Shown: positions 1 through 22,092 of the stretch, piece by piece
How the letters are laid out: each line of letters begins with the position of its first letter
How positions within the stretch are numbered: the first letter of the stretch is position 1
From: a virus
Virus genome (UHGV): UHGV-0073665
Length of the DNA: 22,092 bases
Strand: one strand, 5' to 3'
The notes under the pieces: generated by a model
What the model was told of the DNA's origin: nothing
What the model saw: the letters and a program-made list of their open reading frames with translations, nothing else
Databases searched by the model: none
Made by a program: the position numbers and the translations under genes

Positions 1-682
1 GCATCAGGCGGATATCGTTAGCCCACCCAGCAAAATTCGGTTTTCTGGCTGATGGCGCGATGGTCTTCACCATGTCAAACATCCACTCTGCGGCGGTCAG
101 GTCTTCTGCTGTTCCCCACTTACTGCCGCTCTGAATTGCAGCATCCGGTTTAACCACAGAAAGATCGTTTTCTGGCTGGTCAGAGGATTCGCCAGAATTC
201 TCGGACGAATAATCTTTTCTTTTTTCTTTTGTAATAGTGTCTTTTGTGTCCCCCTGTTTTGAGGGATAGCAATCCCCCAATTTGAGGGATGTTTTATCCC
301 TCGTTTTAGGGGATTTTCCCTCGTTTTGAGGGATGCACCATTCTGAGATGTTTTTGTTTGGTCCAAACATGCCGCCTTGCTGCTTGATAATATTCATTCT
401 GACGAGTTCTAACTTGGCTTCATTGCACCGTTTGACAGGTAACTTTGTAATCTCGCTAAGTTGAGAATCGGTGATTCTGTCCATTGGTTTATTCCACCCA
501 TAGGTTTTACGCAGAATGGCAAGCAGCACTTTAAACTGTCGCTTGGTCAGATCTGCGCCCGAATAAGCCTCAAGCAGCATATTTGATAGTCTGGCGTAAC
601 CATCATCGAGATCTGCCACATTACGCTCCTGTCCGGCAAAGTTACCTCTGCCGAAGTTGAGTATTTTTGCTGTATTTGTCAT
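1..682 (-). CDS. O: Replication initiator O (lambda O-like), N-terminal ~227 codons; C-terminus lies beyond the window start
   Basis: Minus-strand frame is open from ATG (682..680) to position 1, so it is absent from the ORF track. Translation starts MTNTAKILNFGRGNFAGQERNVADLDDGYARLSNMLLEAYSGADLTKRQFKVLLAILRKTYGW..., which I recognise from memory as the lambda O N-terminal iteron-binding domain. Iterons lie inside the gene, as in lambda. Confidence 0.88.
   Translation of the reverse strand, partial: MTNTAKILNFGRGNFAGQERNVADLDDGYARLSNMLLEAYSGADLTKRQFKVLLAILRKTYGWNKPMDRITDSQLSEITKLPVKRCNEAKLELVRMNIIKQQGGMFGPNKNISEWCIPQNEGKSPKTRDKTSLKLGDCYPSKQGDTKDTITKEKRKDYSSENSGESSDQPENDLSVVKPDAAIQSGSKWGTAEDLTAAEWMFDMVKTIAPSARKPNFAGWANDIRLM
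249..334. repeat. Replication origin iterons (ori-lambda type), four ~18-bp repeats at ~23-bp spacing, with AT-rich tract at ~195..248
   Basis: Plus strand shows tccccctgttttgagggat (249), atcccccaatttgagggat (272), atccctcgttttaggggat (296), tccctcgttttgagggat (317). The reverse complement is ATCCCTCAAAACGAGGGA, the lambda iteron. The AT-rich tract lies downstream in the O reading direction. Confidence 0.8.
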
Positions 683-714
683 AATGACTCCTGTTGATAG
701 ATCCAGTAATGACC

Positions 715-1014
715 TCAGAACTCCATCTGGATTTGTTCAGAACGCTCGGTCTTGCACACCGGGCGTTTTTTATTGGTGATTTCATCAAGCGCATACTTAA
801 AAGCTCTGCTAATCGGACTGATGTCTGATGCCATGCCAAAAGCACACAAGACCGAAGCTATAAACCTCCAGTCTGTTCTGCTTATCTTCGATTCATGACA
901 GCCAATCATCTTTGCCAGACCGCGCTGAGTAAGCGTTGACAGGTTGATAAGTAAATCTGTTTCTGCGCGATCAACGTCGCGCTGTGATAGTTTGCTGTAA
1001 TTTGTTTGTTCCAT
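715..1014 (-). CDS. cII: cII-like transcriptional activator (lysogeny establishment)
   Basis: 99-aa ORF between cro and O on the same strand. C-terminus ...TNKKRPVCKTERSEQIQMEF closely matches the lambda CII C-terminus (...TNKKRPAATERSEQIQMEF, from memory). Confidence 0.75.
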   Translation of the reverse strand: MEQTNYSKLSQRDVDRAETDLLINLSTLTQRGLAKMIGCHESKISRTDWRFIASVLCAFGMASDISPISRAFKYALDEITNKKRPVCKTERSEQIQMEF

Positions 1015-1078
1015 TTCTTACTATTTCCATAGGTAAATAATCACTAATACGCATCTTTCGATGAGTTCTTAATTAGTT

Positions 1079-1113
1079 ACCGCGTTGTCGGCGGTGCAGA
1101 TTGATAAAGAGCG
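1079..1113 (-). promoter_or_regulatory. nutR: nutR-like site: boxA (CGCTCTTTA) followed by boxB hairpin (ACCGCCGACAACGCGGT) on the minus strand
   Basis: Between the cro stop and cII start. Reverse complement of 1105..1113 is CGCTCTTTA; 1079..1095 forms a 5-bp stem with a CGACAAC loop. BoxB matches my recollection of P22 boxB-right. Confidence 0.6.
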
Positions 1114-1120
1114 GTGTTAC

Positions 1121-1348
1121 TTATGCTGCCAGAAGGTTCTTTTTGCTTATTTCAAGCATTTCGCTTGCTTGATATTTGCCACCAGAAATCTCTTCGATTT
1201 TTGATGCGTATTTCGTTTTCCCAAAAAACTCAGTCTTAGGGAGGAAGCCGTTTTTGAGCCACTTATAGACAGCCCTTTCGCTAACTCCACAAGCCTTCGC
1301 AACTTCAGGGATGCCGACACCTTTAATCGGCTCATCAAGATTTTGCAT
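1121..1348 (-). CDS. cro: Cro-like HTH repressor (start taken at internal ATG 1348; track ORF extends to 1381)
   Basis: Divergent from cI across an operator region. HTH-like segment GIPEVAKACGVSERAVYKWLKNG. AAGGA lies ~10 nt upstream of ATG 1348. Function assigned by position and motif. Confidence 0.6.
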   Translation of the reverse strand: MQNLDEPIKGVGIPEVAKACGVSERAVYKWLKNGFLPKTEFFGKTKYASKIEEISGGKYQASEMLEISKKNLLAA

Positions 1349-1426
1349 AGGAATGTCCTTTTTCGTACTTTCAGTACGCATTATGGTTGAACTGAAAGTT
1401 TTTGCAAGTGCTTTAGTATCGTACTC
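1349..1426. promoter_or_regulatory. OR-like operator/promoter region (PR toward cro, PRM toward cI) with inverted-repeat operator CGTACTttcAGTACG
   Basis: 78-bp divergent intergenic region. Palindrome CGTACT-ttc-AGTACG at ~1363..1377 with related half-sites nearby. Candidate PR -35 TTGCAA and -10 CATAAT on the minus strand. TAGTAT lies 7 nt upstream of the cI ATG, suggesting a leaderless PRM transcript. Confidence 0.5.
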
Positions 1427-2134
1427 ATGGTTCAGAATGAAAAAGTGCGCAAAGAATTCGCCCAGCGGCTAGCGCAAGCCTGTAAAGAAGCTGGTCTTGA
1501 TGAACATGGTAGGGGAATGGCCATAGCCCGTGCCCTTTCTCTTTCGTCCAAAGGCGTTAGCAAATGGTTTAATGCTGAGTCTTTACCACGCCAGGAAAAA
1601 ATGAATGCGCTTGCGAAATTTCTAAACGTTGATGTTGTTTGGCTTCAGCACGGCACTTCGTTAAATGGAGCGAATGATGAAGATACTTTTTCAATTGTTG
1701 GCAAATTAAAAAAAGGGTTAGTGCGCGTGGTTGGTGAGGCAATTCTTGGTGTTGATGGTGCCATCGAGATGACCGAAGAGCGCGATGGGTGGCTCAAGAT
1801 TTATAGCGATGATCCAGATGCCTTTGGTCTTCGTGTAAAAGGAGACAGCATGTGGCCCAGAATAAAATCAGGAGAATATGTACTCATTGAGCCTAACACC
1901 AAAGTATTCCCAGGTGATGAGGTGTTTGTCAGAACCATTGAAGGGCACAACATGATCAAGGTTCTTGGCTATGACAGAGACGGAGAATACCAATTTACAA
2001 GCATCAACCAAGACCACAGGCCAATAACGTTGCCTTATCATCAAGTAGCAAAGGTGGAGTATGTAGCTGGTATTCTGAAGCAATCTCGCCACCTAGATGA
2101 CATCGAGGCCAGGGAATGGCTGAAAAGTTCATGA
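1427..2134 (+). CDS. cI: CI-type phage repressor: N-terminal HTH plus C-terminal S24 (LexA-like) self-cleaving peptidase domain
   Basis: 235 aa, divergent from cro. C-terminal region has the S24 signature (...RVKGDSMWPRIKSGEYVLIEP... then ...KVLGY...), consistent with RecA-stimulated autocleavage. Confidence 0.85.
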   Translation: MVQNEKVRKEFAQRLAQACKEAGLDEHGRGMAIARALSLSSKGVSKWFNAESLPRQEKMNALAKFLNVDVVWLQHGTSLNGANDEDTFSIVGKLKKGLVRVVGEAILGVDGAIEMTEERDGWLKIYSDDPDAFGLRVKGDSMWPRIKSGEYVLIEPNTKVFPGDEVFVRTIEGHNMIKVLGYDRDGEYQFTSINQDHRPITLPYHQVAKVEYVAGILKQSRHLDDIEAREWLKSS

Positions 2135-2263
2135 CTTCATCATCACATAGCTAGTAACCAGTACGTTTGGATGGTGGTGAGAAACACACTGCAAGCAAAC
2201 AGAAACATGGATATTAAAATATTAGCTTAACACAGCAAATCGAAAGAAACAGCGAGGGCTCGG

Positions 2264-3163
2264 ATGTCCCAAGAATTATCTTTAACCTTTACCGAAAACA
2301 TATATTATTCAACTAAAGAACCTGTAAGCATCAAAGATGTGATTACCTCCCTTCAAGGGTGGGAGGCCATCGCAAAACAATCAGAAGGTGTTTTGCAGGA
2401 ACTGACAGGGGCTAATATCCTTGATATATCGGTGCATGTTGCGCGATTAGAAGCAGGAAGCCTTTATGAAGATATTGTTATTAAACTCCTCTTTGGTAGC
2501 CAAGAAGAAATGGACAAGTTTCTTGCTGGCGCTCATGCAAAGATCGGAAATGGGAAAATGAGAAACGCTCTCGTTGGTGCTGTTGTTATTGGTCTGGTTG
2601 GATATGGCTTAGTTCTAGCAACTAAGGCTATGGCTCCAAGCAACACCTCCCACTTTGAAGCAAATAACAATACAATCATCAATATTGGTGCCGGTGAGGC
2701 TAATATTTCACCTGACCGTCTTCAAGCAATCATAGAAAGCACGGTAACCAATAAGAAGACTCTTGCCAAAAGTTCCATTAAGACGCTTGCCCCAGCTAGG
2801 GCAGACGAAGGATCTACGATGGTCATAGGTACAGGGGGTGGTACAGTGACCATTCCCGCTGAAACCATTAAAAAAGCCCCAACTGAAGTTGTCTTCACAC
2901 CAGAGTCATATACTCAGGATCATTTTGATGTTGATGTTGAAATCCGTGCATTAGACCTCGACAATCCAGAGAAAGGTTGGGCTGCTGTTATCCCTGGATT
3001 AATAGATCGAAGAGTAAATATGGTTCTTGGCCCCAACGTAAACCCATCAGATTTTGCAGGTAAATTTTCTGTACGTGCTGATATAACAATAACGTACCAG
3101 CTCAAATCATCAGATAAAAAATACCAACCGAAAGAAGTCTTTATAAAAGAAATAATCAAATAA
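2264..3163 (+). CDS. Hypothetical 299-aa protein with one predicted transmembrane helix (~residues 101-123); cargo gene at the rex-equivalent position
   Basis: Co-oriented with and immediately downstream of cI. GAGGG lies 5 nt upstream of the ATG. Followed by an intrinsic terminator. Looks AT-rich by eye relative to flanking genes. Hydrophobic stretch NALVGAVVIGLVGYGLVLATKAMA. No family recognised. Confidence 0.7.
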   Translation: MSQELSLTFTENIYYSTKEPVSIKDVITSLQGWEAIAKQSEGVLQELTGANILDISVHVARLEAGSLYEDIVIKLLFGSQEEMDKFLAGAHAKIGNGKMRNALVGAVVIGLVGYGLVLATKAMAPSNTSHFEANNNTIINIGAGEANISPDRLQAIIESTVTNKKTLAKSSIKTLAPARADEGSTMVIGTGGGTVTIPAETIKKAPTEVVFTPESYTQDHFDVDVEIRALDLDNPEKGWAAVIPGLIDRRVNMVLGPNVNPSDFAGKFSVRADITITYQLKSSDKKYQPKEVFIKEIIK

Positions 3164-3168
3164 TTATA

Positions 3169-3194
3169 CCCGGCCTCAGCGCCGGTTTTTCTTT
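3169..3194 (+). terminator. Rho-independent terminator after the cI-cassette transcription unit
   Basis: Hairpin CCGGC-ctcagc-GCCGG followed by TTTTTCTTTT. Confidence 0.6.
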
Positions 3195-3361
3195 TCCTCA
3201 CGATCGTCTACCTTATTTAACATCCGCACATGTGCTAACCCACGAACTAACACGCCAGCAAACAATTCTTTCTCTCCTACTGACCAATCTTCAATCTTTA
3301 CAAAAATAAATTCCTTTACATATCAAAAACATATCTCATTAAGTTAATGAACCACAAACAA

Positions 3362-3410
3362 TTCGTACTTATAGTTCTTGATAATATCGAACTATTGGTT
3401 CATTATAATC
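3362..3410 (+). promoter_or_regulatory. OL/PL-like region: operator-like repeats and candidate PL (-35 TTGATA, 17-nt spacer, -10 CATTAT) directed toward N
   Basis: Half-sites resembling those in OR (TCGTACTtatAGTTCT; CGAACTattGGTTCA). Position is upstream of nutL and N. Confidence 0.45.
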
Positions 3411-3453
3411 GCCATCAGCAGGACGCTGGCAGCCAAACGGAACAGATTGGCAG

Positions 3454-3487
3454 GCTCTTTAACTTCGATGATGCGCTGACAAAGCGC
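3454..3487 (+). promoter_or_regulatory. nutL: nutL: boxA-like GCTCTTTAA plus boxB hairpin GCGCTGACAAAGCGC (P22 type)
   Basis: Sits in the N leader. BoxB is a 5-bp stem with GACAA-type loop, matching the P22 boxB-left sequence as I recall it. Confidence 0.75.
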
Positions 3488-3605
3488 GAACAGATACCAA
3501 ACGAGATGGGTTTGGGGTGATGTGAATTGCAGCAGTAACGACAGCAACCAGAAGATCAGCATCTGGCGCATCACCACCAAAGCCATTTCACATGAGGAAA
3601 ACATC

Positions 3606-3914
3606 ATGACGGTAATCGTGTACGGAAAATCAACATTTGCAGGAAATGCCAAAACTCGCCGTCATGAGCGGCGCAGAAAGCTGGCCATCGAGCGTGATTC
3701 CATCTGCAACATCATCGATTCGATCTTCGGCACAGACAGTGAGGAACCTGTTCAGGAAGACCCGAGAAAGCGGTTAAGCCTTTCTGAAAAAGCAATATCA
3801 CTCGGAAGCCTTCGCTGCAAGAAAGTAGATGAATGCAGTGGAAGTGTTTGCCTGCCAAACGTAGCTATTTACGCGGCAGGCTACCGGAAATCAAAACAAC
3901 TGACGGCGAGATGA
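3606..3914 (+). CDS. N: N-type antitermination protein (P22 gene 24-like), start at internal ATG 3606
   Basis: Arginine-rich motif GNAKTRRHERRRKLAIERD matches the P22 N boxB-binding peptide from memory. GAGGAAA lies 6 nt upstream of ATG 3606. The track ORF from 3522 is a 5' over-extension into the leader. Confidence 0.85.
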   Translation: MTVIVYGKSTFAGNAKTRRHERRRKLAIERDSICNIIDSIFGTDSEEPVQEDPRKRLSLSEKAISLGSLRCKKVDECSGSVCLPNVAIYAAGYRKSKQLTAR

Positions 3915-3930
3915 TAAATTCATTTGCTAA

Positions 3931-4512
3931 TTACTTGTTTTTGCCATGCTTATCCTGAGCGATAAGTTCATCCATAAGACTGTCTTTCTTCCCAGCAAAC
4001 CTAATGTAGCACTCATTTCTATAGCGTTCCGGGATAACAAAACGGTCGATTTCAGGATATCCAGTAGCAGAAGGTACCCGAATAAGAAGCCCTTTTTCGA
4101 GCAATGAGATTGCTTCAGGGCTTCCCTTTTCTGTCTTTAGCTGGTTATTAGCGGCTACAGCGAATGCCAAATACGCTCTTTCTCCAAGAGTTAACGAATC
4201 AAACAAATCTTGCACGTATTTCTCTTCTTTAGATTTGCGCTTCTGAGCAGCGAATATCTCAATTCTTACAGTCACAGCGTGATAAGCGGAATTAACAACG
4301 CCGTTAAGCACATAGCTAACGCAAAACAACAGGATGTAATACATCCAGTAATGAGGAAGGATTTCTGGATTATGCAGGTTTATCCATTCTTTTACGCTTA
4401 CAGGCATAACAATAATCAATATGATCAGGATGATTAGCATATGAATCAACTGTTTAAGTGTCATTCCTTGCAGGAAAAAATGCATTAGTTCCTGCCACCA
4501 TGAGTTGTTCAT
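3931..4512 (-). CDS. sieB: SieB-like superinfection exclusion membrane protein
   Basis: 193 aa, opposite strand, between N and ral as in P22 and lambda. Two strongly hydrophobic helices (LIHMLIILIILIIVMPV; YWMYYILLFCVSYVLNGVV). N-terminus MNNSWWQELMHFF resembles P22 SieB as I recall it. Confidence 0.7.
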   Translation of the reverse strand: MNNSWWQELMHFFLQGMTLKQLIHMLIILIILIIVMPVSVKEWINLHNPEILPHYWMYYILLFCVSYVLNGVVNSAYHAVTVRIEIFAAQKRKSKEEKYVQDLFDSLTLGERAYLAFAVAANNQLKTEKGSPEAISLLEKGLLIRVPSATGYPEIDRFVIPERYRNECYIRFAGKKDSLMDELIAQDKHGKNK

Positions 4513-4530
4513 CGGCGTTTCTCTTTTGCT

Positions 4531-4584
4531 CTCTGTAGGGGTGAATAGAGTTTATCCGATTTCTCGCTGTAGGGGTACACGAGA
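4531..4584. repeat. Two tandem stem-loops each presenting CTGTAGGGGT (direct repeat at 4533 and 4567)
   Basis: ctctGTAGGGGTGAATagag and tctcgCTGTAGGGGTACAcgaga, in the sieB 5' flank and within the PL transcript between N and ral. Confidence 0.4.
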
Positions 4585-4655
4585 ACCACCGAGCCTGATG
4601 TGGTTAAAAGACAGGCACAATCTTTACTACCGCAATCCACTATTTAAGGTGATAT

Positions 4656-4742
4656 ATGGAAGAAGAATTTGAAGAGTTCGAAGAGCATCCTCAAGATGTG
4701 ATGGAACAATACCAGGACTATCCGTATGACTACGACTATTGA
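4656..4742 (+). CDS. Possible 28-aa highly acidic micro-ORF (MEEEFEEFEEHPQDVMEQYQDYPYDYDY)
   Basis: AAGGTG lies 5 nt upstream of the ATG. Its 3' end overlaps the ral start in another frame. Too short to support strongly. Confidence 0.25.
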   Translation: MEEEFEEFEEHPQDVMEQYQDYPYDYDY

Positions 4743-4926
4743 TACAAATCAATGGTGTGGACAATTCAAACGATGCAATGGATGCAAGCTGCAATCGGAA
4801 TGCATGGTTAAGCCTGAAGAAATGTTTCCTGTAATGGAAGATGGGAAATATGTCGATAAATGGGCAATACGAACGACGGCAATGATTGCCAGAGAACTTG
4901 GTAAACAGAACAACAAAGCTGCCTGA
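4726..4926 (+). CDS. ral: Ral (restriction alleviation protein)
   Basis: 66-aa product MTTTIDTNQWCGQFKRCNGCKLQSECMVKPEEMFPVMEDGKYVDKWAIRTTAMIARELGKQNNKAA is near-identical to lambda Ral as I recall it. Position downstream of N is as in lambda and P22. Confidence 0.85.
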   Translation: MTTTIDTNQWCGQFKRCNGCKLQSECMVKPEEMFPVMEDGKYVDKWAIRTTAMIARELGKQNNKAA

Positions 4927-5102
4927 TAGTGGCCTTTATTTTTGGCATAAATAACAGAATAAACACTGCACTGTGTATTCATTCCAACGAGTGAATACAC
5001 GGAGCAATGTCGCTCGTAACTAAACAGGAGCCGACTTGTTCTGATTGTTGGAAATCTTCTTTGCCCTCCAGTGTGAGGGCAATTTTTTTTGATGGAGGAT
5101 AT

Positions 5103-5453
5103 ATGAGTGAAGTAACAGATTTAGTTGTTATTGAAAAAGCAAATGCAATGACTGTATTTCAGTCTGCCGACCAGATTGAAGAAATTCTCCAAAAGGTTGA
5201 ACGTGAAGTTATGTCATTTGTGCCTGATATCACAACGGCAAAGGGCAGAAAGGAGATCGCTTCTCTGGCGTATAAAGTTGCGCAGACGAAAACATATCTC
5301 GATGGTCTTGGCAAAGACCTTGTTGCTGAACTGAAGGAAATTCCAAAGCTAATTGATGCCAACCGCAAGACAGTGCGCGATCGCCTTGATGAACTGAAAG
5401 CCAAGGCGCGCCAGCCTCTTACTGATTATGAGGAAGAATCAGGCGCGGATTAA
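5103..5453 (+). CDS. Hypothetical protein (116 aa from ATG 5103), possibly the N-terminal part of a split gene
   Basis: GGAGG lies 8 nt upstream of ATG 5103; the track start at 5007 is less likely. Occupies the position between ral and cIII. No family recognised. Confidence 0.5.
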   Translation: MSEVTDLVVIEKANAMTVFQSADQIEEILQKVEREVMSFVPDITTAKGRKEIASLAYKVAQTKTYLDGLGKDLVAELKEIPKLIDANRKTVRDRLDELKAKARQPLTDYEEESGAD

Positions 5454-6072
5454 AGCCGAAGAAGAAGCTAAGGCAGCAGCTGAAGCTCTCGCAAAGCAAA
5501 TTGAGTCTGACCATGAAATAGCGATTTTGATGGATCGCGAATTTGACCGCCAAAGAGAAGAGGCAAGACTCAAAGCGGAGCAGGAAAAGCGAGAGCATGA
5601 AGAACGATTAAAAAGAGAAGCTGAAGAGAAAGCCAGAGCAGAAGCCGAAGCAAAGGCAAAAGCCGAAATTGAAGCAGCAGCAAGGCGAGAAGCAGAAGCT
5701 AAGGCCGCAGCGGAACGTGCAGAGCGTGAACGCATTGAAGCCGAGCAACGAGCACAGCGCGAAGCAAAAGAGGCAGCAGAACGAGCTGAAAGAGAAAAGC
5801 AGGCAGCAATTGAAGCAGAACGCAGAAAAGCACAGGAGGAGGCTGAACGAATCCGTCGCGAGGCTGAAGCAAAAGAGCAAGCCAGAATAGCAGAAGAAAA
5901 AAGAATCAAGGACGAAGAAGAGCGTAGAGCAAAGGATAAAGCTCACCGGAAAGAAGTAAATAACAAAATACTTGCTGACCTTATCAAGGTTGGCGCATCA
6001 GAAGATGTTGCTAAAAATATCATAACAGCCATCGTAAAAGGCGAAGTATTCGCAACAAAAATAACCTACTAA
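5428..6072 (+). CDS. Hypothetical E/K/R/A-rich charged-helix protein (214 aa), possibly the C-terminal part of a split gene
   Basis: Long run of EAKAKAEIEAAARREAEAK-type heptads, then a short C-terminal segment. Overlaps the upstream ORF by 26 nt with no Shine-Dalgarno before its ATG. Confidence 0.45.
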   Translation: MRKNQARIKAEEEAKAAAEALAKQIESDHEIAILMDREFDRQREEARLKAEQEKREHEERLKREAEEKARAEAEAKAKAEIEAAARREAEAKAAAERAERERIEAEQRAQREAKEAAERAEREKQAAIEAERRKAQEEAERIRREAEAKEQARIAEEKRIKDEEERRAKDKAHRKEVNNKILADLIKVGASEDVAKNIITAIVKGEVFATKITY

Positions 6073-6096
6073 TAAAACCAACATAAGGAACCACCC

Positions 6097-6228
6097 ATGA
6101 TTTACGCAATCGCGGGAGGCGCTCGCATGGGTGCCTTCCAACTAAATGAATCTTTACTTGAACGAATCACCCGTAAATTACGTGACGGATGGAAAAGAGT
6201 TGAGGTCTTATTATGCGCAATGAAATAG
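6097..6228 (+). CDS. cIII: CIII-like protein (protease inhibitor that stabilises CII)
   Basis: 43-aa ORF with AAGGAA RBS. Contains ESLLERITRKLRDGWKR, which matches the central region of lambda CIII as I recall it. Confidence 0.6.
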   Translation: MIYAIAGGARMGAFQLNESLLERITRKLRDGWKRVEVLLCAMK

Positions 6229-6365
6229 CCATCAATCACCAGATGCTTCGTGCTGCACAGAACAAAGCAGTAATAGCCAGATTTATTGGTGATTCCAAAA
6301 TGTGGCTTGAAGCAAATAAAGCGATGAAATCAGCTATCAACCTTCCGTGGTATCGCAGGAAATGA
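6213..6365 (+). CDS. kil: Kil-like small protein (host cell-division inhibitor candidate)
   Basis: 50-aa ORF with GAGG RBS, directly after cIII as in lambda and P22. Segment IARFIGDSKMWLEA resembles lambda Kil (…ATFIGDEKMFREA…), recalled imperfectly. Confidence 0.45.
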   Translation: MRNEIAINHQMLRAAQNKAVIARFIGDSKMWLEANKAMKSAINLPWYRRK

Positions 6366-6520
6366 GTTTTACAGATAACTGGTCAGACGAAGAATTCATT
6401 CGTCAGATTAAAGAATTAATCGGTAACGAAGGAGATATTCATGTCACTTGCAACCACAGTGAAGGAGAGCAAGTTACAGAGACGCATGTACACGCAGAAA
6501 GCTCTCTGGTATCGCCATAA
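6362..6520 (+). CDS. Small 52-aa ORF at the arf-equivalent position (immediately upstream of erf)
   Basis: Start overlaps the kil stop (ATGA). Position matches P22 arf. No sequence recognition. Confidence 0.3.
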   Translation: MSFTDNWSDEEFIRQIKELIGNEGDIHVTCNHSEGEQVTETHVHAESSLVSP

Positions 6521-6621
6521 TGGTGACCGCGAAGGAATGCGGGTATGCCTTAATTTGTCCCGAGTCGAAGTATTAAATCAGCGTTATTTCCTTGGGCCGT
6601 GTCCATTCTGAGAGCAATCAT

Positions 6622-7227
6622 ATGAGCAAAGAATTTTACGCAAGACTGGCAGCTATTCAGGAGAATCTGAACGCGCCAAAGAATCAGTACAACTCATTCG
6701 GCAAATATAAATACAGAAGCTGCGAAGATATTCTTGAAGGCGTTAAGCCGTTACTGAACGGTCTGTTTTTATCAATCAGCGATGAAGTTGTGTTGATTGG
6801 TGATCGGTATTACGTGAAAGCCACGGCAACTATTACCGATGGCGAAAACAGTCATACGGCAACCGCTCTTGCACGAGAGGAAGAAAGCAAGAAAGGAATG
6901 GATTCTGCACAAGTTACGGGAGCTACAAGCTCTTATGCACGCAAGTATTGCCTCAATGGTTTGTTCGGCATTGATGATGCGAAAGATGCAGATACAGACG
7001 AGCATAAACATCAGCAGAACGCAGCAGCAAAGCAATCAAAACCATCACTTACACCTGAACAGGTTCTAAAAGCATTCACTGACGCAGCAATGCAGAAAAA
7101 CACCGTAGAAGAGCTTAAACAGGCGTTCGCCAAAGCGTGGAAGATGCTCGAAGGGACGCCGGAGCAGCACAAAGCGCAGGACGTTTACAACATCAGACGA
7201 GACGAATTAGAAGGGGCAACTGCTTAA
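6622..7227 (+). CDS. erf: Erf-family single-strand annealing recombinase (P22 Erf-like)
   Basis: From ATG 6622: MSKEFYARLAAIQENLNAPKNQYNSFGKYKYRSCEDILEGVKPLL..., which matches P22 Erf closely from memory. The track start 6592 is TTG. Confidence 0.85.
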   Translation: MSKEFYARLAAIQENLNAPKNQYNSFGKYKYRSCEDILEGVKPLLNGLFLSISDEVVLIGDRYYVKATATITDGENSHTATALAREEESKKGMDSAQVTGATSSYARKYCLNGLFGIDDAKDADTDEHKHQQNAAAKQSKPSLTPEQVLKAFTDAAMQKNTVEELKQAFAKAWKMLEGTPEQHKAQDVYNIRRDELEGATA

Positions 7228-7610
7228 TGGCACATTCGATTACAGTAAGACTAAACAAACCCGCAAGAGAGTTTCAGGGCGGGGAAAATATCGGATTCAA
7301 CATCCGTGCTGGCGTTCAGTATTACGATCGCCAGACAAAAAAGAAAGAATGGACAAACTACAGCGCCGTTGTATTTGCCAAGCCGGGAGCGCAAGCGGAT
7401 TACTATCGTAGCGTTCTGGTTGAAGGAGGCATTGTAGAAATTACCGGAGAAAACATCAGGGTTGATGTTTATCAGGGGCAAAATGGTCAATCAATCACTC
7501 TTGAATTACTGAATGCAAAGATTGGATTTGCAACTTCAGGAAACAGACAACAGCAGCAAAGTAGCAATCATCAAAATAATCCTGAATACGACGATTCCAT
7601 CCCATTCTGA
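7227..7610 (+). CDS. ssb: SSB-like single-stranded DNA-binding protein (short, with acidic C-terminal DDSIPF tail)
   Basis: 127 aa from ATG 7227, overlapping the erf stop (TAATG). C-terminal ...EYDDSIPF resembles the SSB tail motif. Sits next to the recombinase. Confidence 0.55.
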   Translation: MAHSITVRLNKPAREFQGGENIGFNIRAGVQYYDRQTKKKEWTNYSAVVFAKPGAQADYYRSVLVEGGIVEITGENIRVDVYQGQNGQSITLELLNAKIGFATSGNRQQQQSSNHQNNPEYDDSIPF

Positions 7611-7633
7611 TTTAGAAAAATAAGGATTTAATT

Positions 7634-7930
7634 ATGCCAGCGCCTTTGTATGGTGCGGATGACCCGCGCCGCTGTTCCGGCAATTCCGTATCGGAGGTGC
7701 TGGATAAATTCAGAAAAAACTACGATCGAATAATGTCTCTACCGCAGGAAACGAAAGAGGAAAAGGAATTTCGCCACTGTATATGGCTTGCAGAGAAAGA
7801 AGAACGCGAGCGAATTTACCAGACATCAATCCGACCATTCCGCAAAGCCACATATACCCACTTCCCTGAATATATCGACCCGCGCCTGCGTAATTACCGC
7901 TCACGCTATGGCGCTATCAGTAATGACTGA
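7634..7930 (+). CDS. Hypothetical early protein (98 aa); sits where P22 has abc2, identity unverified
   Basis: AAGGA RBS. No sequence recognition. Confidence 0.45.
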   Translation: MPAPLYGADDPRRCSGNSVSEVLDKFRKNYDRIMSLPQETKEEKEFRHCIWLAEKEERERIYQTSIRPFRKATYTHFPEYIDPRLRNYRSRYGAISND

Positions 7931-8024
7931 GGAATTTACCATGAGAGGACTTGCTTAAGAGAAAGAGTTTCGGTTCTGTTAATGACAACAAATATCTGAA
8001 TGCGATGTGGCGGAGTGGGAAGAA

Positions 8025-8543
8025 ATGAAACAAATGTCACTAATTGAGATGGATGGTTTTCTGAAAGGTAAATGCATCCCAAGTGATTTAAAGGTTAACG
8101 AAACAAACGCTGAATACCTTGTCCGTAAGTTCGGTGAACTTGAATCAAAACTGGAAACGGCGTTGCGGGAGTGTAGTTCTGCTGGAATCACGATTGATAA
8201 CCTTGAGGCTAAATGCGCGAAGATGGCTGCTGAAAATACCTCACTTAAGCAATCTGAGAAGGAATTTAATGACTTTTGTCGTGAGGAGTTTAGCGAATGG
8301 GAAGATGATGTTACTGAAACCCCAGCCACCGATGCTTTTCTGGCTGAAGTGCGGGCGCAGGGGGTGGATGCTGCTATAGAAGCTGCAAAAAATCTGGTGG
8401 CCCAAGAATATGAGTATAAGGATTTCAAAGCGGCGCAGAGTGATTGCTGTATGCACCCTGGTTCAGACCTGGTAGGGAAGGTTGAAATGACTGAGTGGTT
8501 AGTTGACTTTGCTGCCCAGCTTCGCAAAGGAGGCAACCAGTGA
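8025..8543 (+). CDS. Hypothetical acidic early protein (172 aa from ATG 8025)
   Basis: GGAG lies 9 nt upstream of ATG 8025; the track start 8007 is GTG. Strongly acidic composition. Confidence 0.5.
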   Translation: MKQMSLIEMDGFLKGKCIPSDLKVNETNAEYLVRKFGELESKLETALRECSSAGITIDNLEAKCAKMAAENTSLKQSEKEFNDFCREEFSEWEDDVTETPATDAFLAEVRAQGVDAAIEAAKNLVAQEYEYKDFKAAQSDCCMHPGSDLVGKVEMTEWLVDFAAQLRKGGNQ

Positions 8544-8839
8544 CTGTATGTCTTATTGATAAACGTCGACGTGGGCAACAAATACCATCTGTTGAAATGC
8601 CGAATCACACATGGTTTTGCGTACTTGATATCGATGGTATGGATACGTTGGTTGACACTCGTCATTACTGCGATACCGCAACAGCTACTCCGGCGAAAGC
8701 AAAGAAAATGGCTGCTCTGATAGAAAACTGGACTCCACCTGATGGTTGGTGCAATGGGAATGATCGAGATTGGCACGAAAAAATGAAGGGCTATATCTGC
8801 GATTTTTTACGTAAATGCAACGGCTTCAGGGGGATGTGA
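8540..8839 (+). CDS. Hypothetical early protein (99 aa, GTG start)
   Basis: AAGGAGG lies 6 nt upstream of GTG 8540, which overlaps the upstream stop. Confidence 0.5.
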   Translation: MTVCLIDKRRRGQQIPSVEMPNHTWFCVLDIDGMDTLVDTRHYCDTATATPAKAKKMAALIENWTPPDGWCNGNDRDWHEKMKGYICDFLRKCNGFRGM

Positions 8840-8840
8840 T

Positions 8841-9413
8841 ATGACCAAAATTAACTATCAGGCACTGCGTGAGGCGGCAGAACGTGCAATTCCGGCAATG
8901 GAACGCCTGTTAATGTTGCCAGTTGATGATGATTTGTTAAGTGAACAGGAACTTAAGGATTACGGTGTGGATATTGATGCGCTCAACGCCTTCAAATTTC
9001 TGACCGGACCAGAAACCGTGCTGGCGCTGCTGGATGAACGGGAAAGAAACCAGCAATACATCAAACGCCGCGACCAGGAGAACGAGGAAATTGCGCTAAC
9101 GGTAGGGAAGCTGCGCGTTGAGCTGGAAGCTGCAGAGAAGCGCATTGCAGAACTGGAAGCCGAACCTGTAAGCCAAACTTACAAGTTGAACGAGCTGTCG
9201 GGCAACTATCCGGTAACTCCGGATGGTTGGATAAGCTGTAGTGAGCGAATGCCCGCTCAAGATGATTGGATTTTAATTTATTCAAAGCACGGCGAGTATA
9301 TGGCAGGACAGGTACAAGGGGAATACGTGGAGTTGAGCGACGGCACTTTATCGTGGTTAGGGAACGCCTTGTACTGGATGCCTCTACCGGAACCGCCGCA
9401 GGAGGTTAATTGA
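8841..9413 (+). CDS. Hypothetical early protein (190 aa) with central coiled-coil and Trp-rich C-terminal domain
   Basis: ATG 2 nt after the upstream stop. C-terminal ...PDGWISCSERMP...WMPLPEPP resembles phage DUF551-type domains; this is tentative. Confidence 0.5.
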   Translation: MTKINYQALREAAERAIPAMERLLMLPVDDDLLSEQELKDYGVDIDALNAFKFLTGPETVLALLDERERNQQYIKRRDQENEEIALTVGKLRVELEAAEKRIAELEAEPVSQTYKLNELSGNYPVTPDGWISCSERMPAQDDWILIYSKHGEYMAGQVQGEYVELSDGTLSWLGNALYWMPLPEPPQEVN

Positions 9414-9697
9414 TGGTCTCCTTCGCGAAATATACGATTATTGACTGGATAGCATTCATTCAGGTTTTGCTCATCTGGTTTTATATGGCTTACAGGAGTG
9501 GACAGTGGATTGTCAGTGTAGCCTGTAGCAATGGATGGCGTTGGTGGAACCGAAAGAATAAAAAAGCGCTGGCCTTGGCTTCGTTTTACGAAGCATTCAA
9601 TCTTAACAGTCTTCAGCCTGGTTCTGTCGTTGTAGTCACCACTCAAAGCGGCATGACGATACAAATTCACAAGCCAAAGGAGGAAGGTCGTGGCTAA
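9413..9697 (+). CDS. Hypothetical small protein with hydrophobic N-terminal segment (94 aa from ATG 9413)
   Basis: GGAGG lies 7 nt upstream; start overlaps the upstream stop. Hydrophobic stretch IIDWIAFIQVLLIWFYMAY. Confidence 0.4.
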   Translation: MVSFAKYTIIDWIAFIQVLLIWFYMAYRSGQWIVSVACSNGWRWWNRKNKKALALASFYEAFNLNSLQPGSVVVVTTQSGMTIQIHKPKEEGRG

Positions 9698-9971
9698 CCT
9701 GCAACTTGCCGTTAAAGGTGAATACTTCGATGCCATGATTCGCGGAGAGAAAACGGAAGAGTATCGCCTGTGTAATGACTACTGGAATAAGCGAATTATG
9801 TTCCGCGAGTATGACCGCCTGATTATCACAAAGGGATATCCGAAGCGCGACGATTCCAGCCGCAGAATTGACGTCCCGTATGACGGATATGAAATCAAGA
9901 CAATCACACATCCCCACTTCGGTGATAAACCGGTAAAGGTGTTCGCGATAAAGGTGAATATTGATGGCTAA
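9690..9971 (+). CDS. Hypothetical protein, possibly ASCH/PUA-like (93 aa, GTG start)
   Basis: AAGGAGG lies 6 nt upstream of GTG 9690. N-terminal pattern KGEYFDAMIRGEKTEEYR resembles ASCH-domain proteins; this is tentative. Confidence 0.45.
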   Translation: MANLQLAVKGEYFDAMIRGEKTEEYRLCNDYWNKRIMFREYDRLIITKGYPKRDDSSRRIDVPYDGYEIKTITHPHFGDKPVKVFAIKVNIDG

Positions 9972-10302
9972 ATCAGCAGCAGAGCGCAAAGCCGCTCAGA
10001 GAGCCAGACAAGCTGCATCTGGTGTGCGTAAACTGGAGATTGTGCTTGATGCTCAGGAAATTGAAATGCTGGAGCGTAACTGTGCCACGCGTCGCCCCGG
10101 GCGTGCGCCTTACGAATTTGGTGAGTATATTGCGTTACTTATCCGCCAGGATGATGCTCGCGTGCACGGGCGTATAAAATCGATCAGCAGAAAACGTTGC
10201 GGTAAGTGCGGCGAGAGAGTTCCTGTGAATTCATGCCCGTGTAATGGTGACTCGCAATGCTGGGTGACCAAAGGCTGGCATGAAACGAAATTAATATTGT
10301 GA
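9964..10302 (+). CDS. Hypothetical protein with C-terminal Cys-rich (zinc-ribbon-like) segment (112 aa)
   Basis: AAGGTGA lies 6 nt upstream of ATG 9964. C-terminus has CGKCG...CPCNGDSQCW. Last gene before the terminase; stop codon lies inside the 16-bp palindromic motif. Confidence 0.5.
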   Translation: MAKSAAERKAAQRARQAASGVRKLEIVLDAQEIEMLERNCATRRPGRAPYEFGEYIALLIRQDDARVHGRIKSISRKRCGKCGERVPVNSCPCNGDSQCWVTKGWHETKLIL

Positions 10303-10311
10303 CATGTCACG
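10296..10311. repeat. 16-bp motif ATTGTGACATGTCACG (core perfect palindrome GTGACATGTCAC), copy 1, immediately upstream of TerS
   Basis: An identical 16-mer recurs at 12513..12528, just after TerL. Confidence 0.7.
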
Positions 10312-10323
10312 AGTGGGTTATGC

Positions 10324-11016
10324 ATGATGAATTTGATGGTTTTGAATACTGCCGCCAACTATGGCGGCTTTATTTTGCATGGTACTATTACCACAACGGT
10401 AACTATTACCACGGTGGTTATGATGCCTGCTGAACCTAAAGCCTATAAACGCAAATCAACGCAATTTAAGCCACTAACAGCAATGCAGGAGGCTTATTGC
10501 CAGTCATACATCAAAACGCCTGAAAACCAGACTCAGGCAGCGATTAACGCAGGATTCTCCCCAAATACAGCGGCAGTTAAAGCCAGTCTCATGATGCGCG
10601 ATGAACGCATTCAAAAACGGATTGCCGAGCTGATGGAAGAGCGCAACAAACGAATGCGCGTCAGTGCTGATTACGTTCTCATGCGCCTGGTGGAGATCGA
10701 CCAGATGGACGTGATCGACATCCTCAACGACGATGGGAGCCTTAAGCCAATCCGCGAGTGGCCGAAAATCTGGCGCACTACGCTTAGTGGCTTTGATCTG
10801 TCATCGACCATCATGAACATGAACGAGGATTCGATAGAGACAATCCTCAAAAAAATTAAATGGCCTGACAAGGTGAAGAACCTCGAACTGATTGGTAAGC
10901 ACGTCGACGTCAACGCATTCAAAGAACGCCTGGATGTTAATGTGAATGTGACAATTGCTGATCGCATAGCGGCAGCCAGGAAGAGACTGAAAGAACGCCA
11001 GGATGGCAATCAGTGA
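10324..11016 (+). CDS. terS: Terminase small subunit (alternative start ATG 10420)
   Basis: Directly precedes and overlaps TerL. Region ...KAYKRKSTQFKPLTAMQEAYCQSYIKTPENQTQAAINAGFSPNTAAVKA... is typical of the HTH DNA-binding part of small terminases. The Thr/Ile-rich N-terminal extension from 10324 is odd, so the start is uncertain. Confidence 0.65.
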   Translation: MMNLMVLNTAANYGGFILHGTITTTVTITTVVMMPAEPKAYKRKSTQFKPLTAMQEAYCQSYIKTPENQTQAAINAGFSPNTAAVKASLMMRDERIQKRIAELMEERNKRMRVSADYVLMRLVEIDQMDVIDILNDDGSLKPIREWPKIWRTTLSGFDLSSTIMNMNEDSIETILKKIKWPDKVKNLELIGKHVDVNAFKERLDVNVNVTIADRIAAARKRLKERQDGNQ

Positions 11017-12488
11017 CAGATACAGCGTTATCTCCTGAAGAGCAGTTAATCGAGGATATTGCAGGGTTCACTCACGATCCGCTTGGCTATGCCCTCTATG
11101 CGTTCCCGTGGGGGGAAGAGGGTACTGAACTGGCACATGCCACCGGTCCACGTCAGTGGCAGGCCGATGCGTTCCGAGAGATACGTGATCACCTGCAGAA
11201 TCCAGAGACGCGATATCAGCCGCTTATGCTGGCACGTGCTTCTGGTCACGGTATTGGTAAATCCGCATTCATCTCAATGCTGATCAACTGGGGCATGTCC
11301 ACTTGCGAGGATTGTAAGGTCGTGGTGACCGCCAACACCGACAACCAGCTACGAACGAAGACCTGGCCGGAAATTATCAAGTGGTCAAACCTTGCTATCA
11401 CGAAAGACTGGTTTACCTGTACCGCTACCGCGATGTACAGCAATGACCCTGGGCACGACAAGCGGTGGCGAGCTGACGCAATCCCCTGGTCTGAGCACAA
11501 CACTGAGGCATTCGCCGGACTACACAACGAGCGTAAACGCATCATCGTGGTATTTGATGAAGCGTCGAACATTGCGGATCTGGTGTGGGAAGTTGCCGAG
11601 GGTGCGCTAACGGACGAAGACACTGAGATTATCTGGGTGGCTTTCGGAAACCCTACACGTAACACCGGGCGTTTCCGTGAATGTTTCCGCAAATACAAAC
11701 ACCGCTGGAAAACTGCGCAGATTGACAGCAGGACGGTGGAAGGCACCAACAAACAGCAGTTGCAGAAATGGGTTGATGACTATGGGGAAGATAGCGACTT
11801 CGTTAAAATCCGTGTGCGTGGCATATTCCCTGATGCATCTGAATTGCAGTTTATCCCTACCGGTCTTACTGACGAGGCAATGAAACGGGTGGTAACCGCT
11901 GCGCAGGTGGCACATGCTCCGGTGATAATCGGTGTTGACCCGGCATATTCAGGCGTTGATGACGCGGTGATATACCTGCGGCAGGGGCTACACAGTAAGG
12001 TGCTGTGGACTGGCAACAAGACTACCGACGATCTGATTATGGCGAAGCGTATCGCTGACTTTGAAGACCAGTATCAGGCTGACGCGGTGTTCATCGACTT
12101 CGGTTACGGAACCGGTTTGAAGTCAATCGGTGACGGCTGGGGTCGTACATGGCAACTTGTTCCGTTCGGTGGCGCGTCTACTGACCCGCAGATGCTCAAC
12201 AAGCGTGGGGAGATGTTCAACTCATGCAAGACATGGCTGAGGCTCGGCGGCATGCTGGATGACCAGGAAACAGCGGACGACCTGTCGACGGCAGAGTACA
12301 AAGTTCGCGTGGACGGTAAAATCGTTATCGAACCGAAGGAAGATATCAAAGAGCGACTTGGGCGTTCTCCTGGTAAAGGCGATGCGCTACTGCTGACGTT
12401 TGCGTTCCCTGTGTCGAAGCGTCTGCGAATTCCCGGGCAGCAGAACCAGCAAGGCAAAGCCATCACAGACTATGATCCTTTTGCATAA
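11013..12488 (+). CDS. terL: Terminase large subunit (ATPase plus nuclease), GTG start
   Basis: 491 aa. Walker A-like ARASGHGIGKS, Walker B-like IIVVFDEAS, and a C-terminal acidic nuclease-type region. Start overlaps the TerS stop. Confidence 0.88.
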   Translation: MTDTALSPEEQLIEDIAGFTHDPLGYALYAFPWGEEGTELAHATGPRQWQADAFREIRDHLQNPETRYQPLMLARASGHGIGKSAFISMLINWGMSTCEDCKVVVTANTDNQLRTKTWPEIIKWSNLAITKDWFTCTATAMYSNDPGHDKRWRADAIPWSEHNTEAFAGLHNERKRIIVVFDEASNIADLVWEVAEGALTDEDTEIIWVAFGNPTRNTGRFRECFRKYKHRWKTAQIDSRTVEGTNKQQLQKWVDDYGEDSDFVKIRVRGIFPDASELQFIPTGLTDEAMKRVVTAAQVAHAPVIIGVDPAYSGVDDAVIYLRQGLHSKVLWTGNKTTDDLIMAKRIADFEDQYQADAVFIDFGYGTGLKSIGDGWGRTWQLVPFGGASTDPQMLNKRGEMFNSCKTWLRLGGMLDDQETADDLSTAEYKVRVDGKIVIEPKEDIKERLGRSPGKGDALLLTFAFPVSKRLRIPGQQNQQGKAITDYDPFA

Positions 12489-12510
12489 AAAAGCCCGCGA
12501 ATCGGCGGGC
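12487..12510 (-). terminator. Intrinsic terminator oriented for minus-strand transcription (end of the 140-aa ORF unit)
   Basis: Hairpin GCCCGC-gaatcg-GCGGGC at 12493..12510, followed on the minus strand by TTTTTT (plus-strand AAAAAA at 12487..12492). No U-tract on the plus-strand side. Confidence 0.6.
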
Positions 12511-12512
12511 TG

Positions 12513-12528
12513 ATTGTGACATGTCACG
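12513..12528. repeat. 16-bp motif ATTGTGACATGTCACG, copy 2, immediately downstream of TerL
   Basis: Identical to copy 1 at 10296..10311. Confidence 0.7.
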
Positions 12529-12531
12529 GCG

Positions 12532-12954
12532 TTAGAAGGTTATTTTATCGAATGCGGCGTTGATTGCCTTGGCGTCCTGCTCAGCACCAACCACATCAAG
12601 TAAAGATCTTTTACTAAGCACTTCAGCCAGGCATTGTAACTTCATGTTGTATAAGTTTTCGCGCATGTAATCATCATCACTTTTTTCTTTGGCGTATACA
12701 GCGCGAGAAATATCAAACACATTGCCTTTTTCCATTTCAGTTTTCTGCGCTGAAATCCAGTCATGGCAAGTAACTCCTATTCCATGGTCATCGCTAAGCG
12801 TTAACCCGGCCAGTCCCTCACTCTGAATTACTTCGTAATGCATTTCATTACCAGCAAAAACGCCATAAAAAACGCAGTCTTCAGCCTGAACGATACGAGA
12901 ATATTTTAATGGCCATTCATTTAGATACTTAGCCAACATATCAATTGTTTTCAT
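12532..12954 (-). CDS. Hypothetical 140-aa protein on the opposite strand inside the structural module
   Basis: AAGGTGA lies 4 nt upstream of the ATG on the minus strand. Flanked by terminators. No family recognised. Confidence 0.65.
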   Translation of the reverse strand: MKTIDMLAKYLNEWPLKYSRIVQAEDCVFYGVFAGNEMHYEVIQSEGLAGLTLSDDHGIGVTCHDWISAQKTEMEKGNVFDISRAVYAKEKSDDDYMRENLYNMKLQCLAEVLSKRSLLDVVGAEQDAKAINAAFDKITF

Positions 12955-12965
12955 GATCTCACCTT

Positions 12966-12989
12966 AAAAAAATGCCCGGCGAACCGGGC
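12966..12989 (-). terminator. Intrinsic terminator or attenuator (minus strand): GCCCGG-UUCG-CCGGGC hairpin plus U7, directly abutting the RBS of the 140-aa ORF
   Basis: Plus strand shows aaaaaaa then GCCCGGcgaaCCGGGC; on the minus strand this is a hairpin followed by a U-run. Confidence 0.55.
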
Positions 12990-13065
12990 GAACTGGAAGC
13001 AATGAGTTATGCCTTCCGTGGCTGTACGGGTTTACAGCATGAAGTCATCGCAATGGCGTCCTGCT

Positions 13066-13109
13066 GTAAAAAGGGCGGTGATAGTCCTTCAAGGGAAACC
13101 ATCACCGCC
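13066..13109 (-). terminator. Probable intrinsic terminator for the tRNA transcript (minus strand)
   Basis: 9-bp stem GGCGGTGAT/ATCACCGCC at 13074..13109, followed on the minus strand by CTTTTT. Lies ~44 nt downstream of the tRNA 3' end. Confidence 0.5.
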
Positions 13110-13152
13110 AAGCACCTGGAACTTCTGGCATCACGGTCCTTAGGCGTGATTC

Positions 13153-13229
13153 TGGCGTGGCATGCAGGATTCGAACCTGCGACCAACCGCTTAGAAGGCG
13201 GTTGCTCTGTCCAACTGAGCTAATGCCAC
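13153..13229 (-). tRNA. tRNA-Arg (anticodon UCU), 77 nt with encoded CCA
   Basis: Reverse complement is GTGGCATTAGCTCAGTTGGACAGAGCAACCGCCTTCTAAGCGGTTGGTCGCAGGTTCGAATCCTGCATGCCACGCCA. Folds by hand into a cloverleaf: 7-bp acceptor stem, D-stem GCTC/GAGC, anticodon stem ACCGC/GCGGT with loop CTTCTAA, T-arm GCAGG-TTCGAAT-CCTGC. Confidence 0.9.
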
Positions 13230-13656
13230 AACGCTGAGAGCACTTAGCCTGTTAAGGCGCCACACTTTGTCGCGGCTCCATAAATGCTCTCATCGTTGTA
13301 CCCTCGTCTCTTCCGAGGCGTCACACCGAATCGCCGGGATGGTGAATCCCCGTGCGCGGAATAAAACCGCTCGACTTGCACATTCCGGCTACCTGGTTCG
13401 TTTGCCCGAGCAAGGGAGGGTGCCCCTTAAACGTATCCAGACCGCTATCGGCGCATGTGCCATACGCCGTACTGCTCAAAATAAAAGCTCACTCCACCTG
13501 TTTAATTTAACGACAAGCCAGTCAGGTTAGTAACCAGAATGAGCCCTTTGGTTACCTGAAAGGTAATAATTAACGCGTTAAATGTCAACCTTCTACGATA
13601 AATAAATCATATGTGGTTAAATTGGTAATAATTTAATTGCGTACGGAGTCATTGAT

Positions 13657-13863
13657 ATGTGCATGGGTAGCTCACCATCAGTGCCTGCAACACCAGAAGT
13701 TCAGGCAGCACCACAGGAGCAGGATGCCGCCGTTGTTGATGCCCGCGACGAAGAAACACGTCGCCGTCGCGCTGCTGCTGGTCGTAGTTCTACGCTGCTT
13801 ACCGGTTCTCAGGGCGACACATCAACCGCTAATACCAGCGGTAAAACGCTGCTTGGTCAGTAA
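13657..13863 (+). CDS. Possible small Ala/Arg-rich protein (68 aa) immediately upstream of portal
   Basis: GGAG lies 8 nt upstream of the ATG, in a context (CGGAGTCATTGA) duplicated before the portal start. Low-complexity composition, so it may be spurious. Confidence 0.35.
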   Translation: MCMGSSPSVPATPEVQAAPQEQDAAVVDARDEETRRRRAAAGRSSTLLTGSQGDTSTANTSGKTLLGQ

Positions 13864-13877
13864 CCGGAGTCATTGAA

Positions 13878-15571
13878 ATGGCGGAAACAACTAAAGAGCG
13901 ATTGAACAAACAGTTCGCACAACTTGAAAGCGAGCGTCAGTCGTTCGAGCCGCACTGGCGCGAGTTGAGTGATTACATCAACCCGCGTGGTTCCCGCTTT
14001 CTGACTTCTGAAGTCAACCGTAACGATCGACGCAATACACGCATTATTGATTCGACCGGGACTATGGCGGCGCGCACTCTCGCCAGCGGCATGATGTCAG
14101 GCATCACAAGCCCTGCGCGTCCGTGGTTTCGCCTGGCTACGCCAGATCCTGAAATGATGGATTATGGTCCTGTTAAGTTGTGGCTCGAGGCGGTGCAGAA
14201 CCGCATGAACGATATGTTCAATAAGTCGAATCTCTACCAGTCTCTTCCGCAGTTATACGGAAGCCTCGGCACATACAGCACTGGTGCAATGGCGGTGCTG
14301 GAGGATGACGAGGAATACCAGAACCCGGTGGATCTGCTGTTTGAAGAACTGGCAAAAAAGAAGCCCAACTCCTTTGCCGGGCGGCAGTACAAACTTTACA
14401 AGCTGGCCGCAGGCAAAACCGCAAAATCAATCCTCATTTCTTGCGGTGCGGGCTAAATAACGTCAGCGAATCCGTAAAAAGCATGTGGGAAAGCGGCACC
14501 TACGAGAAGTGGATTGAAGTGATGCATTCGGTTTACCCGAACATTGACCGCGATACATCGAAGCTGGATAGCAAGAACAAGCCATTCAAATCGGTTTATT
14601 ACGAGGTTGGTGGCGATAACGACAAGTTGTTGCGTGAGTCCGGATTCGATGAGTTTCCAATTATGGCTCCGCGCTGGGAAGTTAACGGCGAAGATGTTTA
14701 TGGATCATCATGCCCGGGTATGCTGGCGCTTGGACCTGTTAAGGCATTGCAGCTTCTCCAGAAGCGCAAGTCGCAGTTGATTGATAAAGCCACCAATCCG
14801 CCGATGGTTGCTCCGACTTCCCTCAAGAATCAGCGTGCCTCCCTTCTTCCTGGCGACATCACGTATATCGATCAGATTACTGGTCAGGATGGTTTCAGGC
14901 CTGCTTATCTGGTTAACCCCAGTACAGCAGATTTGGTGGCAGACATTCAGGACACTCGTCAAATCATTAACAGCGCCTACTTTGTCGATCTGTTCATGAT
15001 GTTGCAGAACATCAATACCCGCTCGATGCCTGTTGAAGCGGTGATCGAAATGAAAGAAGAAAAACTTCTGATGTTGGGGCCGGTTCTGGAGCGTCTGAAC
15101 GACGAATGTCTTAATCCTCTCATTGACCGCTCTTTCTCGATGATGGTGCGTAAAAACATGCTGCCGCCACCGCCAGACGTGATGGAAGGTATGCCCCTGA
15201 AGGTCGAATACATTTCCGTCATGGCTCAGGCGCAGAAGTCTATCGGCCTGTCCAGTCTGGCGTCCACGGTTAACTTCATTGGTCAACTTGCGCAAGCGAA
15301 ACCAGAAGCTCTCGACAAACTCAACGTTGATCAGGCGATCGATGCATTCGCTGATATGTCCGGAGTGTCTCCAACCGTCATTGTTCCGCAGGAACAGGTT
15401 GAGCAGGCTCGCCAGCAACGGGCACAGCAGCAACAGCAGCAACAAATGATGGCGATGGGGATGGCGGCGGCACAGGGTGCCAAGACGCTAAGCGAAGCTA
15501 AAACTTCGGATCCGAGTGTTTTGTCAGCTATGGCGAATGCAGTTAGTGGTCAGGGTGGGCAATCACAATGA
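13878..15571 (+). CDS. Portal protein (T7 gp8-like podovirus connector), reading frame interrupted: ORFs 13878..14456 and 14441..15571
   Basis: N-terminal and Q-rich C-terminal regions (...QQRAQQQQQQQMMAMGMAAAQG...) resemble T7 gp8 from memory. The second frame is open from 14345. The A6 run at 14354..14359 (A_AAA_AAG in the zero frame) lies in the overlap zone. Confidence 0.75.
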
Positions 15572-15864
15572 CAGATTACGAAGACGATCAACTGAAAGAA
15601 GAAAACGCCCGTAAGCAACGTGACATGGCACAGCGTGAAATTGATGACATTCGCTTTGTCATGAGCAGTGAACAGGGGCGTCGCGTTGTCTGGTCGGTGC
15701 TGGAGAAAGGCCGTGTGTTTTCCGCTATCTCACCGATGGACGCTATGGCAATGGCATTTAATGAGGGGCAACGCAATCTGGCGCTGGAACTGTTTCAGCG
15801 CGTTATGGCGCATTGTCCTGAACAGTATTTGAAGATGGCCAAAGAGGCCAGTGAACAGGAGTGA
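15568..15864 (+). CDS. Hypothetical 98-aa protein between portal and scaffold
   Basis: Start overlaps the portal stop (ATGA). No family recognised. Confidence 0.5.
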   Translation: MTDYEDDQLKEENARKQRDMAQREIDDIRFVMSSEQGRRVVWSVLEKGRVFSAISPMDAMAMAFNEGQRNLALELFQRVMAHCPEQYLKMAKEASEQE

Positions 15865-15866
15865 TC

Positions 15867-16562
15867 ATGAATTTATTTGAGCGTTTGCTGTATAGCCGTC
15901 TTTGCAATGAGCAACCAGTCGATGGTGGAGCAGCTCCGGCTGCGTCAGAACCGTCAGCGCCTGCAGGTGATAACCCTGCTCCAGTTGGTGATCCATCACA
16001 ACAGGAAGGTGATAAGCCACAACCTGTTGCTGATGGCGATAAACCTGCTGATGACAAAAAGCCTGAAAACGATAAGCAGGATGAAAAAAAGGACGGCGAT
16101 AAACCAGAGGGTGCGCCTGAGAAGTACGAGTTTCAGGCTGCCGAAGGCGTAGAGCTGGATACAGAAGCGTTGAAGGAATTCGAGCCGGTGGCGCGAGAAC
16201 TTAACCTGACCAACGAGCAAGCGCAAAAGCTGGTTGATGCTTATCCGAAGATTCTGGCAGGTGTTCAGCAGCGCCAGGCAGAAGCCTGGCAGAAAACAAC
16301 CGAGCAGTGGGCTGCGGATGTAAAAGCTGACAAAGAAATCGGTGGCGACAAGTTGATTTCTAACCTTAGCGCCGCACAGCGTGCGCTTGACCAGTTCGGG
16401 ACACCTGAACTCAAAGAATATCTGAACACCACCGGGCTGGGTAATCACCCTGATCTGGTCAAAACGTTCGTGAAAATCGGAAAGGCGATGTCTGAAGATG
16501 GCATGGTCACCGGTGGTAATGAAGGCCAGCGTAGTGCGGCCGAAGTGCTCTATGGCAAATAA
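15867..16562 (+). CDS. Putative scaffolding protein (acidic, 231 aa from ATG 15867)
   Basis: AGGAG lies 6 nt upstream of ATG 15867. Acidic, Pro/Asp/Lys-rich N-terminus and helical C-terminus. Position between portal and major capsid is as in T7 gp9. Confidence 0.55.
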   Translation: MNLFERLLYSRLCNEQPVDGGAAPAASEPSAPAGDNPAPVGDPSQQEGDKPQPVADGDKPADDKKPENDKQDEKKDGDKPEGAPEKYEFQAAEGVELDTEALKEFEPVARELNLTNEQAQKLVDAYPKILAGVQQRQAEAWQKTTEQWAADVKADKEIGGDKLISNLSAAQRALDQFGTPELKEYLNTTGLGNHPDLVKTFVKIGKAMSEDGMVTGGNEGQRSAAEVLYGK

Positions 16563-16576
16563 GAGAGGAAATGACA

Positions 16577-17563
16577 ATGGCTGTTAAAGGCTTAACTGCG
16601 CTAACGCTGGCTGACTGGGGTAAGCGCGTCGATAAAAACGGGAAAGTCGATAAGATTATCGAGCTTCTCGGTCAAACTAACCCGATCCTTCAGGATATGC
16701 CTTTTGTCGAAGGGAACCTTCCTACCGGACACCGAACCACCATTCGTTCTGGTTTACCTTCAGCCACCTGGCGTTTGCTGAACTATGGCGTACAGCCAAG
16801 CAAATCAACCACAGTGCAGGTCACCGATTCCGTTGGAATGCTGGAAACCTATGCTGAAGTCGATAAGTCACTGGCTGATCTGAACGGTAATACCGCCGAA
16901 TTCCGCCTGTCTGAAGACCGCGCATTTATTGAAGCGATGAATCAGCAGATGGCGCAGACGCTGTTTTATGGTGATTCCAGCGTTAACCCTCAGCAGTTTA
17001 TGGGACTGTCCTCCCGCTATTCCAGCCTGTCTGCAGGTAATGCTCAGAACATCATTGATGCTGGTGGCACGGGTACAGATAACACCTCAATCTGGTTAGT
17101 GGTGTGGGGCGAAAACACAGTGCATGGCATCTTCCCGAAAGGGCAGAAGGCTGGCATTCAGATGGAAGATAAAGGCCAGGTGACACTGGAAGATGCTAAT
17201 GGCGGCAAGTACGAAGGCTACCGTACCCATTACAAATGGGACAACGGACTTGCTCTGCGTGACTGGCGTTATGTTGTTCGCATTGCAAACATCGATGTCA
17301 GCAATCTTTCAGAACCTTCCTCTGCCGCAAATATTGCGAAGTTGATGGTTAAAGCACTGCATCGCATTCCAAATCGTGGCATGGGTCGCCCGGTGTTCTA
17401 CATGAACCGCACTGTAGGCCAGGCTCTTGATCTGCAATCTCTGGAGAAAACATCTCTGGCGATCAGCGTAAAAGAGACAGAAGGCGAGTGGTGGACTTCA
17501 TTCCGTGGTGTACCAATCCGTGAAACTGATGCGCTTCTGGAAACAGAAGCCCGCGTGGTGTAA
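16577..17563 (+). CDS. Major capsid protein (alternative start 16571)
   Basis: ~328 aa, directly after the scaffold, with GAGG 8 nt upstream of ATG 16577. Followed by small virion genes and a terminator. Call is mainly by position and size. Confidence 0.65.
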   Translation: MAVKGLTALTLADWGKRVDKNGKVDKIIELLGQTNPILQDMPFVEGNLPTGHRTTIRSGLPSATWRLLNYGVQPSKSTTVQVTDSVGMLETYAEVDKSLADLNGNTAEFRLSEDRAFIEAMNQQMAQTLFYGDSSVNPQQFMGLSSRYSSLSAGNAQNIIDAGGTGTDNTSIWLVVWGENTVHGIFPKGQKAGIQMEDKGQVTLEDANGGKYEGYRTHYKWDNGLALRDWRYVVRIANIDVSNLSEPSSAANIAKLMVKALHRIPNRGMGRPVFYMNRTVGQALDLQSLEKTSLAISVKETEGEWWTSFRGVPIRETDALLETEARVV

Positions 17564-17614
17564 CGCCTGTTATTAACCTGTGGGTCGTAACAGACCCACT
17601 AATGGAGAAAGAAG

Positions 17615-18052
17615 ATGATCACCGACAAACTGTTGATGTTCTCCGAAGCTCAGGCGGTTACGAATACCGCGGCTTCTACTGACGTAATCGATCTCGGTCC
17701 AATTGACGGAAAACGTCGTGATATCGGCGTGGGTTACCCGCTTGAGTTTTGGGCGCTGGTTAACACAGCCGCCGCGGCAAGCGGTGATGCAACTGTAAAC
17801 ATCCAGTTGCAGACGAGTGAGAATAACAGCTCATGGACCACTATTTATGATAGTGGCGCACTGGCAAAGACCGCCCTGACAGCAGGTAAACGAGTTGTTT
17901 CTGCAAAGGTGCCTGCCGGTGTTCAGCGATATCTGCGTGTTAACTACTCCGTCGCAACTGGCCCACTAACGGCTGGCGAATTCACTGCTGGTATCAGTCT
18001 TGATGTTGATGCCAATACGCCGTATCCGATCCTCTCAAAAGTAACTGGTTAA
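17615..18052 (+). CDS. Hypothetical virion-associated protein (145 aa)
   Basis: In the structural operon after the major capsid gene. Confidence 0.5.
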   Translation: MITDKLLMFSEAQAVTNTAASTDVIDLGPIDGKRRDIGVGYPLEFWALVNTAAAASGDATVNIQLQTSENNSSWTTIYDSGALAKTALTAGKRVVSAKVPAGVQRYLRVNYSVATGPLTAGEFTAGISLDVDANTPYPILSKVTG

Positions 18053-18053
18053 G

Positions 18054-18398
18054 GTGATATCGATGTCAGGTGAGAAACCAAGATACCGCGTTCTGCGCCT
18101 CTCTCATATCCATAACACTCTGTGGCCGGAGGGGGCAGAAATCGAATACGAAGGTGAGCCTGGTAGCGCACTGGAACCTGTTAACGATGCAGCCAGACAG
18201 GCAAAAGCAAAGGTAGCAGGAAAGGTGTCTATGGCAGCAACCAGCACCAAAATCATCAACGATGTGTCAGATGATGGTGAACTGGATAAGCTCCGTGAAG
18301 AGTACGAATTGCTCTTTAACGAGAAGCCACACCATAACGCCAAAGCCGAAACGCTCCGCGAGAAGATCGCAGATAAGCGTAAAGAACTGGGCGTGTAA
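18054..18398 (+). CDS. Hypothetical protein (114 aa)
   Basis: Start 2 nt after the upstream stop. Followed by a terminator. Confidence 0.5.
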   Translation: MISMSGEKPRYRVLRLSHIHNTLWPEGAEIEYEGEPGSALEPVNDAARQAKAKVAGKVSMAATSTKIINDVSDDGELDKLREEYELLFNEKPHHNAKAETLREKIADKRKELGV

Positions 18399-18415
18399 GC
18401 CTCGCGGATCAGACA

Positions 18416-18436
18416 AGGGGCTTCGGCCCCTTTATT
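18416..18436 (+). terminator. Rho-independent terminator (GGGGC-UUCG-GCCCC plus UUUAUU) after the capsid gene cluster
   Basis: Stable tetraloop hairpin followed by a T-run on the plus strand. Confidence 0.65.
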
Positions 18437-18448
18437 GCAGGAGTGTAT

Positions 18449-18772
18449 ATGGAACTCGTAAACCTCAAAACCGGCACTGACAGCTACCAGGATGAGAGCG
18501 GAGAAACCAGAACTCGCGATGAATACCCGTGGGGGCTGTGCATCACTCTTAATAACGACACATTGAATAAGCTGAAGGCGCAACCTAAGGGCGTCGGAAC
18601 GGAAGTGATGATAACTGCAAAGGCTGTTATTCGAGGCCTGTCTGCCAGAGAAACTAACGATGGCGTTAATCGCAGCGCCGATCTGCAGATCACTGATATG
18701 GCGATCGCTCCTGTTTCCGGGGATGTAGAAAAATCAGCGGCTGAAACTCTGTACGGTAACGGAGGTGAGTGA
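18449..18772 (+). CDS. Hypothetical structural protein (107 aa from ATG 18449)
   Basis: AGGAG lies 6 nt upstream of ATG 18449; the track start 18443 is GTG. Confidence 0.45.
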   Translation: MELVNLKTGTDSYQDESGETRTRDEYPWGLCITLNNDTLNKLKAQPKGVGTEVMITAKAVIRGLSARETNDGVNRSADLQITDMAIAPVSGDVEKSAAETLYGNGGE

Positions 18773-19377
18773 TGGCCTCTGTAGTAGAGATCTGTAATCG
18801 TGCGCTGTCCAATATTGGCAACAGCCGCAGCATTAACAGCCTGACGGAAGCCAGCAAGGAAGCGGGGGAATGTTCGCTGCACTTTGAGGCCTGTCGTGAT
18901 GCTGTGCTTTCTGATTTTGACTGGAACTTTGCTACCAAACGCGTGGCGCTTGCAGATACGAGCAATCCACCGCCTGACTGGGAATATGCGTACCAGTACC
19001 CGTCAGATTGTCTGCGCATTACTGAAATTATGCTTCCTGGTGTACGCAATCCAACAGCAGCAATGCGCGTTCAGTACGAAGTTGGTGCAGACACCAACGG
19101 AACAGGAAAGTTGATCTACACAGACCAGCCTCAGGCATGGCTCAAGTATGTCTCTCGCGTTACAGATGTGAACATGTTTGATGCCATTTTTATGGAGGCG
19201 TTGGCCTGGCGTCTTGCGGCAGCTATTAACATGGCGCTGACTGGGAATGCAGACCTCGGTACGTTTGCCCTCAATATGTACAATCGCGTGATTCTTAGTG
19301 CTGGCTCGCATAGCCAGAATGAATCACAGGAACCACAGCCACCGGTTGATGAGTTTACCATTGCGAGGTTGTCCTGA
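18772..19377 (+). CDS. Putative tail tubular protein A (T7 gp11-like), by size and position
   Basis: ~201 aa, immediately upstream of an ~820-aa gene, as for T7 gp11 and gp12. GGAGGTGA RBS. Sequence resemblance to gp11 is weak from memory. Confidence 0.45.
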   Translation: MASVVEICNRALSNIGNSRSINSLTEASKEAGECSLHFEACRDAVLSDFDWNFATKRVALADTSNPPPDWEYAYQYPSDCLRITEIMLPGVRNPTAAMRVQYEVGADTNGTGKLIYTDQPQAWLKYVSRVTDVNMFDAIFMEALAWRLAAAINMALTGNADLGTFALNMYNRVILSAGSHSQNESQEPQPPVDEFTIARLS

Positions 19378-21848
19378 TGGCTATCAGTTGGATCCAGCCC
19401 AGCTTTGCCGGTGGTGAGATTGGACCGTCGTTGTACGGGCGTATTGACATGGCGAAGTACCAGGTAGCATTGCGCAAGTGCGATAACTTTATCGTGCGGC
19501 AGTATGGCGGCGTTGAGAATCGACCTGGTACGCGTTTTGTCGGTGCCGCCAAATACCCAAATCGGAAATGCCGCCTGATCCCGTTCCAATTCTCGACGGT
19601 TCAGACTTATGCTCTGGAGTTCGGACACCAGTACATGCGCGTTATCAAAGATGGTGCGTTGGTGCTGAACAGCAGCAATGTTATTTATGAAATTGCCACG
19701 CCATATACTGAAGCCGATCTGTTCCGAATTAAATTCACGCAAAGCGCCGACGTGCTTACGCTGGTTCACCCGGCATACCCGCCGAAAGAGCTGCGCCGCT
19801 ATGCGCATGACAACTGGCAACTGGTTGATGTGGTAACGAAGAACGGGCCATTTGAAGATATCAATATTGATGAGTCAGTGACGGTTTATGCCAGCGCCAG
19901 CACCGGGACAATTACGTTAACGGCAAGCGCCTCTATTTTTGGCGCGGAGCAGGTAGGCAAATTGTTCTATCTGGAACAGCCTGCAGTGGATTCTGTGCCG
20001 GTATGGGAAACCAGTAAGAGTACGTCGATTGGCGATATTCGCCGTGCAGACAGTAACTACTATCGCGCCGTTACAGCAGGCAAAACAGGCACTTTGCGCC
20101 CTTCGCATACAGAAGGCACATCATGGGATGGCTGGGGCGGATCCGGTGATGATGATACTGGCATTGAGTGGGAGTATCTGCACAGTGGTTTTGGCATTGC
20201 CCGTATAACTGCTGTAAATGGCACTACTGCAACTGCTGAGGTGATTTCCTATATCCCTTCGCAGGTCGTTGGCGAGGATAATGCCAGCTATAAATGGGCT
20301 AAATATGCCTGGAACAGTGTTAACGGTTATCCTGGCACGGTTGTTTATTATCAACAACGTCTTTACTTCGCCGCATCGACAGCGTTCCCTCAGACTATCT
20401 GGGCCAGCCGTACTGGGGATTATAAGGATTTTGGCAAAAGCAATCCTACGCAGGATGACGACAGAATTATCTACACCTATGCCGGGCGTCAGGTTAATGA
20501 GATCCGCCACCTGATTGATGTCGGTTCGCTGGTGGCACTGACTTCCGGAGGTGAGTACGTCATCACCGGCGACCAGAACAAAGTATTAACTCCATCATCA
20601 TTTGCATTCAGCTCTCAGGGATCAAATGGTTCGAGCAATGTCCCACCAATTGCCGTGGCGAATATTGCTCTGTTCGTCCAGGAGAAAGGCAGTGTTGTCC
20701 GTGATCTGGCCTACTCATTCGATGTTGACGGCTATCAGGGGAACGACCTTACTATCCTTGCCAATCATCTTTTTCAGAAGCACAGCATTGTTGACTGGTG
20801 CTTCTCTATTGTCCCTTACTCCAGCGCCTTCTGCATTCGTGATGACGGTAAATTACTGGTGATGACCTATTTGCGTGATCAACAGGTTTTTGCATGGGCA
20901 CCACAGTCCAGTACCGGAAAATATGAAAGCACATGCAGTATCAGCGAAGGCAATGAAGATGCGGTGTATTTCGTCATTAACCGAACCGTTAACGGGCAAA
21001 CAGTGAGATACATCGAGCGACTGTCCAGCCGTTTATTTACCAGCGATGAAGATGCTTTCTTTGTTGATTCTGGCCTTAGCTATGATGGAAGAAATACGTC
21101 TGACAGAACGATGACCATCACTGGTGGTTCTGGTGAATGGGATTACCGTGCGGAATATACAATCAGTGTTTCTGGTGGTGCGTACTTCACCAGTAGTGAT
21201 GTCGGCGCGCAACTACAGTTCCCTTATACCGGAACTGATCCTGATACTGGCGATGAAGTGTCAAAAGAATTACGTTGCGACATTATTTCTGTAACCAGCA
21301 ATACCGCTGTAGTGGTTCGTGCTAACAGGAACGTCCCGCCATCCCTCAGGAATGTGGCCACCACGAACTGGCAGATGGCGCGCCGGACATTTGGAGGCCT
21401 GTCTCATCTTGAAGGCCAGACCGTAAACATTCTCTCTGATGCGAACGTGGAACCACAGAAAGTGGTTTCCGGAGGTGCCGTCACGCTGGAATCTCCGGGG
21501 GCTGTAGTGCACATCGGCCTGCCAATAACTGCTGAATTCGAAACACTGGATATCAACATTAACGGACAGGAAACGCTGCTGGACAAAAAACAGGTGATCC
21601 CCTCCGTTACTCTGGTTGTGAATGCCAGTCGCGGCATCTGGGCGACTACGCCCGGCGGTAAATGGTACGAATATCCACAGCGTGAATTCGAGTTCTACGA
21701 TGATCCTGTTGATGATGCTACCGGAAAAGTAGAAGTGAAACTGGACAGTAACTGGGGCAAAAACGGACGTGTAAAAATCCGTCAGCTTGATCCGTTGCCG
21801 CGGTCTGTTCTTGCCGTTATTCCTCGCCTTACTGTTGGGGGATTCTGA
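19377..21848 (+). CDS. Putative tail tubular protein B (T7 gp12-like) or other large tail component
   Basis: 823 aa, start overlapping the upstream stop. Size and position match T7 gp12. N-terminus MAISWIQPSFAGGEIGPSLYGR loosely resembles the gp12 N-terminus. Confidence 0.55.
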   Translation: MAISWIQPSFAGGEIGPSLYGRIDMAKYQVALRKCDNFIVRQYGGVENRPGTRFVGAAKYPNRKCRLIPFQFSTVQTYALEFGHQYMRVIKDGALVLNSSNVIYEIATPYTEADLFRIKFTQSADVLTLVHPAYPPKELRRYAHDNWQLVDVVTKNGPFEDINIDESVTVYASASTGTITLTASASIFGAEQVGKLFYLEQPAVDSVPVWETSKSTSIGDIRRADSNYYRAVTAGKTGTLRPSHTEGTSWDGWGGSGDDDTGIEWEYLHSGFGIARITAVNGTTATAEVISYIPSQVVGEDNASYKWAKYAWNSVNGYPGTVVYYQQRLYFAASTAFPQTIWASRTGDYKDFGKSNPTQDDDRIIYTYAGRQVNEIRHLIDVGSLVALTSGGEYVITGDQNKVLTPSSFAFSSQGSNGSSNVPPIAVANIALFVQEKGSVVRDLAYSFDVDGYQGNDLTILANHLFQKHSIVDWCFSIVPYSSAFCIRDDGKLLVMTYLRDQQVFAWAPQSSTGKYESTCSISEGNEDAVYFVINRTVNGQTVRYIERLSSRLFTSDEDAFFVDSGLSYDGRNTSDRTMTITGGSGEWDYRAEYTISVSGGAYFTSSDVGAQLQFPYTGTDPDTGDEVSKELRCDIISVTSNTAVVVRANRNVPPSLRNVATTNWQMARRTFGGLSHLEGQTVNILSDANVEPQKVVSGGAVTLESPGAVVHIGLPITAEFETLDININGQETLLDKKQVIPSVTLVVNASRGIWATTPGGKWYEYPQREFEFYDDPVDDATGKVEVKLDSNWGKNGRVKIRQLDPLPRSVLAVIPRLTVGGF

Positions 21849-22092
21849 TGATCGATGTTCAAATTATTCCCGCAACCGAAGAGCATCTTCAGATGATTTT
21901 GCCGGATGTTCGTCAGGCTGATATTGACGAACTGTATGCGGTATCACTGATGACTACCGAAGATGCGCTGCGTGTTGGTCTGCGTACTGCGACTATGGCC
22001 TGGTCAGGGTTCGCGAACGGAGAACTGGTAACCATGTTTGGCGTATCTCCGGCGTCAATGATCGGTGGCAATGGTACGCCCTGGCTGGTCGG
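21848..22092 (+). CDS. Hypothetical protein, 5' part only (continues beyond the window end)
   Basis: ATG overlaps the upstream stop. Frame is open to the window end (MIDVQIIPATEEHLQMILPDVRQADIDELYAV...). Confidence 0.4.
   Translation, partial: MIDVQIIPATEEHLQMILPDVRQADIDELYAVSLMTTEDALRVGLRTATMAWSGFANGELVTMFGVSPASMIGGNGTPWLV

Follow-up and report, generated by a model that had tools for sequence, protein, structure and literature searches.

A mobile single-gene cassette between cI and OL/PL of a lambdoid prophage encodes a predicted membrane protein of an apparently undescribed family, a candidate exclusion factor

Introduction

In phage lambda, rexA and rexB fill the slot between cI and OL/PL. 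Which protein takes this place in the lambdoid prophage studied here, and does it protect its host? The stretch of DNA that we analysed, hereafter the window, comprises 22,092 nt of the virus genome UHGV-0073665, and its slot carries a single gene for a protein of 299 aa. We tentatively propose a lysogen-expressed exclusion factor, which would act at the envelope and protect the lysogen from superinfecting phages; its position and its architecture are what point to a function in exclusion or abortive infection.

Organization of the locus

The 299-aa ORF directly follows a co-oriented repressor gene of the cI type, for which phage 1H12 has the annotation "transcriptional repressor", and is the only cargo between this gene and OL/PL at about 3355-3406 (Table 1). 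The sequence TCGTACTnATnGTTC, representing repeat families D2, D6 and D20, is shared by both operator regions, the copies at 1362-1378 and 1419-1433 corresponding to those at 3363-3377 and 3387-3401, and a PL-like promoter, TTGATA-17-CATTAT, was found at 3378-3406. The original prediction had described one ORF in the rex-equivalent slot, co-oriented with cI, equipped with its own ribosome binding site and closed by an intrinsic terminator ahead of OL, all of which was recovered in our analysis; sieB, placed by it just across PL, is indeed present on that side, but beyond N and not directly across the promoter. A 33-nt imperfect repeat (2290-2322 and 3321-3353) was judged to be due to chance because its second copy is located outside the shared cassette.

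Scanning of the spacer between cI and the ORF unveiled neither a sigma-70 or other promoter-like site nor a terminator-like site. The promoter for the cassette (PRM/PRE) is therefore probably supplied by the cI-type repressor.

Table 1. Coordinates of the features of the locus and of the encoded 299-aa protein.
Feature	Position	Strand	Evidence or remark
OR operator region, cro-cI interval	1362..1434	.	half-sites recur at OL
cI-type repressor, HTH_3 and Peptidase_S24	1427..2134	+	Pfam PF00717 3.5e-16, PF01381 1.2e-5
cI-to-ORF spacer, 129 nt	2135..2263	+	promoter/terminator scan; blastn boundaries versus L002, L003, L035, L037
Mobile cassette (moron unit) of ORF, terminator and a short RBS-containing leader	2202..3198	+	blastn
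Shine-Dalgarno sequence GAGGG	2254..2258	+	5 nt ahead of ATG; direct sequence reading
299-aa ORF, PHROG 4506 member, predicted bitopic membrane protein	2264..3163	+	
N-terminal domain, aa 1-95, beta-alpha-beta-beta-alpha, no signal peptide, predicted cytoplasmic	2264..2548	+	
Single TM helix, aa 102-120, ALVGAVVIGLVGYGLVLAT, Gly-rich	2567..2623	+	KD19 = 2.24, sole window above 1.6
Juxtamembrane motif FEANNNTIINIGAGEA, aa 131-146, predicted helical	2654..2701	+	best-conserved stretch among close homologues
C-terminal five-stranded beta-barrel, aa 213-299, predicted periplasmic	2900..3160	+	
Intrinsic terminator	3170..3195	+	CCGGC-CTCAGC-GCCGG: five G-C pairs, 6-nt loop, TTTTTCTTTT tail
OL operators and PL-like promoter	3355..3406	+	operator repeats at 3363-3401
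N antiterminator, first gene of the PL operon; far-side slot boundary	3606..3914	+	PF25694, 4.9e-41, full length
sieB homologue, second exclusion gene nearby, outside the cassette	3931..4512	-	PF14163, 3.2e-25

Alternative cargoes behind one repressor allele

In other E. coli prophages whose cI represents this allele (nt identity of about 95-98%), the slot is occupied by one of four other cargoes instead, namely BstA (PADLOC, 4e-106), PDC-M66 (a HipA-like kinase with DUF3037), a DUF3024/Ser-Thr kinase cluster, or two small ORFs. The kinase of phage 933W is another abortive system located between cI and PL. The view that this slot is a recurrent site for defence cargo is thus strongly supported, by rexAB of lambda and now also directly by the alternatives found behind this cI allele, and the interval between cI and N has been described as a hotspot that is expressed together with the repressor (PMC8585504). 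As anti-phage genes have been proven in the slot of related prophages, the 299-aa protein is a good candidate for an exclusion factor. The gene is missing from close relatives that carry this cI and is therefore dispensable.

Mobility of the cassette and its genomic contexts

The ORF and its terminator travel as a cassette of about 1 kb among prophages with unrelated repressors. Prophages differing in both the repressor and the downstream genes share the cassette at 77-95% nt identity, and blastn matches covered positions 2222-3197 in L002 (94.9%), 2202-3190 in L003 (90.2%), 2228-3197 in L035, 2226-3198 in L037 and 2255-3190 in L004, with the homology to L002, L035 and L037 stopping at 3197-3198. 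Only the last 40-60 nt of the spacer belong to this unit as a leader, while the terminator that closes the cassette falls within it. The element thus displayed two of the characteristic features of a moron, being present or absent among close relatives with sharp boundaries (about 2202/2222 to 3190/3198) and carrying its own terminator downstream, but no promoter of its own upstream. These boundaries, shared with prophages of unrelated repressors, and the lack of any recurrent partner gene support the idea of a single-gene cassette that was acquired horizontally.

Base composition argues only weakly for a foreign origin. The ORF has a GC content of 0.412 (41.2%) versus 0.478 in the window, which corresponds to the 3.5th percentile of 900-nt windows, while cI, cro and sieB showed values of 0.453, 0.421 and 0.400, respectively; the GC3 of 0.327 (32.7%), compared with 0.41-0.49 in the neighbours, is the clearer signal. 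The ORF had been described as markedly AT-rich against its neighbours, which holds for GC3, but its overall GC content is only modestly low and close to that of cro and sieB.

Homologues were found in quite different surroundings. A co-oriented HTH or S24 repressor ORF lies upstream in 21 of 44 loci, ending between 3 nt inside the gene and 652 nt away from it, mostly at 38-324 nt; this linkage also occurs in Pectobacterium prophages of the RacR type and in a P. aeruginosa phage, and about 12-13 of 40 homologue clusters are linked to repressors of several unrelated types. Such recurrence could be expected if the protein regulated the switch of its own prophage from within the membrane, relaying signals from the envelope to the repressor circuit and tuning induction. 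Its layout resembles that of an anti-sigma factor, with a cytoplasmic domain of about 100 aa, a TM helix and a would-be periplasmic sensor, and an N-in/C-out arrangement around one TM helix is typical of signal-transducing bitopic proteins; RexAB has likewise been reported to aid the transition from the lysogenic to the lytic state. We nevertheless regard this role as very unlikely: one gene, whose product differs little (86-97% aa identity), serves unrelated repressors, the N-terminal domain revealed no DNA-binding or anti-sigma signature, and many homologues are located far from any repressor, namely in the slot between Q and holin, ahead of the tape-measure gene in a tail module, in a Mu-like head module and on a satellite-like AlpA/DUF3987/MobA element.

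Five homologue clusters adjoin holin or endolysin genes. Together with the copies in head or tail modules, they might hint at a role in the phage's own lytic cycle, either as a factor of the lysis-timing or antiholin type or as an aid to injection or assembly. This is highly improbable, as those sites are classic moron sites in which the orientation varies (in the Q-holin slot both orientations occur, L042 carrying the gene on the opposite strand), the terminator of the cassette shuts the gene off from PL, leaving it in the transcript predicted for the lysogen, and close relatives dispense with it. In L042, a weak promoter-like site precedes the gene. A search for a conserved partner gene across the homologue loci yielded none besides the repressor and cro.

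The protein family

The sole family match of the protein was PHROG 4506, found over the full length (E 1e-170, 567.5 bits, residues 1-299 versus profile positions 1-300 of 300); this PHROG carries no function and hence names the family without explaining it. In Pfam, only sub-threshold matches driven by the TM helix were obtained (DUF1206, 16.9 bits versus a cut-off of 26.2), and ten diverse members of the family likewise showed no Pfam domain. No match was found in NCBIfam and no relative in the PDB, while PADLOC-DB 2.0.0 returned no family at E <= 10 for the 299-aa protein and none for the homologue from the P. aeruginosa phage. Foldseek against BFVD revealed two uncharacterised viral proteins, one of them DUF6575, neither giving a function, and a literature search retrieved no paper on the family. 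The UniRef label "Baseplate J-like" on member P0014 was not reproduced. As far as libraries and literature reach, these results support an undescribed family, in line with the original prediction, which had recognised none and had suggested a search of defence models as well as the composition analysis given above and a structure prediction.

Profile searches unveiled 661 related clusters (50% identity), and among the 150 of them listed, the members were either about 300 aa long or shorter and apparently fragments, none having additional domains. Comparison with orthologues gave dN/dS values of 0.02-0.10, indicating strong purifying selection; given this and the number of related clusters, 2264..3163 is a real gene. 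Among 5426 complete E. coli genomes, 150 carry it, and many of these are clinical. All identified hosts of homologues are diderm bacteria, the range extending from Enterobacterales to cyanophage and including environmental nitrifiers and methanotrophs.

Protein architecture

The AF2 model is confident (pLDDT 85.9), and the C-terminal domain appears OB-like. The layout foreseen from the sequence, an N-terminal part, one TM helix and a C-terminal part of about 175 aa, was recovered: the helix is preceded by about 100 aa and followed by 179 aa. Within the N-terminal domain, L30, G65, S66 and F77 are conserved. K/R counts of 3.4 before and 0.9 after the helix, with an excess before it in 44 of 45 homologues, indicate an N-in/C-out orientation, and the C-terminal domain is accordingly predicted to be periplasmic. 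The juxtamembrane motif displays a heptad-like spacing of F131, I138, I141 and I148 and contains the invariant residues A133, N136, I139, G142, A143 and G144; block 131-140 has a majority frequency of 0.87, though conservation of the motif is weaker across the broad family. In the C-terminal barrel, the strands follow the OB-like order b1-b2-b3-(short helix)-b4-b5, and A229, D231, D233, G238, W239 and R250 are conserved family-wide.

Proposed function and alternatives

On these grounds, the following mechanism of exclusion appears possible to us, though short of probable. The cassette is a promoterless moron (leader, one gene, terminator) in the cargo hotspot between cI and OL/PL of a lambdoid prophage and would be read from the repressor promoters, presumably PRM, so that the protein would be made in lysogens. 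As a bitopic inner-membrane protein, it would keep its small alpha/beta domain on the cytoplasmic side, while the Gly-rich TM helix would lead into a conserved Asn-rich helical stalk, probably oligomerising, and a periplasmic OB-like beta-barrel bearing a conserved D-x-D...GW...R patch. Stalk and barrel may obstruct the conduit of genome delivery, either its ejection or tape-measure proteins or the inner-membrane factor on which these rely, and incoming DNA would be kept from the cytoplasm, protecting both lysogen and prophage. The working principle would be that of P22 SieA and HK97 gp15.

Several observations speak against exclusion. An argument from hotspot position amounts to guilt by association, and traits other than defence are found on morons as well; a receptor-specific block is hard to reconcile with hosts that range from Enterobacterales to those of a cyanophage; and the conserved periplasmic patch, combined with strong purifying selection, is more readily explained by a conserved ligand than by phage proteins, which evolve fast. 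Patch and purifying selection would also suit a lysogenic-conversion factor unrelated to defence, that is, an envelope protein altering host physiology such as stress tolerance, surface or colonisation, for which bor and lom of lambda provide examples. Cargo for fitness or virulence just as typically behaves as a moron and is expressed in the lysogen, the D-x-D/W/R patch of the predicted periplasmic domain suggests a conserved envelope ligand, and the occurrence in clinical E. coli would be in keeping with such a role. We still hold it to be rather unlikely, since the named cargoes that take its place behind this cI allele are known or candidate defence genes, and host-association traits would be hard to explain in a cyanophage or in environmental nitrifiers and methanotrophs.

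The broad host range would suit a generic effector such as depolarisation, and the characterised occupants of the slot, RexAB and BstA, are abortive systems, as is the 933W kinase. The protein could accordingly sit idle in the inner membrane until a superinfecting phage is perceived, be it on the periplasmic side or through the cytoplasmic N-terminal domain, whereupon TM helices and Asn-rich stalk would form a pore or otherwise collapse the membrane potential, and the cell would die before any progeny form, as with RexB or SieB. A Gly-rich TM helix followed by an almost invariant polar motif, encoded by a single gene with one domain on either side of the membrane, is compatible with this kind of abortive infection; with only one TM helix per chain, no likeness to RexB or a known pore-forming effector, no PADLOC match and no sign of a self-immunity element, we consider it fairly improbable. 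Still more doubtful is a transmembrane immune sensor that is complete in one polypeptide and founds a new family. Its barrel would detect a conserved signature of genome delivery by phages (such as the ejection or tape-measure conduit, or periplasmic DNA), and the TM helix and stalk would carry the signal on to the small cytoplasmic domain or into an oligomeric pore, resulting in abortive infection or in rescue of the prophage by induction. If true, phages of both Proteobacteria and cyanobacteria would share a defence that signals from the outside in and contains no known domain.

RexAB, BstA and the 933W kinase are already known from the slot between cI and PL, and the 299-aa gene is a fifth, unrelated single-gene cargo alternating behind one repressor allele. 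Should it prove to be an exclusion factor, it would add a new family of membrane-anchored proteins whose periplasmic module is OB-like, and would bear on the response of clinical E. coli lysogens to therapeutic phages; should it serve another purpose, it would usefully caution against position as the sole basis for annotating the cargo of hotspots. Being compact and having its own terminator, the gene is easy to test.

Comparison with known systems

HK97 gp15 and proteins of the lactococcal Sie2009 type belong to the same class as SieA of P22, that of single prophage-expressed inner-membrane exclusion proteins. SieA blocks injection, keeping out phage DNA at the envelope (PMC10883804), but consists of 164 aa and is encoded in immI, not beside c2; hhalign of our family profile versus SieA revealed no similarity (probability 0.5% over 10 columns). 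SNIPE (PD-lambda-1) is also a single membrane-anchored polypeptide, located at the injection site (PMC13190303), in which an N-terminal TM helix is followed by a cytoplasmic DUF4041 and a GIY-YIG nuclease. The 299-aa protein has neither domain and its C-terminal part is predicted to be periplasmic, so an identity with SNIPE was rejected on domain content. Tab, the tail-assembly blocker of Pseudomonas, was likewise rejected, having another location and phage type, and no transmembrane segment is reported in its paper.

RexA/RexB share with the 299-aa gene the slot, the orientation of the repressor, presumably co-transcription with it, a membrane component and an accessory status with respect to phage growth. 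They differ in being two genes, with a polytopic RexB and a cytoplasmic RexA, whereas here a single gene occurs with no recurrent partner; hhalign of the family profile showed no similarity to RexA (probability 0.1%) or RexB (0.5%).

BstA of prophage BTP1 causes abortive infection and comes with an aba self-immunity element, no counterpart of which was identified here. Its model PDLC02356 (PADLOC) gave no match to the window protein, though it recognised the BstA in the slot of L079 (4e-106). This 300-aa protein, which also has a weak HTH match (PADLOC), had been considered as a divergent homologue; it is BstA and unrelated to our family (BLASTP E 3.5, hhalign probability 0.1%). Like the 299-aa gene, bstA is nevertheless a single gene for about 300 aa just downstream of the repressor and followed by its own terminator, and in E. 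coli 2013C-4538 it fills exactly the same slot behind the same cI allele.

Organization of the Immunity Region

The 299-aa ORF of the original prediction was recovered in the ORF listing, and its own ribosome-binding site, its co-orientation with the cI-type repressor immediately upstream and the intrinsic terminator ahead of OL were all found as described. The cro-like and cII genes are divergent and lie on the far side of the repressor, and a scan of the 129-nt spacer between cI and the ORF revealed no promoter-like or terminator-like site. Because of the cI, OL and N layout around it, the ORF can be assigned to the position that rexA/rexB occupy in lambda, as had been proposed.

Features of the immunity region around the 299-aa ORF
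Feature	Position	Strand	Evidence or remark
OR operator half-sites, type TCGTACTnATnGTTC	1362-1433		Repeated at OL
cI-type repressor	1427-2134	+	Peptidase_S24 3.5e-16, HTH_3 1.2e-5
Shine-Dalgarno GAGGG	2254-2258	+	Read in sequence, 5 nt ahead of the ATG of the ORF
299-aa ORF	2264-3163	+	ORF listing
Terminator	3170-3195	+	G+C-rich hairpin and T-run, closes the ORF
OL operator half-sites, type TCGTACTnATnGTTC	3363-3401		Overlap the PL-like promoter
Promoter TTGATA-17-CATTAT	3378-3406		Directed toward N
N	3606-3914		PF25694, 4.9e-41
sieB homologue	3931-4512	opposite	PF14163, 3.2e-25

The marked AT-richness that had been claimed was borne out in part. With a GC content of 41.2%, compared to 47.8% for the window, the ORF falls at the 3.5th percentile among 900-nt windows, but cro (42.1%) and sieB (40.0%) are similarly low, with cI at 45.3%. 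Third-position GC is the clearer outlier, 32.7% versus 41-49% in the neighbours.

Three further features of this region were recorded. A small ORF (3392-3604, minus strand), named FIG00644188 in the annotation of phage 1H12, overlaps the PL/nutL leader in antisense orientation; Pfam gave no match, and it is doubtful as a coding gene. Another ORF, of 214 aa (5428-6072, plus strand), is likewise without a Pfam match; Lys/Ala/Glu/Arg repeats make up most of it, and its AT skew spikes at up to 0.78. RefSeq gives the label “TolA” to its apparent counterpart downstream of sieB (a pseudogene in prophage locus L080). The 5′ end of the 299-aa ORF (2290-2322) and a site just upstream of OL (3321-3353) share an imperfect direct repeat of 33 nt (76%). 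It is mentioned because the bstA gene likewise carries its self-immunity element at the 5′ end (PMC8585504), and it is probably due to chance, since the copy near OL falls outside the cassette common to other prophages.

Occurrence and Mobility of the Cassette

The window is a mosaic. Positions 1-5102 (immunity, early-left) are 98.6-100% identical to the temperate coliphages of the Lambda_ev/1H12 group (Jouyvirus), in which the ORF is gp50, a “hypothetical protein”, and positions 8316-22092 (terminase, portal, capsid, tail) match prophages of E. coli IHE3034 and APEC O18 at 99.9-100% identity. None of the complete E. coli genomes contained at least 80% of the 22 kb window; 150 of the 5426 carry the same 1066 bases with the gene at no less than 99% identity, and at least 1000 contigs have an entry for the identical protein, which is named in none. 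One of the 150 carriers, EECO1006, has the gene interrupted by IS1B (NZ_CP090319.1 2225167-2227009; H12/H52).

Comparison with related loci via blastn unveiled that homology begins at 2202-2255 and ends at 3190-3198, the flanks being unrelated, with other repressors upstream and other genes downstream. The cassette was found in prophages of Edwardsiella hoshinae (L002, 94.9% nucleotide identity), Kluyvera ascorbata (L003, 90.2%) and Leclercia (L004), and in two IMG/VR contigs. Since these boundaries bracket a 40-60-nt leader with ribosome-binding site, one gene and the terminator, this is the mobile unit, and the single-gene cassette suspected from the sequence stands. Expression must be driven from upstream, as the leader is too short to accommodate a promoter, and the cassette would be read from the repressor promoters, by analogy with cI-rexA-rexB and bstA (PMC8585504). 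A promoterless, terminator-closed single-gene cassette sits here in a lysogen-expressed defence hotspot.

Alternative Cargo and Genomic Contexts

Using window 1100-4000 as query for slot variants, we detected E. coli prophages in which the cro-cI segment is retained (about 95-98% nucleotide identity) and the slot differs. Behind the same cI allele (WP_000250470/473; loci L078, L079, and L084), the slot carries BstA of 300 aa in 2013C-4538 (PADLOC 4.1e-106), unrelated to the 299-aa protein (BLASTP E 3.5, hhalign 0.1%), a DUF3024 protein with a hypothetical protein and a Ser/Thr kinase in O157:H7 OK1, and elsewhere PDC-M66, a HipA-like kinase with DUF3037. In 2009C_3612 (L080), whose different cI (WP_000428099.1) is related only in its C-terminal part, two small ORFs are found. 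The OK1 arrangement is that of 933W, the kinase of which causes abortive infection of HK97. Behind one repressor allele, the ORF thus alternates with a validated abortive-infection gene, a candidate system already catalogued, and a kinase cluster of the kind that is abortive in 933W; this evidence by position is the strongest support for an exclusion or abortive-infection function. The four loci form a compact natural series for the study of cargo exchange.

A co-oriented HTH or HTH+S24 repressor ORF lies upstream of the homologue in 21 of 44 loci, ending between 3 nt inside and 652 nt upstream of the match, mostly at 38-324 nt. When the homologues were collapsed at 85% identity (40 clusters), the repressor was the sole widely recurring neighbour family: BLAST places it in nine clusters, upstream without exception and in most cases on the same strand. 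With non-S24 repressors counted, the number is about 12-13, including a RacR-type repressor in Pectobacterium and that of P. aeruginosa phage U9. No conserved partner gene was detected among the neighbours. Other homologues reside in the Q-holin interval (L042, opposite strand; L077, same strand), between tail-tube and tape-measure genes (L007), upstream of Mu-like protease and capsid genes (L068), near the lysozyme gene of a transposable cyanophage, or on an AlpA/DUF3987/MobA element (L076). The gene behaves as a self-sufficient accessory gene landing at usual moron sites and not as a core phage function. Its variety of contexts and its dispensability among phages with the same cI make a role in the prophage switch quite improbable, and a part in the lytic cycle fits the same observations so poorly that we give it hardly any credence.

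In vB_Pae_U9 (L074, 2867-3923), two additional unannotated genes (162 and 157 aa), with no PADLOC and no convincing Pfam match, lie between repressor and homologue, pointing to a multi-gene cargo block in the same slot. In Methylocaldum (L016 and L062, 5121-5914), Hypoth_Ymh (PF09509) lies directly upstream, co-oriented, in the repressor's stead.

Protein Family, Architecture, and Putative Function

From end to end, the 299-aa protein matches PHROG 4506, a family of unknown function (1e-170). Neither the protein nor ten diverse relatives gave a match above threshold in Pfam, NCBIfam, or PADLOC (releases up to 2023), so the family stays as unrecognised as at first reading; the PDB holds no sequence relative, a BFVD Foldseek search returned only two viral proteins, both uncharacterised, and literature searches yielded no paper describing it. 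A word-indexed search gave only 56 clusters, and an exhaustive profile search 661 representative clusters at E ≤ 1e-3 (282 at E ≤ 1e-30). Among the matches listed (150 of 661), all are of about 300 aa or are shorter apparent fragments, none with an added domain. Hosts, identified via genomes and phage records, comprise Enterobacterales, Pseudomonas, many Betaproteobacteria (Zoogloea, Cupriavidus, Nitrosomonas, Accumulibacter, and others), Methylocaldum, a Desulfuromonadales MAG and, for a cyanophage, Leptolyngbya; every one identified is a diderm bacterium.

A confident AlphaFold2 model (45-sequence alignment; pLDDT 85.9, pTM 0.71) displays a beta-alpha-beta-beta-alpha domain (residues 5-94), a helix (101-123), more helices up to about residue 179, and thereafter a beta-rich C-terminal domain. 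The one transmembrane helix anticipated earlier corresponds to the sole hydropathy segment, 102-120 (KD 2.24). Since the N-terminus has no signal peptide and K/R residues are richer before the segment than after it (3.4 vs. 0.9, a bias seen in 44 of 45 homologues), an N-in/C-out topology is predicted, placing the last roughly 175 residues, the C-terminal part already foreseen, in the periplasm. The cassette encodes a conserved membrane protein for which a bitopic layout is predicted, one domain lying to either side of the membrane. Immediately past the membrane, FEANNNTIINIGAGE is near-invariant in close homologues and shows heptad-like hydrophobic spacing; it may form an oligomerising stalk. 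Across the broad family (23-39% identity), L30, G65, S66, and F77 are kept in the N-domain, A229, D231, D233, G238, W239, and R250 in the C-domain, and G115 (transmembrane helix), P177, and P206 besides.

With dN/dS values of 0.02-0.10 versus four orthologues (dS saturated for L004), purifying selection on the protein is strong. This, like the conserved D-x-D/W/R patch, suggests a conserved ligand and not a fast-evolving phage target, as would suit an envelope function outside defence, which we nevertheless hold to be unlikely. Lysogens would produce the protein from the repressor transcript, and it would act on superinfecting phages at the envelope, where it might hinder genome delivery across the periplasm and inner membrane. 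We favour this reading, tentatively, because most of the small or single-pass prophage proteins characterised in the inner membrane act in this way, HK97 gp15 and the Sie2009 type among them, and because the bulk of the protein is predicted to face the periplasm. SieA is a further example (PMC10883804). The main rival is abortive infection through membrane permeabilisation: the other slot occupants are abortive systems, and the Gly-rich transmembrane helix with the polar stalk could form a pore; we accord it a rather small chance.

The original observation is confirmed, and the candidate exclusion or abortive-infection factor read from it is supported in part: position, cassette nature and lack of annotation are solid, and the compositional argument is weak. 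Hypothetical genes in hotspots are numerous; this one is set apart by its alternation with BstA and a candidate system behind one repressor allele, by a large family outside all domain libraries searched and by its unusual, predicted two-sided membrane architecture. We regard it as a well-grounded candidate for a prophage exclusion protein of a new family.

Membership in RexA, RexB, SieA, or BstA was excluded by hhalign (probabilities of 0.5% or less), and in SNIPE by the absence of DUF4041 and GIY-YIG domains. With RexAB and BstA, the ORF shares the genomic position and probably the expression logic, and with SieA or SNIPE possibly the working principle.

Follow-up and report, generated by a model that had tools for sequence, protein, structure and literature searches.

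What does the pair of overlapping reading frames at positions 5103 to 6072 of the virus genome UHGV-0073665 represent, two genes or a single gene that has been broken? For this window, as we call the whole stretch of 22,092 nt that was analyzed, a sequence-only reading had left the choice between one gene with a frameshift, which together with the portal would suggest prophage decay or systematic indel errors, and a translationally coupled pair. Our analysis makes it very probable that the two frames are one accessory gene of the early left operon of a lambdoid/P22-like prophage, split after the 112th of its 322 codons by the insertion of a single base, T5439. This degree of confidence is meant for the account as a whole; the frameshift itself meets no contrary evidence, and the functional part is weak.

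The split gene and the extra T at 5439

All parts of the disrupted gene lie on the plus strand, where it spans 970 nt (5103..6072); it is orthologous to gene 33 of Sf6 and homologous to agt of phi80 and orf53 of D3. Its first frame, ORF1 (5103..5453), runs from ATG 5103 to the stop codon TAA at 5451..5453 and encodes 116 aa, namely the native residues 1-112 followed by the out-of-frame residues SGAD. Its start is served by a Shine-Dalgarno sequence, GGAGGA (5092..5097, plus strand), with the ATG six bases after. A mechanical list of open reading frames gives ORF1 a longer 5' end, starting at ATG 5007 and encoding 148 aa. We take this start to be spurious and the one at 5103 to be real, because the extension crosses a terminator-like hairpin followed by eight T residues (5061..5090, plus strand), which is located just upstream of the gene and is equivalent to tL2A of Sf6. 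The second frame, ORF2 (5428..6072; 214 aa), lies in the +1 frame and opens at ATG 5428, 23 nt ahead of the stop codon of ORF1, with the non-native residues MRKN, after which it continues with the native residues 113-322. The two frames thus overlap by 26 nt (5428..5453), in agreement with what had been read from the sequence, and the absence of a Shine-Dalgarno sequence before ORF2 is likewise borne out, as none at a usable distance is found in the 25 nt preceding ATG 5428 (AAGGCGCGCCAGCCTCTTACTGATT).

In an alignment with five relatives, the length difference at the junction comes down to one column, T5439 (plus strand), which is inserted between codons 112 and 113 in the context GAAGAA-T-CAGGCG and is missing in Sf6, HK544, HF4s, Huey and phiv205-1. 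When this T is deleted in silico, the two frames merge into a protein of 322 aa that reads identically to Sf6 gp33. The corresponding stretch is a single CDS of 969 nt in Sf6, HK544, HF4s, Huey and APC_JM3.2; the copy in phiv205-1 has no T5439, yet carries a stop codon of its own. Over 1,101 bp around the locus, the identity of the window is 100% with CUS-3 and 98-99% with many phages of the lambdoid and P22-like types. Of the possibilities initially raised, it is therefore the frameshifted single gene that holds, as one T splits what is one 969-nt ORF in relatives. The single-ORF form, sought among homologues, was found in all that were examined outside the CUS-3-like lineages, and two-gene homologues with the same overlap, which would have spoken for separate genes, were not encountered.

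The locus at 5103..6072 has no match in Rfam, and the DNA of the charged region described below shows only a weak, imperfect periodicity of 6 and 15 nt, with no contingency repeat. Opposite this region, two antisense ORFs of 156 and 112 aa (5439..5946, minus strand) encode products rich in Ser, Ala, Leu, Phe and Cys; we read them as by-products of a sense strand rich in GAA, GCA and AAG, and not as genes.

Family and architecture of the intact protein

To which family does the gene belong? In PHROGs, it matches the full-length family phrog_1376 (E = 2e-110), and the fused protein, from which the T has been removed, has full-length counterparts in Sf6 gp33 and phi80 Agt. PHROGs also contains two small families, phrog_17211 and phrog_21365, that match the two halves exactly; the split allele is clustered there as though it were two genes. 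An exhaustive search with ORF1 returned 4,881 cluster representatives at E <= 0.001, 3,303 of them at E <= 1e-10. Among the best 150 of the 4,881, the median length is 329 aa, 122 have at least 270 aa, and the N-terminal domain always falls within the first ~145 residues. It is from this search that the full-length form emerged; a separate homologue search with ORF1 gave nothing longer than 199 aa, its hits being short or partial proteins.

In eight phages of gamma- and alpha-proteobacteria (with Shigella, E. coli, Klebsiella, Edwardsiella, Vibrio, Pseudomonas, Sinorhizobium and Acinetobacter as hosts), the gene is without exception a single ORF, of 308-354 aa and with the same three-part layout. 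An N-terminal domain of ~110 aa has the invariant residues D42, T45, K47-G48-R49, K63 and G70-K71, all of which are present in the window copy. It is followed by a charged helix and by a conserved C-terminal module of about the last 45 residues (~278-322; coding part 5935..6069, plus strand) in which His281 and Leu293 are invariant and which ends in I-x-Y/F. From this layout, one ORF of ~300-360 aa, the window copy departs as it stands and conforms exactly once T5439 is taken out. It is a disrupted member, a pseudogene, of the Sf6 gp33 / phi80 Agt / D3 Orf53 family, PHROG 1376.

The nearest intact relative is Sf6 gp33 (AAQ12223.1; the gene also occurs in HK544, HF4s, IME10, mEp043 and Huey), with which the repaired protein is identical over all 322 aa. 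In Sf6 the gene has the same neighbors, with ral upstream and cIII, kil and erf downstream, but gene 33 is unsplit there and an extra gene 34 lies between it and ral. A more distant relative, Agt/Mog of phi80 (PHI80_40, AFV29176.1), likewise has 322 aa and is 49% identical from end to end (E = 2e-47); it shares the three-part layout and the place at the head of the recombination genes. While agt is directly followed by gamL in phi80, GamL is missing from the window, where an Abc2 of the P22 type (PF11043) is encoded five genes downstream instead. Beyond the PHROG family, the repaired protein has no match in Pfam (E <= 1) or NCBIfam, and a hit to the PADLOC model LmuB (E = 0.03) was rejected as an artefact of the coiled region. 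Neither a Foldseek comparison of the N-domain model with the PDB nor a profile search of PDB sequences gave anything better than E = 0.2.

What would the intact protein look like? Modeled separately with AlphaFold2, ORF1 (26-sequence alignment; pLDDT 88) shows helices at residues 12-20, 22-38 and 46-114, and ORF2 (pLDDT 90) one helix over its residues 2-187 and a short one at 192-204. Joined, these models suggest a helix of ~250 residues, ~37 nm in length, in the intact protein, and they place the break inside this predicted long helix, just past the conserved sequence block. The charged stretch noted in the sequence-only reading corresponds to residues 153-285 of the repaired protein (5560..5958, plus strand), 86% of which are E, K, R or A. 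Only 7% are hydrophobic and no heptad seam is apparent; pairs of opposite charge at i/i+4 number 53, as compared to 24.1 +/- 3.8 in shuffled sequences. Composition, charge pattern and predicted helix together bear the signature of a single alpha-helix of the ER/K type and not that of a coiled coil. Thus, of the two structures proposed for this stretch, the single helix gains support from the charge pairs and the uninterrupted predicted helix, whereas the coiled coil is disfavored by the missing heptad seam.

ER/K single alpha-helix (SAH) domains occur in myosin VI and X and in caldesmon. The phage segment resembles them in being rich in E, K and R and poor in hydrophobic residues, in its enrichment in i/i+4 pairs and in the single helix predicted for it; there is no homology, however, but only a shared physical principle, and the monomeric state is a prediction here. 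A second resemblance has found its way into databases. RefSeq names this gene TolA, and the long helical region rich in Ala, Glu, Lys and Arg does resemble TolA domain II, by composition only. Two of the three defining features of TolA fail. In place of a membrane anchor, residues 1-45 are frequently charged, contain no hydrophobic run of 15 residues or more and are modeled as short soluble helices, and for the C-terminal domain III neither Pfam (E <= 1) nor NCBIfam gave a match. Moreover, unlike TolA, the family is encoded in a phage recombination region. We regard the TolA identity as a composition artefact and the label as misleading.

Could the break have been turned to use, with both halves made by coupling or re-initiation as separate subunits, or with the N-terminal domain alone sufficing? 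It does fall just past the conserved N-terminal block, the conservation of which ends near ...PLT-x-WE at residues 105-110; there is an in-frame ATG inside the overlap; and the allele is long-lived in a widespread lineage, CUS-3 being viable. Still, we hold such a functional split to be very unlikely. ORF2 has no ribosome-binding site and its ATG is not adjacent to the stop codon of ORF1, and since the predicted helix crosses the break (H46-114 in ORF1, H2-187 in ORF2), no structural domain boundary coincides with it. In every homologue the N- and C-terminal modules are physically joined; a size befitting the N-domain only is seen in just three of the 150 best representatives, and the short hits of the other ORF1 search are mostly labelled partial. 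Furthermore, sister prophages carry a second, clearly inactivating allele, with a stop at codon 30. That a successful clonal lineage has kept the split allele fits with neutrality and is no proof of a loss of function. As the homologues are single ORFs, a translationally coupled pair in the sense of an evolved two-gene arrangement can be rejected.

An inherited mutation common to CUS-3 and E. coli K1 genomes

Having settled on a disrupted gene, one has to ask whether the disruption occurred in the organism or in the course of sequencing. An identical stretch of 1,101 bp that includes T5439 is found in CUS-3 and in at least 37 complete, independently assembled E. coli genomes, among them UTI89, IHE3034, NU14, UM146, APEC O18, PMV-1 and BEN2908, with isolates of human, chicken/avian and CSF origin among the carriers. 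With a 61-nt probe centered on T5439, we located the site in 443 E. coli records, of which 38, all of them from complete E. coli genomes, match exactly and 405 lack the T. The exact 214-aa product of ORF2 is indexed in 716 blocks of an assembly collection, and its surroundings were of the CUS-3 type in 24 of 24 contigs read. These occurrences show T5439 to be a real, inherited mutation that CUS-3 shares with dozens of genomes of E. coli K1. CUS-3 and the UTI89 locus UTI89_RS13095 carry the same allele, with 100% identical DNA over 5000..6100 including the T, and differ in annotation only. Where the GenBank record of CUS-3 has two hypothetical proteins (ECRS218_0048 and ECRS218_0049), RefSeq treats the same 970 nt as one pseudogene, "cell envelope biogenesis protein TolA, frameshifted". 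A frameshift pseudogene is ordinary, and this one is already annotated publicly; its recognition corrects a two-gene call to one pseudogene with a biological, not a technical lesion, and is of little importance for the window itself.

There is accordingly hardly any room for the idea, raised as systematic indel errors, that the gene is in reality intact and the extra T an error of sequencing or assembly. It could draw on the second broken gene in the window, the portal, and on the fact that no complete E. coli genome contains the whole window. But the T recurs in CUS-3, in many genomes and in the 716 blocks, and it is located outside any homopolymer run, so that an error is excluded for practical purposes. 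The portal lesion, for its part, is an event of another kind. The portal gene (13878..15571) is split into 13878..14456 and 14441..15571 by a patch of 131 nt (14315..14445), in place of which the portal of IHE3034, otherwise near-identical, has 117 nt of unrelated sequence. The patch is foreign: a search of 5,426 complete E. coli genomes gave no match, and its identity to MT836864.1, an unannotated phage contig from human feces, is 93.9%. As the portal was broken by a 131-nt replacement and not by a 1-nt indel, the two broken genes point to no common cause. Between the terminase and portal genes lies a tRNA gene (13156..13229, minus strand; Rfam, 73 bits), a tRNA-Arg in the IHE3034 annotation.

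The window as a whole is a mosaic. Its segment 4926..9100 is 99.93% identical to CUS-3, from which it diverges left of 4926 and right of ~9100; over 8316..22092 the match is to a second prophage of IHE3034, of the epsilon15/phiV10-like type, and the immunity region to the left of 4926 corresponds to neither CUS-3 nor that prophage. In the junction zone (8316..9100), the CUS-3-like early left operon runs into the terminase and head genes of the IHE3034-type prophage, with no integrase or attachment site between the two parts. In IHE3034, the two parent prophages lie ~150 kb apart in opposite orientation, and the overlap segment is present in both. The mosaic is possibly the result of a recombination or inversion between prophages, or else an assembly chimera.

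We give just as little credit to a recoding event, programmed +1 ribosomal frameshifting or transcriptional slippage, that restores the full-length protein, which we regard as extremely improbable. The frames do share 26 nt and could be rejoined by a +1 shift at any point in 5428..5450, but 5428..5453 contains no known +1 motif, none of the P-site codons of GAT TAT GAG GAA GAA TCA GGC GCG GAT TAA can re-pair in the +1 frame, an internal Shine-Dalgarno stimulator is absent, as is a run of A or T for slippage, the 100 nt of RNA downstream fold no better than shuffles (z = 0.24), and the arrangement is unconserved, being absent in 405 of 443 E. coli records and in all other phages examined. With the T confined to one lineage and with neither motif nor RNA fold, programmed frameshifting is rejected, and comparison with a prfB-type gene fails on motif, stimulator and conservation among homologues alike.

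Position, probable role and dispensability

What can be said about the role of the intact protein? In the window, the genes follow one another in the order SieB, Ral, split gene, cIII, kil, erf, SSB-like and abc2, while lambda has sieB, ral, ea10, cIII and kil. The sequence-only reading was thus right in placing the gene where lambda has ea10, between ral and cIII. The likeness ends with the slot, as Ea10 has 122 aa as opposed to 322 aa and shows no sequence similarity; homology to it was discarded on a BLASTP E value of 1.6. The homologues of SieB (PF14163; 3931..4512, minus strand) and Ral (PF11058; 4726..4926) are encoded immediately upstream, and a gene for a 140-aa protein that CUS-3 and Sf6 (gene 34) have between ral and this gene is absent in the window.

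Another constant is what lies downstream. In seven of the eight phages, the gene is located directly, or by a few small genes, upstream of recombination genes. It directly precedes GamL-Bet/RecT-Exo in phi80 and the Klebsiella phage ST101-KPC2phi6.1, Erf-Exo in Pseudomonas D3 and Sinorhizobium phiLM21, and RecT-Exo in Acinetobacter phi5013-M1; in Sf6, GF-2 and the window, it is followed by cIII and a few small genes (including Kil in Sf6 and the window) and then by Erf-SSB. The early-operon place upstream of genes for annealing protein, exonuclease or anti-RecBCD protein is therefore also that of the window copy. The sole function claimed for any member is the suppression of GamL toxicity, and it stands at the level of annotation: the GenBank record of phi80 (JX871397) describes agt as "anti-toxin for Gam; Mog (modifier of Gam)" and gamL as "toxic without Mog". 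As the anti-RecBCD gene of the window is a P22-type abc2 (PF11043, E = 4e-62) and gamL is absent, a role as a Gam-specific antitoxin is inapplicable in this phage, and the synteny with varied recombination genes supports a link to recombination that is broader than Gam alone. We infer that the intact protein is a dispensable modulator or tether of recombination and anti-RecBCD functions, in which two small domains would be joined by a long ER/K single alpha-helix.

That the gene can be spared is apparent from the phages themselves. CUS-3, which carries the same split allele, plates on E. coli EV36 (PMC10461980). An independent nonsense allele of the same gene, in which codon 30 has changed from CAA to TAA (L003 1691..1693 in phiv205-1, corresponding to 5190..5192 of the window), is found in phiv205-1 and in eight genomes of avian-pathogenic E. 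coli, IMT5155 and DE17 among them; in DE17, RefSeq records an "internal stop". Since CUS-3 forms plaques with the split allele and a sister lineage has independently acquired the stop at codon 30, the gene is apparently dispensable for plaque formation. The notion of prophage decay is thereby narrowed to one accessory gene that has become a pseudogene, in a phage type that, to judge from CUS-3, still forms plaques.

What, then, would the split entail? With its normal ribosome-binding site, ORF1 probably gives rise to a 116-aa fragment consisting of the conserved N-terminal domain and SGAD. The remaining 210 codons, for the rest of the helix and the C-terminal module, would give little or no product, and what there is would come from weak re-initiation at ATG 5428. 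The genes beyond the break, cIII, kil, erf and abc2, should still be expressed, because transcription from pL is N-antiterminated and polarity thereby suppressed, and the loss of a dispensable modulator would be tolerated in the window phage.

A further-reaching scenario, which we put forward as a tentative and rather unlikely one, is that the intact family constitutes a general component of recombination modules, its ~37-nm helix serving as a spacer between an N-terminal and a C-terminal binding module that tethers or restrains annealing, exonuclease or anti-RecBCD proteins, and that the two independent knock-outs in K1 ExPEC/APEC prophages reflect selection against it in lysogens and not neutral decay. 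If this were true, the family would be more than a Gam-specific antitoxin. Irrespective of this scenario, the intact family is very common in phages throughout the proteobacteria, where it stands at the head of recombination modules, with thousands of members, no Pfam model and no solved structure, and its predicted single-helix architecture and one annotation-level functional claim make it a reasonable experimental target. In a single E. coli genome, a 111-aa protein (P0017) consists of the first ~87 residues of the N-terminal domain followed by the C-terminal portion of an anti-RecBCD protein of the Abc2 type (PF11043); it is a natural deletion product.

Follow-up and report, generated by a model that had tools for sequence, protein, structure and literature searches.

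The stretch of DNA analyzed here (the window, 22,092 nt) is that of an epsilon15/phiV10-like (Uetakevirus) phage. The early operon ends with the gene for a 112-residue protein, which belongs to the same family as epsilon15 gp49, phiV10 p55, and N15 gp46, and is followed by the terminase genes TerS and TerL and by a convergent gene on the minus strand (Table 1). A lambda-type cI immunity repressor, unrelated to the 112-residue protein, is also encoded in the window. Comparison with epsilon15 suggests that TerS likely starts at one of the ATG codons at 10420/10423, and the start proposed by the ORF finder, at 10324, is probably not the real one. The paired ATTACC-N5-GGTAAT-like sites ahead of TerS were rejected as members of the palindrome system described below; they represent a different motif and are listed for context only.

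Table 1. Features of the terminase region, with the copies of the palindrome and its near copy
Feature	Position	Strand	Remarks
112-aa gp49-family gene (epsilon15 gp49 / phiV10 p55 / N15 gp46; PHROG 536)	9964..10302	+	From the ORF list, translation, and phrog_536 match
Palindrome copy 1, TGTGACATGTCACG	10298..10311	.	Primary site; includes the gp49-family stop codon
Intrinsic terminator, GCCGCCAACTATGGCGGC and T run	10351..10378	+	Separates the early operon from TerS
Two ATTACC-N5-GGTAAT-like sites	10387..10421	+	Directly ahead of TerS; type annotated as repressor sites in the epsilon15 record
TerS and TerL	10420..12488	+	TerS likely start 10420/10423, end 11016; TerL 11013-12488; lie between both copies
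Terminator hairpin, stem 12492-12511	12482..12511	-	Minus-strand T run; terminator of the convergent gene
Palindrome copy 2, TGTGACATGTCACG	12515..12528	.	Secondary, dispensable site; junction of TerL and the cassette gene
Variable accessory-gene cassette	12532..12954	-	140 aa, phrog_4846; stop codon 3 nt from copy 2
Near copy, CGTGACATGGCACA	15619..15632	.	One half-site mismatch, within coding DNA; also present in PAS61

An earlier, sequence-only reading of the window had reported two identical 16-bp palindromic motifs on either side of the terminase genes. Indeed, ATTGTGACATGTCACG is found at 10296-10311 and 12513-12528, on the plus strand in both cases, and these are the only exact copies. 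The perfect 12-bp palindrome that had been described as its core was confirmed as GTGACATGTCAC in both copies (10299-10310 and 12516-12527). When up to three mismatches were allowed, the 16-mer had four matches in the window, one of which is the self-match of the palindrome on the opposite strand and one further is the near copy at 15619-15634. Shuffled windows gave a mean of 0.16 matches under the same conditions, and four matches were reached in none of the 100 shuffles. GTGACnnGTCAC was observed twice against an expectation of 0.009-0.019, which is well beyond chance. The two outer bases of the 16-mer (AT) vary among relatives. The conserved unit is the 14-mer listed in Table 1, and the functional core of the palindrome is a 14-bp dyad with the consensus YGTGAC-NN-GTCACR.

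The positions of the two copies relative to neighboring genes are different. Both had been placed immediately next to the terminase genes, which holds for copy 2, located 24 nt past the TerL stop codon, but not for copy 1, which lies ∼109 nt before the likely TerS start with an intrinsic terminator in between. Copy 1 includes the TGA stop codon (10300-10302) of the upstream 112-residue gene, the last gene of the early operon. The terminator between this operon and TerS is kept in phiV10, PAS61, and epsilon15, and in relatives an insertion of 186 nt can part copy 1 from its terminator. A promoter search of the region from the gene to the terminator returned GTGACA-18-CATGAT as the best candidate, with 9 of 12 consensus matches, which is not above chance; there were three promoter-like matches in the region against 4.6 expected.

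Copy 2 is situated 3 nt from the terminator hairpin on one side and 3 nt from the stop codon of the convergent gene on the other. In relatives, at least seven unrelated minus-strand genes occupy this cassette position, each abutting copy 2 at the same distance of 3 nt, and the terminators that precede copy 2 are of at least two types. PHROG searches of the variable cassette genes found no functions. Of 78 close relatives, ∼12 (∼15%) have no copy 2, nor does BUCT711, and in Klebsiella phage ST512-KPC3phi13.3 copy 2 is decayed. Full Uetakevirus genomes contain a third copy, ∼18 kb away and beside an antirepressor-like gene. Copy 2 and the third copy each adjoin a terminator hairpin, at junctions of convergent genes where accessory cassettes are swapped. 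In PAS61, all three sites lie 0-40 nt from three of the ∼8 strong intergenic terminators, and the window is arranged likewise.

The palindrome had been read as a dimeric-protein site, with the 112-residue protein suggested as a candidate binder. The comparative data back both ideas. In an unbiased sample of 27 loci from species-representative genomes, picked by protein similarity alone (38%-81% identity), 23 have GTGACnnGTCAC at the stop codon of the gp49-family gene. The TGA stop codon is embedded in the site in the same register in 21 of them, and the other two have a TAA stop codon with the site 3 nt later; no dyad is present at the stop codon in the remaining 4 loci. Over the 259,560 bp of all 27 loci, 33 sites were counted, where 0.25 would be expected. 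Three dyads are present in each of the genomes of PAS61, epsilon15, ZF40, N15, and Vibrio phage K303, four in Vibrio phage PhiPS02, and one in Yersinia phage YenM_56.17, with 0.02-0.05 expected per genome (P of 2e-7 to 2e-5 wherever there are at least three copies). One to four dyads are thus present in seven of the eight phage genomes with a homologue, compared with none in the four homologue-negative phages lambda, P22, Sf6, and P2. The genome encoding an Aeromonas homologue (30% identity) contained no dyad and no other repeated palindrome.

In Uetakeviruses, ZF40, P2-like Yersinia phages, and N15-like phages, the gp49-family gene has the dyad on its stop codon, and in Vibrio phages the dyad is near the stop codon; it tracks the family across five phage groups. 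The gene-site pair is conserved in several unrelated groups of temperate phages and is common to podo-, myo-, and siphoviruses, with N15-type telomere phages and P2-like phages among them. The site is kept with the gene despite unrelated DNA downstream, which may be TerS, a 77-residue ORF, a LexA-box promoter, a terminator, or the ribosome-binding site of the next gene. Because gene and primary site are joined at the stop codon, they are inherited as one unit. Some of the secondary sites are found inside coding regions and not at operon ends (ZF40 gp08 and gp12, N15 repA). Among the 80 closest relatives, the motif is conserved no better than its left flank, and a phylogenetic footprint at this distance is uninformative because the flanks are as conserved as the motif. 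Many of the exact matches to the 14-mer in IMG/VR were set aside as coding coincidences propagated by homology, for example at the start of Q-like genes encoding MRDMSQ and in a conserved internal gene segment.

The 112-residue protein matches phrog_536 with an E value of 1e-54, and searches of Pfam, NCBIfam, and PDB sequences with this single protein gave no match. The searches gave 720 relatives of the protein and 211 clusters at 50% identity. A profile of the family searched against the PDB gave marginal matches to YbiI (E = 0.0064) and TraR (E = 0.015). Alignment of the family to TraR with hhalign gave 79.8%, compared with 2.4% for DksA, 3.6% for P2 Orf82, and 0.3% for the control Ogr. Two cysteines, C79 and C82, are invariant in the family and C99 is nearly so; the final CxxC is not conserved. 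An RHH-like N terminus and a TraR-like C-terminal zinc finger are each weakly supported. Databases label the PHROG 536 protein a "transcriptional regulator," a label for which no experimental basis was found. Literature searches on late regulation in epsilon15 and phiV10, operators of SPC32H, N15 gp46, and RHH or terminator themes yielded nothing on the gp49 family or the dyad. The paper on ZX5 covers only the repressor, antirepressor, and integrase, and the "gp46" of a paper on a telomere phage follows that phage's own numbering and cannot be equated with N15 gp46.

The sites also coincide with mosaic joints. BLAST homology between relatives stops at the right edge of the motif in many loci, some relatives have a 77-residue ORF or a LexA-controlled gene inserted exactly behind copy 1, and at the third site the hairpin-plus-motif unit alone is common to otherwise unrelated flanks. 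Together with the unrelated cassettes and different terminators on either side of copy 2, these breaks bear out part of the earlier suggestion of a recombination boundary, and boundary sequences are already an annotated concept in Sf6. It is nevertheless improbable that the motif is a passive boundary, merely a short homology for module and cassette swaps with no binding function. Such a role fails to explain the conservation of the site down to 38% protein identity, where the dyad still lies on or near the stop codon of one protein family in different phage groups, nor does it account for ∼3 copies per genome against ∼0.03 expected, for the absence of the dyad from the four phages lacking the gene, or for half-sites that are invariant around a variable center. 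In addition, 14 bp is very short for homology-driven exchange.

The pattern of variation within the dyad bears on the nature of the element. Among 50 unique sites, the half-sites GTGAC and GTCAC are invariant, and the flanking positions, which lie outside the search pattern, are Y in all 50 and R in 48. The central dinucleotide differs by clade (AT, GC, TG, AC, or CT). Fixed half-sites with a variable center fit a dimeric protein site and not a hairpin, as the sequence-only reading had supposed. A function at the level of RNA, with the palindrome acting in the transcript as a hairpin that forms part of a terminator, as a processing site, or as a short sRNA extending from copy 1 to the terminator, is quite unlikely. 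All three Uetakevirus copies do adjoin terminators, the 16- to 18-mer could form a weak hairpin (−3.5 to −4.2 kcal/mol), the first bases of copy 2 form part of the U tract on the plus-strand side of the bidirectional terminator, and an rseX-like match spans 10291-10375. This match is below threshold, however (31.7 bits against a gathering score of 50), and no compensatory change was seen in the arms of the dyad in any of the 50 sites, whereas the terminator stem beside copy 2 covaries in relatives (GCCAGC/GCTGGC versus GCCCGC/GCGGGC). Full pairing of the 5-bp arms is impossible with just two bases between them, and sites are found in either transcriptional orientation and within coding regions. 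The weak Rfam matches to rseX and to a Trp leader were both rejected as below threshold and probably reflect the terminators.

The palindrome is very probably not a DNA-packaging signal. In that explanation, both copies would be pac-type sites recognized by TerS and flanking the terminase genes, and some positions agree with it: in Uetakeviruses copy 1 precedes TerS, Vibrio phages K303 and PhiPS02 have copies 20 nt ahead of TerS, and the ends of the linear PhiPS02 record are flanked by two copies. It is very improbable all the same. Where genes are inserted between them, copy 1 remains with the gp49-family gene and not with TerS; N15, ZF40, and the P2-like Yersinia phage have no site beside the terminase genes, and N15 has none at its cos end either; and the third copy is far away, beside the antirepressor-like gene. 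Copy 2, being absent from ∼15% of close relatives and decayed in the Klebsiella phage, is not essential for packaging. That the bracketing of the terminase genes is meaningful was likewise not supported, copy 1 being tied to the 112-residue gene and copy 2 missing in some relatives. A host transcription factor is hardly credible as the binder. Both half-sites, TGTGA and TCACA, are reminiscent of the CRP consensus, and the outer bases of the motif presumably resemble the symmetric lac operator, but both resemblances were rejected on spacing (TGTGA-N4-TCACA/TCACR here, TGTGA-N6-TCACA in the CRP consensus). Lambda, P22, Sf6, and P2, which have the same hosts, lack the dyad, the gene-carrying Vibrio and Yersinia phages have it, and no paper turned up in a literature search for the motif string.

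We consider it reasonably likely, from the comparison of sequences, that the 14-bp dyad is the cognate DNA site, or operator, of the gp49/N15 gp46 (PHROG 536) protein, whose probable role is in transcription at the boundaries of operons. Binding is most likely by a dimer of the protein, with one subunit per GTGAC half-site, and the protein would contact DNA through its basic N-terminal arm and the RHH-like strand-helix-helix region. The putative C-terminal zinc finger has weak similarity to TraR and YbiI, members of the DksA/TraR family of proteins that bind in the secondary channel of RNA polymerase. Secondary copies mark the ends of other transcription units and, in Uetakeviruses, are set directly against intrinsic terminators at the convergent junctions of late genes and cassettes. 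In the mechanism that we prefer, the bound protein would control RNA polymerase at operon boundaries as a symmetric roadblock or insulator that reinforces termination both where early and late genes meet and at the convergent cassette junctions; the alternative mechanism is antitermination at these junctions. No single spacing-dependent mechanism would fit all loci, because the DNA downstream of the primary site is heterogeneous and the 186-nt insertion is possible. We propose that the sites have become fixed edges of cassette-exchange hot spots because they must stay while their flanks vary.

A more specific possibility, which we regard as doubtful, is that the gp49/gp46 family represents a new class of site-tethered modulator of RNA polymerase, which would decide locally between termination and read-through at operon ends by combining an RHH-like reader with a TraR/DksA-like module. 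The RHH-like domain would read the dyad, and the zinc-finger module would enter the secondary channel of an arriving or paused polymerase. As a side effect, the protected sites would determine where hot spots of accessory-gene exchange have their fixed edges, both in Uetakeviruses and in other temperate phages. If a DNA reader and a TraR-like polymerase module are indeed joined in this manner, the family would provide a novel means of regulating elongation or termination at defined positions.

Reading the dyad simply as the operator of the gp49-family protein has consequences of its own. No late-gene regulator is annotated in Uetakeviruses, which include epsilon15, phiV10, SPN1S, and many prophages of E. 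coli, Salmonella, and Klebsiella, and the PHROG 536 family is now given a concrete candidate DNA target. The sites are tied to terminators and to the exact edges of accessory-gene exchange, including the antirepressor locus and SOS-controlled genes. Even on the plainest reading, the dyad can serve as a useful landmark when operon ends and cassette hot spots of Uetakevirus prophages are annotated.

Several known systems share features with the gene-site pair. The Uetakevirus order of regulator gene, adjacent site, intrinsic terminator, and late genes with TerS first is that of lambda Q, qut, and tR′, and also of P22 gene 23 and the Q genes of phages 21 and 82. In contrast to Q, the gp49 family has no homology to Q families in the Pfam, NCBIfam, and PDB sequence searches, and genuine Q genes coexist with a gp49 homologue in ZF40 and N15-like phages. 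There is no convincing promoter between the gp49-family gene and the terminator, the best candidate being the 9/12 match. Unlike qut, the dyad is symmetric, lies on a stop codon, and has extra copies at other terminators, and in ZF40, N15, and P2-like phages the gp49-family gene is not beside the late genes.

The candidate binder itself shows a weak resemblance to two protein families. Like the RHH repressors (Arc, Mnt, CopG, ParG, and antitoxins), it is small, its N-terminal arm is basic, and a strand-helix-helix register is predicted for it; the dyad resembles their operators in being a short palindromic target of two 5-bp half-sites. Its C-terminal half aligns with TraR and YbiI of the DksA/TraR C4 zinc-finger proteins, which also include P2 Orf82 and lambda Orf73; in the alignment, a long helix, a CxxCG..LP..C motif, and a C-terminal helix are matched. 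Small TraR-like proteins are encoded by many phages. The similarity is marginal, and the gp49 family retains neither the acidic tip nor the last CxxC pair. No member of the DksA/TraR family is known to have a sequence-specific DNA-binding domain or a cognate DNA site.

At the level of the sites, a close parallel is found in the stoperators of mycobacteriophage L5, which are likewise a repeated short protein-binding sequence at gene ends and in short gaps, often over stop codons, and are proposed to stop RNA polymerase rather than occlude promoters. Stoperators are asymmetric and orientation dependent, number ∼24-30 per genome, and are bound by the immunity repressor (gp71), whereas the dyad is symmetric and occurs ∼3 times per genome, and its candidate binder is not the immunity repressor. 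The boundary sequences (bsq) of Sf6 and HK620 are also short conserved islands amid nonhomologous DNA at points of module and cassette exchange. They are confined to single loci, heterogeneous, and without a linked protein, whereas the dyad is one defined sequence, repeated within genomes and tied to one protein family across unrelated phages.

The 16-mer ATTGTGACATGTCACG occurs exactly twice in the window, at 10296-10311 (copy 1, upstream of TerS) and 12513-12528 (copy 2, downstream of TerL), both on the plus strand, as a search and direct reading of the two sites confirmed. The sequence-only reading had seen no other copy by eye and did not expect the recurrence by chance. The search adds just one near copy, CGTGACATGGCACA, which may be a chance match or a weak fourth site, and in dinucleotide-preserving shuffles near matches averaged 0.16, with the observed number reached in 0 of 100. 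Copy 1 carries the TGA stop codon (10300-10302) of a gene for a 112-aa protein that matches PHROG 536, labeled "transcriptional regulator" (E=1e-54), and has no match in Pfam, NCBIfam or PDB sequences. Copy 2 lies 24 nt past the TerL stop codon, beside a terminator hairpin and a convergent gene. Across the terminase region the window is 95-97% identical to the Uetakevirus phages (epsilon15/phiV10 group). The operon upstream is of the lambdoid PL type, so that the 112-aa gene is the last gene of an N-like-encoding operon heading straight for the terminase genes; phages PAS61 and epsilon15, in contrast, carry a replication-gene operon in this place.

Comparison with epsilon15 makes ATG 10420/10423 the likely start of TerS, and the one given by the ORF finder, ATG 10324, probably false. 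In phiV10 and PAS61 the annotated TerS starts, like ATG 10324, fall upstream of a strong terminator. The ATTACC-N5-GGTAAT motif, of which the window has similar sites, is annotated as repressor-binding in the epsilon15 record, its immunity region included. The window's own immunity region is of the lambda-cI type and contains no such sites; those in the late region may thus be orphan operators after a module swap, or be bound by a non-repressor. A tRNA-Arg, annotated at the equivalent place in a Klebsiella relative, overlaps an 83-aa ORF (12972-13223), which is therefore probably no real gene. A match to the Hfq-binding sRNA rseX at 10291-10375, from copy 1 through the terminator, was rejected; its Rfam score of 31.7 bits is below the gathering threshold of 50 and is probably driven by the terminator.

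Coordinates of features in the window and of dyads and promoters in related phages
Feature	Position	Strand	Remarks
Lambdoid PL-type operon	1427-9960		upstream of 112-aa gene; cI-like, N-like, sieB, ral, erf, ssb, ea22-like genes
cI-like repressor	1427-2134		
N-like antiterminator	3522-3914		
sieB-like	3931-4512	minus	
Further PL-type operon genes			ral, Erf, SSB, Ea22/DUF551
112-aa ORF	9964-10302		ends inside copy 1; homologue of epsilon15 gp49 and phiV10 p55
Intrinsic terminator, clean	10351-10378		3' of copy 1
ATTACC-N5-GGTAAT-like sites	10387-10403, 10405-10421		directly before TerS
ATTACC-N5-GGTAAT-like site	13551-13567		before gp3-like gene
Terminator hairpin	12492-12511		T run on minus strand; 3 nt from copy 2
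Convergent 140-aa gene	12532-12954	minus	stop 3 nt before which copy 2 ends
Two terminators	12974-12989, 13074-13109	minus	near tRNA-Arg
tRNA-Arg, anticodon TCT	13153-13229	minus	Rfam 73 bits; ARAGORN call
Near copy CGTGACATGGCACA	15619-15632		inside coding DNA, structural-gene region; one mismatch to dyad; also conserved in PAS61 (L004:18192)
N15 (L208) GTGAC-NN-GTCAC, three sites	28550, 33237, 39269		one on gene 46 stop, one inside repA, one between gene 33 and a terminator
Vibrio siphovirus PhiPS02 (L211) dyads	9-20, 34669-34680		
Vibrio siphovirus K303 (L209) dyad	35942		
LexA-box promoter loci	L222:1163-1240, L224:563-640, L225, L226, L232		just after palindrome

Comparison with relatives shows a conserved unit of 14 bp rather than 16. 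Across 50 unique sites the arms GTGAC and GTCAC are invariant, and the flanking positions, which lay outside the search pattern, are a pyrimidine in 50 and a purine in 48 of the sites, so that the dyad becomes YGTGAC-NN-GTCACR. The dinucleotide at the center differs, mostly by clade (AT 28, GC 9, TG 3, CT 3, AC 3, others 4). No compensatory changes were found in the arms among these sites, whereas the terminator stem adjoining copy 2 does covary (GCCAGC/GCTGGC versus GCCCGC/GCGGGC). The best RNA fold of the site reaches only -3.5 to -4.2 kcal/mol, and the two central bases prevent full pairing of the 5-bp arms. This pattern is the signature of sequence-specific reading by a symmetric dimer and not of RNA or DNA structure, in agreement with the initial preference for a dimeric protein site over an RNA hairpin.

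In epsilon15, whose terminase genes are only ~80% identical to those of the window, TGTGACATGTCACG is present at both equivalent positions, and a third copy, TGTGACATGTCACA, overlaps the gp18 stop codon and is followed directly by a terminator, beside the convergent antirepressor-like gp19. PAS61 has dyads at the same three positions. Copy 1 (at most one mismatch) is found in 78 of the 80 IMG/VR relatives closest to the 112-aa gene, the remaining two loci ending at the gene itself. About 62-64 of these loci have copy 2 as well, in the same orientation, and its spacing from copy 1, 2217-2451 bp or more, depends on inserted genes. Further homologues, all in the gp49/gp46 family, occur in the Pectobacterium myovirus ZF40 (66% identity), P2-like Yersinia phages (~42%), the N15/phiKO2 telomere phages (35-37%; N15 gene 46), and Vibrio siphoviruses and Aeromonas phages (~30%). 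The perfect palindrome TGTGACATGTCACA occurs in ZF40 at three places, once 2 nt past the homologue's stop codon; on that codon itself lie TGTGACGCGTCACA in a Yersinia phage and CGTGACTGGTCACG in N15, which has two further copies. The N15 repA and stop-codon copies are both kept in four N15-like relatives, and two Vibrio phages have three and four dyads. With 0.02-0.05 occurrences of GTGACnnGTCAC expected per genome, homologue-positive genomes showed 3, 3, 3, 3, 3, 4 and 1, an Aeromonas phage with a homologue showed none, and the count was zero in each of lambda, P22, Sf6 and P2, all without the gene. In the Vibrio siphoviruses one dyad is found 20 nt ahead of TerS, and in PhiPS02 the linear record has a dyad near each end; these ends may or may not be physical cos ends.

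A sample free of motif bias consisted of 27 GTDB species-representative loci (Citrobacter, Klebsiella, Pantoea, Erwinia, Rosenbergiella and Yersinia included), picked by protein similarity alone at 38-81% identity. The dyad stands at the homologue's stop codon in 23 of these, 21 with an embedded TGA in identical register and two with TAA and the dyad 3 nt later, and over its 259,560 bp the sample holds 33 dyads where 0.25 would be expected. Since the dyad is kept with a TAA stop, or with the stop 10 nt upstream, it is no by-product of coding. The search of relatives that had been proposed thus ties the motif to the gene, and the suggestion that the upstream 112-aa protein is a candidate binder gains support, as the dyad tracks its gene across unrelated phage types.

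Each of the three Uetakevirus dyads has a strong terminator hairpin 0-40 nt away, and in PAS61 these are three of ~8 such hairpins in the genome; in N15, the site on the gene 33 side comes before a terminator, behind which lies the antirepressor operon (genes 32-30). Relatives show no fewer than seven unrelated genes on the minus strand to the right of copy 2, each beginning 3 nt past the dyad, and at least two terminator types to its left; at the third site a hairpin-plus-dyad unit is common to otherwise unrelated flanks. BLAST homology among relatives often ends at the dyad edge. Directly after copy 1, ~25 of the 80 close relatives have a 70-77-aa ORF (phrog_1541; e.g., L131:4357-4569) whose RBS abuts the dyad. 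A promoter with what seems to be a LexA box, TTGACT-17-TATACTGTTTAAATATACAGTA, lies 5-6 nt after copy 1 in several relatives; the small gene that it drives is phrog_2100 or UmuD-like, and the arrangement resembles an SOS-controlled cassette placed at the edge of the dyad. The homology breaks, unrelated neighbors and inserted genes indicate that hot spots of cassette exchange have the dyads as their fixed edges. Copy 2 can be dispensed with: it is missing in ~12 of 78 close relatives and in phage BUCT711, where AT-rich cassettes or a plain terminator abut TerL. It has decayed to TGCGACATGTTACG in a Klebsiella relative, and phage Tyrion keeps the dyad beside the stop codon of a cassette gene, ~530 nt from TerL.

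On balance we favor the reading that the gp49/gp46-family protein has the dyad as its cognate DNA site; the primary copy is fused with the stop codon of the gene itself, and gene and site are thus inherited together. The bound protein would act as a roadblock or insulator, reinforcing termination between the early and late genes and at cassette junctions, and the symmetric site could act on polymerases arriving from either side. This mode of action is favored by the secondary copies at terminators, operon ends and convergent junctions, by the symmetry of the site, and by a possible likeness of the protein to the ribbon-helix-helix (RHH) type, whose members are typically repressors. The main alternative, antitermination at the same terminators, would give a late switch that these phages otherwise appear to be without, and the Q-like order gene, site, terminator, late genes speaks for it. 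Any mechanism needing a fixed spacing between site and terminator must contend with a 186-nt insertion that can part copy 1 from its terminator, and with a sequence after the primary site that differs among lineages. The recombination boundary suggested by the sequence-only reading stands in that dyad edges coincide with cassette swaps, but a purely passive boundary sequence leaves unexplained the deep cross-family linkage to one gene and the roughly 100-fold enrichment. Another of its suggestions, a packaging-related site, is contradicted by the loss of copy 2, by copy 1 remaining with the regulator gene rather than TerS, by a third copy ~18 kb distant, and by N15, ZF40 and a P2-like phage, which have no site adjoining the terminase genes. 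Against an RNA element stand the lack of covariation in the dyad and the occurrence of sites within genes as well as in either orientation. A CRP-like site of the host is rejected by the half-site spacing (N4, not N6) and by the absence of the dyad from coliphages and Salmonella phages without the gene.

The gp49/gp46 family comprises 720 clusters at 90% identity (word-indexed search) or 211 at 50% (exhaustive HMM search), and nearly every member stands alone as a protein of 100-135 aa. Conserved are a basic N terminus (AERK..QR.R), RKLEIVLD.QE.EML with a strand-helix pattern, a long helix (EYIALLIRQD), and CxxCG..LP..C..C, in which C79 and C82 are invariant. AF2 monomer models are mediocre (pLDDT ~68). 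Against PDB sequences, the C-terminal half of the family profile gave marginal matches to YbiI (E=0.0064) and TraR (E=0.015); the hhalign probability was 79.8% for TraR, only 2-4% for DksA and P2 Orf82, and 0.3% for the Ogr control. The RHH-like and TraR-like domain assignments are best regarded as leads rather than findings. If the TraR-like similarity is true, the protein could touch RNA polymerase directly, which would make a roadblock or antitermination more plausible and considerably more novel.

The exact 14-mer was also encountered in other settings. GTGAC/GTCAC(G) half-site arrays, up to 10 in 200 nt, surround it in loci L024 (~10764-10964), L072 (~1907-2107) and L110 (~10810-11010), and likewise occur in L043 and L053; these IMG/VR contigs have no gp49-family gene in the stored stretch, and the arrays, built of the same half-site, may represent an iteron-like element. 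In L012, L017, L022, L074, L115 and L124 the 14-mer falls in the first codons, ATG CGT GAC ATG TCA CAG (MRDMSQ), of genes that we take to resemble Q-type antiterminators (QuuD/phage 82 Q sequences), and these were set aside as coding coincidence. Another phage group (L030, also L021, L056 and L119) has it in an apparently coding segment; in L030, where it stands at 1498, a gp49-family ORF at ~4091 is ~2.6 kb away, which suggests further lineages with internal secondary sites.

Literature searches found no paper that mentions the motif or characterizes the gp49/gp46 family. Regulators with dyad operators are familiar; what appears to be new is the placement of the site on the gene's own stop codon, its pairing with terminators and cassette edges, and its spread over podo-, myo- and siphoviruses.

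Follow-up and report, generated by a model that had tools for sequence, protein, structure and literature searches.

A leftward accessory unit between the terS-terL and gp3-portal operons of a phiV10/epsilon15-like phage carries a conserved structured RNA ahead of its tRNA, terminators and exchangeable gene

What is the stretch of opposite-strand DNA that lies between the TerL and portal genes of a temperate phage, and how does the gene that it carries come to be expressed? The window analysed here is a DNA stretch of 22,092 nucleotides (UHGV virus genome UHGV-0073665), which is a phiV10/epsilon15-like (Uetakevirus) phage. The original prediction had placed a minus-strand island at 12487-13229 and described it as an interruption of the late operon. 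The left end of this island is correct and its right end is not: the island is the downstream two-thirds of a longer accessory transcription unit of about 1.1 kb, which is directed leftward from about 13588 to 12487. The head of the unit, that is, a candidate promoter and a structured RNA upstream of the tRNA, had been overlooked. The unit does lie on the opposite strand, but interruption of an operon is not an exact description; it fills the gap between two of them, terS-terL on one side and gp3-portal on the other, and has a regulatory region of its own.

A comparison of the TerL-portal junction in related phages, which had been proposed as a check, has shown that the junction is never empty: in every relative examined, a leftward unit fills the gap between TerL and gp3-portal. 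The parts of the unit follow each other in the order promoter candidate, core RNA, tRNA or tRNA-like minihelix, a short conserved stretch, a terminator (T1), a spacer, a second terminator (T2) and a ribosome site. This scaffold is conserved across genera and found in nearly all relatives; the ORF behind it alone varies. The most conserved and most unusual part of the unit is the core RNA, a structured RNA of about 240 nt.

The core RNA occupies 13230..13474 on the minus strand and is pseudoknotted. It is made of the hairpin P1 (13469..13449), the helix P2, the 19-nt stretch GGUAGCCGGAAUGUGCAAG (13393..13375), which is invariant in at least 12 genera, the variable hairpin P3, the hairpin P4a (13351..13336), whose loop pairs with a downstream GGUG to form the pseudoknot, the hairpin P5 with the loop GAAGAGA (13318..13302), and the long-range helix P6, in which 13297..13285 pairs with 13242..13230. 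Compensatory base changes are seen in five helices, in the pseudoknot and in P6. In the covariation test 96.6% of the cells were paired and 11 pairs had changed on both sides; none of 500 shuffles was as good, and the slid controls reached 28-48%. The G-U pairs are consistent with the minus strand only. The core RNA is thus real and encoded on the minus strand. A covariance model, R1, scores 157.8 bits at 13294..13474(-), and there is one copy per phage.

Two other interpretations of this sequence were considered. The consensus computed by RNAalifold contains a long-range pairing between GCACAU and the invariant AUGUGC instead of the local hairpin P1. We discarded it as the main structure, since the changes in P1 are compensatory and the alternative uses invariant bases only; it may exist as a second conformation. 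The ORFs 13267..13530(+) and 13321..13479(-), which overlap the RNA, were rejected as coding, since the lengths of the indels between relatives are not divisible by three, and the substitutions in the helices are of the compensatory kind.

We were not able to find the core RNA among described RNAs. A permissive cmscan of 12450..13700 and of the corresponding mEp460 region gave no Rfam match to it at E <= 10. Both at the gathering thresholds and at E <= 10, the tRNA is the sole Rfam match; weak matches of a Trp leader over T3, the terminator that closes the unit, and of RyhB over T2 were dismissed as terminator look-alikes. The invariant 19-mer is absent from the literature searched (a 14-nt sub-string of it matched C. 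elegans papers only), and the open-access literature on phiV10/epsilon15, SPC32H, mEp460 and tRNA-like prophage RNAs contains nothing on the core RNA. The Pas sRNAs of EPEC/EHEC prophages belong to the Q/lysis region and therefore to a different locus. By these searches the core RNA is a previously undescribed RNA family.

This family is not restricted to the window and its relatives. It occurs in 1840 of the 5426 complete E. coli genomes, on chromosomes as well as on plasmids, P1-like ones included, and is never annotated; the existing annotation over it is either blank or consists of spurious ORFs. In lambdoid phages the core RNA starts about 35 nt past the predicted pL and, in five species, lies 180-370 nt past a same-strand HTH or HTH+S24 (cI-like) repressor gene. 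T1 and a second hairpin-plus-U follow before the first early-left gene, which in one Citrobacter locus is an excisionase. This position, downstream of the early promoter and upstream of terminators, is found in mEp460, cdtI, WGPS2 and four further species, all of them phages without an annotated N; no N gene is annotated in the lambdoids with a core RNA, and the first protein of their operon has no Pfam match. In phage P1 the core RNA stands between trnI and ban within the ban operon, which is under C1 control, with a tRNA immediately 5' of it; the P1 record marks a C1 operator at Pban.

In the window, the core RNA is followed by the tRNA-Arg(UCU) at 13153..13229(-). The prediction of this tRNA was fully borne out: ARAGORN finds one tRNA in the window, a tRNA-Arg with the anticodon tct at these coordinates, and Rfam tRNA (RF00005) scores 73.3 bits against a threshold of 29. 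Its CCA is encoded, as read from the sequence. The tRNA begins at the base directly after P6, from which we infer that its 5' end is the expected RNase P site and, at the same time, the 3' end of the core RNA. In many relatives, the position of the tRNA is held by a tRNA-like acceptor/T minihelix, for which 94.6% of the cells were paired and eight pairs had changed on both sides, a result that none of 500 shuffles equalled. This sets the window's gene apart from other tRNA-Arg(UCU) genes of phages, such as argO of Stx phages, which has the same anticodon and the same presumed role in decoding the rare AGA; here, since the tRNA stands where many homologous units have a minihelix that is not a tRNA, it may be as important for processing as for decoding. 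Between the tRNA and T1 lies the conserved stretch AAUCACGCCUAAGGACCGUGAU (13130..13151, minus strand), which recurs behind the tRNA-like domain in loci of Salmonella, Enterobacter, Erwinia, Kluyvera and Klebsiella. A hairpin seen there by eye was not reproduced on folding the window copy (z = -0.3, non-significant).

Three minus-strand hairpin-plus-U terminators had been predicted, and all three are found where they were placed. T1 (13068..13109) lies 44 nt past the tRNA and has a 14-bp stem (13109..13074) followed by CUUUUUAC, with the U-run extending to 13068. T2 (12966..12989) reads GCCCGG-UUCG-CCGGGC followed by AU7, and T3 (12487..12511) stands directly after the TerL stop codon. Their folding energies are -22.8, -12.7 and -13.7 kcal/mol, respectively, with z-scores of -6.4, -3.0 and -3.5 against shuffles. 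Each of them has the G+C-rich hairpin and the U-run of an intrinsic terminator, and termination itself is predicted. The raw number of terminators (3, where 1.9 are expected in shuffles) is by itself not significant. Our terminator script misses long-loop stems; its counts are lower bounds, which we did not use as statistics. Better evidence than the count is the conservation of T1 and T2 in sequence and position across genera. A homologue of T1, UUGGCGG...CCGCC-U5-AC, follows the RNA unit in lambdoid and other loci, and an identical T2 arrangement precedes different cargo genes in epsilon15 and Enterobacter. The spacer between T1 and T2 (12990..13067, minus strand) is conserved in the latter two as well; its fold has a z-score of -1.9.

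The U-run of T2 abuts the ribosome site, AAGGUGA with the ATG (12952..12965, minus strand), and exactly here the homology to relatives with other cargo stops, the match boundaries corresponding to 12950..12966 of the window. At least seven different cargo genes are found at the TerL/gp3 slot among the relatives, including the window's own family, PF13876, a Tad2-like anti-Thoeris domain, DUF551 and others. Since the scaffold is conserved and the protein gene differs, we regard the slot as a cargo slot. The suggestion that the island holds opposite-strand accessory cargo is supported by these unrelated genes at the exact same point, and the low GC of the window's own ORF agrees with it.

Where does transcription of the unit start? 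A consensus scan found no promoter-like sites in 12300..13800, the interval from T1 to the ORF included. The scan also passed over a candidate sigma-70 promoter at 13560..13588(-), because its -10, TACCTT (13565..13560), matches the consensus at three of six positions only; the -35, TTGACA (13588..13583), is separated from it by a 17-nt spacer. At the equivalent place, TTGACA-N17-TACC(T/C)T occurs with differing spacer sequences in epsilon15, SPN1S, PAT1, Tyrion, a Klebsiella phage (where the -35 is TTGACC) and an Enterobacter prophage. From the presumed start site to the core RNA there is a poorly conserved 5' leader (13475..13555, minus strand) without significant folding (z = -1.6).

The -10 and the start site are covered by the palindrome TTACCTGAAAGGTAA (13552..13566), which fits the pattern ATTACC-N5-GGTAAT. 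This pattern occurs three times in the window, against 0.34 expected, and the epsilon15 record annotates seven such sites as repressor-binding, three of them beside its repressor gene. The leftward unit is therefore apparently under the control of the phage repressor and, as the palindrome overlies the sole conserved promoter candidate, should be shut in lysogens. The overlap argues for expression in the lytic cycle and against lysogenic conversion, which had been suggested for the island and now looks unlikely. In the window, the palindrome-overlapped candidate at 13560..13588 is the equivalent of the early promoter of the lambdoids.

How would the cargo then be expressed? As no promoter-like site was seen between T1 and the ORF and the U-run of T2 abuts the ribosome site, polymerases would have to read through both terminators. 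The best explanation of the whole that we can offer, with a chance that we put a little short of even, is a repressor-controlled unit in which the core RNA carries the polymerase in cis through T1 and T2 into the cargo gene. The unit would be silent in the lysogen and fire on infection or induction. The majority of the transcripts would stop at T1, and a cut by RNase P at the 5' end of the tRNA would part the core RNA from the tRNA-Arg(UCU), which would decode AGA, a codon over-represented in the genes of this phage. Acting on the very polymerase that made it, the core RNA would let a fraction of the polymerases pass both T1 and T2, so that the 140-aa cargo would be made in the lytic cycle and directed, presumably, against host defence. 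Epsilon15 supports such a link, having lost most of the core RNA and T1 jointly while T2 and the cargo are retained. For that phage the core RNA is evidently dispensable. Two points do not fit easily. In P1, a script that misses long-loop stems found no terminator between the core RNA and ban, so antitermination is not obviously needed there; and a polymerase that no longer responds to terminators ought to pass T3 as well and transcribe terL in antisense.

The function proposed here resembles that of the put RNA of HK022, which antiterminates in cis through the beta-prime zinc-binding domain. In the lambdoids the core RNA has the position of HK022 put and of the putL-like element of HK639, that is, after the early-left promoter and before intrinsic terminators and early genes, with no annotated N. 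The putL element of HK022 is found immediately past PL, and it overcomes terminators with no help from a protein (PMC9378689). The analogy is one of position, and homology was not found: BLAST found the core RNA to be similar neither to the immunity region of HK022 nor to HK639, model R1 has no match in either phage, and a direct comparison with the located putL and putL-like sequences led us to reject the core RNA as a homologue of either. Put has about 70 nt, two stem-loops and two copies per phage, whereas the core RNA has about 240 nt, six helices and a pseudoknot, a tRNA or tRNA-like domain behind it, and one copy. Unlike put, the core RNA, with its putative antitermination, is also found outside the lambdoids (Uetakevirus, P1).

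Several other explanations have to be weighed against cis-acting read-through. Unlikely, though to be taken seriously, is that the core RNA is a free-standing, stable RNA acting in trans, with ends set by RNase P and T1, and that it binds, or imitates, some conserved host factor, such as a defence nuclease, an enzyme of RNA processing or RNA polymerase; T1 and T2 would then be genuine ends and the cargo would be expressed by leak-through. That T1 belongs to the conserved parts of the unit would agree with this, as would the flanking of the core by a tRNA or an acceptor/T minihelix in every case, in P1 by the tRNA immediately 5'; the acceptor/T minihelix is the minimal RNase P substrate. A 19-nt stretch invariant in at least 12 genera likewise suggests binding to a conserved host molecule. 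There are precedents in the c4 RNA of P1 and the CI RNA of P4, regulatory phage RNAs processed by RNase P, which (like c4 of P7) share with the core RNA a place in a repressor-controlled transcript beside a tRNA or tRNA-like RNase P substrate. The core RNA is much larger than these, however, C4 (RF01695) has no match at E <= 10 in the cmscan of 12450..13700 and the mEp460 region, and in P1 the core RNA sits in the ban operon and c4 elsewhere. A trans-acting RNA would also leave unexplained why cargo genes without a recognisable promoter of their own are fused to the U-run of T2, and how the early-left operon of N-less lambdoids passes T1. Improbable in our view is a nut- or qut-like loading platform for a phage protein antiterminator or another RNA-binding regulator. 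Its positional logic is equal to that of cis-acting read-through, and the 3' strand of P6 contains UGCUCU, which resembles the start of boxA; but this stretch is base-paired in P6, with compensatory changes, no gene lies between promoter and terminators in any context, and Uetakevirus, lambdoid phages and P1 share no obvious regulator.

Could the locus be an ordinary moron, that is, a codon-supply tRNA and an unrelated small gene, expressed leakily or from weak promoters of their own, behind a promoter or untranslated region that has no function as RNA? Many temperate coliphages have a tRNA-Arg(UCU) gene, and AGA is over-represented in this phage: it makes up 6.8 per 1000 codons of the phage genes, about three times the E. 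coli average, with a concentration in non-structural genes, above all the ORFs 5428..6072 and 7137..7610, and none in TerL, portal or major capsid. Morons between structural operons are well known (PMC3573123), and in the usage of Hendrix and Casjens (definition quoted in PMC3573123) the likeness is clear, as a variable, low-GC, opposite-strand gene stands between conserved structural operons, is closed by a terminator, and is present or replaced at the same genome position among the relatives. On the other hand, the cargo has no recognisable promoter of its own, and its start codon is the point at which it joins a conserved scaffold of RNA, tRNA and terminators; the sole conserved promoter candidate lies upstream of the RNA, overlaps the repressor-site palindrome and so is apparently under repressor control and not active in lysogens. 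A function of the DNA or of a promoter does not explain compensation in five helices, a pseudoknot and P6, and lambdoids, Tyrion and PAT1 have the core RNA but no tRNA with it, so we give this explanation a slim chance. Slimmer still is the chance of a lysogenic-conversion unit expressed from the prophage. Low-GC cargo on the opposite strand with its own terminator would suit it (GC is 40.2% in the cargo ORF and 53.5% in TerL). Against it stand the palindrome, annotated as a repressor site in epsilon15, over the only conserved promoter candidate and the homologous RNA in the transcripts of pL and Pban, which are repressed in lysogens.

What would follow from cis-acting read-through? If the core RNA were an antiterminator, it would explain the early-left expression of many lambdoid prophages that have neither N nor put, and it would be a second, structurally unrelated RNA that reprograms bacterial RNA polymerase. 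N-less lambdoids were noted by Casjens and colleagues, who only guessed at a put-like mechanism, and this early-left gap was still being noted in 2025 (PMC12315714). A bolder version, possible but doubtful to us, holds that the core RNA is a new class of self-sufficient, processive antiterminator RNA that replaces N in a large group of N-less, put-less lambdoids, is reused by Uetakeviruses to express plug-in counter-defence cargo through two terminators and by P1 in the ban operon, is freed by RNase P from a tRNA or tRNA-like handle, and goes unannotated in about one third of the complete E. coli genomes. Whatever its function, the core RNA is a widespread, covariation-supported, pseudoknotted family. 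Furthermore, a phage tRNA gene could amount to a processing handle, which may explain some of the puzzling single tRNA genes of temperate phages.

The cargo of the window itself is the 140-aa ORF at 12532..12954(-). It is well initiated, as had been predicted, with an ATG and AAGGTGA five bases upstream. Its product matches PHROG 4846, a family of unknown function, end to end (residues 1-140 on profile positions 1-140 of 140, E = 1e-91), and there are 107 homologues of 134-143 aa in Enterobacteriaceae; hence it is a real gene. The structure and profile searches that had been proposed for it were run and gave no relative of known function by sequence or fold. We found no Pfam match at E <= 1, no match among the PADLOC models, no link to a known family in profile searches of the PDB and of 1.84 billion proteins, and no PF11195 domain or detectable similarity to Tad2 in sequence or fold. 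The first AlphaFold model was poor (pLDDT 62), and a more diverse alignment raised the pLDDT to 84.7. The model has an N-terminal helix-sheet-helix (1-75), a disordered linker and a C-terminal helical hairpin (93-137); Foldseek found nothing for it in the PDB (E > 3) and only unnamed phage proteins in BFVD.

The suggested anti-defence role is reasonable by position, as a Tad2-like protein (Tad2 is DUF2829, PF11195) occupies the identical slot of the Klebsiella phage ST512-KPC3phi13.3. By analogy with the slot content of this one relative, the 140-aa protein is most plausibly an accessory protein of the lytic cycle with a role against host defence. For the same reason, the fixed scaffold with its swappable ORF may serve as a search handle for harvesting candidate lytic-cycle accessory and anti-defence genes. 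Homologues of the window's own cargo, 42% identical in Enterobacter and 58% in Salmonella, are found in the equivalent slot.

The window is a member of the genus Uetakevirus, a podophage or prophage of the phiV10/epsilon15 type. Throughout region 12400..13700 it shares 95.6% identity with Escherichia phage PAS61, and about two-thirds of this region align with phiV10 and its close relatives at 96-97% identity. The original prediction had placed a tRNA-Arg(UCU), three hairpin-plus-U sites and a 140-aa ORF on the minus strand to the right of TerL (11013..12488, plus strand), where the next rightward genes are gp3 (68 aa, 13657..13863, plus strand) and then the portal gene. We found all of them in place: the tRNA at 13153..13229, the terminators T1 at 13109..13068, T2 at 12989..12966 (UUCG loop, U7) and T3 at 12511..12487, and the ORF, with a good ribosome site, at 12532..12954. 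The folding energies of T1, T2 and T3 (-22.8, -12.7 and -13.7 kcal/mol, respectively) are well below those of shuffled controls. The main interest lies just beyond this island, in a pseudoknotted minus-strand RNA (13474..13230) that we call the core RNA. It is a widespread, unannotated RNA supported by covariation, which carries a tRNA or tRNA-like handle and heads phage transcripts under apparent repressor control.

The stretch between promoter candidate and tRNA is 245 nt long and has a GC content of 57.6%. An alignment of 24 diverse copies revealed an invariant stretch of 19 nt, GGUAGCCGGAAUGUGCAAG, and several helices. We tested the covariation of a structure consisting of helices P1, P2, P4a and P5 and a pseudoknot of the P4a loop with a downstream GGUG. 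The bases were paired in 96.6% of the cells, 11 pairs had changes on both sides, spread over 62 cells, and none of 500 shuffles equalled the score; when the partners were slid by 1-3 columns as a control, pairing fell to 28-48%. Compensation is also seen in a sixth, long-range helix, P6 (13297..13285 with 13242..13230), and is complete in several lineages (e.g. GAGAGCA/UGCUCUC versus AAGGGUG/CAUCCUU). The frequent G-U pairs are compatible with the minus strand of the window only. The loop and 3' strand of the P1 hairpin (13449..13469, minus strand) contain GCACAU, which is complementary to AUGUGC of the invariant 19-mer (13375..13393). RNAalifold favours this long-range pairing, which could be an alternative conformation; since both of its sides are invariant, it is beyond the reach of covariation. 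No Rfam family matches the core RNA, even in a permissive search, and we found no earlier description of it in open-access full text; one in a subscription journal is possible.

Copies with about 80-83% identity occur in lambdoid phages (mEp460, cdtI, 2H10 and the Stx2c, Stx2k and Stx2a phages) as well as in phages P1, P7 and P1-like phages, and weaker matches in phages of Klebsiella, Enterobacter, Salmonella and Stenotrophomonas. A search with a covariance model gave exactly one copy in each phage. The core RNA is present in at least 120 IMG/VR contigs and in 1840 of 5426 complete E. coli genomes, and none of the 40 E. coli records listed has an annotated feature under the match. Of the E. 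coli matches, 554 are plasmid-borne, and the plasmid-sized records among those listed align with the part of the query that phage P1 matches. In a collection with one genome per species, the pattern of the invariant 19-mer has 24 matching stretches, one of which, in an Oscillospiraceae contig, we rejected as a chance match. We aligned 15 of the remaining stretches; these loci belong to genera of the Enterobacterales, among them Kosakonia, Phytobacter, Citrobacter, Kluyvera, Klebsiella, Buttiauxella, Pseudescherichia, Superficieibacter and Candidatus Erwinia.

In the lambdoid phages the core RNA begins about 35 nt past a predicted pL that has operator-like repeats, and directly to the left of a cI-like gene. 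It is followed by a T1 homologue, a second hairpin-plus-U and the first gene of the early-left operon, which runs from a 120-aa protein over YfdQ and YfdR on through xis; no N gene is annotated in these carriers. In lambdoid-type loci (for example at 2700..2815 of locus L004, minus strand, and in L136 and L148) we also see a conserved GAGAGCAUCACCGG-CGACGGGCUCAUAACCCAAUCCA-CCGGGCGGC downstream of T1, inside a long hairpin with a terminal U-run. In E. whittamii, Kosakonia quasisacchari, Pseudescherichia vulneris and Citrobacter braakii the core RNA lies 180-370 nt past a same-strand HTH or HTH+S24 repressor gene, and in C. braakii the next gene after it is an excisionase. Phage P1 (NC_005856, 71023..71191) has helices P1-P5 only; they lie within the ban operon, which is controlled by C1, in the interval from trnI to ban. 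P7 and P1-like plasmids carry the core RNA at this place too, and the stretch is without annotation. In all three contexts the transcripts come from promoters under predicted repressor control.

A tRNA-Arg(UCU) lies directly 3' of the core RNA in 31 of 126 copies. In another 27, of the P1 type, a tRNA lies directly 5'; ARAGORN calls it Met(cat), and the P1 annotation has it as trnI (tRNA-Ile2). The other 68 copies have no tRNA. In tRNA-less copies a tRNA-like domain occupies the same place; it has UUGUGGUGAAU on the 5' side, a D-like and a T-like hairpin (the latter CCGG-AGAUCAGCA-CCGG) separated by a variable insert, and CACCACAAC, which closes an acceptor-like stem. When ten diverse sequences were compared after manual removal of the variable insert, 94.6% of the cells were paired, eight pairs had changes on both sides and no shuffle equalled the result; at two loci the domain has a canonical T-arm. 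An acceptor/T minihelix is the minimal substrate of RNase P, and we therefore infer that RNase P cleaves at 13229/13230 and so detaches the core RNA from its tRNA. For the latter, a use in decoding is also plausible. AGA occurs 6.8 times per 1000 codons in the ORFs of the window (roughly 2 per 1000 in E. coli); it is clustered in non-structural ORFs, while TerL, portal and capsid have none. Two AGA-rich ORFs, 5428..6072 (9 of 215 codons) and 7137..7610 (5 of 158 codons), are the likeliest clients.

The promoter candidate of the leftward unit consists of TTGACA (13588..13583, minus strand), a 17-nt spacer and TACCTT (13565..13560). Hexamers and spacing, but not the spacer sequence, are conserved in six other phages. 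A palindrome, TTACCTGAAAGGTAA (13552..13566), encloses the -10 and the presumed start site. Seven ATTACC-N5-GGTAAT sites carry a repressor-binding annotation in the epsilon15 record, and three of the seven are next to the repressor gene. Since the -10 and the presumed start site lie inside a site of this type, we infer from the sequence and from the epsilon15 annotation, made by another group, that the unit would be repressed in lysogens. A pattern search found three such palindromes in the window, where 0.34 are expected. Two of them precede terS, so that terS-terL appears to be under the same regulator; they stand in tandem (TTACCACAACGGTAA, 10388..10402, and TTACCACGGTGGTTA, 10406..10420) between a terminator and the terS start codon.

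The leftward unit occupies the junction of TerL and gp3 in every Uetakevirus examined, while its protein gene varies. The window, PAS61 and HEMP4 have the 140-aa family (PHROG 4846), phiV10 and epsilon15 a PF13876 protein (N4 gp49/Sf6 gp66 family), TL-2011b a 115-aa protein (PHROG 3163), PAT1 a 143-aa protein, SPN1S a 64-aa protein and Tyrion three small genes, one of them coding for a DUF551 protein. In Klebsiella phage ST512-KPC3phi13.3 the protein has 173 aa and contains a Tad2-like Thoeris anti-defence domain (E = 4e-26). Homology with relatives bearing other cargo ends at the start codon (12950..12966), and epsilon15 and an Enterobacter prophage have an identical T2, U-run, AAGGUGA and ATG before unrelated ORFs. 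The GC content is 40.2% in the 140-aa ORF versus 53.5% in TerL. Exactly the same slot, with the same scaffold in front, also accommodates diverged members of the family, which have 42% identity (Enterobacter cloacae) and 58% identity (Salmonella), and loci of Citrobacter braakii and C. werkmanii have a member directly downstream of the core RNA. Thus, the slot holds exchangeable cargo, and in this the original prediction was right. Of the functions suggested for the cargo, lysogenic conversion is unlikely because the promoter candidate overlaps the repressor-type palindrome, and anti-defence is plausible.

The 140-aa family is restricted to Enterobacteriaceae and is small: a search of 1.84 billion proteins gave 33 clusters at 50% identity. 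Structure prediction from a diverse alignment gave a confident model (pLDDT 84.7), in which residues 1-75 form an N-terminal helix-sheet-helix domain and a disordered linker connects it to a C-terminal helical hairpin made up of residues 93-137. The model resembles no solved structure or named viral model, and the sequence has no match in Pfam, PADLOC or PDB. The hairpin is a module that is also found on other N-terminal domains (Tyrion gp53, P0121 and P0122). The apparent repressor control and the Tad2-like protein in the same slot hint at a possible counter-defence role in the lytic cycle.

How could the cargo be expressed? We found no promoter-like site belonging to it, and its ribosome site abuts the U-run of T2, so that only polymerases passing T1 and T2 would express it. 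In the lambdoid phages the entire early-left operon lies behind the same T1, and in epsilon15 core RNA and T1 were lost together. The simplest account, which we offer tentatively, is that the core RNA alters its own polymerase as HK022 put does: it would modify the very polymerase transcribing it, which would then read through T1 and T2 and express the cargo gene. The put RNA of HK022 modifies the polymerase that made it (PMC9378689), but it is unrelated to the core RNA in sequence, size and fold, and our covariance model has no matches in HK022 and HK639. The main alternative is that RNase P releases a trans-acting RNA with T1 as its true end. While the conserved T1 and the tRNA handle would fit such an RNA, it explains neither the promoter-less cargo nor the lambdoid phages without N, and we consider it less likely.

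In epsilon15 the core RNA is reduced to a remnant. At this locus (2650..2726 of epsilon15) the part from the P2 loop to the 5' half of T1 is gone, including the tRNA position, and both deletion ends are at UUCCCUUGA, a motif that Salmonella-type copies have in the P2 loop and that also occurs in the T1 loop. The portal gene of the window (13878..15571) is broken into overlapping ORFs at 13878..14456 and 14441..15571. Its frame is shifted by a patch of about 133 nt (roughly 14315..14447) without counterpart in the portal genes of phiV10 or PAS61, so that the prophage may be defective, unless this reflects an assembly error. In PAS61 (OQ921333, 4493..6700) the annotated 'head-to-tail connector' owes its length of 735 aa to an internal direct duplication of 528 nt of portal sequence, which may be an assembly artefact. 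Finally, some ORFs annotated as genes in public records run antisense to the tRNA/T1 region or the structured RNA, or extend across them, namely PhiV10p04, TL-2011b gp24, mEp460 gp36 and gp37, and cdtI orf40; such ORFs lie at 12972..13223 (plus strand) in the window and at 2672..2923, 3007..3258, 2749..3302 and 3504..3959 in our loci L002, L003, L004 and L158. All of these are probably spurious.

Follow-up and report, generated by a model that had tools for sequence, protein, structure and literature searches.

How is a gene transcribed when its ribosome binding site (RBS) touches the U-tract of a terminator, and what is a terminator doing in that place? A 140-aa ORF, ORF140, raises this question in the window, the 22,092-nt stretch of viral DNA (UHGV-0073665) analysed here. 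The window comes from a temperate podophage of the epsilon15/phiV10 type, genus Uetakevirus, with PAS61, HEMP4 and phiV10 as its best matches, and prophages of E. coli IHE3034 and APEC O18 carry the locus with 100% identity. The terminator, T2, and ORF140 form a unit on the minus strand, in the gap between the large terminase (terL) and portal genes and opposite to both:

12989-12966, minus: T2, read directly and recovered by a terminator scan; GCCCGG-TTCG-CCGGGC, A, T7 (stem GCCCGG 12989-12984, loop TTCG 12983-12980, stem CCGGGC 12979-12974, A 12973, T7 12972-12966)
12965-12955, minus: Shine-Dalgarno AAGGTGA (12965-12959), touching the U-tract, and a 4-nt spacer, GATC
12532-12954, minus: ORF140, 140 aa, phrog_4846 (unknown function), with its ATG at 12954-12952

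The initial annotation had described hairpin, A plus U7, AAGGUGA and ATG as contiguous on the minus strand, and direct reading confirms this, the distance from U-tract to Shine-Dalgarno being 0 nt. The hairpin had also been called a strong terminator, and its form agrees with this. All six of its pairs are G-C, the loop has 4 nt and a single nucleotide separates the stem from U7; RNA folding gives -12.7 kcal/mol, and the hairpin forms independently inside a 213-nt context. Under strict criteria (an all-G/C stem of at least 6 bp, a loop of 3-8 nt and at least 7 T within 2 nt), T2 is the sole terminator of the 22-kb window, both strands considered, and 300 dinucleotide-preserving shuffles yielded none. 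Judged by these features, T2 is a genuine intrinsic (Rho-independent) terminator rather than a chance hairpin, and we would expect it to terminate transcription in vivo. It is a terminator on the minus strand only, because its reverse complement carries no T-run. The terminator scan likewise places the T-runs of two neighbors, T1 and T3, on the minus strand only, and plus-strand late transcription would therefore not meet any of the three. T2 itself is thus an ordinary intrinsic terminator, in a position that is unusual but explicable.

Conservation points the same way. To guard against circularity, loci were collected again by a motif from the spacer that follows T1, independently of T2 (n=177). 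A hairpin with a U-run stands at the T2 position in 176 of these 177 spacer-anchored loci; the run is 5-10 nt long in 176/177 and is U7 in 161. Over 112 haplotypes, 99.2% of the stem cells are canonical, and the loop varies to TTCGT and to an inverted CGAA. Compensatory double changes (GCCCAC/GTGGGC) affect 2 of the 6 pairs in these haplotypes, a covariation that has few events behind it and comes from a small haplotype diversity. Pairing kept despite sequence change, together with a kept U-tract, indicates that the T2 structure is selectively maintained. In the conservation profile, T2 and the first 40 nt of the spacer hardly vary, a constraint stronger than a simple terminator would call for. 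A scan of genome contigs with the spacer motif returned one locus only.

The gene behind T2 also appears to be maintained. Its first possible start is the ATG at 12954, because an in-frame TAA lies four codons upstream. Homologs fall into 107 clusters, all from enterobacterial prophages, and the distant ones, in Enterobacter, Klebsiella and Hafnia, all occupy the same position between terL and portal. When distinct 140-codon alleles are compared pairwise, the median dN/dS is 0.24 and the highest value 0.31. Searches of Pfam and PADLOC gave no match, and the AlphaFold model is of low confidence (pLDDT 61). From the dN/dS values, ORF140 is a working gene under purifying selection and, since a gene so constrained is presumably functional, transcripts must cross T2.

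A variable cargo slot behind T2

Comparison with related phages changes the question, since the hairpin is not particular to ORF140. In phiV10 an identical T2, U7 and AAGGTGAGATCA are followed by a wholly different ORF, PhiV10p03 of the N4 gp49/Sf6 gp66 family, and homology to the window restarts right after the stop codon, at CCGTGACATGTCACAA. The exact 31-mer of T2, U7 and AAGGTGA occurs in at least 120 IMG/VR viral contigs, and the ORFs behind it belong to at least 10 unrelated families among the matches listed. These include PF13876, a Tad2-like anti-Thoeris domain (PF11195), an HNH endonuclease, a VG64-type lipoprotein and several unknowns. AAGGTGA recurs after T2 ahead of unrelated ORFs, and a good Shine-Dalgarno is kept at this place in at least 10 cargo families. 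The initial annotation had tied the hairpin to the 140-aa ORF; their adjacency stands, but the hairpin is not private to that ORF, as the same T2 precedes at least 10 unrelated families. By this comparison, the T2/RBS junction is a shared slot boundary and not a private device of ORF140, and in Uetakevirus prophages the T2 U-tract forms the constant upstream limit of a cargo slot, variable in content, in the terL-portal gap. The downstream edge and the flanking genes are as follows:

12516-12527 (12527-12516 on the minus strand): 12-bp palindrome GTGACATGTCAC, the downstream boundary of the slot
12487-12511, minus: terminator T3, from the terminator scan; AGCCCGC-CGATTC-GCGGGCT followed by TTTTT, ending the minus-strand unit before terL
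11013-12488, plus: terL
from 13657 onward, plus: a 68-aa gene, then the portal gene

In 8 of 10 cargo families the palindrome and T3 come after the stop codon. Covariation is seen in the stem of T3, where AGCCCGC/GCGGGCT gives way to AGCCAGC/GCTGGCT in phiV10-type loci, and the phiV10 record annotates T3 as a putative terminator. In phiV10, GTGACATGTCAC is present at the slot and again where the late operon ends, with a terminator beside it in both places, and in the window a second exact copy lies at 10299-10310, beside the gene of a small Cys-rich regulator (phrog_536). The slot lies between terL and portal in every locus examined. It holds one to four cargo genes, joined by TGAGGTAAnnCATG, and empty or nearly empty slots also occur (L085, L172, L150, L189).

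Promoter, putative operator and non-coding module upstream

Read along the minus strand from 13600 downward, the unit runs from a predicted promoter (P_slot) through a leader, a tRNA-Arg, T1, a spacer, T2, the RBS, ORF140 and the palindrome GTGACATGTCAC to T3. The elements upstream of T2 are:

13560-13588, minus: P_slot, sigma-70 type; -35 TTGACA at 13588-13583, a 17-nt spacer and -10 TACCTT at 13565-13560
13552-13566: operator palindrome TTACCTTTCAGGTAA, overlapping the P_slot -10 and start site
13230-13552, minus: structured non-coding leader RNA, about 320 nt
13153-13229, minus: tRNA-Arg, anticodon UCU (ARAGORN; Rfam RF00005, 73.3 bits)
13068-13109, minus: T1, from the terminator scan; a 14-bp hairpin, GGCGGTGATGGTTT...GGACTATCACCGCC, followed by CTTTTT
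12990-13067, minus: T1-T2 spacer, 78 nt in most loci and 45 nt in PAS61-type loci

P_slot lies about 600 bases upstream of ORF140 and has the top PWM score of the unit, 12.5 bits; set against the best scores in 126-nt pieces drawn at random from the window, this is the 99.7th percentile. It is kept as CGTAG-N5-TTGACn-N17-TACCTTnnnGGTAA, with the TACCTT -10, in 37 of 39 lineage clusters, among which the first part of its spacer and everything downstream are variable. Between the T1 tail and the RBS, by the same measure, the best sigma-70 candidate reaches 5.2 bits, at the 40th percentile, and a simple scan finds none. A promoter in or beside the hairpin, including a leaderless start from TAAGGT, was considered and rejected: it would have no -35 and a low score, and the distance from Shine-Dalgarno to ATG differs in phiV10. 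Two claims of the initial annotation are borne out here. It had stated that there is no room for a promoter between terminator and RBS, where we find 0 nt and, from T1 to the RBS, no signal; and it had reasoned that expression needs read-through or a promoter upstream of the hairpin, where P_slot is found. With P_slot upstream and no promoter signal from T1 to the RBS, T2 would therefore lie inside the transcript, and ORF140 would need read-through.

A divergent locus helps to assign P_slot. In one Hafnia prophage (L192), about 60 nt separate P_slot from an operon of protein-coding cargo, and leader, tRNA, T1 and T2 are all absent; we therefore read P_slot as the cargo-strand promoter. The ORF140-like gene of this locus, an F2-type cargo, retains TTATTTTTAAGGTGA ahead of it but not the G/C hairpin. 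In the E. coli, Klebsiella and Enterobacter lineages we read leader, tRNA, T1, spacer and T2 as a non-coding module that would stand between promoter and cargo.

The leader has 40 consensus pairs across 21 diverse lineages, 97.7% of them canonical and 12 with compensatory types, and its G-U pairs work on the minus strand only. It matches no Rfam family and contains no credible ORF. Part of the leader and tRNA is 83% identical to the lambdoid phages cdtI and 2H10. The lower stem of T1 is invariant, its distal stems differ between lineages, and over the 112 haplotypes compensatory double changes are seen at 5 of the 14 pairs. High conservation of the spacer is confined to its first ~40 nt (13067-13028), with variation beyond; a possible helix in the spacer, ACAGCA/UGCUGU, was discarded as structure on account of uncompensated variants.

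The operator palindrome belongs to a wider set of sites. TACC-N5-GGTA occurs twice in the window, where 0.08 sites are expected, and phiV10 has 10 copies for an expected 0.56; the IHE3034 prophage has 13. In phiV10 and the IHE3034 prophage the copies are always intergenic. The sites flank p40, an epsilon15-gp38-like repressor gene, and also precede the units for replication, integrase and antirepressor; others are located at terS and P_slot. The palindrome was also considered as a plus-strand promoter element, and dismissed because a conserved -35 at 17 nt is present on the minus strand only. We infer that it is a putative operator bound by the p40-type prophage repressor, and P_slot would therefore be an early, repressor-controlled promoter in native Uetakeviruses. 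The window phage is a mosaic: a CI-type repressor, an N-like gene, nutL and nutR belong to an early region of P22-like character. The parts that bear on transcription are:

3522-3914: N-like gene of the P22-like early region
3454-3492: nutL, canonical P22-type, recovered by the boxA/boxB script
1113-1075: nutR, canonical P22-type, found by eye
9961-10302: small Cys-rich regulator (phrog_536), before the terminator at terS, in a Q-like position

Because the immunity region is of the P22 type and p40 and p41 homologs are absent from the 22-kb window, the operator appears orphaned in this phage, as far as the 22 kb that are visible can tell. With no cognate repressor in the window, P_slot may thus be unrepressed, leaving the terminators as the sole brake.

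Slots come in two main layouts. In type A, about 83% of loci including the window, the Shine-Dalgarno directly follows the U-tract and the cargo is promoterless. Type B slots, about 14% of loci, carry their own sigma-70 promoter directly after the T2 U-tract (for example GTGACT-17-TATACT or ATGACC-17-TATAAT), with the TACC-N5-GGTA palindrome between -35 and -10, and then a 5' UTR, a Shine-Dalgarno and a larger gene, mostly for a membrane/coiled-coil protein (phrog_4780). Several annotated terminators of phiV10 have an operator site within about 10-80 bp downstream, and so type B can be seen as the usual phage layout and type A as that layout minus the promoter. The fresh promoter after T2 in type B suggests that T2 blocks transcription from upstream.

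Passage of transcription through T1 and T2

We lean towards a joint model, and consider it somewhat probable, in which T2 terminates the leader/tRNA transcript and forms the edge of the slot, and ORF140 is expressed from P_slot by leak through T1 and T2. T2 would then have two roles. It would form the 3' end of a non-coding module of leader, tRNA-Arg, trailer hairpin, T1 and spacer that would be transcribed from P_slot in the terL-portal gap, antisense to the late operon. Its U-tract would also serve as the fixed upstream edge of the slot, with the sequence from there to GTGACATGTCAC/T3 being swapped from phage to phage, presumably through homologous recombination within the flanks, which are conserved. 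ORF140 would bring only its RBS and be translated from the minority of P_slot transcripts that pass T1 and T2, and the tandem terminators would set a low ratio of protein to tRNA and leader. T1, T2 and T3 together would keep antisense transcription out of terL and the terminase genes, and conditional control, where present, would be exerted at the P_slot operator. Passive leak through T1 and T2, itself a prediction from sequence, is the best-supported mechanism. What speaks against it is that very little read-through might remain after two good terminators in a row, a poor fit with Tad2-like sponge cargo, since such cargo should need abundant early expression. The near-invariance of T2 and of the start of the spacer, beyond the needs of a simple terminator, also counts against the model.

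Two forms of regulated read-through had been raised by the initial annotation, and neither finds support. Attenuation at the hairpin would call for a competing antiterminator structure, and folding of the 213-nt context reveals none: T2 folds independently, and PAS61-type loci lack the 33 nt just upstream of T2 while keeping hairpin, RBS and ORF, which makes this stretch dispensable. Rfam returns no leader, riboswitch or cis-regulatory match overlapping T2; its sole weak leader-type match, Trp_leader, scores 24 bits against a cutoff of 41 bits and falls at T3. N antitermination fares no better: neither a boxA (within 1 mismatch) nor a boxB-like hairpin occurs on the P_slot transcript (13570-12480, minus strand), in a search whose script recovered nutL as positive control, and the N gene is absent from phiV10 and from the IHE3034 prophage, which has an identical slot and, like phiV10, an early region that differs from that of the window. 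A third copy of CGCTCTTTA, at 13900-13892, lies upstream of P_slot in the portal gene with no boxB and was set aside as a chance occurrence; TGCTCTTTC, which recurs in tRNA-less lineages and was considered as a boxA, is the conserved 5' flank of tRNA and tRNA-like genes. Of the conditional expression that had also been proposed, what survives is that any conditionality visible is at the P_slot operator, not at the terminator. T2 is not visibly weaker in promoterless slots, most of which have U7 and an unchanged stem, and this too speaks against passive leak. The shift in U-run length is modest: 6 or fewer U are confined to type A, and 8 or more are enriched in type B (p=0.02, over 72 non-independent haplotypes).

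A broader form of regulation, in which either the leader RNA acting in cis, like put of HK022, or a protein (N or phrog_536) renders P_slot polymerases terminator-resistant, is in our estimation unlikely. T1 and T2 would then stop only foreign or unmodified polymerases, and cargo would be strongly expressed when the factor is present. A conserved, covarying leader of ~320 nt exactly between promoter and terminators is what such a mechanism might look like, and counter-defence cargo (Tad2-like) suggests a need for strong early expression. The window does encode an N-like protein with canonical P22-type nutL and nutR, as well as the conserved phrog_536 regulator before the terminator at terS; but the P_slot transcript has no boxA/boxB, although the nutL control was recovered, and N is missing from IHE3034 and phiV10 despite the same slot. 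Neither phiV10 nor IHE3034 has an annotated Q. The phrog_536 regulator has no Pfam, PDB or PADLOC match, and the GTGACATGTCAC palindrome that adjoins its gene is not found near P_slot, which counts against it. The leader is far larger than put and nothing ties it to RNA polymerase, and the fresh promoter after T2 in type B argues against routine override of T2. In its most specific form, in which the leader is a new cis element that makes P_slot polymerases resistant to T1 and T2, with T2 as a gate for P_slot transcription only, we regard this account as quite unlikely, and because nothing links the leader to RNA polymerase we keep it as the main rival rather than the preferred model. Were it true, the slot would be an early, repressor-controlled counter-defence platform that combines a tRNA or tRNA-like RNA with swappable anti-defence proteins.

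It is also conceivable, if distinctly improbable, that the hairpin is part of the 5' UTR of an mRNA arising from a non-canonical promoter or processing site in the spacer, where it would act as a 5' stabilizer or provide a standard context for translation initiation. U-rich tracts upstream of a Shine-Dalgarno are translation enhancers through ribosomal protein S1, and the F2-type cargo of the Hafnia locus keeps TTATTTTTAAGGTGA without the G/C hairpin, so that U-run and Shine-Dalgarno can stand alone; the first 40 nt after T1 are, moreover, highly conserved. The interval, however, offers nothing better than the 40th-percentile sigma-70 score, with no hit in the simple scan, PAS61-type loci dispense with 33 nt of the spacer and keep the ORF, the leaderless TAAGGT start fails because the distance from Shine-Dalgarno to ATG differs between cargos, and a G/C hairpin with U7 terminates regardless of other roles. 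We give even less credence to the notion, very improbable in our view, that T2 serves the upstream RNA alone, as a tRNA-trailer or sRNA-like 3' end, and that the ORF behind it is essentially unexpressed baggage. T1, spacer and T2 do have the form of a terminator-ended small RNA, of ~100 nt with a hairpin and U7 end that would suit Hfq binding; tRNA 3' trailers can be functional, as 3'ETS-leuZ is, and the existence of empty or nearly empty slots would fit. This notion is hard to square with ORF140 and its relatives being intact in more than 100 clusters at a dN/dS of 0.24, with the good Shine-Dalgarno kept at the same place by at least 10 cargo families, and with the recognizable functional families among the cargo.

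Comparison with known systems

That accessory hotspots of phages may be subdivided by terminators is a known general pattern (10.1101/2024.10.15.618418). Neither for the slot and its nucleotide-exact boundaries nor for its promoter, operator and leader RNA did we find a prior description; the locus goes unmentioned in the reporter-phage, ZX5 and Kapi1 papers and in a hotspot survey, and a literature search found no transcript data for this phage group.

The closest likeness is to morons, which are reportedly accessory units between late genes of lambdoid phages (HK97/HK022). Like a moron, the slot places a variable accessory gene between essential late genes, here terL and portal, and this gene is bounded by terminators, present or absent, and swapped. 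The window shows the downstream terminator (T3), the site between conserved genes and the variable presence. The own promoter of a moron is lacking in the window and is present in type B loci only, which have the classic promoter-gene-terminator form. The slot differs from morons in the promoterless cargo right behind a terminator in the window and in 83% of loci, in lying antisense to the late operon, in sharing its promoter with a non-coding tRNA/leader module and in having boundaries fixed to the nucleotide, by the U-tract upstream and the 12-bp palindrome downstream. By analogy, the ORF140 unit resembles a moron that lost, or never had, its own promoter.

Terminators that attenuate within an operon, such as the rplL-rpoB attenuator and the terminator T1 between rpsU and dnaG in E. 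coli, offer a precedent for the proposed leak. There, too, a terminator stands between an upstream product needed in abundance and a lower-need gene, and partial read-through sets the ratio with no regulator required. The upstream product of the slot, in contrast, is an RNA, two terminators stand in tandem with the second touching the Shine-Dalgarno, and the leak is one that we would only predict. The late region of Stx and other lambdoid phages runs PR'-tR'-(ileZ-argN-argO tRNAs)-stx and is read through by Q (PMC8065619). It shares with the slot a phage tRNA-Arg and accessory genes downstream of terminators on one transcript; the slot, however, has no identified Q gene or qut-like promoter, its promoter would be operator-controlled, and its terminators come after the tRNA rather than before.

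The anti-CRISPR and counter-defence loci of Mu-like Pseudomonas phages have an Aca-repressed promoter. Both they and the slot combine a conserved promoter that carries an inverted-repeat operator with position-fixed, variable small accessory genes in the structural region, and both carry counter-defence cargo, one slot family being Tad2-like. The slot operator, in contrast, belongs to a genome-wide regulon whose sites flank the prophage repressor gene, there is no Aca within the locus, and an RNA module and two terminators are interposed. Integron arrays likewise have serial promoterless ORFs behind one fixed promoter and a palindromic 3' boundary, matched here by 1-4 cargos and empty sites, but the slot has neither an integrase nor an attC-like folded site, and its junctions are short (TGAGGTAAnnCATG; GTGACATGTCAC). 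Exchange of the slot is most simply explained by homologous recombination in its flanks.

The terminator-on-RBS junction is a precise landmark, such that whatever comes after the U-tract is cargo. As one cargo family has an anti-Thoeris fold and most others are uncharacterized, the slot thus provides a position-based list of candidate counter-defence and lysogenic-conversion genes. It also offers, in nature, a gene that has no promoter of its own, stays under purifying selection and lies behind two terminators, and this arrangement makes terminator leak and unrecognized antitermination directly testable against each other with simple reporters. The slot is widespread: it is present, at least in part, in 1084 of 5426 complete E. 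coli genomes, about a fifth, and it is also found in prophages of Klebsiella, Enterobacter, Salmonella, Citrobacter and Hafnia.

Leader RNA, tRNA position and T1-T2 spacer

The predicted promoter P_slot heads a minus-strand unit made up of a leader, tRNA-Arg, the hairpin terminator T1, a spacer, the terminator T2 and the cargo gene ORF140, and the following elements lie within it or its counterparts.

13552-13230, minus strand: non-coding leader of ~320 nt between P_slot and the tRNA (counterparts at L190 1654-1990 and L191 1889-2215)
L190 2140-2300 and L194 2280-2400: tRNA-like element, found in 31 of 39 lineage clusters
13150-13141 with 12964-12955: trailer-SD pairing in a predicted fold

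Judged from sequence, the leader is a conserved structured RNA of ~320 nt. It has 40 consensus pairs, 97.7% of them canonical, with compensatory types in 12 pairs (21 lineages), and contains the conserved blocks CGGCGUAUGGCACAUGCGCCG, GGUAGCCGGAAUGUGCAAGCC and ACCUCGGAAGAGACGAGG. Rfam returned no match to it, and the lambdoid phages cdtI and 2H10 share 83% identity with part of it. Where ARAGORN calls no tRNA, the tRNA position is occupied by a longer element whose ends resemble those of a tRNA (5' GTGGTGAATGCGCAGGCTGATGCGC..., 3' ...GCCGG-loop-CCGGCCACCACAACCCA) and which is called by neither ARAGORN nor Rfam. The L194 copy carries the T-loop GGTTCGAATCC, and the 5' flank GTGCTCTnnnCGTTGTGG is common to tRNA and tRNA-like element.

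The MFE fold of the stretch that runs from the tRNA trailer into the start of the ORF joins a conserved trailer sequence, AUCACGCCU, to AGGUGAGAU in the SD region, at a distance of about 190 nt and in competition with a local trailer hairpin (AUCACG/CGUGAU); on read-through transcripts, this modeled pairing might mask the RBS. The 40 nt 3' of T1 (13067-13028, minus strand) show higher conservation than the stem of T1 and include a near-palindrome, GCCATTGCGATGAC (13057-13044), that is a perfect CATCGCGATG in other lineages; no promoter signal or supported helix was found in these 40 nt. A deletion of 33 nt shortens the T1-T2 spacer of PAS61-type loci (L001 3575-3585 vs window 13022-12990) and sets their T1-to-T2 distance at 45 nt; despite it, these loci keep the T2 hairpin, the RBS (there AAAGTGA) and the ORF.

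Operator-like sites in a mosaic genome

3454-3492, plus strand: canonical P22-type nutL, boxA GCTCTTTAA and boxB GCGCTGACAAAGCGC
1113-1075, minus strand: canonical P22-type nutR, CGCTCTTTA and ACCGCCGACAACGCGGT
3522-3914, plus strand: N-like gene
13552-13566, 10388-10402 and 10406-10420: ATTACC-N5-GGTAAT palindromes

The early region of the window is of P22/lambdoid type (CI, Cro, CII-like, SieB-like, Erf, SSB and Abc2) and is fused to a Uetakevirus late region, which makes the genome, on its gene content, a mosaic. The ATTACC-N5-GGTAAT palindromes form a putative genome-wide Uetakevirus operator set, with 13 sites in the IHE3034 prophage and 10 in phiV10, that flanks the p40 repressor gene and lies upstream of most early units. 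Because p40/p41 are absent from the window and only the P_slot and terS copies are retained, these operator-like sites look orphaned in the mosaic phage.

The small-terminase ORF begins at 10324 in its annotated or longest form; the true start is probably near 10421, since the PHROG match starts only at residue 35. The 118 nt upstream of this probable start (10303-10420) look like a control region, with, in order, the 12-bp palindrome GTGACATGTCAC, the hairpin GCCGCC-AACTAT-GGCGGC followed by TTTATTTT (10351-10376) and two operator-like sites that extend to the terS SD.

The portal gene of the window consists of two overlapping ORFs (13878-14456, 192 aa, and 14441-15571, 376 aa), and that of IHE3034 and phiV10 is a single gene of 1680 nt; the split is due to a frameshift mutation or else to a sequencing error.

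A shared 12-bp palindrome and empty slots

10299-10310 and 12516-12527; phiV10, 2262 and 19493: exact 12-bp palindrome GTGACATGTCAC

Every copy has a stop codon on one side and an intrinsic terminator on the other, and the copies are placed 3' of the phrog_536 regulator gene, 3' of the slot cargo and, in phiV10, 3' of the last late gene. By a simple estimate from window length, chance alone would give ~0.003 exact copies in a 22-kb sequence. Four slots (L085, L172, L189 and L150) are empty or near-empty: no cargo ORF lies between T2 and a variant of the palindrome (GTGACACGTCAC or GTGATACGTCAC), which is found 3-45 nt past T2.
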